Shown: positions 1 to 52,888 of the stretch, in pieces | How the letters are laid out: every line of letters starts with the position of its first letter | Position numbering within the stretch: position 1 is the stretch's first letter | Source: a virus | Taxonomy: Duplodnaviria > Caudoviricetes | Reading direction: 5' to 3' (one strand) | Length of the DNA: 52,888 nt | Virus record (IMG/VR): IMGVR_UViG_3300046703_000201 | Span: 1 to 52,888 of that record | Notes under the pieces: model-generated | What the model was told of the DNA's origin: nothing | Databases searched by the model: none | What the model saw: only the letters and a program-made list of their open reading frames with translations | Made by a program: the position numbers and the translations under genes

Positions 1-96
1 GCGGCACAGGATTTTGTGTTTTTATGGACGATGACCGAGCCGGTAAAGTTTACCGTGGTGGGCGGGTCGGTGAGCGTAAGGCAGCAGGAGAAGTGA
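1..96 (+). CDS. 3' end of a tail/packaged-DNA stabilization protein (P22 gp10-like), partial
   Basis: Frame 1 reads AAQDFVFLWTMTEPVKFTVVGGSVSVRQQEK*; resembles gp10-like C-termini and precedes the GNAT/ejection module. Confidence 0.5.
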   Translation, partial: AAQDFVFLWTMTEPVKFTVVGGSVSVRQQEK

Positions 97-97
97 G

Positions 98-144
98 ACA
101 GGATTCAGGATTCAGGATTCAGGATTCAGGATTCGGGATTCGGG
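98..144. repeat. Tandem heptamer repeat (CAGGATT/CGGGATT)n
   Basis: About 6-7 tandem copies directly visible. Confidence 0.9.
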
Positions 145-145
145 C

Positions 146-170
146 GTAGGGGCGCGATTCATCGCGCCCT
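146..170. repeat. Single GTAG-type REP-like palindrome
   Basis: GTAG GGGCGCGAT TC ATCGCGCCC T. Confidence 0.7.
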
Positions 171-387
171 ATAACCATGTTTCTACGATTTGCGGTTCGT
201 CGTGTTCATTTCGGGAAAAACAAATCAAACCTACGGGAATAACCGAACGGACATCTTCCAAAAGATCACAAACAATTAAAGGTTCGGCATCCGGGATTGG
301 TCCAGATTTTCCGATAACAAAACGGCGAACTATCCATTTTTTTGGATAGTCGGTAGGATCGAAATAAACGGTGAAGGTTTCAAGCAT
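169..387 (-). CDS. Hypothetical protein
   Basis: 72-aa ORF coupled to the upstream ORF in an antisense operon. Confidence 0.65.
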   Translation of the reverse strand: MLETFTVYFDPTDYPKKWIVRRFVIGKSGPIPDAEPLIVCDLLEDVRSVIPVGLICFSRNEHDEPQIVETWL

Positions 388-875
388 TATTGAACATCAT
401 CTGTCACCAACAGATTTGCAAAACGTCCGATTGCCTTATTCGGCTTGGTGAAATCAGGCACCTCGGCAGTTCGTTTTTTATCAATGTCGGTTTTTATTTC
501 GGACATCCCGATCCACATGCCATATTTTGTTTCCAATGTATACATGACGGCATCAACGCGATCAGGATGATGCTCAAGTGATTTACTTTTGTCACGTTTT
601 GTATCTGCCTCTGGATTTGTATTAAGCATCCACGCTTCGGATACGAAAATCAGATATTCGGGGCGGAATTTTTTCGCAATCTGGGAAATCATTATGGATG
701 AAAGAGATTTTGCTCGTTCATCACGAAAATCAAGCATTACTGGTTGTATCTCAGCAGACCGGCATAAAAAAACAATAGGTTGAAGATTCTCGTCCGCTGT
801 AATTAGTTCGTGGCTTATCTTGACGATTGAATTTACAGTTTCTCTGAATTGTTCCGGTATGCAGTCTATTGTCAT
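387..875 (-). CDS. Hypothetical protein
   Basis: 162-aa ORF, RBS AAGGA, part of the antisense operon. Confidence 0.7.
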   Translation of the reverse strand: MTIDCIPEQFRETVNSIVKISHELITADENLQPIVFLCRSAEIQPVMLDFRDERAKSLSSIMISQIAKKFRPEYLIFVSEAWMLNTNPEADTKRDKSKSLEHHPDRVDAVMYTLETKYGMWIGMSEIKTDIDKKRTAEVPDFTKPNKAIGRFANLLVTDDVQ

Positions 876-886
876 TTTTTCATCCT

Positions 887-1162
887 TTAATGTTTATTGG
901 ACTTGGCAAACAGCGGATTAAAATGGATTTTGCGCAATAGTTTCTGGATTGATTCGTCATTAGCAACCATGCTTGTTTCGCCCTCGGTCAATTGCCGCAG
1001 AATCAGATCATCATTGAATGCCATCAAATTGCCGCAATACAGACAAATCGTGATGTCACCCGATTTTGGTTTATCTTCATCGTCAACGCAAGAAGTGCCG
1101 TCAAGAACTTTTTTGCAGCTAGAGCAATACGAAGCTTTGATGCGTTGTGGTTGACCGAGCAT
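887..1162 (-). CDS. Small zinc-ribbon protein
   Basis: CSSC...CLYC cysteine pairs. Confidence 0.65.
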   Translation of the reverse strand: MLGQPQRIKASYCSSCKKVLDGTSCVDDEDKPKSGDITICLYCGNLMAFNDDLILRQLTEGETSMVANDESIQKLLRKIHFNPLFAKSNKH

Positions 1163-1441
1163 TTATTTTTTCACCACTTGAGTAAAGTCTGACCACTGCT
1201 CTACGCGAAATGCGCGTATATCCCGAACGGCCTTGGGAAACCAATCCAAAGTGCGCAATGCCTGAATCGCTTCAAACAGAATCGCCATATCTTCATTCTG
1301 TGTCATATAAAGACTGCCTTGCACTCGAACATAGCTAAACTCAAACAGGATCGCGCCAATGTCAATATAGGCTTGCGACACACCTTTGGGATGGTGTTTT
1401 TCTGTTTCGGAAACAGTCAGGTCAAAGGCGATTGCGTACAT
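1163..1441 (-). CDS. vapD: VapD family (Cas2-like fold) ribonuclease
   Basis: MYAIAFDL start, QGSLY motif and VRDIRAFRVEQWSDFT C-terminus are characteristic of VapD. Confidence 0.88.
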   Translation of the reverse strand: MYAIAFDLTVSETEKHHPKGVSQAYIDIGAILFEFSYVRVQGSLYMTQNEDMAILFEAIQALRTLDWFPKAVRDIRAFRVEQWSDFTQVVKK

Positions 1442-1450
1442 TTTTTCCTT

Positions 1451-1732
1451 TCAGACCGGAAAATAGAGTTTGAGCGCAACCATCAACACGCCACCGACGA
1501 CGATACCGAGCATCCATGTGATGAGACGAATGTCGGCTTTTACATCCTTTATTTCATCACTTAGCTGTCGCTCTACCTTGTCCAAATCAGCCTTTGTGGC
1601 AAGTGTATTGTCAATGGAATGGTCAAGTATTTCTTGCTGAACTTTTAGCAATGCTTCGGCCTGCACGGTCGGCATACCTGCCGTTTCAAGTTCCTTGATG
1701 AATTTGTATGTATCAAACGTAATTGTGCTCAT
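1451..1732 (-). CDS. DUF1640/CCDC90-like coiled-coil membrane protein
   Basis: ITFDTYKFIKELETAGM..QAEA, LATKADL, C-terminal TM helix. Confidence 0.85.
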   Translation of the reverse strand: MSTITFDTYKFIKELETAGMPTVQAEALLKVQQEILDHSIDNTLATKADLDKVERQLSDEIKDVKADIRLITWMLGIVVGGVLMVALKLYFPV

Positions 1733-1760
1733 GGCTAAATCATAACACAGGAAAAAACCG

Positions 1761-2216
1761 ATGATCGAATTTTCCCGTTGTGCGTTTCAGTTGGTTGAGG
1801 AGAATTTTCATCTCATCAGGGAACACTGGGAAGAAGTGGTGCGCGATGAAAGACCGCTTGACCCATATTGGGAAATTTACCGCAGCACGGAACAGATCGG
1901 CAACCTGATTTGTTACTGCGCAAAAAAAGAAAATGAAGTGGTGGGCTACACCGTGTTCTTCCTGCAACCGGACATCCACAGTCGCAAGATCATCATCGCT
2001 TCAAACAATACCGTATTCCTGAAAAAAGAATGCCGCGAGGGTGGCGGCGGATTGCGTTTCATCAAATATTGCGACACAGAACTTGAAAAACTCGGCGTAA
2101 ACAGAATTGCCTGGCACATGACGCCCTATGTGGATTTTTCCGGTGCGCTAAAACACATGGGTTACCGGCAGTTTGCCACGATTTATATCAGAGATATTGG
2201 AGCAAAAAATGTGTGA
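1761..2216 (+). CDS. GNAT-fold acetyltransferase-like protein preceding ejection genes
   Basis: VFLKKECREGGGGLRFIKYCDTELEKLGV motif-A-like segment; usual position in podovirus ejection modules. Confidence 0.7.
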   Translation: MIEFSRCAFQLVEENFHLIREHWEEVVRDERPLDPYWEIYRSTEQIGNLICYCAKKENEVVGYTVFFLQPDIHSRKIIIASNNTVFLKKECREGGGGLRFIKYCDTELEKLGVNRIAWHMTPYVDFSGALKHMGYRQFATIYIRDIGAKNV

Positions 2217-3099
2217 TCCGATGACCATCATGGCAGGAGCAAGCGTTGTAAGCGGACTGATCGGTGCAGATGCAGCATCTTCGGCGGCAGCGACCCAGGC
2301 GGCAACCGGACAGCAAGCGATTACCGGACAACAACAGGCACTGGCCGAACAACGCAAACTAATGCAGCCTTACGTGGGCGCGGGCGAAACCGCGTTGCAG
2401 CAACTGGTGGCGGGTACTGCACCCGGTGGCGAGTTTGCCAAGCCTTATGAATTAGGCTCTGCGTTGCCGGAAATGGGCACCTTCAAGGCCGGAGAATCAG
2501 AGGCGCAAACATTTGCCCGCGACCAAGCGCTGAAAGCCATGCAGGAACAAATGCAGCGCGGCGGACAGGGGTTATCCAGCAATGCCATTGTGGGCGCCGG
2601 CCAAACCGCCGCCAAGATCGGCTCGGAATACGAACAACAGGCGTTCAATCAATGGTTGCAGCAGCAGCAGTTGGGCTATGGGCAAGCCTTGACCGGACGG
2701 CAAACCGCCTTGACCGAACAACAAGCCCAACGCCAGGCGCAACTTTCGCCGCTGGAATATCTCACCAATATCGGTCAAGCCGGGGCAGCAGGCACGGCAG
2801 GCGCGGTCGGCACCTCGGCGGGCAACATCGGCAACCTGCAAACCGGCATCGGCAACGTGCAAGCGGCAGGGCAGGTTGGGCAGGCTGGGGCATTGGCCGG
2901 CGGCATCGGCAATGTCGGGCAGATGATGTTTTTGCAGGACTTGCTGAAGCCGACGGCATCGGCAGTAACAACGAATCCGGCATCAAATCAAATCCCCACG
3001 CTGGCGACCGGACTGGGTGGAAGCACCCAAATGGGGACTGGTGGATATACCCAGATGCAATACCCCGGCACTACTTTTACGCTGGGACAGCAATACTGA
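2209..3099 (+). CDS. DNA ejection/internal virion protein (P22 gp7-like)
   Basis: Ala/Gly/Gln-rich, MCDPMTIMAGA start, QPYVGAG motif; ATG 2209 with GGAG RBS. Confidence 0.75.
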   Translation: MCDPMTIMAGASVVSGLIGADAASSAAATQAATGQQAITGQQQALAEQRKLMQPYVGAGETALQQLVAGTAPGGEFAKPYELGSALPEMGTFKAGESEAQTFARDQALKAMQEQMQRGGQGLSSNAIVGAGQTAAKIGSEYEQQAFNQWLQQQQLGYGQALTGRQTALTEQQAQRQAQLSPLEYLTNIGQAGAAGTAGAVGTSAGNIGNLQTGIGNVQAAGQVGQAGALAGGIGNVGQMMFLQDLLKPTASAVTTNPASNQIPTLATGLGGSTQMGTGGYTQMQYPGTTFTLGQQY

Positions 3100-3133
3100 A
3101 TCCAAAATCCTGAATCCCGAATCCTGAATCCCG
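3097..3133. repeat. Heptamer repeat (AATCCTG/AATCCCG)n
   Basis: Reverse complement of the 98-144 unit. Confidence 0.8.
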
Positions 3134-3143
3134 AGAGACCATC

Positions 3144-4697
3144 ATGGCACTAGACCCTAACATCCCGCTTTCCATGCCCAAGCAACCTTCTCCTATGGAG
3201 CAGATGGGTCAGGCATACGACCTGGCCGGGGCGATGGAAAAACAGAAGTCCATGCAGGAACAGCGGCAGGATTCGGCCAACCTGCAACAGTACCTTAAGG
3301 AAGGCGGAAATCTGGATACGCCGGAGGGTTTAACCAAAGCAGCGGAATGGGCGAAAGGAACATTGTCGCCCGGCGGTTATCAGACCATCATTAAGGCCGG
3401 TCAGGAAAAAGAGGTAAATCGTCTGAAACAGGTTGAAGCATTGGCGAAACTGGATGAAATTAAATTCGGCAATATGCTAAAAACAACCGAAATTCTTACA
3501 AATACCATAGGGCCTTTGCTCACAGAACACGACCAACGTGCTGGTGCAACAGGCGAGGCAGGCGTTGGCAAGCAACAAGCGGCAGAAGAATTCAAAACCA
3601 AATTGCAACCCGTATTGCAAAATCTGGTACAGAACAAAGTTATCACACCAGAACAAGCCGCGCAACATGCCAATGACACGCCCGAACAGGCGCGAAGAGT
3701 GCTGGAAAGCACAACTTCTGGTCAGAAAATGTTGCAGGATGCCGAAACATTACGCAAAACCCGCGCCGAAGCATCGCAAAAAGAACTCGGCGATGAAGCA
3801 ATCCGGCAAAACTTGGTCAAGCAATTCGGCGAAACCAGCCCGCAGGTTAAACGGTTCGATAATATGCAATCGGCGAAACTGGCGCATGAACAGCGGCTGG
3901 CGAAGGGAGTTGGACTTGGTGGTGTTGGTGGGTCAACAGGTTTACCTGCAAAAGGCTGGAAATTCGTTCAATCATCTGAAGGCATTTATCGCGCCAATCC
4001 AAATGCTGGTATTGTTCAAAAACAGGATGAAGAAACAGGGGAATGGTCGCAAGTTCTTGAAAGCGCAATGCCGGTTGAAGTAGTAGAAAAATTGGGCGGC
4101 GCAAAAGGCGTCAGTGCTATTACTGATCGTTTGAATCGTCGCACCATGACTGCGGCAGGCGAAGTATCGCGCGCTCTTAATATGGTAGCGATGATGCCGG
4201 TAGGTCAATCAGAAGGGATATTCAATTATGATAAACCGAGTGGAATTACAACAGCAATAAAACGTGAGATGACTTCGCAAGAAGCAATTGACTACAACGC
4301 CGCCACATCGGCAATGGCTTTGGAATTGACGACACTGCTGCGAGGCGGTATGCAGTTGAATGAAGCAGAAATAAAGGAAGTCAAGGAAGGTTTGACAGTA
4401 CAACCTGGCATGAATATCGGAAATGCACGATTCAGATTCGCCAATACCGTATCAAAAGTTTTAACTGCTTTGGAAAATTTTGAGCCGACATCATCGCAAC
4501 AAGCAGATCAAAAAGAAAAATACATCAAGGAATTGTCCAAATATCCAAGTCCTGAACAGGTTTATCAGGAAAACCGGACAGGTCAAGTTAAAAAACAAAC
4601 AATGGCTGAGAGTTTGGCTAAAACAAAAGCAAAAGCAAAAGCGGAACCCAAAGAAGATTTTGCTGCCATGCTTAAAAGTCTTGGAGTAAAGAAATGA
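3144..4697 (+). CDS. DNA ejection/internal virion protein
   Basis: MALDPNIPL start typical of this class; helical composition; synteny. Confidence 0.65.
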   Translation: MALDPNIPLSMPKQPSPMEQMGQAYDLAGAMEKQKSMQEQRQDSANLQQYLKEGGNLDTPEGLTKAAEWAKGTLSPGGYQTIIKAGQEKEVNRLKQVEALAKLDEIKFGNMLKTTEILTNTIGPLLTEHDQRAGATGEAGVGKQQAAEEFKTKLQPVLQNLVQNKVITPEQAAQHANDTPEQARRVLESTTSGQKMLQDAETLRKTRAEASQKELGDEAIRQNLVKQFGETSPQVKRFDNMQSAKLAHEQRLAKGVGLGGVGGSTGLPAKGWKFVQSSEGIYRANPNAGIVQKQDEETGEWSQVLESAMPVEVVEKLGGAKGVSAITDRLNRRTMTAAGEVSRALNMVAMMPVGQSEGIFNYDKPSGITTAIKREMTSQEAIDYNAATSAMALELTTLLRGGMQLNEAEIKEVKEGLTVQPGMNIGNARFRFANTVSKVLTALENFEPTSSQQADQKEKYIKELSKYPSPEQVYQENRTGQVKKQTMAESLAKTKAKAKAEPKEDFAAMLKSLGVKK

Positions 4698-6211
4698 CTG
4701 ATTACACTCTGGACGAATTGGAAGCGGGTGTTCGCGCCGCGATGGGGAAAGGCGATACCGAGACAGCAAAAAAACTGGGAGCCGAATATGTCCGGTTAGA
4801 AGCTGAAGGGAAGCATGACGCGACCGAATACGCGCCAGCCAAGGAATCCATCCTTGAAAAAGGGGTGAAGTTTCTCACGGGAGCCAGTCAGGCAAAGCGC
4901 GAAATAGGTGGAGCAGTAGCCGAGCCGATTTTACAACAGGCGACCGGCATGATTGCCAAGCCGATTTCGGAGATCGCGGGTCTTGCCGCCACGGGATATG
5001 AAATGGCGACCGGCGGCGAAGGTGCGCAAAACATACCCGGCTTCCAAAGAGAACTGCAAGAAAAACTGACTTATCAACCGAAAACAGAGGCTGGCAAGTC
5101 TGCATACAATCCACTGACAGCCATTCCAATGGCGCTCGGAAAAGCGATTGGATTAGTCACGCCGGAAAAAGCTGCGGAGAGCGAAGCTCTTACCCTCGGC
5201 GGGATGGCGCGAAATATTGCAAGCGAGGCAGTGCCTCAAGCAATTGGACTGGCAGGAATGAAGACCGCGCCCAAAGCCGCTATTCCCGCGCAAAAAGCCG
5301 CAGAGTCATTACGTGCTGGCGCCGAGCGTTTAATGAAAAGTTCTTTGAAACCAACGGCGAAAGATTTGCTGAATGGCAAAGCAGCCAAAGCCATAGATAC
5401 CATGCTGGAAAAAGGTATTCCTGCCACTCCGAAAGGAATAGAACAAGTTCGCGCTCAGATTGATGTTCTTAATGAGCAGATTAGAGACGTTATTGCCAAT
5501 TCTCCGGAGCGAGTAGAAACGCAAAAATTAGTGCGTCCAATTGTTGAAAAATTAAAATATTTCAGAGAGCAAGCTAATCCAAATGCGGACATAAGTGCAA
5601 TTAAAAGTTCGTGGAACGAATTCAAAAACCATCTTTTGTTGCAACATGAAACACCAGAAAAAATAATACCTGCAAAAGTTGATCCATATACAGGAGTAAC
5701 CACTCCTGAAAAAGTTATTCCCGCCAGCGGGAAAGAAGATATGTCTATCCAAGTTGCGCAAGCGTTGAAGCAGGGCACCTATAAGCAATTAGCCAAGAAA
5801 TACGGACAACTTGGAAGTGCGGATGTGGAAGCGCAAAAAGCGATTGCGCGTGGACTGAAAGAGCAAGTCGCAAAACAGGCACCAGAAGTTGTACCTCTCA
5901 ATTTGGAAGAATCAAAACTTCTTAATGTTCTGTCAGTAGCGGAACGGCGTATTGTGATGGAGGCAAACAAAAACCCGATGGGATTGGCTTTGCTTACAAA
6001 AGACCCGAAAGCATGGGCCGCATTCATGGCTGATAGATCGGCAACTGCCAAATCACTTCTGGCGCGCATCATGAATAGAGCTTCAAAAAGAATGTCTGGC
6101 GCAGCATCAAGTGGAACAGCACAAAAAGCAATGGAAACCGCATCTGCAATGGCACCATCTCAAACTGACAAAGAACGTCAACCCAAACCCCTCGCGGAAG
6201 CCTTTCAATGA
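4694..6211 (+). CDS. DNA ejection/internal virion protein
   Basis: 505-aa Ala/Lys-rich helical ORF with ATGA overlap; synteny. Confidence 0.6.
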   Translation: MTDYTLDELEAGVRAAMGKGDTETAKKLGAEYVRLEAEGKHDATEYAPAKESILEKGVKFLTGASQAKREIGGAVAEPILQQATGMIAKPISEIAGLAATGYEMATGGEGAQNIPGFQRELQEKLTYQPKTEAGKSAYNPLTAIPMALGKAIGLVTPEKAAESEALTLGGMARNIASEAVPQAIGLAGMKTAPKAAIPAQKAAESLRAGAERLMKSSLKPTAKDLLNGKAAKAIDTMLEKGIPATPKGIEQVRAQIDVLNEQIRDVIANSPERVETQKLVRPIVEKLKYFREQANPNADISAIKSSWNEFKNHLLLQHETPEKIIPAKVDPYTGVTTPEKVIPASGKEDMSIQVAQALKQGTYKQLAKKYGQLGSADVEAQKAIARGLKEQVAKQAPEVVPLNLEESKLLNVLSVAERRIVMEANKNPMGLALLTKDPKAWAAFMADRSATAKSLLARIMNRASKRMSGAASSGTAQKAMETASAMAPSQTDKERQPKPLAEAFQ

Positions 6212-6232
6212 AACTCTTATTAGGTTATTAGA

Positions 6233-6448
6233 CTATTCAAAAGCACCCATTTGGATGAATTCTCCTGTAGTGGAGTTAAATCGGAACTCGGTATAAAACA
6301 TACCGTAGCCGATAACTTTTGCGCTTCCATCAGAACAATTGATATAAGAATAATTGTTCAAAAAGTTTTTTTCATCTTCATATTTGCCTTCGGTGAATTC
6401 AACGCCGAAATCCGTCAGTAATTGTTTTAATCGTTCATAATCCGTCAT
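6233..6448 (-). CDS. Small hypothetical protein (antisense moron)
   Basis: AT-rich; GGAG RBS before MTDYERLKQ. Confidence 0.6.
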   Translation of the reverse strand: MTDYERLKQLLTDFGVEFTEGKYEDEKNFLNNYSYINCSDGSAKVIGYGMFYTEFRFNSTTGEFIQMGAFE

Positions 6449-6501
6449 GGTTGTTACTCCTAATTTATTTAACATTGCATTATAGCGGATAGCACAAATA
6501 T

Positions 6502-7830
6502 ATGAAACTCCTAATCCTCGACACCGAAAACTGCGCACTCTCCTGGGCGTGGCGCGCGGCGGAGGCTGGGCATCAGGTGCGCTGGTTTGTGAAGCCGGAG
6601 GCGTTGGATGTGAAGGAAGTGGGGCGCGGGTTCCGAGGAATAGAGCGGGTGGATAACTTTGTGCCTTCGCTCAAGTGGGCGGACTTGATTATCGTGTCCG
6701 GCAATGACAAGTACATCGAGCGGCTGACGGCGCTGAAGAAACAGGGCTATCCGGTATTCGGCCCCACGACCGAATCGGCCAAACTGGAAATCTCGCGCAA
6801 GGCGGGGATGGAGTTGCTGGAAAAAGTGGGGATCGAGGTGGTGCCTTACGAAACCTTCAAGTCGATGGAAGATGCTTACAAACAGGTTGAGCAATCCGGC
6901 GAGCGGTTTGTGTTCAAGACGATGGGGGACAATGAGGATAAGTCGCTCACTTACGTTTCCAAATCCGCCGCCGACATGCTGACCTGGATGGACGGCAAGA
7001 TCAAACAGAAGCAGCAGCCCAAGGGTGAGGTGATGTTGCAGGAGTTTGTGAAGGGTATCGAGATGGGCGTGTCGCGCTTCATGGGCAGCAAGGGGTTTAT
7101 TGGCCCGTGGAACGAGTCGTTCGAGTACAAGAAGATGATGCCGGGAAACTACGGTCCGAATACTGGCGAGATGGGCACGATTGCCTATTTCACGCCGGAT
7201 AGCAAGTTGGGTGATGATACGCTGGGCAAGTTGGAAGAGGAACTGGTGGGCATGGGACATACCGGCGACATCGCGTTGGGCTTTATGATCCCCGAAGACG
7301 GCATTCCGCGCCCGACCGAGTTTACCGCGCGCTGGGGCTGGCCGATAGGCAACATGATGCTGGCCGCTATCGAGGGCGACCCGGTGGTGTGGATGAAGGA
7401 TGCGCTGGACGGCAAGGATACGACTTCATTCAAGCAGGACATCGGTTGCTGCCTGGTGCTGGCGCATGGCGATTTTCCGCGTGCGGAATTGCCGCTGGAA
7501 CAGGTGCAGGATTTGCCGATTTACGGCATTACCCGTGGCAACAAGAAATACCTGCATCCGCAGAGCGTGAAGATTGATGTGATGCCGGACATGGATGGCG
7601 ACAAGGTGACGCGCAGGCCGGTGTGGAATACGACTGAGCGTTATGCGCTGGTGGTGACAGGGTTTGGCAAGGATGTAAAGCAGGCATCGGAGCGCGCCTA
7701 CAAGACGATGGGGCAATTGAACCTGGCGAACTCGATTGTGCGCGATGATGTGGGCGAGGACTTGAAGGAGAAATTGCCGCAATTGCACAAGATGGGGTAT
7801 GCTTTGCATTGTTCTTATTCGGGTGAATAG
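6502..7830 (+). CDS. PurD (GAR synthetase)-like ATP-grasp ligase
   Basis: VFGPTTESAKLEISRKAG, LQEFVKGIE, EYKKMMPGNYGPNTGEMG and EFTARWGWP parallel PurD motifs. Confidence 0.85.
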   Translation: MKLLILDTENCALSWAWRAAEAGHQVRWFVKPEALDVKEVGRGFRGIERVDNFVPSLKWADLIIVSGNDKYIERLTALKKQGYPVFGPTTESAKLEISRKAGMELLEKVGIEVVPYETFKSMEDAYKQVEQSGERFVFKTMGDNEDKSLTYVSKSAADMLTWMDGKIKQKQQPKGEVMLQEFVKGIEMGVSRFMGSKGFIGPWNESFEYKKMMPGNYGPNTGEMGTIAYFTPDSKLGDDTLGKLEEELVGMGHTGDIALGFMIPEDGIPRPTEFTARWGWPIGNMMLAAIEGDPVVWMKDALDGKDTTSFKQDIGCCLVLAHGDFPRAELPLEQVQDLPIYGITRGNKKYLHPQSVKIDVMPDMDGDKVTRRPVWNTTERYALVVTGFGKDVKQASERAYKTMGQLNLANSIVRDDVGEDLKEKLPQLHKMGYALHCSYSGE

Positions 7831-7832
7831 CA

Positions 7833-8102
7833 ATGTCTGATGACCTTCAGCGTGATGAAAACGAAGCACTCAAATATCAACTTGCAAAGCTCAGATTATG
7901 TGTCGCCAGAATCGCTCAAGCAGCTAAATTTCATAACCCGTATTTAGATGAGTTTTTGATGGTTGAAGATAAATTGCATCAAGCCTGTCATGATTACACA
8001 GATGGCTCCAATTCTAGATGGATTTCTTGTTGTTTACAAATCCGGCTTTTCGTAGAGGCTTTGGAACGCGAAGAAAAAAATAATGCAAAACGGGATAATT
8101 GA
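7833..8102 (+). CDS. Hypothetical protein
   Basis: 89-aa ORF directly following the ligase. Confidence 0.5.
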   Translation: MSDDLQRDENEALKYQLAKLRLCVARIAQAAKFHNPYLDEFLMVEDKLHQACHDYTDGSNSRWISCCLQIRLFVEALEREEKNNAKRDN

Positions 8103-8394
8103 ACCCGGAACTGAACGGGGAATGAATTTCGGATTTAATAATGACCTTTTTCGCGGGTATTTATGGAAAGAAGATAATCGAATTCTGCTTTCCTTGGTAA
8201 TCAGTCTTGACGAAGGAAAAGGCAATCTGTCACGCTTGTTTGACGCCATTGAACATCTCGGATATGAAATTGCCGTGCCTACGCCAATGGGCAAGATGAA
8301 GGAAATTTTGCTGCATAAAAAGTTTGTGTCGTTTATTGAACATGACAATCGAATGGGTGCAGTTGAAGTTTGGATGCGTCAAAAAAGCCAATGA
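8083..8394 (+). CDS. Hypothetical protein (possible degenerate GNAT fold)
   Basis: ISLDEGKGNLSRLFDAIE resembles GNAT motif A. Confidence 0.55.
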   Translation: MQNGIIEPGTERGMNFGFNNDLFRGYLWKEDNRILLSLVISLDEGKGNLSRLFDAIEHLGYEIAVPTPMGKMKEILLHKKFVSFIEHDNRMGAVEVWMRQKSQ

Positions 8395-8813
8395 ACATCG
8401 AAATCCAAACCATCCCGCCTGAAAAACAGCGTTACATCACGCTGGGCGACTGGTTTCATGTGGAACAGGAAAAACCGGAAGAGCGTGCGATGATTCGAGT
8501 TACCGAACTGGGCGATGACCGCTACAATTTTCTGATTGCTTTCCACGAACTGATCGAGATGGTGTTGTGCGAACAGCGCGGCATTTCTGCTGATGATGTG
8601 GATAACTTTGATTTGTCATTTGAAGGCAAAGGCGAACCCGGCGATCATCCTGCCGCGCCTTATTTCCGCGAACACCAGTTTGCCATGATGATGGAAAAAA
8701 TCATGGCAAATGAAATGGGTGTGGACTGGACTGTATACAACACTCGTTGCGAATTGCAAAATCAATTGAACATGGATATTCAGGATAATAAGGATAAAAC
8801 CCCCGTATCCTGA
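8391..8813 (+). CDS. Putative metal-binding zincin-like protein
   Basis: IAFHELIE (HExxE) motif plus EPGD..APYFREH. Confidence 0.6.
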   Translation: MNIEIQTIPPEKQRYITLGDWFHVEQEKPEERAMIRVTELGDDRYNFLIAFHELIEMVLCEQRGISADDVDNFDLSFEGKGEPGDHPAAPYFREHQFAMMMEKIMANEMGVDWTVYNTRCELQNQLNMDIQDNKDKTPVS

Positions 8814-8833
8814 CCATCCTGTTTATCCATGTA
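8770..8833. repeat. Palindromic element ACATGGAT..CAGGAT../..ATCCTG..ATCCATGT, copy 1
   Basis: Closely similar copy at 23893-23958. Confidence 0.75.
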
Positions 8834-8841
8834 AGTCATTC

Positions 8842-8870
8842 AAGGCCGCTTTCGCGGCCTTTTTCTTTTT
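8842..8870 (+). terminator. Intrinsic terminator
   Basis: AAGGCCGC TTTC GCGGCCTT followed by a T run. Confidence 0.8.
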
Positions 8871-8910
8871 CTGCATCCCGAATCCTGAATCCTGATTCCT
8901 GGAGAACTCC

Positions 8911-10191
8911 ATGCCTTCATTCCTATCTCCCGTGTTTGGCGCGGGTGCGCAGTTATTTGACAATCAGGGGCGCGTGCTGGCCGGGGGGAAGATTTATACC
9001 TACTTGGGCGGCACCACGACGCCGACTGCTACGTTTACCGATAATACTGATTTTGTCACCAATCCAAATCCGATTATCCTGGATAGTGCCGGGCGTGTGC
9101 CTACCGAAATCTGGCTGGAAGAAGAGCAAACGACCAAGTTCGTGTTGACGGATTCTGTGGGTAATGTGTTGGGCACATGGGACCAGATTTCTGGCGTCAA
9201 CGATATAACGACTTTTTCGACAACTACTGAATGGGCTAATCTCAATGTAACGCCGGCTTATATCAGTGCCACCTCGTTTTCAGTGCCGGGCAATCTGGTT
9301 TCGACATTGATGTTAAACCGCAGGTTGATGATTTCGGTGACTGCCGGCACGATCTATGCCTACATCACTTCTTCCAGTTTTGGCAGTGGCATCACGACGG
9401 TGAATGTTCAACCGGATTCGACCGCACTGGATTCCGGTATTTCGCAAGTAATGGTGGGTTTGCTCAAGGCATCGCCGTGGTCGGTGCCCCAACAATATCT
9501 GGCCTGCAATGCGGCGGTGACAGTTCCATCTGCCACCTCTACGCCGATAGGTGCGGCATTGTCCGCCAATGTGACGGTTTCCGGCGTGGTGACGATTACT
9601 TCATTTGATACGGTGGTGGCCGGCATTGTACGGCTGGTGAAATTCAGCGGCGCGTTGATTTTAACCCATAACGGCACCAGCCTGATTTTGCCGGGGGCGG
9701 CGAATATAACCACGGCAGCGGGGGATCAGGCTATCTTTCGCTCGCTTGGGTCAGGTAATTGGGAATGTATCAATTATCAGCGCAACGCTTATGGACCGGA
9801 TACCATTCCCGCAATTCCCAGCGGCACGCGCATGACGTTCAATCAAACGACCGCACCGACCGGCTGGACCAAGGATACCACGGCGGGTTTGAATGATTCG
9901 ATTATGCGCATTGTGACAGGTGCCGTCAGCAGTGGCGGATCGCAGGCATTTACCACTTGGAACGGATTGACGGCAACCGGGGCACATACACTGATTACCG
10001 CAGAAATGCCGGCGCATACCCATAGTACGGTTGTGACAGTCGCTGGCGGAGCCGGTTATTATGGCGGAAATCTATCCGGAGGCGCATCAAGCTCGAATAC
10101 TTCCACCTCAACAGGTGGAGACGGTTCGCATACCCATCCGCTGACTAACGGCATCAAGTACAACGATTTCATCATCGCCGCGAAGGATTGA
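8911..10191 (+). CDS. Tail fibre/tailspike protein
   Basis: N-terminal head-binding-type domain (GGKIYTY..TT..NPNPIILDSAGR), collar-like TAPTGW, HTLITAEMPAHTH. Confidence 0.8.
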   Translation: MPSFLSPVFGAGAQLFDNQGRVLAGGKIYTYLGGTTTPTATFTDNTDFVTNPNPIILDSAGRVPTEIWLEEEQTTKFVLTDSVGNVLGTWDQISGVNDITTFSTTTEWANLNVTPAYISATSFSVPGNLVSTLMLNRRLMISVTAGTIYAYITSSSFGSGITTVNVQPDSTALDSGISQVMVGLLKASPWSVPQQYLACNAAVTVPSATSTPIGAALSANVTVSGVVTITSFDTVVAGIVRLVKFSGALILTHNGTSLILPGAANITTAAGDQAIFRSLGSGNWECINYQRNAYGPDTIPAIPSGTRMTFNQTTAPTGWTKDTTAGLNDSIMRIVTGAVSSGGSQAFTTWNGLTATGAHTLITAEMPAHTHSTVVTVAGGAGYYGGNLSGGASSSNTSTSTGGDGSHTHPLTNGIKYNDFIIAAKD

Positions 10192-10556
10192 TAATGGCAA
10201 TCGACAAAAAAATCATCTGCCCGATGATGCAAACGCAATGTATCGAAGACGGCGCTTTGGTGAATGGCGAATTGCATTCCTGCCGCTTCTGGATTCATGT
10301 GCTGGGCCGTGACCCACAGACCGGAACCGACAAAGACTTGTGGGATTGCGCCTTTGCCTGGATGCCGGTGTTGCTGATCGAGAATAGTAATCAGCAACGC
10401 GAAACAGGCGCCGAGATAAATAAATTGCGTAATGAGATTGTTCCGCAAGGACAGGCCATTAACGGATTTGTGGCGCAAATGATGGGCGTCATCACACCAT
10501 CACGTTTACTTACCCACACCAAGGAAAACGATGGAACTTACCCCACCACCAATTGA
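10188..10556 (+). CDS. Cys-rich tail-fibre-associated protein
   Basis: CP..C..C.FW..DPQTG..DC..WMPVLLIEN pattern; follows the fibre gene. Confidence 0.6.
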   Translation: MIMAIDKKIICPMMQTQCIEDGALVNGELHSCRFWIHVLGRDPQTGTDKDLWDCAFAWMPVLLIENSNQQRETGAEINKLRNEIVPQGQAINGFVAQMMGVITPSRLLTHTKENDGTYPTTN

Positions 10557-10974
10557 ATCCGGCTGGGGGCAAGACGCCAAGCGCGGGCCGGTAATCGTCT
10601 GGGCGTTGTGGTTTGAAAAGGTCTGGAATGCGCTATCGGGAACGATTGCGCCGCTATCTTGGACGCCGGTGGCAACTAGTCTGACGATAGTGACTGGCGC
10701 GACTTATACCGGCAGTTATACGCGCGTGGGCAATCTGGTGCATTTTGTCATCAGCGTTGCCACGACCGGCACCACGGCTTCAACTGCCGGCACGACGTAT
10801 TTTACCCTGCCGGTTACCGCTGCGGAAAACGATGTCTGCACGGCGGTAGAGTTGACCGCGTTTGCCTCGCGCGGGAATGGCGTTATCGCGGCCAATACCA
10901 TGCGAGTGTATCCGCCATCATGGGCGGCAACGGCCAATACGGTGGTGATTTCCGGTACTGTCAGAACAACGTAG
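10531..10974 (+). CDS. Virion/tail-associated protein
   Basis: Thr-rich beta domain, YTRVGNLVHF motif. Confidence 0.6.
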   Translation: MELTPPPIESGWGQDAKRGPVIVWALWFEKVWNALSGTIAPLSWTPVATSLTIVTGATYTGSYTRVGNLVHFVISVATTGTTASTAGTTYFTLPVTAAENDVCTAVELTAFASRGNGVIAANTMRVYPPSWAATANTVVISGTVRTT

Positions 10975-11010
10975 AGACGGGTTTAAAACTCGTTCGACGA
11001 AAGGTTCAAC

Positions 11011-11571
11011 ATGAACACACAGCAATTGACCGAGCATTTTTCTCTGGCTGAATTAACCGAATCGGACACGGCAACCCGGCTGGGTATCGACAACACGCCA
11101 CCTGATAGTTTGCTGGACAATTTGAAACAAACGGCGGTGATGGCCGAGGCGGTACGGACGATCCTGGGTGATGAAGCTGGTCATGAAATTTACATGACGG
11201 TGACTTCCGGATTCCGGTGTGAAGCACTCGAAAAAGCGTTATGCCAAAAGGACTATGAATCCTGGTGTAGTAAGCATCAGTTGAGCGTCAATGCCGAATC
11301 ATGGAAACGCTATTTCTCACGCAAGGCGCATCCGCAGGGCAGGGCATTGGATTTTCGCGCACCGGCATTTGGTGTGCCGTATCACATTGTGCGAATTCTT
11401 CAGAAGCATCCCGAATTAATCGCCCAGATCGACCAGATTATCCTGGAAGGTGTAACAGTCAAGAATGAAGGCTGGGTACATATCGGCTGGTCAAATTATC
11501 CGCGTCATCAGGTCATGACGGCGTTGTTTGACGCAAATGGCACGCCTCATTACATGAATGAACTGACATGA
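11011..11571 (+). CDS. Endolysin, peptidase M15A family
   Basis: LTEHFSLAELT, TSGFRC, H..GRALD, WVHIG motifs. Confidence 0.85.
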   Translation: MNTQQLTEHFSLAELTESDTATRLGIDNTPPDSLLDNLKQTAVMAEAVRTILGDEAGHEIYMTVTSGFRCEALEKALCQKDYESWCSKHQLSVNAESWKRYFSRKAHPQGRALDFRAPAFGVPYHIVRILQKHPELIAQIDQIILEGVTVKNEGWVHIGWSNYPRHQVMTALFDANGTPHYMNELT

Positions 11572-11750
11572 ATTTCGACTGGCAATTTGTGGAAGTGGCC
11601 GCGTTGCTTAACTTGGCGTTTGCCGGATTATGGAAACTGCGCGAAATCCTGCGGACGATGATTACCAATCTCATCGACATCAAAATTGCCCTGCTCGAAA
11701 TCCACCTGGATGAAAAATTTGCCACCAAAGAAGAAGTGCCAAAACGTTAA
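11568..11750 (+). CDS. Small membrane protein (holin/antiholin candidate)
   Basis: Single TM helix; lysis cassette context. Confidence 0.55.
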   Translation: MNFDWQFVEVAALLNLAFAGLWKLREILRTMITNLIDIKIALLEIHLDEKFATKEEVPKR

Positions 11751-11766
11751 CAAGGATCACATTGTG

Positions 11767-11982
11767 ATGCTTTGGCTCAAACAAATGTTTTCTGATGCGA
11801 ACGGCATGGCAGATGATGCGCGGATTGCGGCGTTTCTGCTGGTTTTGGCCTTCATTGTAAACAGCAATCTATCCGTGTATCTATCGCCGGAACACAATTT
11901 TGATGCCGAGAAATTTGGCATCGGTGCCGGCGCATTGGCGGCTGGTATTGGCGTGTGGTTTGGCGCACGAAAGGGTAACTAA
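11767..11982 (+). CDS. Holin candidate
   Basis: Two hydrophobic helices, basic C-terminus, lies between endolysin and spanin. Confidence 0.55.
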   Translation: MLWLKQMFSDANGMADDARIAAFLLVLAFIVNSNLSVYLSPEHNFDAEKFGIGAGALAAGIGVWFGARKGN

Positions 11983-11984
11983 AA

Positions 11985-12464
11985 ATGCTTCCATTTATTC
12001 CGGCACAATATCAATTTCTTGCCAAATTTATCGTTGTTATGGCCGTGGCCGGATCGGGCGCGTTCGGGGCATGGTATGTAACCAGCGATCATTACCAGGC
12101 CATTATCGCGCAGCATGCGCTTAGTGATGCGACAGCGGTAAAGACGGAGTTGCAGCGTCAGAATAAAATCAAAACCGATCAAGCAGAAAAAACCAGACTG
12201 GCGGAGGATCAACATGCGCTCGATCAACTTATTATCAATCGTCTTAGTCATCAGCCTGCAAGCGTGCAAGTCCATACCCCCAAGTGTGGCAGTGCCATGC
12301 CCGGAGCCGGTCAAGCAGCCGTTGATACCAACGGAGCCAGTGGGGTACTTTCAGACCGAGTGGACGCGGCTTTTGCTGAATTACAAAGCCAAACTGGACA
12401 ACTTGTCGAGCGGTGCGACCAACTCAACATCGACGCCATAGCGGCAAATAACAGGAACCACTAA
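11985..12464 (+). CDS. Rz-like i-spanin
   Basis: N-terminal TM helix, coiled coil, two Cys; contains a lipoprotein ORF in another frame. Confidence 0.75.
   Translation: MLPFIPAQYQFLAKFIVVMAVAGSGAFGAWYVTSDHYQAIIAQHALSDATAVKTELQRQNKIKTDQAEKTRLAEDQHALDQLIINRLSHQPASVQVHTPKCGSAMPGAGQAAVDTNGASGVLSDRVDAAFAELQSQTGQLVERCDQLNIDAIAANNRNH
12214..12441 (+). CDS. Rz1-like o-spanin lipoprotein embedded in Rz
   Basis: GGAGG RBS, signal peptide with lipobox LQAC, Pro-rich mature part. Confidence 0.75.
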   Translation: MRSINLLSIVLVISLQACKSIPPSVAVPCPEPVKQPLIPTEPVGYFQTEWTRLLLNYKAKLDNLSSGATNSTSTP

Positions 12465-12673
12465 GTATCAATGGAATCTTTCCGAACCGGCATTCCACGC
12501 GGGTCGACATCCAAAAATTTCACATCGCATCTATAATGCTGTAGCGTTTCAGGAAGATAACAGTCGCCATCTTCAAGCACGTAATAAGTTCCATCGAATA
12601 CGCCGTGCATTATTTCCCCAGACCAGTTCATATTTAACACAGTGCAGAATTTTGGGAAACCTAACTCTTGCAT
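12461..12673 (-). CDS. Hypothetical protein, paralog of 20268-20483
   Basis: Shared PKFCTVL.MNWSGEI.HG.FDG..YVL.DGDCYLPETL. Confidence 0.75.
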   Translation of the reverse strand: MQELGFPKFCTVLNMNWSGEIMHGVFDGTYYVLEDGDCYLPETLQHYRCDVKFLDVDPRGMPVRKDSIDT

Positions 12674-12912
12674 TACGCTTCCCCTTTGATAACTTGCTGA
12701 CAAAACAATTTAAGTTCTTCTTCCAATCCCTTTATTATATGCGCGCCCGCTTCATCGCTAAATTTTTTATCGGCGGCATTTAAAACAATAGCCATATACG
12801 CCAATGCACCCGCATAAAAAACTCGCCTTGTTTCTTGCACTTGTGTTTTTCCGGCATCCATTGGGATGAATAATGTTTTGTATTCCTGCCACTTTTCCGC
12901 GATGGTATTCAT
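12673..12912 (-). CDS. Hypothetical protein
   Basis: QVQETRRVFYAGA motif; coupled to neighbours. Confidence 0.65.
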   Translation of the reverse strand: MNTIAEKWQEYKTLFIPMDAGKTQVQETRRVFYAGALAYMAIVLNAADKKFSDEAGAHIIKGLEEELKLFCQQVIKGEA

Positions 12913-12913
12913 T

Positions 12914-13549
12914 TCAAAACTTCCTTTCCCCAAAAAACTCCCTGATGTCGCCAAATTTCGGCTTGTTCCTGAAAAACAGCATCGTCGCAGCCATTTTCAT
13001 ATTTTCAAAATTGAAGTAAGGCACGCTAGCGCCCGGCGAATTCTGGATGTCGCATAATTCAACCTCATCGGCCATGCTGTAATGCAACCGGCAGGCAACT
13101 GGCCGTGCCGGATAAATGGAACAGCCGCCATTAATCAAAAAAGTACAGGGCTTGTTTGTAAACCGCGCCCGCAGTTTTTCCTTACTGTCATGTTTAGGAT
13201 CGTATCCCGAATAATCGGACATTTCCCGTCCGGTAAATCTGGCAATCCGCTTCGCCTCCCAGTTTGAAATCAGCACAGCCTGATAGCAACAATGGCTACA
13301 TCCCTTCCGGCAAACCGCCACCTTCGCCACTTCGCCCGCCATATCATCAATGATCTCAAGCAACCGCTTGATGTCGCCCTCAGAATTTCTTTGCTTGAAG
13401 ATCAACTGCTGGGTTTCCCGATACAAGCGCGGTAATAAACCGGCGCTATTATCCCTTACCAAGTCGCATTTATCCTGCGGCGTCATATCAATCCTTTCCT
13501 GTAAATTCAACATGTCTTCTGGATGGACAATGACCAAATTGCGCTTCAA
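12914..13549 (-). CDS. YkgJ/FliB-like cysteine-cluster protein
   Basis: CRKGCSHCC, CTFL, CSIYPARPVACR. Confidence 0.85.
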   Translation of the reverse strand: MKRNLVIVHPEDMLNLQERIDMTPQDKCDLVRDNSAGLLPRLYRETQQLIFKQRNSEGDIKRLLEIIDDMAGEVAKVAVCRKGCSHCCYQAVLISNWEAKRIARFTGREMSDYSGYDPKHDSKEKLRARFTNKPCTFLINGGCSIYPARPVACRLHYSMADEVELCDIQNSPGASVPYFNFENMKMAATMLFFRNKPKFGDIREFFGERKF

Positions 13550-13805
13550 TTTGTTTTGTCGTCGGCAGATTAAAAATCCGCCCTAGCATAGAAGCCGAAT
13601 CTTCCTGCTTTTCCTTTTCCGCTTTGCGCAACCGTCTGTTCCTGGCCTTGGTGTTTTCCGTTCCTACAATCATGCCGGTCTCCTTGTCAAAGAAAATTGC
13701 CTGATACGTTGAACTGCGGGAATGCGTTTTTCGAGAACCGAAAAATATTATGGTATTTGATTTGTGCTGCGAGTTATAATTTTGCCCTATCCGAAAAGTT
13801 TTCAC
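13488..13805 (-). CDS. Hypothetical protein
   Basis: ORF upstream of the YkgJ-like gene; weak support. Confidence 0.35.
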   Translation of the reverse strand: MKTFRIGQNYNSQHKSNTIIFFGSRKTHSRSSTYQAIFFDKETGMIVGTENTKARNRRLRKAEKEKQEDSASMLGRIFNLPTTKQIEAQFGHCPSRRHVEFTGKD

Positions 13806-13822
13806 AAGAGAGGGCGAATTGA

Positions 13823-14272
13823 ATGGATCAACCTTGGCTCAATGAACCGGACTTCGCCAAATGGCGCGATCCTGCAACTGGATTGCTGTGCGCGATTGTG
13901 CGGCAGAAGGACATGCAGTTTCTGTGCGGATATGTGCAGATTCCATTTGGCAAGTTGCGAAAAAAAATTCTCCGTATCCGTAGAATTCCTGGACGTTACG
14001 AATATGTATTACTGCGCGGCATCGAGGCGCATGGCGGATTGTCCTTTTTCGGTTTCCATAAGAATTATCGACTTTCGCGCGGATACTGGATCGGTTTCGA
14101 CTGTGCACATGCTTATGATTTCATGCCCGGCATGATGGCATTGCTAAATTCGTTACAAGCACATTCCGGTGATTTTATGCGGCATGATACTTACCGTGAC
14201 TTCGCCTATGTAAAAGCCGAAGTCACCGATCTGGCGCGGCAAGTGGCAAGGATTGAGAAAAAACAAATATGA
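13823..14272 (+). CDS. Conserved phage hypothetical protein
   Basis: LCGYV..HGGLSF..WIGFDCAH..YRDFAYV motifs. Confidence 0.75.
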   Translation: MDQPWLNEPDFAKWRDPATGLLCAIVRQKDMQFLCGYVQIPFGKLRKKILRIRRIPGRYEYVLLRGIEAHGGLSFFGFHKNYRLSRGYWIGFDCAHAYDFMPGMMALLNSLQAHSGDFMRHDTYRDFAYVKAEVTDLARQVARIEKKQI

Positions 14273-14499
14273 AAGAGCAAAAATTGGTAGAAGGCCAACT
14301 TGTCCAACTGAATCCGGAAACAGTTGAAAATCCAATGTTCGCCGCTTGTATCATGGTGGTAACAGAACCAAAACCGTGGGGTGCCCAAGGGTATGTGCAA
14401 AGTCTGGGCGAAAACGGACTTCCCGGCGGACAAGCATATTATCGTGCCAAATGGGAAGAGATGGAGGTAGTTGGTTTTGTTGAATGTTTGCGCGCTTAA
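14269..14499 (+). CDS. Hypothetical protein
   Basis: ATGA overlap with the upstream gene. Confidence 0.65.
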   Translation: MKEQKLVEGQLVQLNPETVENPMFAACIMVVTEPKPWGAQGYVQSLGENGLPGGQAYYRAKWEEMEVVGFVECLRA

Positions 14500-15611
14500 A
14501 TCCGCGCAAACATAGCATTCGCCTTTGCCAGTTCCTGCCGGTTGTCGTTCGCATCCAGCCAAGTCGAATACACGCGCTGGAACATGACTATCGAGTGCCC
14601 CAGTTGTTTGGCCGCCCAACGGTCCCGCGCGCCTCCCATCAGTAACATGGTGGCGCAGGTATGCCGGGTCTGCCTGGCATCACGATCCCGTATCCCGCAC
14701 CTTGCCAATGCAGGGCGCCAATAATTTTGCACCAGGCAGGAAGTATCCGCATAAGGTCTGCCGGTGTTAGGATGGATAAAAAGATGCTCGCTGGCAGTCA
14801 ATCCCCGCAATCGCTTCAGCAAGGCAATACTTTCATCGGAAATCTCAACCCGTCGCACGCATTCTGTTTTGGTCAGTTTAACGATCCCGCGTACTTTGGC
14901 TGAAGAGATTATCAGCGACTTCCTTTCCCAATCCACATTTTCCCAGCGCAAGTCAATTCCCTCGGAAGGGCGAAATCCTATCCGGAACGCGAGATTGAAA
15001 TAAATGGCAACCGGCTCCGGATAATGCTGCCGCATATCATCCAACACCTTGGACATTTCTTCGATGTTTAGCGGGTCCGGTTCCGGATCGGCTATCTTCG
15101 GGAACTCGATTTTTATGGCATGATTGACTGTTACTGCTCCCGCATCCATGCCAAAACTATAGATGCAGCGCAATACCGAGAGGATGTTATGAAAGGTCTT
15201 GTTGGATATTTCGAGTCTGGACATTAGTTCGTTGAGTTCCAGGAAGCTGATGTCTGCCATGACTCTATCGCCCAGCGATCCGAAGTAAGCCGCTATAGTA
15301 GTGCGGTATTCCCGAATAGTAGTCTCGGCTAAAACTCTTCTTCGTGAATCCAGCCAGGACGAAGCGACCTCTTTAAACAAGAGACCATTTTTTAGCTTCG
15401 CATGTTTTGACTCAGGGAAGAACTCTTTGAAATCGAATGTGCCGGCACCGATACGTTTCAGTATCTCACGACGTATCGAGGCGGCTAGTTTAAGGTTAGC
15501 CGGGGTCGGAGTTAGCTTTAGTGTCGGAAAGTATCGCTGGTCATTCCAAGTGAAGATAATGCGTATGGAAGAGCCGCGCGGCGAAACCCCTTCGTATAGT
15601 TTACTGGTCAT
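14496..15611 (-). CDS. Tyrosine integrase with N-terminal arm-binding (DUF3596-like) domain
   Basis: GVSPRGSSIRIIF..PTPANLKLA N-terminus; GFRPSE, QTRHT, LGHS, VY catalytic motifs. Confidence 0.9.
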   Translation of the reverse strand: MTSKLYEGVSPRGSSIRIIFTWNDQRYFPTLKLTPTPANLKLAASIRREILKRIGAGTFDFKEFFPESKHAKLKNGLLFKEVASSWLDSRRRVLAETTIREYRTTIAAYFGSLGDRVMADISFLELNELMSRLEISNKTFHNILSVLRCIYSFGMDAGAVTVNHAIKIEFPKIADPEPDPLNIEEMSKVLDDMRQHYPEPVAIYFNLAFRIGFRPSEGIDLRWENVDWERKSLIISSAKVRGIVKLTKTECVRRVEISDESIALLKRLRGLTASEHLFIHPNTGRPYADTSCLVQNYWRPALARCGIRDRDARQTRHTCATMLLMGGARDRWAAKQLGHSIVMFQRVYSTWLDANDNRQELAKANAMFARI

Positions 15612-15816
15612 ATTTGAATACCAGAACTAACCAAACCACGAGAACAAGCGAATACCAAAACCATTCCATTTCTTTCTACTCCTTATTGCTTATTTGTCCA
15701 ACAATCACCCAAACGCCGAGACAAATTAAAAACAGCCAAATATCAGTCATTTCAATCTCTTTAAAGTATTCCATGCCGCACTTGATACACTCGTTTAATA
15801 GGCATGTCAATAGCTG

Positions 15817-16710
15817 TCAGCATATCTCATGCTCGATTATTTCCCGCCTCAATGTCATGGCTTTTTGCTGTGAACAATTCAGAAATGATCTGATCGAAGC
15901 GACTGTTGTACGGCATTGGCCTAACTGAATTGCCTCACGTAGTTGAGAAACATCATCAACTATTCGAGTAACCTGAGTAGTAACGGCAGTAGTAACGCTG
16001 GTAGTAACGCGAGGTGCCGCTAATTGGACAGTATTCTCATATTGCGGTTTGTCTCTCAACGCCTCAAACCACAAGAAAGTCCCCGTCAATTCTAGCAAGA
16101 TAGAGAACAGCAACCCGACTCCAATAGTAATCGCCGCCTCGGAAAGACCCGTTACCGCCGCTACTCTGCTCGTTACCGGGTCAGTAGCGTTTGTTATCAG
16201 CGTAGTTGAAGTGACGGCGGATAACCGCATCAACTCATCCCGCAACGCATCGGCTCGTTTAGCCTGCTTCAACTCTTCCCGCAACGCCGTACTTTCCCTC
16301 CAACTGTTCGTCTGCGCAATCTCGGCAGCTACCACTACCACCGGACGCGCACTAATCGCGTCCAAGGCACTTCTAGTCGCTAGAATCTGATTCTGCGTGG
16401 CACTCATCAGAGCGGATTGCTGTACCCGAACCTCACCAGCCCGAATCGTAGAATGCGTCAAAAAAGTAAGGTGCCCAAAAATCGCACAGAGCAGACATCC
16501 AAACCAAAGTATCCAGGATGAAGTTCGTCGTGATATGGCAGGCAGGAAATGAACGGCTAGGACCATTATGATCGAGATCGAGACAAGCAACGCCTGCTCA
16601 ATGAAGGTTCCGCCACGGTTGATGGCGGCAATGGTCGCCATAAGTGTGGCGGTGCCTGTGACAAAAATAGCCAATAATCGAACCATGCTGTATTTCATTT
16701 CATTCCTCAA
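15817..16710 (-). CDS. Multi-pass membrane protein with coiled coil and C-terminal HTH-like segment
   Basis: Several TM helices, Thr/Val linker, TVASIRSFLNCSQQKA. Confidence 0.7.
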   Translation of the reverse strand: MRNEMKYSMVRLLAIFVTGTATLMATIAAINRGGTFIEQALLVSISIIMVLAVHFLPAISRRTSSWILWFGCLLCAIFGHLTFLTHSTIRAGEVRVQQSALMSATQNQILATRSALDAISARPVVVVAAEIAQTNSWRESTALREELKQAKRADALRDELMRLSAVTSTTLITNATDPVTSRVAAVTGLSEAAITIGVGLLFSILLELTGTFLWFEALRDKPQYENTVQLAAPRVTTSVTTAVTTQVTRIVDDVSQLREAIQLGQCRTTVASIRSFLNCSQQKAMTLRREIIEHEIC

Positions 16711-16734
16711 TTTTCAAAAACTCGAACCTGAATT

Positions 16735-17145
16735 TTCATAACATCAAAGTTATGTGTTAAACGTAACATTAAGAAATAGGCCAAAAAATATACAAGTTGT
16801 GTTTTAAACATAACCCAAAAAAAACAATATTACCGATTAAATAAAGAAAAATCACTCATCTGCTCCGAAACCCGCATGTAGACTATGTATTCGATTCTTT
16901 TTTTAAAAAAAGTAAAATCCAAAAATCGCTACTCAAAAATTACTCATCGACCCTGTAAGAAGGCGTTGATGCGTAGTTTTGGTGCCTCTCTCCAGCACCG
17001 ACTGTTATGTATATAACATAACACCAAATAAAAAACACTTAAAAATCAACGACAGCATGTTATGTAACTTACATAATTTGACACGTGAAAAAACATAAAA
17101 TACACTGCCATTACTCACAGATTACTACACGCATTACTCATGCGC
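16735..17145. other. attP-like region; putative core 16985-16999 resembles a tRNA 3' end, flanked by arm-type repeats
   Basis: CCTCTCTCCAGCACC; (A)TTACTCA-like direct repeats on both sides; TAACAT/ATGTTA repeats; AT-rich; directly upstream of integrase. Confidence 0.6.
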
Positions 17146-17160
17146 AAATAGGAGATAAGT

Positions 17161-18171
17161 ATGGCAACTGTAGAAAGAACCAAAAACGGATGGCGCTGTC
17201 AGGTTTATGTCGATGGTAAGCGGCCATCAAAAACATTTCGCACCAAGCGGGAAGCTGATGCATGGGGATCGACAAAAGAGATTGAATTGCGCACGCAAAA
17301 AACAATGCTGCCCGGAGAAAAGTTCGCTTTTTACGAAGCGATGGATCGGTATATGGAGGAAGTATCTACCACCAAACGCGGAGAACGATGGGAGCGGATT
17401 CGGATTACTGCGCTAAAAGTTGATCCGTTGTTGCGCTGCAATGAACCCATCAGCCACATCAAAACTACTCATCTCGTTGATTGGCGCAATGCCAGGCTAA
17501 AAGTGGTAAAGCCCAATACTGTGTTACGAGAAATTACATTGCTCTCGGATATTTTTGAGACAGCACGCAAAGAATGGCATTGGATTGAGGTAAATCCCAT
17601 TCGGGACATGAGCAAACCATCTAAAGGTAAAAGCCGCGAAGTAGTAATTACTGCAAAGCAAATCCGGCTTATGCTTCAGACAATGAATTACTCATCCGGT
17701 CAATCAGTTCGTACAATGACACATGCCGTTGCGAATTGTTTCTTGTTGGCATTACGCACTGGTATGCGCGCGGGTGAATTGTGTAATTTGACATGGACTA
17801 ATGTGCATGATGGTTGGTGCCATTTGCCGATAACCAAAACGGTCTCGCGTGATGTGCCGATCACTCCCAAGGCAAAAGTTATTATCGAACGGATGCGCGG
17901 ATGGGATTCGCAATCGGTGTTCGGGTTGAAAGCACAAACACTTGATGCGCTATTTCGGAAATATCGGAATAAAGCGGAGTTGGAAGGGTTTACATTCCAT
18001 GATTCGCGGCACACTGCCGCGACATGGATTGTTGGTAATATGCATTCTAACAGTGTCCCGGCGCAACAAGCGGTATTCGATTTGTGCAAGATGTTCGGAT
18101 GGAAGAATACCGATCAAGCACTGGTTTATTACAATCCTCATGCGCGAGATATAGCCAAGCGCATTGGTTGA
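17161..18171 (+). CDS. Phage tyrosine integrase
   Basis: TGMRAGEL, FHDSRHTA, FGW, YY motifs; GGAG RBS. Confidence 0.92.
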   Translation: MATVERTKNGWRCQVYVDGKRPSKTFRTKREADAWGSTKEIELRTQKTMLPGEKFAFYEAMDRYMEEVSTTKRGERWERIRITALKVDPLLRCNEPISHIKTTHLVDWRNARLKVVKPNTVLREITLLSDIFETARKEWHWIEVNPIRDMSKPSKGKSREVVITAKQIRLMLQTMNYSSGQSVRTMTHAVANCFLLALRTGMRAGELCNLTWTNVHDGWCHLPITKTVSRDVPITPKAKVIIERMRGWDSQSVFGLKAQTLDALFRKYRNKAELEGFTFHDSRHTAATWIVGNMHSNSVPAQQAVFDLCKMFGWKNTDQALVYYNPHARDIAKRIG

Positions 18172-18396
18172 TTATTTCAGGATAGCTTCGTCAATCTGCG
18201 TAATGGGAATTAAACCGAAAGCATTGAGTTTGAACGTCCCATTCCGCACGAGTTTGCACATAGTTTGCGGACTGATGTGTAACATTTTTGCTGCCTGCGC
18301 CTGGTTGACATGGGGCGGGCGCGGATGGGTTTCGGCATAACGCTTTACGGCTATGGTCGCAATTTCAATCATTTCGCGGTTCATTTTTTCTCCCAT
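18172..18396 (-). CDS. Excisionase-like HTH protein
   Basis: VNQAQAAKMLHISPQTMCKLV HTH; converges on integrase. Confidence 0.7.
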   Translation of the reverse strand: MGEKMNREMIEIATIAVKRYAETHPRPPHVNQAQAAKMLHISPQTMCKLVRNGTFKLNAFGLIPITQIDEAILK

Positions 18397-18445
18397 GTAA
18401 GGTGTAAAACTCGTCTATTGCCAGATTAGACACCTATCAAGGTGT

Positions 18446-19273
18446 CTATTTTAAGTTATGCCCACCCAGCGCACTGGCTAGGAAGCTCTCTTGTTTATAA
18501 ACTTTCGTCATTTTCGGTGTGCAAAACAATGAGGGTTGGTTAAGTTCGCGTTCAATCCTCGCGCTTGCGGCCTTAAAAAAATCTTTCTTGATCTCAAAAC
18601 CATAGGCGCTACGTTCCGCCCTGATGGCGGCAATTATTGTGGATGCACTGCCAGCGCATGGGTCTATCACAACATCGCCGGGGTCTGTGAATATTGAAAT
18701 CAATCTCTCGATCAACCGAACCGGCTTTTGCGTAGGATGTATCTTCTCGCTGTTGGTATCGCTCTCCCACGGAATTGCATTAAAGATCATCTTGCCGTGA
18801 TTGTTGAATTTTGGGAGCTTGTCGCGGTACAAAATTAGTCCGTATTCGCAGTTGCCTACCACGCGCATATTTGCCTTGAGCACTTGCGCCGATGAGTTCT
18901 TTACAAATACTAGATTGATGTATCTGTTCAGCCCGTGCTTTTTGGCCTCCTCTATCAATTCAAATTGTTGGTCAAACGCACAGAAAACAATCATGCAGGG
19001 TGCTTTACCCGTTTCTTTGGGTTCTGGTATCAACATCTTCGAGCAGAAATGCAAAAATTCAGGTATGCGAAAATCTTTATCTGTGTCGAAGAATTCTTTA
19101 TTTGCAAGCTCGCTTTCGCCGTTTTTATTGTCACCGCCCACGTACCACTCCGGGCTAGACCCATAAGCGTTTTTCCCCACGTTGTAGGGGATGTCAGCAA
19201 TGATGAGTTGCGCTTTTTTAATGGCGTACCGCTTCGAGTTTTGAAAGTGATCGTTAAAAAGTTCGTGCTTCAT
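18446..19273 (-). CDS. Orphan N6-adenine/N4-cytosine DNA methyltransferase (beta-class order)
   Basis: ADIPY catalytic motif, HPTQKP, VVIDPCAGSAST SAM-binding motif; GGAG RBS before ATG 19273. Confidence 0.9.
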   Translation of the reverse strand: MKHELFNDHFQNSKRYAIKKAQLIIADIPYNVGKNAYGSSPEWYVGGDNKNGESELANKEFFDTDKDFRIPEFLHFCSKMLIPEPKETGKAPCMIVFCAFDQQFELIEEAKKHGLNRYINLVFVKNSSAQVLKANMRVVGNCEYGLILYRDKLPKFNNHGKMIFNAIPWESDTNSEKIHPTQKPVRLIERLISIFTDPGDVVIDPCAGSASTIIAAIRAERSAYGFEIKKDFFKAASARIERELNQPSLFCTPKMTKVYKQESFLASALGGHNLK

Positions 19274-19292
19274 GTTGTCTCCAAGAAAAACC

Positions 19293-19377
19293 GCATAACC
19301 TAACGTTCGAGCGGAGCGCCCGAAGCGTGGCTTTTCAATCAAAAATTTATGCGCGCCCGCTCAACTACACGTTGGGC
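19293..19377 (+). other. attC site (85 bp)
   Basis: R'' GCATAAC, 5 nt, L'' GTTCGAGC ... L' GCTCAAC, 5 nt, R' GTTGGGC; extra C in L''. Confidence 0.85.
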
Positions 19378-19601
19378 GACACAAATAGCGCATCGTATGT
19401 CGCGTCGAACACTGCGCGCATCGTGTGGATGCTCACCTTGTGCAGCGCCTGATCGTTAAATGTTCTTGCGTGGTACAGCGCCCACGCTTTGTCGTGCCAT
19501 TCGGCGCGAGATACCCCGCACGCTGGCGGGTGAAAGTCGCCCAACCCTACAGTCGAGTGGGACTGCGCCGAAGCGGTCTTGTTTGGTTCAGTTGCATTCA
19601 T
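19365..19601 (-). CDS. Hypothetical cassette protein
   Basis: 78 aa; RBS and ATG lie in the loop of one attC and the stop lies in the next. Confidence 0.6.
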   Translation of the reverse strand: MNATEPNKTASAQSHSTVGLGDFHPPACGVSRAEWHDKAWALYHARTFNDQALHKVSIHTMRAVFDATYDALFVSPNV

Positions 19602-19660
19602 TTTGCTTATCTCCGTTTGATTGCTCTGCGGTGGCGCAGCCCCTCACTTTTACGTTCCAC
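19539..19660 (+). other. attC site (122 bp)
   Basis: R'' GCCCAAC, L'' AGTCGAGT, CTGCGCC/GGCGCAG stem, L' CCTCACT, R' GTTCCAC (non-consensus). Confidence 0.75.
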
Positions 19661-19678
19661 CCCGCGCTTCGCGCGGGG

Positions 19679-19785
19679 GTGGAACGCGCGGATAACCTGT
19701 GAATCATCGCCCACGCCGGCGCGTGGTGGAACAGGCGATGAATCACACTCCACCTTCGGCGGAGGTGGTTATCCGCGCGTTATGC
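19679..19785. other. Atypical attC-like branched palindrome
   Basis: AACGCGCGGATAACC/GGTTATCCGCGCGTT perfect arms enclosing nested hairpins; bounded by GTGGAAC and GTTATGC. Confidence 0.55.
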
Positions 19786-19786
19786 A

Positions 19787-20257
19787 TCACCCAACCCATC
19801 GCCACTTCCCCCCTACGAGGTCGTCGCCAATAGGTTGCGCGCTGCGCCCTGGGCGGTTGTGCCACATCGCTGCACTTCCGCCCGCATCTTCCTTGTCGAG
19901 CCGAAAACCAGCGGCTCGCAAACTGGCTCCGCCTTCTTCTGGCAGAGTGTAGGTGTAAATCGGATTATGTCCCATTGCTCTTGCTGCCCTGCGTGCCGCC
20001 CCGTACAGTATCGAGCAGGCGTTTCGCGTTCCATCCGTGCAAAGGCGCGTTATTTCAGCGGCCATGCCGTCGTCAAGTCGTGGCGCTACCGGACGCCCAA
20101 CTATGGCAACCCCTCGCAGCGTGTTACTCTCATCAACTACTCCAACCGCGAACTTGTGCCCAATCACTGGGCGGCTGTGTCTATGCAAACGACGTACAAA
20201 ATCGTTCGCCGTTTTCAAGTCGGTTGGTACGATTCGCAGTTTCATGGGCAAAGGCAT
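19787..20257 (-). CDS. XF1762-like conserved phage protein
   Basis: ANDFVRRLHRH..GHKFA, VGRPVA..LDDG, RLCTDGTRNACS.LYGAA, EGGASLRAAG. Confidence 0.8.
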   Translation of the reverse strand: MPLPMKLRIVPTDLKTANDFVRRLHRHSRPVIGHKFAVGVVDESNTLRGVAIVGRPVAPRLDDGMAAEITRLCTDGTRNACSILYGAARRAARAMGHNPIYTYTLPEEGGASLRAAGFRLDKEDAGGSAAMWHNRPGRSAQPIGDDLVGGKWRWVG

Positions 20258-20313
20258 AACCCGGCGCTCAACCCGGACCCCGCGAAGCGGGGCCGGTTAG
20301 CTCTGCGTTAGAC
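20254..20313 (+). other. attC site (60 bp, 59-be size)
   Basis: GCATAAC CCGGC GCTCAACC CGGACCCCGCGAAGCGGGGCC GGTTAGC TCTGC GTTAGAC. Confidence 0.9.
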
Positions 20314-20483
20314 ATACGAGGGTCGCTATCCAGATATTTAGCGTCATAATGCAATAGCGTTTCAGGCAGGTAGCAATCCCCATCGTCCAGGACATAATGT
20401 ATTCCGTCGAATGTGCCGTGCAATATCTCGCCAGACCAGTTCATATCCAACACAGTGCAAAACTTCGGATAGTATTCAGTCAT
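20268..20483 (-). CDS. Hypothetical protein, paralog of 12461-12673; C-terminus encoded by the attC
   Basis: Shared motif; ends SNAELTGPASRGPG inside the attC. Confidence 0.75.
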   Translation of the reverse strand: MTEYYPKFCTVLDMNWSGEILHGTFDGIHYVLDDGDCYLPETLLHYDAKYLDSDPRMSNAELTGPASRGPG

Positions 20484-20495
20484 TTTTTCTCCCCT

Positions 20496-20756
20496 TCAAA
20501 CTACAACCCGGTTCTCCAAAACCGCACGTCCCGCATCCGTCAGCGCATATCGGTGCCACGGATATGGCTCGTCAAGTTCTACTATAAATTTGTGTTGCTC
20601 AAGGTCTTCTATCGCTGCTCTAAGCCATGAAAGTTCGCTCATGTCCCATGTACTTACAAGCGGATGTTTTGCCAGCACCTGAAGCACATTTTCGCTATTG
20701 CGCTGGCCTTTTGGCAGGTATGCTGCATCACCGCTAAAAACATCAATAAACATCAT
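20496..20756 (-). CDS. Hypothetical winged-helix-like protein
   Basis: RYALTDAGRAVL wHTH-type C-terminus. Confidence 0.6.
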   Translation of the reverse strand: MMFIDVFSGDAAYLPKGQRNSENVLQVLAKHPLVSTWDMSELSWLRAAIEDLEQHKFIVELDEPYPWHRYALTDAGRAVLENRVVV

Positions 20757-20782
20757 ATTTACACTATTTACCTAGATATATC

Positions 20783-21229
20783 TCAAAACGGGATGTCGTC
20801 GTCAAAGTGGTCGAACGGCGCAGCCTTTGATTCCGATGCGCTTTCGTTTGGTTGATGATCTTGCGTTTGTGCCGAGCGCGGTTGTTGCGCGCTATCCGGC
20901 TTGCCGCCCAGCATTTTCATTTCGCTGACGATGATTTCTGTCGTATAGCGATCCTGGCCGGTTTCCTTGTCTTGCCATTTGCGGGTTTGCAGTTTGCCTT
21001 CGACATAAATCAGGGAACCTTTCTTCAGGTATTGGCCGGCGATTTCGGCCAATTTGCGGTAGAACGTCAAATTGTGCCACTCGGTTTTTTCCTGCTTGTC
21101 GCCGTTCTTGTCCTTCCAACTTTCCGAGGTCGCCAGCGAGGTGTTGGTTACGGCATCGCCGTTTGGCATGATTTTGGATACCGGGTCTTTGCCCAGATAC
21201 CCGATCAGAATGACTTTGTTCACTGACAT
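20783..21229 (-). CDS. ssb: Single-stranded DNA-binding protein
   Basis: [37 protein letters not shown] tail. Confidence 0.97.
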
Positions 21230-21242
21230 TGCAATCTCCTTA

Positions 21243-21467
21243 TCAATAATCCGAACTGGCACCGCCGCCACCATAATCCCCGCCACCGCCGAAAAAACTA
21301 CTGCTCTCCTGCGCCTCTTTGGTTTCCGCAATATCGCTATATCCGGGCGGGGTGGGGTAGATCACGCTTACACCTGCGGTTTGGGCGTCTTGCAAATCAC
21401 AGCGTTCGCAATGAAGCCCTCTTTTAGTTAAAGCCGTTTTGCCGCACCGCTTGCATTTATAGATCAT
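21243..21467 (-). CDS. Small zinc-finger protein with Gly-rich tail
   Basis: CKRC..CERC; [13 protein letters not shown]. Confidence 0.6.
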
Positions 21468-21488
21468 GAAAGCTCCTTCGCTAGAACG

Positions 21489-22616
21489 TCAATTCGCAGA
21501 ATGTCCATTTCTTCGGTTTAAAATTTCTTTCAAGGATGAGACGCCGCCATTGCAATAGGTGAAGCCGCTGCAACCGCGCATGGCATCCTGTGCCCGATGA
21601 CTGACAAATTTGGTCATCAGGATCGCTCTGTCGCAATGCGGTATGAGGGAGCGGATTTTCTCCGAGGTAACATCAGAGTCAAATATGCGCAGGTCATAGA
21701 TTTTGCTCCATTCGTTTTGTATTTCCTGTGCCTGCTGGCCTAGCAATCCGACAATCAGGACTTTGGGTCTTACGTCTGCTTTGGCCGGCTTGAGTGCTTC
21801 GGCAATGATCGGGTGCGACGTTCCCATCGGTATCGGATTAACATCACGAAATGCGGCAATCAAGGTGTTGGCGAACTGCGGCGAGTTGATGATGTTCAGC
21901 ACGAGGGGCTTAACCGTGCTGACAATAGCCTGAATGAGTGCGGTTTCGAGGCTTTGCATTCCGGCTGCTGGATTATCTTGCGGCAAGTCTGCCGGCGGCT
22001 CTTTGCCGATAAGCGGCATTGCTTCGGAAACAGGCAATTGTTCTATGGCTGGCGTTGAAACAGATTGTCCAAGCGGTTGTATTTCCGGTGACGCACATTC
22101 AGGTTTGCTATTGCGGTCCGCCTCGGTCATTTCGTTAAGCAGATTAAGCAACCAGGGTGCTTGCGCGGGAGAATTTAGCTGCCTTGAAAATTGATTGTTT
22201 GCCGGAAGTCTTTCATTTACCCGTGCAAAAACAGCTTTCCATGTTAATTCGGGATGTTCACGGCGGATTTCATAAATGGTTGTGGCGATTTGCTTTTGAC
22301 GGTTTTGTTTTTCGATACGAGCAGTATTAGATTTCTGGATGACACTCTTTTTTTCTTTTTTTTCGGGGAAAATATTATGTCCGGTTTTTTTGCATAATGC
22401 TTTCAGTTTACGCATCAACCACGGATAACTGCTTGGACCCATAACCTGAACTGGAATAGTCTCCCGTCCCGGAAACGCAGCCCGTCCGGCATACATTGCG
22501 GCGATCCATGAAATAGCCGGATTGTTTTTTCTGGCTTCAAACACTTTTTCCGCAAAAATCTGTTTTTCGGCTTCGGTCATTTTTGGTGTGAATCTTGCCA
22601 TAAAATCTTCCGTCAT
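21489..22616 (-). CDS. Hypothetical protein with C-terminal DUF2325-like domain
   Basis: KVLIVG..CDRAILMTKFVSH..NGGVSSL. Confidence 0.65.
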   Translation of the reverse strand: MTEDFMARFTPKMTEAEKQIFAEKVFEARKNNPAISWIAAMYAGRAAFPGRETIPVQVMGPSSYPWLMRKLKALCKKTGHNIFPEKKEKKSVIQKSNTARIEKQNRQKQIATTIYEIRREHPELTWKAVFARVNERLPANNQFSRQLNSPAQAPWLLNLLNEMTEADRNSKPECASPEIQPLGQSVSTPAIEQLPVSEAMPLIGKEPPADLPQDNPAAGMQSLETALIQAIVSTVKPLVLNIINSPQFANTLIAAFRDVNPIPMGTSHPIIAEALKPAKADVRPKVLIVGLLGQQAQEIQNEWSKIYDLRIFDSDVTSEKIRSLIPHCDRAILMTKFVSHRAQDAMRGCSGFTYCNGGVSSLKEILNRRNGHSAN

Positions 22617-22722
22617 TTTTTATTCTCCCTGAGTGATTGACTTTAACTTTGCGATCCGATATGCAACCGGCTAATCAGTGTAATTGATTCAAGTAATTCA
22701 GTCATCATATCAAGGGTTATTT

Positions 22723-23337
22723 TTAACCGATTGCGTGGCGGGTTTCTTGTACCAGCGCCAGAAACTCGCCGCGCCGGTCTTGCAGGCGTTTTATTTCATC
22801 CTGACAATCGTCCCGGTAGAGGCGGTAGGTGATGAGTTGTCGGTTGGGGGGAAAGTCGGAACAATAGCTGATAAAATCCACCCAATCGCGCTGCGTGCAA
22901 TCCAGGTGCCCGACCAACTGCCAGCGATAGGCGGGGTCAAAACTGCCCCGGCGCAGGGTGGCATAATGGGTTTTGGCGATGACGGATTTTATTTCTACCA
23001 CACCATCATTCCCGACCAGGCCATCCGGCGAATCGCCGTAGCATGACCAGTCAAAAAAACCGCCATTTTTAACATCGACAAAGCTCATTTCAGCGTAGAG
23101 TTCACGGGCAATCGGTTCCTGCTCATGTCCCCGTTCCATATGGTCATTGGAAAAGCTGAATTCGGCACGCTTGCCGGTGACTTGTTCCAGGGCGAGTTGC
23201 AGCGCATAGTCCTTGGCTGGGTCACCAAATGTCTTGCCTTCGTTCGCCATGATGATGCCGAATTTTGAGGCAGTGGCCTTGCCGAGTCGTAAAGCCATCC
23301 ACTCTTCGGTGTTTTGGGGAATGTCGTGGAAGATCAT
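22723..23337 (-). CDS. YqaJ/lambda-exonuclease family protein
   Basis: QNTEEWMALRLGKATAS, MERGHEQEP, SPDGLV..EIK. Confidence 0.9.
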   Translation of the reverse strand: MIFHDIPQNTEEWMALRLGKATASKFGIIMANEGKTFGDPAKDYALQLALEQVTGKRAEFSFSNDHMERGHEQEPIARELYAEMSFVDVKNGGFFDWSCYGDSPDGLVGNDGVVEIKSVIAKTHYATLRRGSFDPAYRWQLVGHLDCTQRDWVDFISYCSDFPPNRQLITYRLYRDDCQDEIKRLQDRRGEFLALVQETRHAIG

Positions 23338-23876
23338 GGTTCATCTTCTTCTTCAAGTGCGGGATTCAACTCCGCCCCTACGTAACTCGATTCGATTAAC
23401 AGCATCTGGTGTTCATCCGACATATCCACCCGTTGCAGCACGGAAATCAGGTTACCATCCCGCCGATAAGCGGTTTGAGCGTTTTTCCACATCACCACAT
23501 TGTCCGGGGTCAACTGAATCTTGGTCGTCTTGGCCGGGCGAATGCGCAAGCCTTCCACTGTTTCCTTGCCAAACCGCACATTGGGATCGACAAAAATGGT
23601 CACTTTGACGTTTTGCCAATCCTCGATGAATGGCGAATCTGTGATCGCTTTCATCGTCTTGCTGTTGCCCGCATTGAGGATAAGCGGCTTGAGCTTTTCG
23701 CCGGGGCGAATCTCTTTATCGGCAAAGTGCGCCGTATTGAATACATCCTTGGTCTTTTTGGTGCGGTCCGGTTCGAGCATGACATGCGAGATTGTCAGCA
23801 CAATCGGCTCGACGATGTCAGCCGAGGATAGATAGGGGGAATCGAAGGCTTTGCGGTAATGGGTTTTGGTGGTCAT
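23334..23876 (-). CDS. Conserved phage protein, candidate recombination partner of the exonuclease
   Basis: KTHYRK..YL, KPLILNAGN, IEDW..VTIF, GLRIRP; coupled to YqaJ. Confidence 0.65.
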   Translation of the reverse strand: MTTKTHYRKAFDSPYLSSADIVEPIVLTISHVMLEPDRTKKTKDVFNTAHFADKEIRPGEKLKPLILNAGNSKTMKAITDSPFIEDWQNVKVTIFVDPNVRFGKETVEGLRIRPAKTTKIQLTPDNVVMWKNAQTAYRRDGNLISVLQRVDMSDEHQMLLIESSYVGAELNPALEEEDEP

Positions 23877-23892
23877 TATTACGTTCCTTTAT

Positions 23893-23958
23893 TAACATGG
23901 ATATTCAGGATGAGCAGGATATTGGCTTTTTATCCTGACTATCCTGTCCATCCATGTA
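23893..23958. repeat. Palindromic element, copy 2
   Basis: Closely similar to 8770-8833. Confidence 0.75.
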
Positions 23959-23964
23959 AAAAAA

Positions 23965-24333
23965 TTAATCCCACTTCTTTGCATGTGCTTTTTCGGCATC
24001 CTTGATGGCGATCTGCGCCCAGTAGGTGTCCACCATATATTTGAGCGCGGTCAGGGCCAGATAATTTTTTTTGCCGTTGCACAATTGATGTTCGACCGAA
24101 TCCAGAATGTAACCAAAGGTCAGCAAGCGTGCGGCTTCTGGCGCATTAGCCATCGCTTCTTCAAAATGCGCAAAAGTCCACGGATCATCTTCCTGACCTT
24201 TTTCGAGCAGGCCGGCGGCATATTGGGCGATGGTTTCTACCCGCAAATCATTCGATGCTTCGGCGTCAAGATGATCGCTCAATTCGGCATATAGGGCGTT
24301 GTCGGGATTGGCATCAGGCGGCACGAATGGCAT
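23965..24333 (-). CDS. Hypothetical protein, first gene of the pL operon
   Basis: 122-aa ORF downstream of a leftward promoter. Confidence 0.65.
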   Translation of the reverse strand: MPFVPPDANPDNALYAELSDHLDAEASNDLRVETIAQYAAGLLEKGQEDDPWTFAHFEEAMANAPEAARLLTFGYILDSVEHQLCNGKKNYLALTALKYMVDTYWAQIAIKDAEKAHAKKWD

Positions 24334-24369
24334 GTTGTTCTTCCCCGGTGTTGGCGTTGACGATGGGGC

Positions 24370-24412
24370 ATCATATTAGCTGGTTGCATGTTATGTCAAT
24401 AGCACAACAAAA
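24370..24412 (-). promoter_or_regulatory. pL-like promoter/operator
   Basis: TTGACA (24399-24394), 18 nt, TATGAT; shares about 27 bp with pR. Confidence 0.7.
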
Positions 24413-24427
24413 ATATTTTTCAGTCAA

Positions 24428-24453
24428 TAAAAAACCCTCCGGAGAGGGCTTTT
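24428..24453. terminator. Possible bidirectional terminator
   Basis: AAAAAA CCCTC CGGA GAGGG CTTTT. Confidence 0.55.
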
Positions 24454-24458
24454 GTTCG

Positions 24459-24533
24459 GTAGGGGCAGGTTTTGAACCTGCCCGTGCGGATGTTATTCAA
24501 CGTGATGCGGACGGGTTTGAAACCCACCCCTAC
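24459..24533. repeat. REP doublet (REPIN-like)
   Basis: GTAGGGGCAGGTTTTGAACCTGCCC ... GGACGGGTTTGAAACCCACCCCTAC. Confidence 0.85.
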
Positions 24534-24729
24534 GTCAATCCGAAGGTTCCTGGTGTTCCGCCAATTCACGCGCTAAATCCAGTAATTCTTTTTTTTCTTC
24601 TTGCGTCATGGAGTAATACAGTGAGAGCAATTCTTCCAGCGAGGTGTCCAATTGACTTCTCCTTTCCGATTGTTTGCAGCGGGGATGGAAAGGTAATCCA
24701 TAGCAAGTTACTCGTCAATAGGGTTACTG

Positions 24730-25068
24730 TTATTTTTTCTGGTTTATCATCAATCTGGCATGAGCGAGCAGAATTGCGCGCATTTCTTCGCTCATTTTTT
24801 CGTATAGCTCGGTAAGTTCGTTTTCTTCGGCCTCATCATGGCTCACATCCATCCAGCCCAAAGGCTTGCCGCAACCAGCTTCGAGTTGTCGGGCCAGCGT
24901 GGAACCCATCACGGCCACTTTGCCATTCTTATTTTTGAACTGGGTCGAAATCTGCGACAGGTTATGCCTGGATGTGCCGGCAGCGCGAGCCACCGCCGCA
25001 GCAGATTTAAACTCTGCCACCAGAACTTCGAGGTTGCTGCGGCGTATTTCTTCAATGGTCGATTTCAT
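24730..25068 (-). CDS. CI-like repressor, HTH only
   Basis: EIRRSNL, MGSTLARQLEAGCGKPLGWMD; divergent from the cro-like gene; no S24 domain. Confidence 0.8.
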   Translation of the reverse strand: MKSTIEEIRRSNLEVLVAEFKSAAAVARAAGTSRHNLSQISTQFKNKNGKVAVMGSTLARQLEAGCGKPLGWMDVSHDEAEENELTELYEKMSEEMRAILLAHARLMINQKK

Positions 25069-25075
25069 GCGCGCA

Positions 25076-25157
25076 ATCTTAGCTGGTTGCATAGATTTTG
25101 CAAGCATTTTTTTTATTTTGTTGTGCTGTTGACATAACATGCGTTCAGCATAATAAT
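25076..25157. promoter_or_regulatory. Divergent pRM/pR-like promoters with operators
   Basis: Plus strand TTGACA 25129-25134, 17 nt, AATAAT; minus strand TTGCAA..TAAGAT 7 nt before the cI ATG. Confidence 0.65.
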
Positions 25158-25190
25158 GCGCCATCCATAACAAAACCAAAAAATCACGGC

Positions 25191-25400
25191 ATGGACAAAA
25201 CAATCGAAATCAATGATCTCACGCCCGGCGAACGGCGCGAACTGGCAAAAAATATCGGCAAGAGTGATGTGTTTTTGTGGCAATGCGGGGACGGTATCCG
25301 CACCCCCAGCCTGGCAACCGCCGATGCCCTGATCGACCATGAACCGCGCCTGACGGTAAAAACCCTGCTGGCACCCAAGCGCAGACGCGAAGCAATGTGA
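25191..25400 (+). CDS. Cro-like HTH protein
   Basis: ERRELAKNIGKSDVFLWQC..GIRTPS. Confidence 0.75.
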   Translation: MDKTIEINDLTPGERRELAKNIGKSDVFLWQCGDGIRTPSLATADALIDHEPRLTVKTLLAPKRRREAM

Positions 25401-25654
25401 ATTCTACCCGCACTCTCCTGCGCTTGGAAATCGCGCGAGGTCTTGAGCATTTGCCAAAAGGTGCGGATATGCGGCTGCATATCAAAATGTTGCCGCCGGA
25501 CAGGCGAGGGTTTTTAAGTGCGCTGGCTGATTGGGTTGAGGATTACCAGAAGCACCAGCAATCATTTGATGATGTGCTGATGGCTGCCGTCAAGATCAGC
25601 CGCGAAAGAAAAATTCAGGCGGTACAACCATTGCGGGGGATTCATGGCCGGTGA
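25397..25654 (+). CDS. Hypothetical protein
   Basis: GTGA overlap with cro. Confidence 0.55.
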   Translation: MNSTRTLLRLEIARGLEHLPKGADMRLHIKMLPPDRRGFLSALADWVEDYQKHQQSFDDVLMAAVKISRERKIQAVQPLRGIHGR

Positions 25655-26420
25655 CTGGATCAAGATCGAAAATGAATTGCCGGACAAGCCGGAAGTTCAC
25701 GCCATTGCCGCGAAGTTGAATATTGACCCGGATGCGGTGGTCGGCAAGCTGATTCGGGTTTGGCAATGGTTTGATAAACACACGGTTGATGGTAACGCTC
25801 TCGGCGTTAGTTTTGCGTTAGTGGATCGTATAACCGGCGTTATCGGATTTGGCGAAGCGATGATGTTTTCTGCATGGCTGGAGCAAAAAGACAAGATGCT
25901 GGTCATGCCGCATTTTGACCGGCATACCTCGTCAAGTGCCAAAAAACGGGCGTTGACAGCCAAACGGGTCGCAAACTTTGAACAAAAAACTAACGCGAAG
26001 GCTAACGCTACAACTAACGCTGCGAACGTTAGCGGAGCGTTACCTAGAGAAGAGAAGAATATATCTATTACTAACGTAATAGATAAGGGCGCTAATCGCG
26101 CCAAGAAATTGCCGGATGATTTTTTGCCAAACGAATGGCACATCGTCTATGCGCTGCAAAACAAACTGAATCTGGAAGAACAGTTTGCCCAGTTTGCCGA
26201 TTACCACAAGGCGCGGGGCAGCACGATGAAAGACTGGAATGCCGCGCTGCGCACTTGGCTGCGCAACGCCACGCAATACCGCAAGACCAGCCCGTCGGAC
26301 AAACCCGGCAAACCGAATTATTTTGACCACTTGCAGGATGTGAGCAACCAGCTAACGGGGAGAACGACAAATGCCGGTATTACCCTTGACATGGATCAAC
26401 GCATTATTTCAAAAATTTGA
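25644..26420 (+). CDS. Phage replication initiator (O-like)
   Basis: MAGDWIKIE..LPDKPEV, VVGKLIRVW.WFD, C-terminal F.DY..DWNAALRTWLRN. Confidence 0.8.
   Translation: MAGDWIKIENELPDKPEVHAIAAKLNIDPDAVVGKLIRVWQWFDKHTVDGNALGVSFALVDRITGVIGFGEAMMFSAWLEQKDKMLVMPHFDRHTSSSAKKRALTAKRVANFEQKTNAKANATTNAANVSGALPREEKNISITNVIDKGANRAKKLPDDFLPNEWHIVYALQNKLNLEEQFAQFADYHKARGSTMKDWNAALRTWLRNATQYRKTSPSDKPGKPNYFDHLQDVSNQLTGRTTNAGITLDMDQRIISKI
25988..26035. repeat. Iteron-like repeats (putative origin)
   Basis: CTAACGC three times at 12-bp period plus an inverted copy, inside the initiator gene. Confidence 0.6.
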
Positions 26421-26724
26421 ACGGTTTTACGGGCAAGACTTCGTGCGCAAATGGGCGGGCACCGATGTGATGGCGGTAAAACAGGAATGGGCCGAAAAGC
26501 TCGGCAAGTTTGACGGTGAAACCTTGCGCCAAGCGGCGGAATATTGCGGTGACAACATCGCCAAACCGCCCAGCCTGCCGGAATTTGTCACCATCTGCAA
26601 AAACATGCGCCCGGCGCCGGTGCATCATGCATTTTTGCCGGAACCGAAATTCGAGAAAACGGAATACGGCATGAAAATGGCGGCTGAACTCAAAAAATTG
26701 CTGGCAAAAAAGGTGGTGTCGTAA
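26371..26724 (+). CDS. Replication protein P-like/helicase-loader-type protein
   Basis: LFQKFERFYG..W..PPSLPEF..C; follows the initiator. Confidence 0.65.
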   Translation: MPVLPLTWINALFQKFERFYGQDFVRKWAGTDVMAVKQEWAEKLGKFDGETLRQAAEYCGDNIAKPPSLPEFVTICKNMRPAPVHHAFLPEPKFEKTEYGMKMAAELKKLLAKKVVS

Positions 26725-27041
26725 TGGCGAAAACAATTGCCCTGATGAAAATTGAACAAAACCGTGAACAATTCGCGCCGGATTTTTACGACTGGATGAA
26801 ACACAATTATCCGCTGTTTTCCCACTTCGAGGACGAAGCCCTGTCCGCGTATATGGTTGGCTTTGGTCGTTATTCTGCCCGCACCATCTGGGAAGTAATG
26901 CGCCACCGCACCAACCTGCGCGAAATCGGGGACGGCACCTGGAAACTCAACGATCACCGCACGCCGGATTTGGCACGGCTGTATCTGCTGCTGCATCCTG
27001 GGCATAAGGGGTTTTTTGAATTGCGCAGGAGGGCGGCATGA
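26724..27041 (+). CDS. Conserved phage hypothetical protein
   Basis: YSARTIWEVMRH, KLND..LARLY, FFELR. Confidence 0.7.
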   Translation: MAKTIALMKIEQNREQFAPDFYDWMKHNYPLFSHFEDEALSAYMVGFGRYSARTIWEVMRHRTNLREIGDGTWKLNDHRTPDLARLYLLLHPGHKGFFELRRRAA

Positions 27042-27250
27042 TAAAACATGATGAAGGCGCTGTGACGGTCAAAAAATTTGACGGGATTGAATTTTCAATC
27101 GGCGGGGTCGTAATTGAACTATCCGATGGTCGTGTGCGCATCTGGAACGGCATAGGCGAAGTCAGCGATACGCCGGATGTCGATTTGCCCATTGAATCGC
27201 TGAAACAGGCATTGAGCACAACTTGGATGCTGGTGAGGAAAGCAGAGTGA
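27038..27250 (+). CDS. Hypothetical protein
   Basis: ATGA overlap. Confidence 0.55.
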   Translation: MIKHDEGAVTVKKFDGIEFSIGGVVIELSDGRVRIWNGIGEVSDTPDVDLPIESLKQALSTTWMLVRKAE

Positions 27251-27451
27251 GATACATCAGCGTTTGTTCCGGTCCAACTCAGGATGATGAATATAAATAC
27301 AGGGAACACAAAGGAAAGCTTGAGGCGAGACGCAAATGAACATTTTTGAACCCATCAAAACCATCGTAACCACGGCCATCGCCGTCTATCTGGCTCTGAT
27401 CGCAATGGCGTATACCTTGCCGCTATTTGATGAACTACTGGGAATCATGCC

Positions 27452-27700
27452 ATGAACGTACTCAATGCTATTGCAACTTTGACAAAATACAACGAATGGC
27501 GGCGTGGCGCGAACATTCCGCAACCGGCACCGGCATCCATAGGCCGCGCGATCGAGTCTGTTTGCGAGGCGGCGGCACGGTATGAGGCGCTGCGTCTGTT
27601 GAATGTTCGTCAATTCGTTGAACTGAAAGAGCGCAATTTGTCCGGCGAGAACTTCGACACGATGGTTGATGAACTGGTTAAGGCGCGGGCGGAAGAATGA
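27452..27700 (+). CDS. Hypothetical protein
   Basis: YNEWRRG motif; coupled to ninB. Confidence 0.6.
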   Translation: MNVLNAIATLTKYNEWRRGANIPQPAPASIGRAIESVCEAAARYEALRLLNVRQFVELKERNLSGENFDTMVDELVKARAEE

Positions 27701-28146
27701 GCGACAAGCGCGTTTTCATCTTCACCCATCCCAACTCGCGCCGCCTGGCTCATGCCCAATGTGATCTGGCGCCGGAGGGCGCGAGGGTGGTGTTTGATTA
27801 CGAGCCGCCCAAAACCAATCCGCAGGAACGTAAGTATCACGCGATGATTAAAGATATTTCGCAACATTGCCTGTTTTTAAATCAGTCATGGGATGCCGAA
27901 GAGTGGAAACGCCTGTTGATCGACGCCTTTGTCCGCGTGATGCGCGAACAAGCCAAGGCGGAAAACAAACCTGACCCGTTTGGCGATCAAGGCCGCGTGG
28001 TGCCGGCACTGGATGGCCAGGGCATTGTGCAGCTCGGCATCCAGTCGCGCAAATTCAGCAAGCCGGTTGCCGCGCAGTTTATCGAGTATCTGTACAGCTA
28101 CGGCGCCGAAAACAATGTCAACTGGTCCGACGAGGTGAACTGGTGA
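27697..28146 (+). CDS. ninB: NinB/YbcN-like recombination protein
   Basis: YHAMIKDISQ, EEWKRLL, VVPALDG.G.V.LG..S, FIEYLYSYGAE. Confidence 0.85.
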   Translation: MSDKRVFIFTHPNSRRLAHAQCDLAPEGARVVFDYEPPKTNPQERKYHAMIKDISQHCLFLNQSWDAEEWKRLLIDAFVRVMREQAKAENKPDPFGDQGRVVPALDGQGIVQLGIQSRKFSKPVAAQFIEYLYSYGAENNVNWSDEVNW

Positions 28147-28445
28147 GCAAAATTACCGAATCCGCAAACGGTGAGGATTGCCAGGTAAGGTTGCCCGGCG
28201 TATGCAGTTTTAATCCCCAGCAAACCGTCTGGGCGCACGCTAACGGGCTTGCCGCCGGCAAGGGCAAGGGTATCAAGTCACCCGACGCGCTGGGCGCGTA
28301 TGCGTGCTATAGCTGCCATATGGTGATCGACGGCCAACTGCCCGCGCCGCCGGATATGACGCGGCAGGATGTGTTGCTGGCGTTTCACGAAGGACACCAG
28401 CGCAGTTTTATCAAGTTGCTGGAAAAAGGTTTGGTGACATGCTGA
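28143..28445 (+). CDS. DUF1364/YbcO-like nuclease-fold protein
   Basis: SANGEDCQVRLPGVC..TVWAH..AYACYSCH..IDG. Confidence 0.85.
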   Translation: MSKITESANGEDCQVRLPGVCSFNPQQTVWAHANGLAAGKGKGIKSPDALGAYACYSCHMVIDGQLPAPPDMTRQDVLLAFHEGHQRSFIKLLEKGLVTC

Positions 28446-28446
28446 C

Positions 28447-28647
28447 ATGCCGTTATGCAAACAGTGCGCGCATCTCAGATTGAAGCAAGAACACCCGAAC
28501 CAGGCATGGTGGGCATTGTGGGTGTGTGACAAGCGAAAATTCTGCTTCGGTCTGGATAGCGACGTAAGCGCGGGCAAGGGCGATAAACAGCGCGGCCTGG
28601 ATGCCATGCCGGACAAATGCAAATCATTTGACAAGAGGTGCGCATGA
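28447..28647 (+). CDS. Small Cys-rich hypothetical protein
   Basis: CKQC..C..C. Confidence 0.5.
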   Translation: MPLCKQCAHLRLKQEHPNQAWWALWVCDKRKFCFGLDSDVSAGKGDKQRGLDAMPDKCKSFDKRCA

Positions 28648-29105
28648 TATTGGCGATTGATCCGGGCAATACGCAAAGTGGCTGGTGTTTGTTCGGCGGT
28701 AAAAGCGTGCTGGATTCCGGTGTTTTGGATAATCACGCCATGCTCGAATTGATTTACCAGTATCGGAATTATGACTTGGCAATTGAGATGATTGCGAGCT
28801 ATGGCATGGCAGTAGGCCGGGAAGTATTCGAGACCTGCGTATGGATCGGGCGTTTTCAACAGTGGCATAACAGGCCGGATGCGGTGCGGCTGGTGTATCG
28901 CAAAGATGTAAAACTGCACCTGTGCGGCAATACCAAGGCCAAGGATACCAACATTCGACAAGCAATTATTGATCTTTTCCCGCCCAAAGGAGACGGGAAA
29001 ATCCCGCAGATAGGCACCAAGAAACAACCCGGACCGCTGTATGGCATCAGTAGTCATGCCTGGGCGGCTTTGGCCGTGGCGTTGACAGTAAGCGACATCA
29101 ACTAA
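28638..29105 (+). CDS. RuvC-like Holliday junction resolvase
   Basis: ILAIDPG, AIEM, VKLHLCG..AKD, HAWAALAVA. Confidence 0.8.
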   Translation: MRMILAIDPGNTQSGWCLFGGKSVLDSGVLDNHAMLELIYQYRNYDLAIEMIASYGMAVGREVFETCVWIGRFQQWHNRPDAVRLVYRKDVKLHLCGNTKAKDTNIRQAIIDLFPPKGDGKIPQIGTKKQPGPLYGISSHAWAALAVALTVSDIN

Positions 29106-29116
29106 CAGGGGGCTAT

Positions 29117-29614
29117 ATGGGATTCGAGCGATTGATTAAATCTGTTGAAGCGCATTCGCTAGGCTGGAAATCAACCGAAGAATGCGCGGTGGATCGGGTA
29201 ACGGCTATCGGCCTAGCCGCCGGCGGGAACGAAACCGGCGAAGCCATGCTGCGGGTAAACGCGCTCGATGCCAGCGCCTTGCGCAAAGTCATTTACCTGG
29301 TCGCGCGCCGGCTGAACCAGCGCCTGAACATCACGCGCGGATATGGTGAACGACTAGCAATCGCCGCCCTGCATGAATATTTGCGCCCCCACTGCTATTA
29401 TTGCGGCGGCAAAGGCCAGCATTTCCAGAAAAACACGGCAGTCCGCGCCTGCCCCTATTGCCAGGGCAGTGGCCTGCATCGCTATTCGGACACCGACCGC
29501 GCCATGCTGATCGGTGCATCGTACAATCAGCGCGCCTATGAAGAAGCCTTGGCTTATTTGCGCGATTCAGTCCGGACATTGGTAATTAATGCGGATCGGC
29601 GGCTTGATGCCTGA
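29117..29614 (+). CDS. Q-like late antiterminator candidate
   Basis: CYYCGGKG..CPYCQGSG zinc finger; last gene of the rightward early operon. Confidence 0.6.
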   Translation: MGFERLIKSVEAHSLGWKSTEECAVDRVTAIGLAAGGNETGEAMLRVNALDASALRKVIYLVARRLNQRLNITRGYGERLAIAALHEYLRPHCYYCGGKGQHFQKNTAVRACPYCQGSGLHRYSDTDRAMLIGASYNQRAYEEALAYLRDSVRTLVINADRRLDA

Positions 29615-29712
29615 AAGAATTATCCCAGCATCTTGCAGATGTGCCGATAATAAATGCCGGTTAGCTGTCCCCGGCATTACAACCCAATAACCCACGCCGG
29701 AGGGTTAATCTG

Positions 29713-29967
29713 CTAATCCGGCACCATCGAATTACGCTTTTTCTTGCCTTTCAATTTTGCCGCCTTGATCTGGAACAGTTCCCAAAACGCCGGATGCATC
29801 GAACTGTTTCGCGTCCGGTCTTTGACATCGTAATGCTCCCACTTGACCCATGTCATCATATGGCAAAACAACAAACCCGCCGCTTCAGTCTGGCTTAACC
29901 CAGCCTCAAGCCGGGCTTCCCTGATCTGTTCCGGGGTGGGCGAGATACTCTTGCTCGGCTTTGGCAT
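29713..29967 (-). CDS. XRE-type HTH protein
   Basis: PEQIREARLEAGLSQTEAA..WVKWE..MHPAFWELF. Confidence 0.8.
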   Translation of the reverse strand: MPKPSKSISPTPEQIREARLEAGLSQTEAAGLLFCHMMTWVKWEHYDVKDRTRNSSMHPAFWELFQIKAAKLKGKKKRNSMVPD

Positions 29968-29976
29968 ATTTTCCTT

Positions 29977-30174
29977 TCAATAAACTTCGATGCTTGACGG
30001 ACAAGTTCCACGGAACGCGCGCCAAAAATAATTGCCCGCATATTGATATTGGCAATTCCATACCGTTTGATAGGTGACGGATTGCGCCATAATCATTTGC
30101 CCAGTCCACATTGCCGTTGCGGCTTGGACGTTGAATGATACGGCCAGTAGGCCGATTAAAAACAATTTTTTCAT
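29977..30174 (-). CDS. Small secreted protein
   Basis: Signal peptide MKKLFLIGLLAVSFNVQA; two Cys. Confidence 0.7.
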   Translation of the reverse strand: MKKLFLIGLLAVSFNVQAATAMWTGQMIMAQSVTYQTVWNCQYQYAGNYFWRAFRGTCPSSIEVY

Positions 30175-30468
30175 GATAATTCCCTTAAATTTAAAAATCG
30201 CCTAGACGCATCCAGGCATAAAGTACCGCAATGCCAAACGCGAACCAAAAACCGATAGTCGCAAGTCCGTAAACAATGCCGCCCAAAATAAGCAGCGTAA
30301 CAGTCCAGTCAATAAAATCCTGCATAATAATTTCCTTTAAAAATACTTGACACATTTGATGCTTTTATGATTAAATCGCACCAGCTAATTAGGTTCTGCC
30401 GCATGGTGGAACACATAACGATAAGGCGCCCGCGAACAGTAGGGCGTCTTTTTGCTTTAAAAACTCCG

Positions 30469-30693
30469 TCATGGCGGTTTAACCAATTTCATTTGCTCAA
30501 TAATCATGTTCGCCAGCTTCCAAACCGGCGCCGGCATGATCGTGCCATTTTCCCAAGCAAGCCAGGATTTACGGCTAACGCTGCATAAGTCAGCCATAAC
30601 CGCAACCGATAATCCCGCACCTTCGCGTAATGCGCGGATCGCTTCAGGCGCGGGCGGGGTGTGCTTGCGCGGGAATTGCGGGCGGGTTTTCAT
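30469..30693 (-). CDS. XRE-type HTH protein
   Basis: AIRALREGAGLS..WLAWENG. Confidence 0.75.
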   Translation of the reverse strand: MKTRPQFPRKHTPPAPEAIRALREGAGLSVAVMADLCSVSRKSWLAWENGTIMPAPVWKLANMIIEQMKLVKPP

Positions 30694-30995
30694 TGCTCAA
30701 GGCCTTTCGCTTTCCTGATCGCTTTAAGCGCGCCGGCGTGAGCATTGAGAAGAGAAAAGTCTTTCCTTACGTTTAACTTACTTAATTCAATGTTTTCGCA
30801 AAAATAAATCAGTGATTCGAGCAATTCAGGCGCGGCGGCAATCAGGCGGGCATTAGCATCTTGCACAACTGCATATTGTTCGCCGTTGTGCTGTATCTGC
30901 ATCAGCCAATTGGCTTGACTGTCGGCAATCGTAAAATAGTTAGATTCGCCACTGTTTTTTACTACCCAAGGCCCCGGTGTGTGTTTAGTGTTCAT
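30690..30995 (-). CDS. Conserved phage hypothetical protein
   Basis: KHTPGPW and ANARLIAAAPELL motifs. Confidence 0.8.
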   Translation of the reverse strand: MNTKHTPGPWVVKNSGESNYFTIADSQANWLMQIQHNGEQYAVVQDANARLIAAAPELLESLIYFCENIELSKLNVRKDFSLLNAHAGALKAIRKAKGLEQ

Positions 30996-30998
30996 GCT

Positions 30999-31193
30999 CT
31001 AACCCCTCTCAAGTGTTGTTTCAATAAGTTGCAATTGCCGGTAGATTTCCGCAGCCTTGCCGATTTCAGGCAATACCAGCAAATGAAACATTGGATTAGG
31101 GTCAGTATTCAGTAAACGCAGATTATCCAGCAATACACCGGCAATCCGGACAGTTTCGGCAAGTTGGGCTTGCGTATCCTTTTGATTGCTCAT
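30999..31193 (-). CDS. Hypothetical protein
   Basis: ATGA overlap within the operon. Confidence 0.55.
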   Translation of the reverse strand: MSNQKDTQAQLAETVRIAGVLLDNLRLLNTDPNPMFHLLVLPEIGKAAEIYRQLQLIETTLERG

Positions 31194-31477
31194 GCTCTAA
31201 CCCCTTTCAATTCATTAAATTCTGCAACCGTCATATAGCGCGCTTCAAACCCACCGCCCTGAATGTGCTTGAAACAAGCATAGACCGCGCGGCCTTCGCT
31301 GTTGTGGTGATCGGCTTCGCCTGCCAGGAAACAGCCATTGCCCATTGCGCGCGGCGGCAAGCAATTGAGCATATCGTCATACATCGCTTCAGTGGTCAAT
31401 ACCCACGGGTGCGGCTCGGGCCGCATCGCAGCCCAAAGCGCGGCCCATTCGAGGGGTGTTTCTGTTGTGGTGTTCAT
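31190..31477 (-). CDS. Hypothetical protein
   Basis: YDDMLNCLPP..FLAGE motif. Confidence 0.65.
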   Translation of the reverse strand: MNTTTETPLEWAALWAAMRPEPHPWVLTTEAMYDDMLNCLPPRAMGNGCFLAGEADHHNSEGRAVYACFKHIQGGGFEARYMTVAEFNELKGVRA

Positions 31478-31677
31478 GGCTGCACTTCGGCAATGGAAAC
31501 GAGCTGATAAATCTGTTCTATTTGCGCAGCGATAGCCAAACCTTCAGCATGGTTCGCGTCATCGGCTAGACCTTGCCACATAACGACATGCTTTGATTCT
31601 AATTGAAGAACAACGGCAAAATGTTTCATGTTCAATATTCCTTTTGTTAATGCCCAGCTTGCGCTGGGCTTTGTTAA

Positions 31678-32529
31678 TTAAGCGGCCAGCTTCCGCATTT
31701 CTTCCGCCAGAATCCAAAGGCTGCGATTAAGCTGGACATTCTGGTCAATCCCCTTAACTTCGCGTGTGGAAGTGCGGCGAATCCGCCCGTTTTCATCCAG
31801 CTTGCGGCCATGCAAACCGCCCTTGATGACGTTTTCCTGAACGCGATTAAACGTAGTCCACAAATCGGCTGGCTTGTCTTCAGTCCGGCGCACGCGCAAC
31901 AATTGCGCGGCTTGGATACCTGAGTTTTCCGGATCGTCAAACCGCAATGCGAGTGCCGCAGTGGCAAAGGCTTGCTGATAGTCCGGATTTAAAGAAATCG
32001 CCTTCATGCCTTCGATACGCTCAGACACTTGGTCAAATTCTTTAACCACTGAGTAAGCACCCTCGATTACCTTGTCGAGTGCATCGCCGGAATGCCTAAC
32101 CCTGACTTCCTGGTCAAAATTACCAACTACCAAGCCGTTAGAGCAAACCAAGCGAAAAATGCCGGCCATAAGCTTGAAACCGCTTGAGCCGTCATGCGAA
32201 TTTAACAGCACTACTTCGCGCGCCTCTTCGGATGACAATTGATCCTGACGGCGGAACCGGATCAAGTGCTTGCCGAATCCTTTTTTATCTTCAGTGCGCA
32301 CATTCGCCTGAGTAACCTTGACCGGCAAAAAACCTTCTGCACGCATTCCCTGCACCAAGTCAAGGGTAGGAATGTAAGTGTAACGCTCCGACCGGCTTTC
32401 ATGCGCGGATGGTGCAAAAATCGCTGGAGCCATGCGGACAAGTTCAGCGTCATCCAATGGGCGCGAATAGCCAAGGCCAGCGCGTTGAATGTGGTGGGCG
32501 GATGGTGCAAATGTTGAAATGATGTTCAT
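31678..32529 (-). CDS. DUF932/DUF945 family protein
   Basis: HESRSERYTYIPT, LLNSHDGSS, FRLVCSNGL, LWTTFNRVQEN. Confidence 0.9.
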   Translation of the reverse strand: MNIISTFAPSAHHIQRAGLGYSRPLDDAELVRMAPAIFAPSAHESRSERYTYIPTLDLVQGMRAEGFLPVKVTQANVRTEDKKGFGKHLIRFRRQDQLSSEEAREVVLLNSHDGSSGFKLMAGIFRLVCSNGLVVGNFDQEVRVRHSGDALDKVIEGAYSVVKEFDQVSERIEGMKAISLNPDYQQAFATAALALRFDDPENSGIQAAQLLRVRRTEDKPADLWTTFNRVQENVIKGGLHGRKLDENGRIRRTSTREVKGIDQNVQLNRSLWILAEEMRKLAA

Positions 32530-32657
32530 TTTTAAAACTCCTTGAATCCAGGCTACTCGCTGCCTGGTAAGCGGTATCGGCTATCCGATGTAGTGCATCA
32601 TACTTACATATCGTATAACTTAACAATAAGTTATATCAATACTCGAAAGGTTCTATC

Positions 32658-32888
32658 ATGAGATACCCAAAAGGAGCGCCTACTCACGGAAAAATGGGAT
32701 GCTGTCCGAATGACTGGAACAGAACGCCGGAAATAAGCGGCCTATACACTTTAGACGAAGTGATCCGCCGTAACCCTAACAAGAATATCCCGGATCGGCT
32801 AAAGCTTTATTGTGATCTAGGCCGTGAAAACGCATACGGCGGATTGACTGGGTATGACGGCTATCATGGATACCACGGCGACAACTGA
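32658..32888 (+). CDS. Hypothetical protein
   Basis: AAGG RBS, 76 aa. Confidence 0.45.
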   Translation: MRYPKGAPTHGKMGCCPNDWNRTPEISGLYTLDEVIRRNPNKNIPDRLKLYCDLGRENAYGGLTGYDGYHGYHGDN

Positions 32889-33321
32889 TCGCAAACAAGC
32901 GCATTACATCACTGGCGAAGCAGTGCCAGACTTTCGCAACCCACAAAAGGACACAATCATGACAATCATGACAAGCATGGCAAAGAGCAAAAAACCTGTA
33001 CCTTATGGCGATGTGCCCGCAGGCAAGGGACCAATGGGTAAAGGCAAGGGAAAAGGGAAGGGCGGCAAGTGTTAAGCCGTATTCTGTGCGGTCGTTTAAA
33101 CTTGGCTCCAACCCTCACCTACGTATAATCCTAAAACCTTGCAAAGATTTTTAAGATCATCATGTGCCTCGTTTGAGGTGCGACATGCGACCATAAAACG
33201 TTCGCGGCGCATTTCTTGAGTTACCACTTTAGGTGGCAGACCAAAAACTTCCGAAAAGTCTTCATCGTCCATTTCAGGGGTAAGAAATTTTTCGTTATTT
33301 TTGCTGATGCGATCCAGTTCG

Positions 33322-33648
33322 TTATAGAGAGCATCCATGTCGGCTTGTGTTACGGCATAGCTTGGTGATCCCATTGCGGGAATACCTAGTACACGATTTG
33401 CTGTAGCTAATAAATGACCGTTTTTTGTCCGGCATTGCGCCATTGTAATCGCGCCCACCAAAGTTTTGAATGAGTGCATCCAATAATGCGCCATCACAAA
33501 AACCGCCGTATTCATTCGCGTCAACATAGTCATGCAGTTGGCTAACACTGGATACTGAAGCATTGACTTTGCCGGATCGAACGTCAGCCAATACTTCGCT
33601 TTGCATTCTGGCGATAGTATGCTCAAGGGTAGGAATAGGGTTATTCAT
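33322..33648 (-). CDS. Hypothetical protein
   Basis: GGAG RBS before MNNPIP; LHDYVDANEYGG motif. Confidence 0.55.
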   Translation of the reverse strand: MNNPIPTLEHTIARMQSEVLADVRSGKVNASVSSVSQLHDYVDANEYGGFCDGALLDALIQNFGGRDYNGAMPDKKRSFISYSKSCTRYSRNGITKLCRNTSRHGCSL

Positions 33649-33955
33649 TTTTACAACTCCTTTCAAAATTCAAAAGTAATCATGCCTTCGTCTTCTGTCG
33701 AAGTCTTGGCAACATCAACATAACCACATGAGTGTTGAACTCTTTGACTATTTTTTCCTGTTCGCCACATACATCCTCTACAACGTAATACATGATAAGA
33801 CTCCTTAAAGTTAATTGCTATAGTCGCAATATTATATATCGTATAAAGTTAAGTCAATCTGTATTTTGAGATATTTTTAACTATTTTTGACCATTTAAAA
33901 ACTTGTCTAATAAAAACAGTTAGTTAAGCATAAACAAATAATTGGGATTTTAATC

Positions 33956-34309
33956 ATGGCTGAGAATGTGCAACCAACGAAGAGAGGGCGCGGACGGCCA
34001 AAAGGTCAGGGTAAAACAATACGGGCACGGACTATGGCACTGGCACAAGCTGAAGTGAAGCCGCTTGATGTCCTGCTTCAGACAATGGCGAAGCGGTGGA
34101 AGGATTCACAGTCTGCACTTGATCCAGATGAGCGCGCAAAGCTTGAACAAGAAGCCTGTGCTGTGGCTGAAAAGGTTGCGCCATATCTTCATCCCAAGTT
34201 GCAAGCCACTACCATCAAGGGTGATGCAGACGCGCCTTTATTTTCTATCAGCCTGCCTGCGTCTGATGCACTGCGCGCGATGGTGCGCGGTATCAAGGAT
34301 AAAGGCTAG
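33956..34309 (+). CDS. Terminase small subunit
   Basis: GRPKG N-terminus, PLDVLL..M, A..VAPYLHPKLQA; upstream of TerL. Confidence 0.75.
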   Translation: MAENVQPTKRGRGRPKGQGKTIRARTMALAQAEVKPLDVLLQTMAKRWKDSQSALDPDERAKLEQEACAVAEKVAPYLHPKLQATTIKGDADAPLFSISLPASDALRAMVRGIKDKG

Positions 34310-34388
34310 TTTGTGCCGTTATCTGTGCCAATGCGTTCTAACATATTGATTGCATTAGATACACTACAGGTTATTACCCTGTAACCCT

Positions 34389-36239
34389 ATGTCAAAGCCT
34401 GTAATCACAAAGGCAAAACCGATAGAGCAAGGCAATACAACAGCGCACGATCCAGCACAGCCATGCGCAGCAGACGCACCACGCAAGCGCGGCAGACCAC
34501 AGCAACCAGGCAGCGCGAAAAAAAGTAAGGTTCCATCCAGCCCGGCGAAAACGGAAACGGTAGAGAAAAAAAATAAAAATGCCATTCCCCCCTCTCCAGT
34601 ATCGCCGCAAAAATTTTTAGACGGTCGTGCAGTTAGCACGAATTATTCGGCTTATCTCGCCAAATTCCAGTCCAATCTCGACGTACCGTTCCGCGACATC
34701 TTCGCGTGGTGGGAGATGAAGACGGAGAATTACAAGAACGTGACGGCGGTACGGGCGTTGTGTTTGTGGGACAGGTACTTTCTTCTCGTCCAAATCTTCG
34801 GGCGGCAGGACATGCTGCATCCGTGGTTGTACGAGCGGTGCCGGGAAGTCGAAAGAGAGCCGGATAATTGCCTCGACCTATGGAGTCGTTTCCACTACAA
34901 GAGTACGATCATCACTTATGGCGGTGTGATACAGGAAATTCTGAGAGAGCCGGAAGTGACGGTGGGGATTTTCTCCCACGTCAAGCCGATTGCGAAAGGG
35001 TTTTTGGCGCAGATCAAGCGCGAACTTGAGTCGAATGTGCAGTTGAAGGGATTATTCCCCGATATTCTTTACGACAATCCGGAGCGTCAATCCCCGTCGT
35101 GGTCGATAGATAACGGGCTGATCGTAAAACGGCGGTCTAACCCGAAAGAGCCAACGGTCTCTGCCTGGGGTTTGGTGGACGGACAGCCGGTTTCGGCCCA
35201 CTTCAAGTTGCGGGTTTACGACGACGTGGTGACGCAAGCCTCGGTCTCCACGCCGGAACAGGTCTCGAAGACCACGGAAGCGTTTGACGTATCCGCGAAC
35301 CTTGGGACTGAGAACGGACGCAAATGGATGGTGGGGACGCGGTGGTCGTATGCCGACACTTACGCCGAACTCATCAAGCGGCAGATTTGCAAGGTAAGGC
35401 TGTACCCATCGACGGACGACGGGACGTTTACCGGGAAACCTGTGCTGTGGGGGGAAGCCTTCAACGAACAGATGAAGCTGGAACAGGGCGAGGCGACCTA
35501 CGCCGTCCAGTGCCTTCAGAACCCCCTGGCCGGCTCCCAGAAGATGTTCGATGTGTCTGACCTTCAGACGTATGAGGTGAGGCCGGATACGCTGGCGGTT
35601 TACATCCTGATCGACCCGGCACGGTCGAAGAAGACCGAGTCGGACAATACCGCGATGGTAGTGATCGGTTTGGACTATGCCTCGAACAAGTATTTGCTGG
35701 ATGGGTTTAATCACAAGATGGACTTGCAGGAACGGTGGCAGCGCACGTCGCAGTTGTACCAGCGATGGAGACGGGCGGCGGGGGTGCAGGCGATTTATGT
35801 CGGGTACGAGTCATTCGCAGCACAGGCTGACCTGGATTACTTCAAGGAACAGCAGAACCTGCAAAAACTCTTCTTCCCGATTGTGGAACTTTCGTGGCCG
35901 CGCGAAGGTGGCGGGTCGAAGATAGACCGGGTGCAACGGCTGGGACCGGACATGCGGTCGCACAAGATATTCCTGCCCTATCCGACCGACGACAAGAACC
36001 TCACGGCGAACCAGCGCAAGATGATTCAAGGGTATGAGTATCGTATTGCACGGCAAATCAAGCGCAAGGACTCGAACGACGAAGCGTATGACCTGACCGA
36101 GCAGTTGAAGACGCAGATTTTCTACTTCCCTTTCGGGGGCAAGAAAGATTTGGTGGATGCGCTGTCCCGAATCTACGACATGGAACCCAGGCCGCCGACT
36201 TATCGGGAGCAAAGGTATTCCGAACCGGAGTTTGTTTAG
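34389..36239 (+). CDS. Terminase large subunit (start uncertain)
   Basis: Variant Walker A SRFHYKST, Walker B RVYDD, GTRW, nuclease ILIDPA..D..DLVDAL. Confidence 0.88.
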   Translation: MSKPVITKAKPIEQGNTTAHDPAQPCAADAPRKRGRPQQPGSAKKSKVPSSPAKTETVEKKNKNAIPPSPVSPQKFLDGRAVSTNYSAYLAKFQSNLDVPFRDIFAWWEMKTENYKNVTAVRALCLWDRYFLLVQIFGRQDMLHPWLYERCREVEREPDNCLDLWSRFHYKSTIITYGGVIQEILREPEVTVGIFSHVKPIAKGFLAQIKRELESNVQLKGLFPDILYDNPERQSPSWSIDNGLIVKRRSNPKEPTVSAWGLVDGQPVSAHFKLRVYDDVVTQASVSTPEQVSKTTEAFDVSANLGTENGRKWMVGTRWSYADTYAELIKRQICKVRLYPSTDDGTFTGKPVLWGEAFNEQMKLEQGEATYAVQCLQNPLAGSQKMFDVSDLQTYEVRPDTLAVYILIDPARSKKTESDNTAMVVIGLDYASNKYLLDGFNHKMDLQERWQRTSQLYQRWRRAAGVQAIYVGYESFAAQADLDYFKEQQNLQKLFFPIVELSWPREGGGSKIDRVQRLGPDMRSHKIFLPYPTDDKNLTANQRKMIQGYEYRIARQIKRKDSNDEAYDLTEQLKTQIFYFPFGGKKDLVDALSRIYDMEPRPPTYREQRYSEPEFV

Positions 36240-36315
36240 GTGAGTGTAGCTCAGAGGTAGAGCAGAGTCCCTTATAAGGCTTTGGTCAATGGTTCGAATC
36301 CATTTGCTCACACCA
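36240..36315 (+). tRNA. tRNA-Ile(TAT)-like gene with an 8-nt anticodon loop
   Basis: Acceptor GTGAGTG/TGCTCAC-A-CCA, D arm GCTC/GAGC, T arm AATGG-TTCGAAT-CCATT, anticodon arm GAGTC-CCTTATAA-GGCTT. Confidence 0.8.
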
Positions 36316-36328
36316 AACAGGAATTCGT

Positions 36329-36556
36329 ATGGATATACAAAATTTCGTGGAATTTTTATTCAACGAAGTTCCGCCCTGCGAAAAATTCCGGTGTGAAAAT
36401 CTGGTCGCTTGCCAAAACAATATGCTGGCCTGTGAAGCGTTTTATCACTGGGTACAGTCGGGTCATTCTCATTCACCGCGCAAGAGCCGGTATAGCTTCA
36501 CCAGCGGCAAGATTTTTGCGTCGAAAGCGATTTTTCAGCAGATTTATCAGGAATAA
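36329..36556 (+). CDS. Small Cys-rich hypothetical protein
   Basis: PPC..C..C..ACEAF. Confidence 0.55.
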   Translation: MDIQNFVEFLFNEVPPCEKFRCENLVACQNNMLACEAFYHWVQSGHSHSPRKSRYSFTSGKIFASKAIFQQIYQE

Positions 36557-36559
36557 ATT

Positions 36560-36778
36560 ATGCGCTGGTTCCACAAACTCTACGCCAAAGCCTTCGGTTA
36601 CTTCTGGTTGCCCTGTCCGGTCTGCGGCGAACATTTTGGTGGACATGAAATTCTGAACAAGAAAACCGCGCACGTCATGATTGACGGCAAGACTTGGAAT
36701 GTCTGCACCAAAGAAACGTGCAACTCCGAAGCAACCAGCCAGAGCATCAAAAAATGGTTTCGACCATCGGCCCAATAA
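36560..36778 (+). CDS. Small zinc-finger protein
   Basis: GYFWLPCPVCG..FGGHE. Confidence 0.6.
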   Translation: MRWFHKLYAKAFGYFWLPCPVCGEHFGGHEILNKKTAHVMIDGKTWNVCTKETCNSEATSQSIKKWFRPSAQ

Positions 36779-36896
36779 TCGGACCGGGCATTCTGTTGAA
36801 GACTATCTGCGAAATCTGCGGCAAGAACAAGAATGACAAAACGCACAATAGTGCGCGCTGCTCCAGGATAAAGCAGCAGCGGTACAGGAGAAAATC

Positions 36897-37106
36897 ATGG
36901 CAGCCTTAAAAAACAACCTCGGCTACAAAGTCCGCACCCAGACACTCGACTGGAACCAGATGGTTCGTGCGTCTTGGGGGTCGGAGTTTGCCGCGCCGGA
37001 TCATGGCGTGTATGAATTTTCCAACGGGCGCATGTTCGATTCGACCGACCGTTCCAAATCGGGCATCTACGGGATACCGGGCATCAACTACCTGATGGTG
37101 GGATGA
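36897..37106 (+). CDS. Hypothetical protein
   Basis: AGGAG RBS; YEFSNGR.F motif. Confidence 0.6.
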   Translation: MAALKNNLGYKVRTQTLDWNQMVRASWGSEFAAPDHGVYEFSNGRMFDSTDRSKSGIYGIPGINYLMVG

Positions 37107-37178
37107 CGGTAAATATCCAGATATGCCGTCGAACGACCACATGCTGCAAGAAAGTCTGTTCAGAATCGAGCTTGAATA

Positions 37179-38918
37179 ATGGCTGACTCAACCATATCGC
37201 AACTGCCCGCCGCGATTACGATTGGCGGAACAGACCTGATTCCGATTGACCAGGGCGGGGTGACCAAAAAAGCGCCAGTATCCCTGCTGGGTTTGCTCAC
37301 GCTGAACATTGCCACGGGCAAGACGCTAACGGTACTCAACAGTTTAACGCTGGCCGGCACGGACGGCACCAGCATGATCTTCCCGTCCACCACGGCCACT
37401 ATCGCCAGGACGGATGCAGCGCAGACGTTTGCCGGCACGCAGACATTTATCGACACGATCAATGGCAGCATCAACGGTAATGCGGCATCGGCAAGCACTC
37501 TTGCCAATACCGATGATACTACCACCAGCGCCGCGATGTACCCGTTGTGGACTGCGACGGTAGGTGGAAACTATGCCGCAAAAGTATCCTCGACCAAACT
37601 GACGTTCAATCCAAGCAGCGGAGTTTTAACGGCGACAGGATTCTCCGGTCCGCTGACGGGGAACGTAGCCGGGAATTGTTCTGGAACATCCGGCTCCACT
37701 ACCGGCAATGCGGCGACGGCCACGGCATTGCAGACCGGACGCACCATCGACGGCACCACATTTGATGGCACCGTGAACATTTTGGTGGTTGCGCCAGCGA
37801 TCCATGCCGCCACCAACAAAACCACGCCAGTGGATGCCGATGAATTCGGTATCTGGGATAGTGTCTCAACCCTGCTAAACCATGTCACCTGGGCAAATAT
37901 AAAAGCCACGTTACTCGGCGTGATTGCCGGAAAGGCGGTACAGGTTGACCAAGTTGTAACGGCCTGGACGCGCGCTGCGACGACGACCCTGGGCACCTCG
38001 CTGAACGGCACAATTTCCAATACCAGCACCACCATCACCGCATTCAATGGTGTCGCCGGCGTAACGTACCATGTCAGGGCCTTGGGTGGCGGGCAAATCA
38101 CGCATAACGCCACCGACCTCATCATCACGCAGGGCGAAGTAGACCGAATCACGGCGGCAGGCGATACGTTCGATGTGGAAATGCTTACGGCGACCACTTG
38201 CCGGGTCAAGAATTACATAACATCTGCGGGTTTATCTGCTGATATAGGCGCGGCGATTCATGCCGCGACTAACAAGACTACTCCGGTAGACGCGGACGAA
38301 ATTGGTATCTGGGATAGCGTATCGGGATTATTGAACTATGTCACTTGGGCGAATCTCAAGACCACATTGGGCGGCACGTTTGCTGCGTTGGCGGGATTGA
38401 GCACACAAGTATTCAGTGTAGCCACGGCGACCAGTGCCGCCCACGCAGTCCGGCTGGATCAGCGTTCCGACCCATATATTTTAATAAGAGACGAAAAAGC
38501 CGACACTACAATTGGGGGTACATTTACATCCGGCGCATGGAAAACCCGCACGCTGAATACAATAGTGGCAGACACAAGTTCATTGGCATCTTTGGCTTCC
38601 AATCAAATAACGCTAACAGCCGGAACATATCGTTTTAAGGCTAATGCCCCGGCGTGGCTGGTAGATAGAAACTTGTTGCGATTACAAAACATCACGGCAG
38701 GAACAACAATTCTAGTGGGTGGTAATTCTGATTCCGGTGCGACATCCAGTGCAATGGTCAGAGCAACGATTGAAGGCGAATTTACCATTGCGGCTTCCCA
38801 GGCACTTGAATTACAGCATCGTTGTCAAAGCACCACGGCAAACGAAGGTTTTGGTCTTGCCATGTCATTTGGCGTAACAGAAGTTTATGCGGTAATTGAA
38901 TTCTGGAAGAAAAATTAA
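37179..38918 (+). CDS. Fibre-like virion protein with an internal duplication
   Basis: MADSTISQLPAA start, Thr/Ala/Gly-rich, GNAATATALQTGRTI, duplicated 39-aa segment. Confidence 0.7.
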   Translation: MADSTISQLPAAITIGGTDLIPIDQGGVTKKAPVSLLGLLTLNIATGKTLTVLNSLTLAGTDGTSMIFPSTTATIARTDAAQTFAGTQTFIDTINGSINGNAASASTLANTDDTTTSAAMYPLWTATVGGNYAAKVSSTKLTFNPSSGVLTATGFSGPLTGNVAGNCSGTSGSTTGNAATATALQTGRTIDGTTFDGTVNILVVAPAIHAATNKTTPVDADEFGIWDSVSTLLNHVTWANIKATLLGVIAGKAVQVDQVVTAWTRAATTTLGTSLNGTISNTSTTITAFNGVAGVTYHVRALGGGQITHNATDLIITQGEVDRITAAGDTFDVEMLTATTCRVKNYITSAGLSADIGAAIHAATNKTTPVDADEIGIWDSVSGLLNYVTWANLKTTLGGTFAALAGLSTQVFSVATATSAAHAVRLDQRSDPYILIRDEKADTTIGGTFTSGAWKTRTLNTIVADTSSLASLASNQITLTAGTYRFKANAPAWLVDRNLLRLQNITAGTTILVGGNSDSGATSSAMVRATIEGEFTIAASQALELQHRCQSTTANEGFGLAMSFGVTEVYAVIEFWKKN

Positions 38919-38934
38919 CCTGAAAGGACAAAAC

Positions 38935-39102
38935 ATGCCCCTGAAAAAAGGTAAAAGCCAAAAAGTCATCAGCGAAAACATCAGCGAATTCCACAAAGGC
39001 GGGACTTACGCCAAGACCAAGGCGAAGCACGGCAAGAGCACTGCCGACCAGCAGGCGATTGCCGCCGCGATGGAAACTGCACGCAGGACCAAGCGCAAAT
39101 GA
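38935..39102 (+). CDS. Small basic conserved phage protein
   Basis: MPLKKGKSQKVISENI..QAIAAAM. Confidence 0.75.
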   Translation: MPLKKGKSQKVISENISEFHKGGTYAKTKAKHGKSTADQQAIAAAMETARRTKRK

Positions 39103-39455
39103 ACCTGCACGAACTTGACCCGAAGTTTTTCGCAGATGAAGAAATTCATCTTAATCTTGCCGCCATCTACAGCGAACATGAGCGTCATACGCACCAGCGC
39201 GGACTGGAAGCAGTGTTCATCGAGGGCTATCACTATGCGCTCGACTATCCAATGCCGAAGCCTGAATTGCAACAGGAATTGGATAACCTGCGCGACGAGT
39301 TCAACGCATTGCAGCAAAAATACGATGCGCTGAACGCGAAATTTAACATCAACCAGCCAGCCGTTGACCCAATACTGGCAGACGAAATGCAGACCAAGGT
39401 GATTTCTCAAGTGCTGGGCATGGGCGATGTGTTCCGGTGCGGGAGAACGGTATGA
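39099..39455 (+). CDS. Hypothetical protein
   Basis: ATGA overlap; coiled coil. Confidence 0.6.
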   Translation: MNLHELDPKFFADEEIHLNLAAIYSEHERHTHQRGLEAVFIEGYHYALDYPMPKPELQQELDNLRDEFNALQQKYDALNAKFNINQPAVDPILADEMQTKVISQVLGMGDVFRCGRTV

Positions 39456-39781
39456 CAGACATCCAGACCGTCGAATCAACTCCCGATGCGGAAAACACGC
39501 AGATGGAGATGATCGCCAAACTCGCCGCCCAGATTCTCTCCAACCACTATCCCGCGCACGTATGGATGGTCGGTTGGGCGCCGGGCATGACACTGGTCAT
39601 CAAAAATATGGCATTGGATGCCAGATATGGCTACACCGTGGACGCCGGACGCGCGGCCAGTGTTTCCCAACTTGAACACGCCGTGATGATGGGCGGCGGC
39701 GAGTTGCTGGAACGCATGGGCATGAAGCGGGGGGCGTGGGATGGGGAGTTTGCGGGACAAGCGGAAGGAATACCGTTATGA
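39452..39781 (+). CDS. Conserved phage hypothetical protein
   Basis: HYPAHVW, GGELLER.G..RG. Confidence 0.7.
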   Translation: MTDIQTVESTPDAENTQMEMIAKLAAQILSNHYPAHVWMVGWAPGMTLVIKNMALDARYGYTVDAGRAASVSQLEHAVMMGGGELLERMGMKRGAWDGEFAGQAEGIPL

Positions 39782-39870
39782 GGATTCAGGATACGGGATA
39801 CAGGATTCAGGGGGTGCTGTGCGTGCTATGCACGCGGTTTTTTTTCTGCATCCTACATCCTGCATCCTGA
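39779..39870. repeat. Inverted heptamer arrays (CAGGATn/nATCCTG)
   Basis: Two opposed arrays around a spacer. Confidence 0.8.
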
Positions 39871-39871
39871 C

Positions 39872-40258
39872 ATGGACCCGCGCCAAGAAAATGAAGGCTG
39901 GATCGGCGTAGACCTGGACGGCACGCTGGCCTATTACGACGGCTTCAAGGGCGACGATGTGGTGGGTGAACCAATCGAGCCGATGGTCAGGCAAGTCCGA
40001 AAATGGCTGGCAGACGGGCGTGATGTACGTATCTTCACTGCCCGATCACCCCATCCGGTCATTCGCAAGTTTTGCAAAGACAATCTGGGCAAAATACTGC
40101 CGATCACCAACCTCAAAGACCACAAAATGCAGGCGCTGTATGACGACAGGGCGGTCGGGATCAAGCGCAACGAAGGCATTCCATTTGATGACGATAATGT
40201 CGAACAGGTGTTTGGCGAAACAGACGACGAAGAATCGGACGACGAAGAGAAAGATTGA
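39872..40258 (+). CDS. HAD-superfamily phosphatase-like protein
   Basis: IGVDLDGTLA, IFTAR, K, LYDDRA. Confidence 0.8.
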   Translation: MDPRQENEGWIGVDLDGTLAYYDGFKGDDVVGEPIEPMVRQVRKWLADGRDVRIFTARSPHPVIRKFCKDNLGKILPITNLKDHKMQALYDDRAVGIKRNEGIPFDDDNVEQVFGETDDEESDDEEKD

Positions 40259-40260
40259 AC

Positions 40261-40509
40261 ATGCTGCCAGCGCGCGACTATTTGGGTGACGAAGTTTGGA
40301 AGGAATGGAAGCAGGATTTTGACCAACTCATGGCTTATCGCAAGACCATCAAAGGCAAACCCGATGCCTACCAGCGCGCCATGCTGGAACTCAACCAGCC
40401 TTGGATAGATTTTTACAAGACCGCATTATTCCATGATGCCGGAAAACCGGATTGCAACTGCCGCAGATGTGCCCAATCATTGAAAAGGATGAAAAATAAT
40501 GTTCAATAA
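40261..40509 (+). CDS. Hypothetical protein
   Basis: ORF in operon with C.C..C motif. Confidence 0.5.
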   Translation: MLPARDYLGDEVWKEWKQDFDQLMAYRKTIKGKPDAYQRAMLELNQPWIDFYKTALFHDAGKPDCNCRRCAQSLKRMKNNVQ

Positions 40510-40720
40510 ATTTCGCCGTTATTGGAAAGCATTTTTCATCCTGGTTCGTTACAACGAATATGTTTTCTATATTATTGAACAAGAGTGTTTTAATCAATCT
40601 GAACTCAAAGAAAGAGTAAAAGATAATGAGCAATATGTGGAAAACTGTAAATTAAAAAAATTCGCTCAGCAGAATTATGCGGATGTTCAGGCCGGACTAT
40701 GGAGAGAAGGTACTAATTAA
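40499..40720 (+). CDS. Hypothetical protein
   Basis: AT-rich ORF coupled to the portal start (TAATG). Confidence 0.5.
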   Translation: MFNKFRRYWKAFFILVRYNEYVFYIIEQECFNQSELKERVKDNEQYVENCKLKKFAQQNYADVQAGLWREGTN

Positions 40721-42993
40721 TGGCATCTTTGCTTCCCGACCGTAAAAACACTGCTCCTACCGCCCAGACCGGCGGCAGGAATGGTGCCATCAGCACGCCG
40801 CGCGGCGACACACCCGACTGGCTCTCGCGCGCCCAGCGTGCCTATAGCTCATCCACCACCTATGTGGACGCGAACTATCGCAAACAGTGGGAAGACTCGA
40901 TCCGCTCATTCAACAACCAGCACGCCACCGACTCGAAATATAACGCCCCCGCCTACGACAAGCGCAGCAAACTGTTCCGGCCAAAAACGCGGTCCATCAT
41001 CCGCAAGAACGAAGCCGCCGCCGCAGCGGCTTTTTTCTCCAACCTGGATGTGACCAGCATTTTACCTTCCGACCCGAACAACAAGGCCGAAGTCGCAAGT
41101 GCCGCGATCATGAAAGAACTGATGCAATACCGCCTGACCAAAACCATCCCGTGGTTTATGGTCGTGCTGGGCGGTTTGCAGGATGCGCAAGTGGCCGGCG
41201 TGGTGTGCGCGCACGTCTACTGGAAATACGAAGAACGTAACCCTGAAAATGTGGCGGAGCGGACGGGTTTGAAACCCGCCCCTACGGAGGAAACGTCTGA
41301 TCTGCCGGAAGACGCCATGCTGCGCCAAGTTCCGCCCGAAGTCATGATGGGCACCACCGGCATGTCGCGTGATGAAATGATGGGTAGGGGCGGGTTTGAA
41401 ACCCGCCCTTCGCAAGACGAAGAATACCCCGCCCAAACACAACTGCCTGACAATGCGATGCAGGCCACCCCCGAAGGTTTGAGCAAAGAAACCGCACCGC
41501 CCATTGAAGGCGAAATCGTAGTAGAACAAGAAGCAGTCGTCATCCTGAAAGACGAACCCGCCATAGACCTCATCCCGGTGGAAAACCTGCGCATCGACCC
41601 ATCAGCAAGTTGGATCGACCCGGTAAACACCTCGCCCTACCTCATCCACCTCATCCCGATGTATGCGATGGATGTCAAGGCCAAGATGAAAACCGGCGAG
41701 TGGAAAAACATGTCCGAGTCCGAGATTGCGGCAGCGACCGAAATCACCCCCGACTCCACCCGCATCACCCGCAACAAAAACAAGGACGACCCCTATACCG
41801 GCGCATCGAGAGACGTATCCGACTACGAAATCATCTGGATACAGCGCCACATCCATAAGTCCAATGGCGACGACTGGGAGTTTTACACCTTGGGCGACAT
41901 CGCCCTGCTGACTGAAGCCCGCCTGTTAAAAGACAGCGTATTCACCGGCAAGCGTCCCTATGTCATTGGCAATTGCAATATCGAAACCCACAAGGTCATG
42001 CCGTCCCCCATCACCCTGCTAGCAAAGGGCTTGCAGGACGAAACCAACGAAATCGCCAACCAGCGCATCGACAACGTAAAGTTTGTGCTAAACAAAAAAT
42101 GGTTCGTAAAGCGCGGCAAGGAAGCCGATGTAACCGGCCTGCTGCGCAATGTGCCCGGCGGCGTGGTCATGCTGGACGACCCCGAAACCGACGTGCGTGA
42201 AGTGACCTGGCAGGATGTCACAGCCAGCTCGTTTCAGGAACACCAGACCCTCTCGCTGGAAATGGACGAACTGCTCGGCAGTTTCAACCCTGCCGCCCTG
42301 ATGATCGCCGGGGCGAACAACTCCCCGGCCAAGAACATGCAGATGGTATCGAACAGTTCCGGCACGCTGACGGAATACCTGATCCGCACCTATGTTGAAA
42401 CCTTCGTGCAGCCGGTGTTGCGTATGCTCATGCTGCTCGAACAAAAGTACGAAACCGACCAAGTCGTGCTGGCCTTTGCCGGCAAGCGGGCAGAGCTGTT
42501 CCAGCGGTTCGGCATCGACAAAGTAACCGATGAATTACTGGAAAAAGAACTCACCCTCACCGTGAACGTCGGCATGGGCGCCACCGACCCGAACGCCAAG
42601 CTGAACCGCTTCATCGCGGGTATTACCGCTTACACCGCTGTGATCTCTCGTCCCGTCCCCGGACTCAATGTAGCCGAAGTAGGCAAGGAAATCTTCGCGC
42701 ACCTGGGCTATTCTGACGGGGCGAGGTTCACGACCGTGGACAACCCGCAAGTGCTGCAACTGCAACAACAACTGCAACAGGCACAAGGCATCATCCAGCA
42801 ACTTCAGCAAAAGACCAAGGAAAAACAAACCGGCCATATGGTATCCTTGCAGAAAGCACGGGAAGGCAACCAGACCAAGCTGACGGCGGTACAAATACAG
42901 GAAGAAAACGAGAATAAACGTGCCGTGGCGACCCATATGCGCGCGCTGATGGAAGCGCAGCAGATGCTTGGGAAGACAGGAAAGGTAGTTTAA
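40720..42993 (+). CDS. Portal protein (P22/N4-like podovirus)
   Basis: RSKLFRPKTR, NLRIDP.A, LQDETNEIANQRIDN, Gln-rich C-terminal barrel; synteny. Confidence 0.85.
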   Translation: MASLLPDRKNTAPTAQTGGRNGAISTPRGDTPDWLSRAQRAYSSSTTYVDANYRKQWEDSIRSFNNQHATDSKYNAPAYDKRSKLFRPKTRSIIRKNEAAAAAAFFSNLDVTSILPSDPNNKAEVASAAIMKELMQYRLTKTIPWFMVVLGGLQDAQVAGVVCAHVYWKYEERNPENVAERTGLKPAPTEETSDLPEDAMLRQVPPEVMMGTTGMSRDEMMGRGGFETRPSQDEEYPAQTQLPDNAMQATPEGLSKETAPPIEGEIVVEQEAVVILKDEPAIDLIPVENLRIDPSASWIDPVNTSPYLIHLIPMYAMDVKAKMKTGEWKNMSESEIAAATEITPDSTRITRNKNKDDPYTGASRDVSDYEIIWIQRHIHKSNGDDWEFYTLGDIALLTEARLLKDSVFTGKRPYVIGNCNIETHKVMPSPITLLAKGLQDETNEIANQRIDNVKFVLNKKWFVKRGKEADVTGLLRNVPGGVVMLDDPETDVREVTWQDVTASSFQEHQTLSLEMDELLGSFNPAALMIAGANNSPAKNMQMVSNSSGTLTEYLIRTYVETFVQPVLRMLMLLEQKYETDQVVLAFAGKRAELFQRFGIDKVTDELLEKELTLTVNVGMGATDPNAKLNRFIAGITAYTAVISRPVPGLNVAEVGKEIFAHLGYSDGARFTTVDNPQVLQLQQQLQQAQGIIQQLQQKTKEKQTGHMVSLQKAREGNQTKLTAVQIQEENENKRAVATHMRALMEAQQMLGKTGKVV
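41261..41408. repeat. Two REP copies translated in frame inside the portal gene
   Basis: 41261-41285 GGACGGGTTTGAAACCCGCCCCTAC and 41384-41408 GTAGGGGCGGGTTTGAAACCCGCCC. Confidence 0.85.
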
Positions 42994-43275
42994 ATGAACC
43001 CCACCGAAACCGAAGTATTAGTCGATGTCGCCGTGCTGGGCGAACAGGTAGACCAGTTCCTCAAGAGCCATATTGGCAGATACATGGTAGCAAAGGCCGA
43101 AGCGGAATACGATGCCGGTATCGAATCGCTCAAAAACTGCGACCCCTACGACCCGATAGGTATTAGCGCGGCGATGAACGTGGTAAAACGCGCCGAAAGT
43201 ATCAAGGAATGGCTGGTAGAAGCGGTGGGGGCAGGGTTGCGCGCGCAGATGATTCTGGAGGATCGGGAAGAATGA
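42994..43275 (+). CDS. Conserved small protein downstream of portal
   Basis: LGEQVDQFLKSHIGRY..WL.EAV..G. Confidence 0.75.
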   Translation: MNPTETEVLVDVAVLGEQVDQFLKSHIGRYMVAKAEAEYDAGIESLKNCDPYDPIGISAAMNVVKRAESIKEWLVEAVGAGLRAQMILEDREE

Positions 43276-43321
43276 GTTATAACTGATTTCAGGTATAGTT
43301 TGGTATAAAGCATCAAAACGC

Positions 43322-43549
43322 ATGGCGATTGTCCCCGGTGAAAGCAGAAGTCTTTAAAAAGATGTAACTGAAAGGGGTTGGTCCGTCCCCGAACTATTTT
43401 GGGGATGATTCCGCAAAGACAGTCGCCATCCGTGTTGGTGCGAACGCATGAAAATGCACAGGGCAGTGAATAAGAGTAGGTAGCAATGCAGAACCAAGCA
43501 ATTGCAAGCCGAAGTCGCCGCTAGAGCTTGGGTGAAACGGCCACCAACA
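43322..43549 (+). ncRNA. Candidate structured RNA
   Basis: Two long-range closing helices and GNRA-like hairpins in a non-coding gap. Confidence 0.4.
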
Positions 43550-43556
43550 ACCAATC

Positions 43557-43632
43557 GTAGGGGCGGGTTTCAAACCCGCCCTTGGCACGCTGCATAACAA
43601 CCCACACGGGCAGGTTTGAAACCTGTCCCTAC
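43557..43632. repeat. REP doublet
   Basis: GTAG...CTAC-bounded pair. Confidence 0.85.
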
Positions 43633-43642
43633 GCATTTATAT

Positions 43643-43697
43643 AAGACCGCCTTTGCGGTCTTTTTTCATTTCCAAGCCCCTCTTTCGGGGCTTTTTT
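43643..43697 (+). terminator. Two tandem intrinsic-terminator-like hairpins
   Basis: AAGACCGC..GCGGTCTTTTTT and AAGCCCC..GGGGCTTTTTT. Confidence 0.7.
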
Positions 43698-43714
43698 CAT
43701 TTTCGGAGAAAAAA

Positions 43715-44704
43715 ATGCCCATAGAGAATACCGACCAGACCAAAATCAATATCCCCGATGAAGGCGAAACAATCGGCAGCGCGAATGATGCACGTCTGAA
43801 AATGTATTCGCAGATCAACGACCAGAACGACAAATCGCTGGCCGACAATGGCGACTTGGCGGACATAAATGACGATGGCACCACCACCGCATTCAGGGCC
43901 GAAGAAAACCTTACCGATGAAGAAATCACCGAACGCGAATTGCAACGCGCGCAGGACGAAGCGAACCAAACAGACACGGACGAAACTGCCCCCGTGGATG
44001 CGCCGGTAAAACACAAACTCAAGGTCAACGGCAAAGAACTTGAACTCACCACCGAAGAATTGATCGAGCGCGCACAGAAAGTCGAATCCGCCGATGAATA
44101 CCTTAAAGAAGCCGCGCGCTTAAAGCGCGAAACGCAACCCCAAATTACCCAGCCGCAACCATCTGTAGCAGACGATGCGGCTGTACTCAGCGAAGAGCGG
44201 AGGGCGCTGGTCCGCGCCATACAAATGGGCACAGAAGAAGAAGCAATGGCAGCTATCGAAAAATTGCAGGCCAGGACGACTCCATCCGTGAATACGGACG
44301 ACATATCCAGGGCTGTCGATGAGCGCATTACTTTCAACGATGCCGTAACGTGGTTTCAATCCGAGTACAAGGACTTGGTCAGCGACCCCACCCTGCTGAA
44401 CGTCACCCTGCAACGCGACAAGGAATTGCTCGCACGGGGCGACACCCGCAGTTACCGGGAACGCTACGAAGAAATCGGCAAGGAAGTCAGGACATGGCGA
44501 GACCAACTCGTCAAGGCCGCGACCCCTGCCGCACCTCCACCTCCGGATAAGCAAGCCCGCAAGGCAGCGGCGCCGGTCGTACCTGTCGGAGCCAGCACCA
44601 AGGCGCCGCAAGTGGCCGACGATGAAGAAAATGAGGAATCCGTTGGAGAGATCATATCCGCGATGGCAAAAGCACGCGGCGGTCCCCAATGGCTTCGCGG
44701 TTAA
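43715..44704 (+). CDS. Capsid scaffolding protein
   Basis: Acidic; KLKVNGKELELT..EL; ends IISAMAKARG; precedes the capsid gene; GGAG RBS. Confidence 0.75.
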   Translation: MPIENTDQTKINIPDEGETIGSANDARLKMYSQINDQNDKSLADNGDLADINDDGTTTAFRAEENLTDEEITERELQRAQDEANQTDTDETAPVDAPVKHKLKVNGKELELTTEELIERAQKVESADEYLKEAARLKRETQPQITQPQPSVADDAAVLSEERRALVRAIQMGTEEEAMAAIEKLQARTTPSVNTDDISRAVDERITFNDAVTWFQSEYKDLVSDPTLLNVTLQRDKELLARGDTRSYRERYEEIGKEVRTWRDQLVKAATPAAPPPPDKQARKAAAPVVPVGASTKAPQVADDEENEESVGEIISAMAKARGGPQWLRG

Positions 44705-44726
44705 TCGACAATCAAGGAGAATTATC

Positions 44727-46498
44727 ATGGCCGGTCAGGTTGACGGACATCTTGCATAAAATGGCAGGATAGTCTATACTTCATTTCATCTTCGTATGGA
44801 GGATGATATGGACCTTACCAAGGACGAGATAGACAGATTTAAGCAGAAATACACTGAAACAAATCAGGAAGATTGCTGGGAATGGCAAGGAGCGAAATAC
44901 CAGAATGGTTATGGAATGATTTCGCTTCGGAGAGGGAAGAGAAAAACCTTCTCCGCTCACAGAATATCGTGGATGATTGCAAACAATAGCAATATTTCTG
45001 ATGGAATGATGATATGCCACAAGTGTGACAATCGCTTATGTGTAAACCCGAATCATTTGTATGCGGGAACAGGTAGTGATAACAACACAGACACATTGAT
45101 TCGCAAACGCGGAAACAGGAAGATCGGTGAAAATTGCTCATGGGCAAAGCTGACTGATGCTGATGTTTTGTATATCCTGAATAGCAATGAAAAACAATGC
45201 GAACTGGCAAAAAAATATCATTTAGACCCGTCAACAGTGTGTCAAATTAAATCGGGCAAGCGGTGGAAACACCTGTCTCGTAATAAAGCTTGACATTAAA
45301 ACTAGGTGAATTGCTGGAAACCCCTACCGTGTGGTGACGAGGGCAATCAGCAGCGAAGCTCCGCAAGGAGAACGTTCAACGACTATCCCTTCGGGGAGTA
45401 CGCTCAAGTGAGCGGAAGCGCCTGGCATCGAAAGATGAAGATATAGTCTGGTCTGCATGGAAACATGCAGCGGCTCGCAAGAGCGGCATGAAAATAACGA
45501 CTTCATGTGAACATAAACGATGGGCAGTAAATTCATTGGGCGGATACATGTATTCGCGCCAACTGAGCAACGTCCTGCGTATGGCAGTGCAACCGCTCGT
45601 CAAATTCCGCCAGTTTGCGGACGTGCGCGATGCGAGCCAGCAGGGCAAGAAAAAGGGCGACATCTTTACCTGGGATGTCTTTTCCGATGTAGCCAATCCC
45701 GGCGGAGTGTTGACCGAAACCAACACCATGCCGGAAACGAACTTCACGATTGCTCAGGGCACTCTGACCATCACCGAAGCCGGCAATAGCGTTCCGTACA
45801 GCGGCAAGCTGGACAACCTGTCCAAATTCCCGGTGATGGAACTGATCCAGAAGGTGTTGAAAAACGACTCGGTCAAGACGTTTGACCGGCTGGCCTGGAC
45901 GCAATTCAACCAGACCCCGCTGCGCGTCATCCCGACCGGGGGCACCGATACCGCCGCCATCACGCTCTACACCAACGGCACGGTAACCGGCACCAACACC
46001 ATCGCGTACAACAACGGCCACGCCAAGAGCATCGTGGATACCATGAAAGAGCGCAACATCCCCGCTTATCTGGGGGATGACTACTACGCCCTCGCCTGGC
46101 CCACCACACTGCGCTCGTTCAAGAACAACCTGGAAACCATCCACCAGTATTCGGAAACCGGCTTCAAGTTGATTATGAACGGCGAAATCGGGCGTTACGA
46201 AAACGTGCGCTATGTCGAGCAGACCAACATTGCCAAGGGACTCGGCACCACCGGCATCGCCTCCACCGCAACAGGTGGCGACATGGTGGAATGGAGCCAA
46301 GGCAAGTCGGACTGGATTTTCTTCTTCGGCAACGACACCGTGGCGGAAGCCGTGGCCGTGCCGGAAGAAATGCGCGGCAAGATTCCGACCGACTTTGGCC
46401 GTTCCAAGGGCGTCGCCTGGTACTACCTGGGCGGCTTCGGCATCGTTCACACCCTGGCAGCCAACGCCCGGATCGTGAAGTGGGATAGTCTGGTCTAG
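44727..46498 (+). CDS. Major capsid protein, spliced join(44727..44740,45520..46498), 330 aa
   Basis: AAGGAG RBS; spliced N-terminus MAGQVWAVNSLGGY; KFRQF, EAGNSVPYSGKL, GEIGRYENVRYVE, DFGRSKGVAWY. Confidence 0.85.
44741..45519 (+). ncRNA. Group I intron in the major capsid gene
   Basis: P AATTGCTGGAAA, Q AATCAGCAGC, R GTTCAACGACTA, S AAGATATAGTCT; exon GTCAGGT pairs with IGS GCTTGAC (45288-45294) through a U.G pair; ends in G. Confidence 0.9.
44808..45293 (+). CDS. Intron-encoded HNH homing endonuclease
   Basis: CWEWQG, AHRISW, ICHKCDNRLCVNPNHL..N, C-terminal HTH. Confidence 0.9.
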   Translation: MDLTKDEIDRFKQKYTETNQEDCWEWQGAKYQNGYGMISLRRGKRKTFSAHRISWMIANNSNISDGMMICHKCDNRLCVNPNHLYAGTGSDNNTDTLIRKRGNRKIGENCSWAKLTDADVLYILNSNEKQCELAKKYHLDPSTVCQIKSGKRWKHLSRNKA

Positions 46499-46590
46499 GA
46501 TGCAGGATACAGGATGCAGGATTCAGGAAAAGCGCGGGCTTTGCCCGCACAACACCCCTGACACCTGAATCCTGAATCCCGAATCCTGAA
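46496..46590. repeat. Inverted heptamer arrays
   Basis: (CAGGATn) array, hairpin spacer, (AATCCTG) array. Confidence 0.8.
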
Positions 46591-46608
46591 AAATTTAGGA
46601 GAAAAATC

Positions 46609-47079
46609 ATGAGTCAAAAAAGTATGGCTTACGACCATCCCGCGTATATCGTCCGCGACAGTTTTTCGTTCGGCGCGAATGCAGCGGGCGCGTCTTCGGC
46701 TACGGCCAAATTTGTTGCGTTCACTGCCATGCACGTATTCTCGATCGGCGCGACCACATTTGTGGCCGGCAGTTCGACCTATACCGCATGGAACGGCACC
46801 GCAACGGTCACCACCACCGGCACTGGCGATTCGATTTCCGGCATCAAGGTATCGGGCACCACCACCAGCACCTACGGGCCTTATGCCCTCAGTGCGATTG
46901 CGGGCGGATTCTCGCGCATCCAGATCAGCGGCACGGGTGTGGGTTCGTCTACAGCCAATGGCGGTGTGGCACTGGCGGCGGGTGACACTTTCCATCTGGT
47001 GCGGGGCACGGACGCGACAGCGGTGGAAATCCCCGTAATCGAATACGCCATCGACCCCGAAGCATCGGTCAGCGCGTAA
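46609..47079 (+). CDS. Putative capsid decoration/virion protein
   Basis: Follows the capsid gene; AGGAG RBS; Thr/Ala/Gly-rich. Confidence 0.6.
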   Translation: MSQKSMAYDHPAYIVRDSFSFGANAAGASSATAKFVAFTAMHVFSIGATTFVAGSSTYTAWNGTATVTTTGTGDSISGIKVSGTTTSTYGPYALSAIAGGFSRIQISGTGVGSSTANGGVALAAGDTFHLVRGTDATAVEIPVIEYAIDPEASVSA

Positions 47080-47080
47080 C

Positions 47081-47156
47081 GTAGGGGCGGGTTTCAAACC
47101 CGCCCGCTGCGGATGTAATTAAATGCGCTGCGGGCAGGTTTAAAACCTGCCCCTAC
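47081..47156. repeat. REP doublet (REPIN-like)
   Basis: Near-identical to 49843-49917. Confidence 0.88.
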
Positions 47157-47178
47157 GCCTTTTACAAGGAGAATTATC

Positions 47179-47436
47179 ATGGCAAACAACGAAAAAATCA
47201 CCGGCATGTCGGGCACCTACAACGACATTGGTGAAAAGAGCGGTTTCATCACCGACGGTTACCTGGACAAGAAAGGCACGCCGCAAGGCGAAGGCGCAAT
47301 GTTCAATCGTATGCCGCCCGGACAAGAAATCGAAAACCAGGTCGTGGCAGAAATCAACGCAATGCCGTATCGCAAGGTAGTAGAAGAAAGCTATCCCGAA
47401 GATGGCTGGTCGCCAAAGCCCAAAATCGTGGTGTAA
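47179..47436 (+). CDS. Hypothetical protein
   Basis: AAGGAG RBS. Confidence 0.7.
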   Translation: MANNEKITGMSGTYNDIGEKSGFITDGYLDKKGTPQGEGAMFNRMPPGQEIENQVVAEINAMPYRKVVEESYPEDGWSPKPKIVV

Positions 47437-47442
47437 AAAGGC

Positions 47443-47532
47443 AGTCGTAAGACGTTAGTCGTTAGACGTTAGTTAAAGGCCGCGCAGCGCCAACCTTAAC
47501 TAGCGACTAGCGACTAATAACTAGCAACTAAA
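47443..47532. repeat. Inverted heptamer arrays of a second family (CGTTAGT/ACTAGCG)
   Basis: Opposed degenerate 7-mer arrays. Confidence 0.7.
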
Positions 47533-47567
47533 AAGCCGCTTTTAGCGGCTTTTTAAAGGAGAACATC

Positions 47568-48329
47568 ATGACATTCGGACAACAAGTAGACTGGTATATC
47601 GACGAACACGACGACATCCGGCCAAAAATTCAGGGCACGCCGCTGGCTTCTCCCGCCTTTGCCGCCGGTAATGTGCTGGGCGGAGATCAGGCGCAGGGCA
47701 ATCAGGTCAATCTCGCGGTATTGGCCGGCAAGGGCGTGCGGCAGGGCGCCATCAACGTGCAGATTATCCGCGCCTTGGGGCAAGACTTCACCTGGGATGG
47801 CAACCCGGACTGCGGCATCAAGATCATTGCGCGCAACTACGCCGCCAATGCCGCCAATCAGGGCGCAGAACGCGGCATAGACGTGCAGGCGCGCAACAGT
47901 GGCACCAATGCATCATGGTGCAACGCCGGTAACTTTAATGCCCGTAACGACAGCGGCAAGACCGCCTACCAGTTGCAGGGAATCACCATCCGCTGCGAAA
48001 ACTACGGCACGCTCGAAACCGAAGCCGTCGGCCTCGATGTCAACATGAGCATCGAAAATGACACCGGCGCACCCGTAAAGGATGCCATCCGCGTGCGCAA
48101 TACTGATGCCTCCGGCATGACCGCCTGCAATTCGGTCATTTCGGTGAGCAACACCAGCACCAACGGCTTTACCTCCCTGCTGGATTTAACCGGCCTGACC
48201 GCCGCCAATGCCACCCTGATTTCAACCAGCGGCTCGGCGGCCACCACCTGGGCGGGACGCATCAAGATACTGGATGCATCGGGCACCGCAGCGTGGATCA
48301 ACATCTACTCGACCAGCGGTGAGGCATGA
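47568..48329 (+). CDS. Putative virion protein (beta-helix-like)
   Basis: AAGGAG RBS; Asn/Gly/Ala-rich repeats. Confidence 0.65.
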   Translation: MTFGQQVDWYIDEHDDIRPKIQGTPLASPAFAAGNVLGGDQAQGNQVNLAVLAGKGVRQGAINVQIIRALGQDFTWDGNPDCGIKIIARNYAANAANQGAERGIDVQARNSGTNASWCNAGNFNARNDSGKTAYQLQGITIRCENYGTLETEAVGLDVNMSIENDTGAPVKDAIRVRNTDASGMTACNSVISVSNTSTNGFTSLLDLTGLTAANATLISTSGSAATTWAGRIKILDASGTAAWINIYSTSGEA

Positions 48330-48520
48330 TGATGACCATCGAAGCCATCAAAACACGGCTTGCAGAGCTTGAGCAACAGCGCAAACAACTGCAAGCCAAC
48401 CTGTTTGCGATTGATGGCGCGTTGCAGGATTGCGAATACTGGCTGGCACAGTTTCAAGAGCCACCGGCAAACGAAATAGCAAGCCATTTGCGTTCAAGAC
48501 AAGAAGGAGACGAATCATGA
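48326..48520 (+). CDS. Small coiled-coil protein
   Basis: ANLFAIDGALQDCEYWL. Confidence 0.65.
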   Translation: MMMTIEAIKTRLAELEQQRKQLQANLFAIDGALQDCEYWLAQFQEPPANEIASHLRSRQEGDES

Positions 48521-48876
48521 GCGGACTTCAAGAGAAATTCCAGGTCATCCTGCCGCCGCAGCCCAATGAAGACGACGGCACCGAATGGGTTACATTCGAG
48601 TCAGTACGCGACCCAAGCCGTAACAATCCATCCGTCGAAATGCCGAAACTGGATTTGCAGAACAAAAACCGGATGGAACGGCATATCGCGGGCAGCACCG
48701 ACTTTTCATATGACACCAACCCAAAAGCGTTGGAAACCGGCTACACCCGCCAAGAAATGAAAGGCGCAGACGACCAGTACACCGGCGAACATGTCGAGCA
48801 TTTTTATGGCGAAGTAGTGGATGAGTTGGGTAATGCGGGATTTGTGGAGCGCAATAACTATTTAGATCGCGCGTAG
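48517..48876 (+). CDS. Hypothetical protein
   Basis: AAGGAG RBS, ATGA overlap. Confidence 0.65.
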   Translation: MSGLQEKFQVILPPQPNEDDGTEWVTFESVRDPSRNNPSVEMPKLDLQNKNRMERHIAGSTDFSYDTNPKALETGYTRQEMKGADDQYTGEHVEHFYGEVVDELGNAGFVERNNYLDRA

Positions 48877-48928
48877 TGTTGTAATTATTACTCTTTGTGA
48901 TACCATATAATCTCTCACAGGAGGCTAT

Positions 48929-49474
48929 ATGGAAATTGAAATTATCAGGGAATACAAAAGTAGAATTTGTTCAATTGAAGGATGTGGACGACCAATAAAA
49001 GGTAGAGGAAAATGTAGCAAACATTTTCAGGAAGAAAAAAGACGCGAAGAAGGTATTCCAGAACGAAATAAAAGAGGCACTTGCAAATTGGAAGGCTGCA
49101 CACATCCTCAACATGCTCGTGGTTTTTGTAGTAATCACTATCAAATAGAAAAAAGAAACGGAAATATAAAATTCCGCAAACGAGCGCCAAATGGAACAGG
49201 AACGATTGATCCGATTCATGGATACAGAGCAATAAGCATCAATGGTAAGCAAATTATGGAACATAGGCACGTGATGGAAATACATCTTGGCCGAAAACTA
49301 TATGCTCATGAAAATGTTCATCATAAAAATGGCTTAAAAACGGACAATCGCATTAAAAATTTGGAACTTTGGTCTAAAAGTCAACCTTGGGGTCAGCGAG
49401 TCGAAGACAAGATTGCATGGGCAAAAGAACTTCTGATGTTATATGAACCAGATGCTTTGAAAGAAAAGGAATAA
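48929..49474 (+). CDS. Free-standing HNH endonuclease with two Cys/His repeats
   Basis: CSIEGC..C..H twice; [23 protein letters not shown]; AT-rich. Confidence 0.88.
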
Positions 49475-49477
49475 ACA

Positions 49478-49846
49478 ATGCACTTTGACCCCACCAAACC
49501 CCACGGCGTGGTATCCAACCATTCCCAAATCCGCTACGAACAAAACGGCAGGTCTTATGACCGCCAGTTTCGCTTGATTGGCGGCGTGCCGGATGCGGAA
49601 GAAGAAATTGATACCGTGGTAGCTCCCAAGCCGCTCGAACCCGGTGAACGCGATTTTGAGCTGGAACAGGCGCGTGCATTCCTGCTTACCGTATTGGCCG
49701 AAGGCCCGATCCGCCGCGCGGAACTCTACAAGGTGGCCGAGACCAACAACCAGTCATGGGACAAGGTAAAAACCGCCTTCGCCGCTATGGAAGGACAAAT
49801 AACCAAGCGCAACAACTCGGTTTTCTGGCAGTTAAAAGCCGCGTAG
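49478..49846 (+). CDS. Hypothetical protein
   Basis: AAGGA RBS; stop overlaps a REP. Confidence 0.65.
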   Translation: MHFDPTKPHGVVSNHSQIRYEQNGRSYDRQFRLIGGVPDAEEEIDTVVAPKPLEPGERDFELEQARAFLLTVLAEGPIRRAELYKVAETNNQSWDKVKTAFAAMEGQITKRNNSVFWQLKAA

Positions 49847-49917
49847 GGGCGGGTTTAAAACCCGCCCGTGCGGATGTAATCAAATGCGCTGCGGGCAGGT
49901 TTAAAACCTGCCCCTAC
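49843..49917. repeat. REP doublet (REPIN-like)
   Basis: GTAG...CTAC-bounded pair. Confidence 0.88.
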
Positions 49918-49931
49918 GATGAGGTTTAACT

Positions 49932-50648
49932 ATGCCAAATAAGATTCAAGACCTCTTTGGCGACTGGATACAGTTTGATTGCCCGACCGACGGTGTTCAC
50001 TATGCCATAGCAGTTGCAAATCGGGTTTGGGACCCTATCTCGCTGATGTGGGTGAGCGAGACGCAGCCGGGCGGTGGCGGGGGTGGCGGTCCGGCGACGA
50101 TTGCGGATGGCGCAGACGTGGCAGAAGGTGCCACCACGGATGCGGCGATCATCACCGATACCACCGGCACCGTGTCGGGCAAACTGCGCGGATTGGTGAA
50201 GATATTTGCCAGCATGTGGGATTCGGTAAACGGCAGACTGCGGGTTGATGGTTCGGAAGTGACACAACCCGTATCAGGAACGGTAAGTGTCAGCAATTTT
50301 CCTGCATCGCAGCCGGTCAGCGGGTCAGTCAGCGTATCCAACTTCCCCGTTACCCAACCTGTATCCGGTTCAGTAAGCGTCAGTAACTTTCCTGCTACTC
50401 AACCCGTATCGGGATCAGTCAGCGTTACCGGCACCGTTACTGTAACGGACGTGGCAACCGAAGCAACCCTTGCCAAAATACCCGGACTCGCGATACCGAT
50501 TTTCGACTATTGCGCGCTGGCGCAGAACGCTACACAGGACATCTGGACCTTCAAGACCGGCGGGGCGGGCGGGACTCTGGTCGCCACGGTGACCATCACT
50601 TATACCGATGCGACCAAAGTAACCATTTCCACCGTCGCCAAGACCTGA
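49932..50648 (+). CDS. Virion/fibre-like protein with 15-aa tandem repeats
   Basis: QPVSGSVSVSNFP repeated 3-4 times. Confidence 0.7.
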   Translation: MPNKIQDLFGDWIQFDCPTDGVHYAIAVANRVWDPISLMWVSETQPGGGGGGGPATIADGADVAEGATTDAAIITDTTGTVSGKLRGLVKIFASMWDSVNGRLRVDGSEVTQPVSGTVSVSNFPASQPVSGSVSVSNFPVTQPVSGSVSVSNFPATQPVSGSVSVTGTVTVTDVATEATLAKIPGLAIPIFDYCALAQNATQDIWTFKTGGAGGTLVATVTITYTDATKVTISTVAKT

Positions 50649-50649
50649 C

Positions 50650-50853
50650 ATGGCTTTTACCTTCAATCCCTTCACCGGCAAGCTCGATTATTACCAGCCT
50701 GCGGCGGCAGCGGGAGCGGCACAGTTCGGGGGGATTTATAAGGTTGCCAACGGCGAGACCTTGACCATAGATGTGGGCAGGGTGTTGTATGAATACCATC
50801 TATGCACGGTTGACGGGATTTTAATAATTAACGGAATTCTGCAACCGCTATGA
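50650..50853 (+). CDS. Small virion-associated protein
   Basis: FTFNPFTGKLD start. Confidence 0.65.
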   Translation: MAFTFNPFTGKLDYYQPAAAAGAAQFGGIYKVANGETLTIDVGRVLYEYHLCTVDGILIINGILQPL

Positions 50854-51320
50854 CAATTACAACAGTTCAAGTCCAGACCGTAGCCACCAGCCCGGTTACG
50901 CTGTCAGGCGAACAAACGATAAATGGCATCGTGCTGGTGGACGGGAACAATGTGCTGCTGATTGCCCAGGCGGACACACTGGAAAATGATGTGTGGATTG
51001 TCAGGACGGGCGCGTGGGAGCGGAATGCCGCGACCCTGGTCTCCGGCGCGATTGTGATGGTGCTGCACGGGGGCGTGTACATCCTGATGAACACCGGCAC
51101 TATCATCAAAGGTACGACAGTTTTAACCTTTGACGAACTCAACAATACCAAGGTGCAGAACATATTAGCTGAAATAATCGCTACAGGAATACCGGGAATG
51201 GTTTATCTGGTGCATAGCGGTGATTCTTACACGATACCGGACGGGGTGGTCATGCAGTATTCGACCGTCACCAAGACGGACGGGAATTTAACGATAGATG
51301 GCATTGTTTCCGCAAAATAA
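50850..51320 (+). CDS. Tail-fibre-like protein
   Basis: LSGEQTINGI.L..G..VLL..Q...EN..W...GAWER. Confidence 0.65.
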   Translation: MTITTVQVQTVATSPVTLSGEQTINGIVLVDGNNVLLIAQADTLENDVWIVRTGAWERNAATLVSGAIVMVLHGGVYILMNTGTIIKGTTVLTFDELNNTKVQNILAEIIATGIPGMVYLVHSGDSYTIPDGVVMQYSTVTKTDGNLTIDGIVSAK

Positions 51321-51337
51321 TAGGAAGGAATTGCTTT

Positions 51338-52474
51338 ATGGCACAGTTTAATTTAAAAAATACCGCACAAGCTGATGCAGTGACGCCAGATGCGGGATAC
51401 ATCGCAATCTTTTCCGACAGTGCTGACAGCATCCCGAAATACAAGGATTCGAGCAATGTAGTGCATACGTTCCCGACCTCATCATTGAGTTCGGCTACCC
51501 CGCTGCCGGTAGGCACGACGGGCGATCCCGGCACAGGTTCTACAGGTTCAAAAAACGACCACGTTCACGCGCATGGCGCACAGACTGACCCGACCCTTCA
51601 CGCGGCAGCCACAACGGCCACGGCAGGGTTTACGACATATGCCAGCGACGCGGAAACCATTACGGGAACAGAAACGGCAAAGACCGTCACGCCGTCCAAC
51701 ATCACCGCCAAGATTGACACTGACGGTACGCTCGCAGGCGACTTGGACACGCGCATTCCTTCGCAGAAAGCCGTAAAAACCTACGCCGATACAAAAATCC
51801 CATTAACGCAAAAAGCGGCAGCATCCGGCGTGGCCTCTCTTGATGCGGGATCACTGGTGGTGCAAAACCCGGCCAATGCAACTGCCACCCCGACCGCCTC
51901 CAAAATAGTGATTGCGGATGCGGGCGGATTAGTCAATGGCTGGGTTTCCCCCGCTACAACATCCGTTGCGGGCTTGATGCCGGCGACAGACCGGCTTTAC
52001 CTGTCGCAGCATATCGTCTCTACCTCATTGACTGCGGCGGTTGTATCTTCCGGCACGACCGAGAAAGTTCTGCTTCAGATGCTGGTGCCGGCCAATGCGG
52101 CGAAAGTTGGGGATGCCTTCAAGATACGATTGATTGGTAATTCGTCTTCCACCGGCACGCTTATCTTCCGGGTCAGAGTGGGAGCAGCCGGGACGATAAC
52201 TGATACACAGACCTGGATTTCAACCACCTCGGCGATGCAGGCAGCCAATGCCCGTGCGGGCGTTGATCTTGTGCTTACGGTGCGTTCAACAGGTATTGGT
52301 ACGGTTTACACCGATGGCAATGCCCATGCCGGGGCCGCCATGCTGCCCACGCTTATCGGCGCACCGGCGACAGCATCCGTGACCACGACGGCCAACTGGT
52401 ACATCAACGTGGATGTCACCTGTTCATCGGGCACCTTCTCCGCGCAAGCAGGCGTAATCGAGGCGTTGCAGTAA
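51338..52474 (+). CDS. Fibre-like virion protein
   Basis: Thr/Ala-rich; DHVHAHG, SQKAVKTY, GVASLD, AGLM..D motifs. Confidence 0.7.
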   Translation: MAQFNLKNTAQADAVTPDAGYIAIFSDSADSIPKYKDSSNVVHTFPTSSLSSATPLPVGTTGDPGTGSTGSKNDHVHAHGAQTDPTLHAAATTATAGFTTYASDAETITGTETAKTVTPSNITAKIDTDGTLAGDLDTRIPSQKAVKTYADTKIPLTQKAAASGVASLDAGSLVVQNPANATATPTASKIVIADAGGLVNGWVSPATTSVAGLMPATDRLYLSQHIVSTSLTAAVVSSGTTEKVLLQMLVPANAAKVGDAFKIRLIGNSSSTGTLIFRVRVGAAGTITDTQTWISTTSAMQAANARAGVDLVLTVRSTGIGTVYTDGNAHAGAAMLPTLIGAPATASVTTTANWYINVDVTCSSGTFSAQAGVIEALQ

Positions 52475-52488
52475 TCGGGTAAATTGCC

Positions 52489-52888
52489 ATGACCGTATAC
52501 GATACACAATATTTGTTTGACTTGATCAGCAGCAAGATGGGCGCCGACATCACGCTCAACGGGGAAATCCGAGAACTGGACGTGCCTTTTTTGATAAACG
52601 AGGCGCACAACGCTCTGGTGATCTATACCGTCGAACTGGCGGCAACGGCACCGTTGGCGGAAGAGGAATATGCGCAAGTAGACCTGCTATGCGACCAGTA
52701 TGAAACGCCCAGCACGCTAATAACCAGCGCCTATCTGAAAGGTCAACAGTTGCTTGGGCTAGTCGGAATAGGTCTGACAACAACGGAAAGACAAGTGTTG
52801 ATAGGTTACGTGCCAATGGGTCAATACGTTTGCCTGGCAACAGCCGGCACCGGAACGAAAACCTTGATTTATTCTTTTGAACTTATGT
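52489..52888 (+). CDS. Hypothetical protein, partial
   Basis: Open frame MTVYDTQY... runs off the window. Confidence 0.5.
   Translation, partial: MTVYDTQYLFDLISSKMGADITLNGEIRELDVPFLINEAHNALVIYTVELAATAPLAEEEYAQVDLLCDQYETPSTLITSAYLKGQQLLGLVGIGLTTTERQVLIGYVPMGQYVCLATAGTGTKTLIYSFELM

Follow-up and report, generated by a model that had tools for sequence, protein, structure and literature searches.

The window, meaning the whole stretch of 52,888 nt that was analysed, comprises a temperate phage genome that is complete at 52.9 kb and encodes no IntI anywhere in the record. Its host is probably a member of the Burkholderiales in the GTDB sense. Four cassette units run from 18456 to 20307. They are part of the leftward early operon, with the ssb/recombination genes on one side and xis on the other. 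The GC content is 0.58-0.61 over 19400-20300, compared with about 0.47-0.50 in the flanks. Left of the array, 18172-18396 (- strand) encodes a small HTH protein with a weak PF12728 match. It is Xis-like by position and 61% identical to the neighbour of a related integrase at another locus (L003).

Cassette 1 (18456-19371, 916 bp, + strand) consists of a methyltransferase gene on the bottom strand and attC1. The gene (18446-19273, - strand) encodes an N6/N4 DNA methyltransferase of 275 aa, which matched PF01555 with 86.7 bits (cut-off 26.7) and phrog_67 with an E-value of 1e-51. Comparison of C termini places its last codons across the junction, in backbone sequence. A homologous methyltransferase at L050 is bounded alike, by GTTCGGC at 2978 and GCCGAAC at 3758, with cores that differ from those of the window.

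Cassette 2 (19372-19654, 283 bp, + strand) consists of a 78-aa ORF on the bottom strand (19365-19601, - strand) and attC2. The ORF had no Pfam, NCBIfam or PHROG match. Its GGAG ribosome-binding site, its ATG and its first ~21 codons all lie within attC2, and its residues 28-72 have a homologue in L127. The bounds of cassettes 1 and 2 were set from the cores and from the covariance model R2.

Cassette 4 (19780-20307, 528 bp, + strand) consists of an XF1762/Mom-like gene on the bottom strand and attC3. Its bounds are supported by homology to phage locus L009 and by the same cassette in the chromosomal integron L042. The gene (19787-20245, - strand) encodes an XF1762-family protein of 152 aa, which matched NF045478 with 174.7 bits (cut-off 50) and phrog_1384 with an E-value of 6e-33. 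The match to the Pfam Mom family PF25680 was weak, at 21.6 bits, under the cut-off of 27.1. The start codon is the ATG at 20245; the earlier ATG chosen by the ORF finder, at 20257, is within the R'' box.

Every family-supported ORF of the array is on the - strand, as the first-pass annotation had said of its ORFs. With DNA modification as its cargo, the array suggests a role in anti-restriction. Going by their family names, the methyltransferase and the Mom-like protein would be likely to protect phage DNA against host restriction. Among 86 loci found via the methyltransferase, the 78-aa ORF or the integrase, only 3 had any attC, and 8 of 23 viral XF1762 loci were without a model-detectable attC. 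On these counts, such genes are mostly ordinary phage genes.

The attC sites were located in two ways. The scanner looked for AAC...GTT with spacers of 4-6 nt (5 nt favoured) and a stem, and recorded the bulge side; a site counted as polar if it scored at least 8 and had two or more bulges, all on a single arm. Across both strands of the 52,888 bp it returned exactly three polar sites, at 19293-19377, 19539-19660 and 20254-20313. In each, both spacers are 5 nt long and the bulges are confined to the 5' arm of the + strand. The mean over 40 block shuffles was 0.1 polar sites.

The covariance model R2 was built from 139 attC sites in 20 IntI-linked Burkholderiales chromosomal integrons and contains no phage sequence. 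An earlier MAFFT alignment (A1), which combined sites from Vibrio, Shewanella and Burkholderiales, had misaligned 3' halves and was left out of the models. R2 matched the same three intervals exactly, full length and on the + strand. The attC1 site (19293-19377, 85 nt) scored 49.0 bits (E 3e-9), with a scanner score of 10.0 and the path MMM5MMMMMM5MMMM. The attC2 site (19539-19660, 122 nt) has a long variable centre and scored 38.9 bits (E 6e-7), with a scanner score of 11.5; its path, MMM5MMM5MMM5MMMMMMM, is the same as that in Shewanella integron sites. The attC3 site (20254-20313, 60 nt) is the last of the array, has the R' core GTTAGAC and scored 53.7 bits (E 2e-10). The fold of its bottom strand has a z of -2.69. 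The best R2 match in the window after these was attC1 on its opposite strand, with 15.9 bits (E 0.16). With a model trained on 40 sites (R1), two of the three scored 53.5 and 43.8 bits. No Rfam family matched the sites at gathering and E-value thresholds. In a trial, a consensus attC pattern gave 25 matches in bacterial arrays with 139 model hits and 3 in phage arrays.

All three canonical sites have inverse R'' (...AAC) and R' (GTT...) cores with a G|TT crossover. Those at 19293, 19539 and 20254 also have an L''/L' stem, extrahelical bases on the L'' side, G...T on the bottom strand, and unpaired 5-nt spacers. The three sites and their spacers are thus as first annotated, and a check with an attC covariance model, which the first-pass annotation had proposed, returned three significant matches (E 2e-10 to 6e-7). 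Its reading of the + strand as the canonical top strand also held, with the bulges on the 5' arm of that strand and the polarity method validated on bacterial arrays. The sites are supported as genuine attC of Burkholderiales type, and they are predicted to be recombined by IntI.

The left junction core is GTTATGC at 18455-18461 (+ strand), with the crossover G|TT at 18455|18456, and is complementary to the R'' of attC1, GCATAAC at 19293. The further cores are GTTGGGC at 19371, GCCCAAC at 19539, GTTCCAC at 19654, GTGGAAC at 19679, GTTATGC at 19779, GCATAAC at 20254 and GTTAGAC at 20307. It had been claimed that every unit begins and ends with complementary cores, and this was found for 4/4 units at the positions given. 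Complementarity between the first 6 nt of a unit and the R'' in its own attC is the signature of a circular intermediate. In genuine integrons used as a control, the cores were complementary in 47/59 consecutive site pairs, compared with 12% when partners were shuffled. The figure for phage arrays was 21/35, below that in bacterial arrays. The observations of the first-pass annotation are confirmed, with all nine 7-mer cores and the three attC sites in place; its interpretation is supported, with corrections.

Unit 3 (19655-19779, 125 bp, + strand) contains no ORF and is bounded by two genuine crossover points. Two structures are found in it, a GC hairpin at 19654-19685 and, at 19679-19785, a three-way fold of very high stability. 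The fold has a free energy of -41.4 kcal/mol and a z of -8.5, with paired spacers and zero bulges. Its best match to the attC models is at 19726-19785, with 12.4-14 bits (E 0.35-1). The site had been listed as an atypical attC. It does carry the cores and the crossover points are genuine, but it fails the attC model and lacks bulges, and it is not a canonical attC. The unit had no match among 1.3 Mb of fetched loci, and a gapped pattern made from it had none in viral contigs.

The left flank of the array (18427-18452, + strand) is a 9-bp hairpin, TAGACACCT / AGGTGTCTA, followed by TTTT. The hairpin itself (18427-18448) is unique in the window and includes the present stop codon of the methyltransferase gene. 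It had been placed in the attI position. We rejected the attI reading, since the TTTT makes the hairpin terminator-like on the + strand. There is no general model of attI sites; no promoter-like site was found on the + strand upstream of 18455, where the hairpin is terminator-like. A 22-mer from the hairpin had no match in metagenome contigs.

On the right, a backbone ORF of 71 aa (20268-20483, - strand) runs in frame through the crossover into attC3. Its homology to relatives stops at ...DPR, ahead of the junction; at protein level there are two relatives, an external protein and a paralogue encoded in the window itself. The reading frames suggest that the array probably began with an insertion at a secondary site, GTTAGAC. 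The proposed site would be 10 nt ahead of the stop codon in the 71-aa backbone gene. Searches with the 71-aa ORF and with orf375 returned no related locus. No close relative of the phage was found. Among integrases, the nearest relatives share 46-53% identity, and there were no arrays at their loci.

The phage encodes two tyrosine integrases. The one at 17161-18171 (+ strand) matched PF00589; TIGR02249 is not among its hits, and its best Xer-type scores are far under their cut-offs. The second (14496-15611, - strand) matched TIGR02249 with 37.3 bits, compared with a cut-off of 265. By the IntI-specific HMM neither is an IntI, in agreement with the first-pass annotation, which saw no IntI-type insertion in either. 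A six-frame TIGR02249 search of the whole record gave 22 bits at best (cut-off 265). A complete integron has a TIGR02249 match of at least 265 bits, and the window contains none. A search of the 23 viral records with XF1762 returned no IntI at E<=1e-5. IntI was above the cut-off in 3/3 bacterial genomes with the XF1762 cassette, which is not significant against a base rate of 44% (p about 0.08). That rate is from 201 sampled genomes of the likely host order, 88 of which have IntI (87/200 without the unpublished genome G052).

The XF1762 unit is found elsewhere with the same boundaries. In 5 loci its DNA homology to other phages begins at 19776-19778, and with L009 the homology covers 19778-20313. 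It is also the second cassette of a chromosomal integron adjoining IntI (L042, on contig C73 of bacterial genome G024). There IntI (479 bits) comes first, followed by a G|TTGGGC junction on the attI side and then the cassettes, which are bounded by TTGGGC/GCCCAA, TTATGC/GCATAA, TTAGAG/CTCTAA and TTAGAA/TTCTAA. The XF1762 protein of the second cassette is 89% identical to that of the phage, and its gene is also antisense. The flanks are housekeeping genes. A second IntI in the same genome (L043) had no sites on the array side.

The XF1762 cassette has differing neighbours in 15 viral loci bearing attC sites. Among 17 inter-locus matches at >=88% DNA identity, 16 are cassette-sized or smaller. 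The remaining match joins L018 and L019, which are 100% identical across 8,023 bp. Gene content had been expected to change at G|TT in related phages. It does so across phages that share cassettes, but within the lineage no close relative was found. Similar arrays occur in two CheckV-complete records, G012 (with terminal repeats) and G020. The cassettes belong to a pool of "inverted" cassettes that is found in many phage arrays with this attC type and now and then in host chromosomal integrons.

The polarity of the cassette genes was compared with that in bacterial arrays. On 20 Burkholderiales integrons, the strand predicted from intI was the one that carried 76/76 scanner sites and 139/139 model hits. 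In one Vibrio and one Shewanella phage-borne integron with IntI, the bulges are on the 5' arm of the gene-sense strand. R1 hits (E<=1e-3) in 18 phage/prophage loci were antisense to the reference gene in 79/79 cases, and R2 hits in L050, L100 and L127 in 11/11; this uniformity is partly ascertainment, as the loci were found via the window's own antisense genes. Phage array ORFs with a PHROG or Pfam match were antisense in 20/20 cases, and family-matched cassette genes of 20 randomly drawn bacterial integrons were sense in 19 of 20 (Fisher p = 3e-10), counts that are weakened because all cassettes within one array share one polarity. The sole antisense bacterial case is an IS transposase. A counter-case is the array of the published phage TJE1, which has sense-strand genes.

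Since the attC cluster lies in a 52.9-kb phage without IntI, the array is a CALIN. Three model-supported sites lie within 1.1 kb, and a CALIN, as quoted in PMC9892861 and in the preprint 10.1101/2022.09.11.507474, has at least two close attC sites with no intI nearby. Our main reading, to which we give a probability of about 0.8, is a CALIN of four cassette units in the leftward early operon of the phage, moved most likely by a host IntI. The cassettes would be moved by an IntI supplied by the host in trans, acting on the folded bottom strand of attC with crossover at G|TT. Because the cassette genes occupy the bottom strand of attC and point the same way as the phage early genes, they would be read with the early operon and not from an integron Pc promoter. 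IntI1 recombined 5/6 phage-borne attC sites tested in PMC9892861. The preprint 10.1101/2022.09.11.507474 describes IntI inserting cassettes at non-att genome sites. Such attG insertion, with the small CALINs/SALINs described there, offers a route for a host IntI to seed a GTT site in a phage; that work was done in the laboratory on bacterial chromosomes, whereas the seeding site proposed here comes from reading frames.

The array might instead be a static relic. A host IntI using a secondary site, or illegitimate recombination with a host integron, would have inserted it once, and its cargo would now be fixed, with cassettes no longer exchanged in this phage. This is unlikely. It would suit a phage without IntI whose unit 19655-19779 is without a canonical attC, for which no sister phage with other cassette content was found, and whose methyltransferase homologues are mostly not cassettes. 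However, the three sites, at 39-54 bits, score as high as those of active-looking bacterial arrays, at 22-78 bits, and the four core pairs are all perfectly complementary. The neighbours of the XF1762 cassette vary over 15 viral loci with 16/17 matches cassette-sized or less, and 44% of the genomes sampled from the likely host order have an IntI.

Recombination of the sites by a phage-encoded enzyme in place of an integron integrase, be it either tyrosine integrase or an unrecognised enzyme, is very improbable. The phage has two tyrosine recombinases within 4 kb of the array, and the 23 viral records with the cassette contain no IntI (E<=1e-5). Yet the bulge pattern, the 5-nt spacers and the cores match those of IntI-adjacent sites, and a chromosomal integron has the identical cassette type next to its IntI. 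Both phage integrases are far under the IntI cut-off, and related integrase loci (L003-L007) are without attC sites. We give still less credence, close to none, to the hairpins being RNA or transcription elements (terminators or processing sites) that resemble attC by chance, or to the contig being an assembly chimera. Every site is intergenic or overlaps gene ends, the record is from a metagenome assembly and the GC content shifts within the array. Against this stand strand-specific model E-values to 2e-10, three polar sites where shuffling predicts 0.1, and like arrays in the CheckV-complete records. Terminators on the - strand were rejected because T-runs are absent after the hairpins, and a chimera was rejected because phage genes flank both sides and reading frames cross both outer junctions.

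Phage CALINs are already known and were published in 2023 (PMC9892861). There, attC clusters without IntI are described in temperate and virulent phages, with cargo that includes DNA methyltransferases. As in TJE1, the array of the window adjoins a terminator-like hairpin; unlike TJE1, whose genes are on the attC top strand, the window and related arrays have bottom-strand genes. The CALINs listed in its Table S1 mostly have 2-3 sites, and none listed there is from a Burkholderiales host. Beyond that paper, the window adds bottom-strand genes, a cassette (XF1762) found also in a chromosomal integron, and DNA-modification cargo. The array resembles sedentary chromosomal Burkholderiales integrons (the 20 sampled and contig C73) in attC type, crossover logic and core complementarity, but the phage is without intI and apparently also without attI and a Pc promoter. 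The shared attC type shows in high model scores and in 19-nt identities of attC1 and attC2 with sites in L159 and L162.

Integrons are bacterial gene-capture devices and were recently described as stores of anti-phage defence genes. Cassettes with a gene against the array direction are known from chromosomal integrons (toxin-antitoxin cassettes), where they are a minority and have their own promoters. Here, unlike there, every identifiable gene is reversed and would depend on phage transcription. Morons are accessory genes slotted into phage operons; they are not known to have site-specific recombination sites.

A phage without an integron-type integrase thus holds a well-formed cassette array with DNA-modification genes, and one of its cassettes is common to the phage, a chromosomal integron and many other phages. 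We tentatively propose that phages of Burkholderiales-type hosts may keep their own reversed-polarity cassette pool, with counter-defence cargo, moved by host IntI, expressed only from phage operons and silent in host integrons. In a reversed cassette of this kind the attC would lie upstream of the gene and could carry its ribosome-binding site. Through the reversal, the bottom strand, which is the recombinogenic one, would also become lagging-strand template for a fork running with the early operon, a position that favours attC folding (PMC5371416). Host integrons would then store phage counter-defence genes beside bacterial defence genes. If the reversed polarity is general for the pool, phages and hosts would share recombination machinery with separately expressed gene sets, which gives a concrete, testable route for fast exchange of counter-defence genes among phages. 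Since the methyltransferase and XF1762 genes occur with and without attC, they form a natural case for how ordinary genes become cassettes.

The window comprises the entire IMG/VR virus record (52,888 bp), which CheckV rated complete. Its gene map, from PHROG and Pfam scans, is lambdoid in style. The late genes are on the + strand and include a large terminase (34389-36239), an adaptor/portal (40720-42993), and an N4-like (N4-gp56-like) major capsid protein (45488-46498). They run over the record ends to reach the endolysin (11011-11571). The repressor is at 24730-25203 (-), and the replication initiator is at 25644-26420 (+). The leftward early operon on the - strand encodes a phrog_21613 protein, a YqaJ-type exonuclease (22723-23337), a 375-aa ORF, an SSB (20783-21331), and 86-aa and 71-aa ORFs. 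The cassette array (18427-20313) and then a small HTH protein (18172-18396) follow the 71-aa ORF in operon order. A tyrosine integrase (17161-18171, +) converges on the leftward genes, and a second integrase is at 14496-15611 (-).

The array contains canonical attC sites, true cassette boundaries, cassettes shared with other loci, and genes of reversed polarity, with no IntI. All core 7-mers listed in the first-pass annotation were found in place. Both strands of the full window were searched for the attC layout (...AAC, ~5-nt spacer, bulged stem, spacer, GTT...) by a scanner that recorded the arm with extra bases. It retrieved exactly three sites with two or more bulges on one arm only, at 19293-19377 (attC1), 19539-19660 (attC2), and 20254-20313 (attC3), against a mean of 0.1 in 40 block shuffles. 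All three have spacers of 5+5 nt and bulges on the 5' arm of the + strand. The bulged bases are C...A on this strand (G...T on the bottom strand).

Rfam contains no attC family, and our own models were trained on bacterial sites only. In the order of one cassette-bearing genome, IntI (TIGR02249) was above the cut-off in 88 of 201 genomes (87/200 without the unpublished G052), and the array side was fetched for 20 of the IntI-bearing integrons. The scanner retrieved 76 sites from these arrays, all on the strand expected from the divergent intI. Model R1 was built from 40 short sites that aligned well (alignment A2). It retrieved 139 sites, again all on the expected strand, and these were used to build model R2. 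With filters off, R2 matched attC3 with 53.7 bits (E 2e-10), attC1 with 49.0 bits (E 3e-9), and attC2 with 38.9 bits (E 6e-7), each full-length and on the + strand. The runner-up was the reverse strand of attC1 (15.9 bits, E 0.16). R1 matched two of the three sites (53.5 and 43.8 bits). Covariance-model matches are thus present at all three sites, and the absence of hits that the annotation had named as evidence against it did not occur. The variable centre of attC2 (19570-19601) contains the GGAG ribosome-binding site and ATG of the 78-aa ORF, and the first ~21 codons of this ORF are therefore attC sequence. In a homologue of the 78-aa protein from another locus, L127, the N-terminus differs and the gene is not next to an attC.

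All four units start with a TTxxxx that is complementary to the R'' box of their own site, so the complementary unit ends seen at first pass hold throughout. Such complementarity was found in 47 of 59 consecutive detected site pairs from genuine integrons (12% with shuffled partners) and in 21/35 from related phage arrays (15% with shuffled partners). Unit 3 (19655-19779) had been described as empty with an atypical site. It has a real crossover point at each end and no ORF, and its first bases are matched by two internal copies of GTGGAAC. It folds into an extremely stable structure, but neither R1 nor R2 recognized it as attC. No relatives were found in 1.3 Mb of fetched loci or by a gapped pattern in viral contigs. 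We interpret it as a cassette that lacks an ORF and whose site is degenerate or unusual.

The first cassette encodes a methyltransferase (PF01555, 86.7 bits). The fourth encodes an XF1762-family protein (NF045478, 174.7 bits; phrog_1384 "Mom-like DNA modification protein," E 6e-33). Homologues of XF1762 were retrieved from 23 viral loci, and most were 73-91% identical in protein. DNA homology to one of these, L009, covers 19778-20313, which is cassette 4 including its cores. In five loci (L008, L009, L010, L011, and L021), homology ends at 19776-19778, beside the G|TT at 19779|19780. Two of these phage contigs contain one attC (97% identical, 69 nt; L008 1009-1077 and L009 7272-7340) ahead of different genes, XF1762 in one and an MT-A70 methyltransferase in the other. 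From these sequences, sites and genes are evidently able to change partners. No attC was found in 8 of the 23 XF1762 loci.

The XF1762 gene is also present in three bacterial genomes, all with IntI above the cut-off. The betaproteobacterial MAG G024 encodes both on one contig (locus L042). The order is IntI, the junction G|TTGGGC, and cassettes bounded by TTGGGC/GCCCAA, TTATGC/GCATAA (XF1762), TTAGAG/CTCTAA, and TTAGAA/TTCTAA. Genes of rarA, serS, and SLT type are on the opposite side of intI, and the integron is therefore chromosomal. Its first cassette after the attI junction reappears after the fourth (1766-1865 and 3183-3260; 1866-1942 of the first copy is masked with N, and the second copy extends to about 3424 by its R1 match). 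The integron thus contains a duplicated cassette.

Most members of the methyltransferase family are outside cassettes; of 86 loci retrieved via the methyltransferase, the 78-aa ORF, or the integrase, only 3 had attC-model matches. L050 encodes a methyltransferase 78% identical to that of the window, with an attC ahead of the gene, bounds GTTCGGC/GCCGAAC, and the same polarity. The array of L127 begins at the SSB stop codon, and its first unit is bounded by GTTATGC/GCATAAC. The nearest methyltransferase homologue (L100, 96% identity over residues 1-180) is broken by about 800 bp (3540-4336), after which the protein match resumes. An intron, an intein, or an inserted element could account for the break.

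In the IntI-carrying integrons of two phages listed in PMC9892861, Vibrio phage MK672802 and Shewanella phage MZ568829, the bulges are on the 5' arm of the gene-sense strand. The 20 bacterial arrays show the same arrangement, so the + strand is the canonical top strand of the window's sites, as first deduced. Both family-supported genes (methyltransferase and XF1762) are on the - strand, in agreement with their earlier placement. R1 gave 84 matches across 27 loci at E<=1e-3. All 79 in phage or prophage loci, which had been retrieved with genes of the window itself, were antisense to the reference gene. The other 5 were from the G024 integron and canonical to intI, and the XF1762 gene is antisense there too. 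A first scan of 123 array ORFs (58 +, 65 -) gave 18 PHROG or Pfam matches and a second of 69 ORFs gave 5, two of them new; every match was on the reference-gene strand. All 20 matched ORFs were thus antisense. Among their products are Mom-like proteins, N6_N4 and MT-A70 methyltransferases, and a GNAT acetyltransferase. The 20 bacterial arrays contained 19 sense family-matched cassette ORFs and a single antisense one, an IS transposase (Fisher p = 3e-10, phage versus bacterial). G026, an XF1762-bearing genome, has an integron with two antisense cassettes encoding phage-family proteins (crAss001_48/phrog_774 and phrog_13613); at least two are in L045 2729-4215. The 20 randomly drawn integrons of its order contained no antisense family-matched cassette besides the IS transposase.

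Neither phage integrase reaches the TIGR02249 cut-off, in agreement with the annotation, and no IntI was found in the window or, at E<=1e-5, in the 23 viral XF1762 records. Given a base rate of 44%, its presence in 3/3 cassette-bearing genomes does not reach significance (p about 0.08). At that rate a helper is often at hand, and the host may provide IntI.

The hairpin at 18427-18448, followed by TTTT, had been assigned the attI position. It resembles a + strand terminator for the integrase gene, which ends upstream of it, and we see no reason for the attI label. The frame of the 71-aa ORF (...TCT AA|C) continues into attC3, and the methyltransferase (...CAT AA|C TTA AAA TAG) enters the left flank in the same frame. 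Without the array, the 71-aa ORF would terminate at this TAG. This suggests that the array was inserted, and may have been seeded, at a GTTAGAC secondary site 10 nt ahead of the 71-aa ORF stop. Relatives of this ORF differ beyond ...DPR and do not decide the insertion site. The proposed route, use of non-att genome sites by IntI, has been demonstrated experimentally (preprint 10.1101/2022.09.11.507474).

Methyltransferase-carrying phage CALINs, and their recombination by IntI1, have already been described (PMC9892861). The genes of the published TJE1 phage array are sense, which limits how far the reversal can be generalized. A search of that paper's supplement found no mention of "Burkholderia," "Mom," "antisense," or "opposite." Literature searches, which excluded subscription journals, turned up nothing on phage cassettes with reversed polarity or on cassettes encoding XF1762. 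The cassette genes would be transcribed from the phage early promoter, and the cargo may serve in anti-restriction. More speculatively, were the replication origin close to the initiator gene (25.6-26.4 kb), the fork moving left would have the - strand (attC bottom) as its lagging-strand template. This arrangement is reported to favor attC folding and recombination (PMC5371416).

The replication initiator gene contains a 35-nt palindrome (26000-26034) with attC-like outer boxes (GGCTAAC...GTTAGCG). It gave only weak attC-model matches (14 bits, E about 0.4) and may instead be an element of the origin. A 70-aa paralogue of the 71-aa ORF (12464-12673, -; 76% identity over 54 residues) is located at the distal end of the second integrase module. 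This phage therefore has two integrase modules and two copies of a small gene. A tRNA gene (36240-36312, 56.7 bits) begins one base past the end of the large terminase ORF. A group I intron (45212-45470; RF00028, 89.7 bits) overlaps the end of an HNH endonuclease ORF (44796-45293). Both are immediately upstream of the major capsid ORF, and an intron carrying a homing endonuclease may interrupt the capsid gene.
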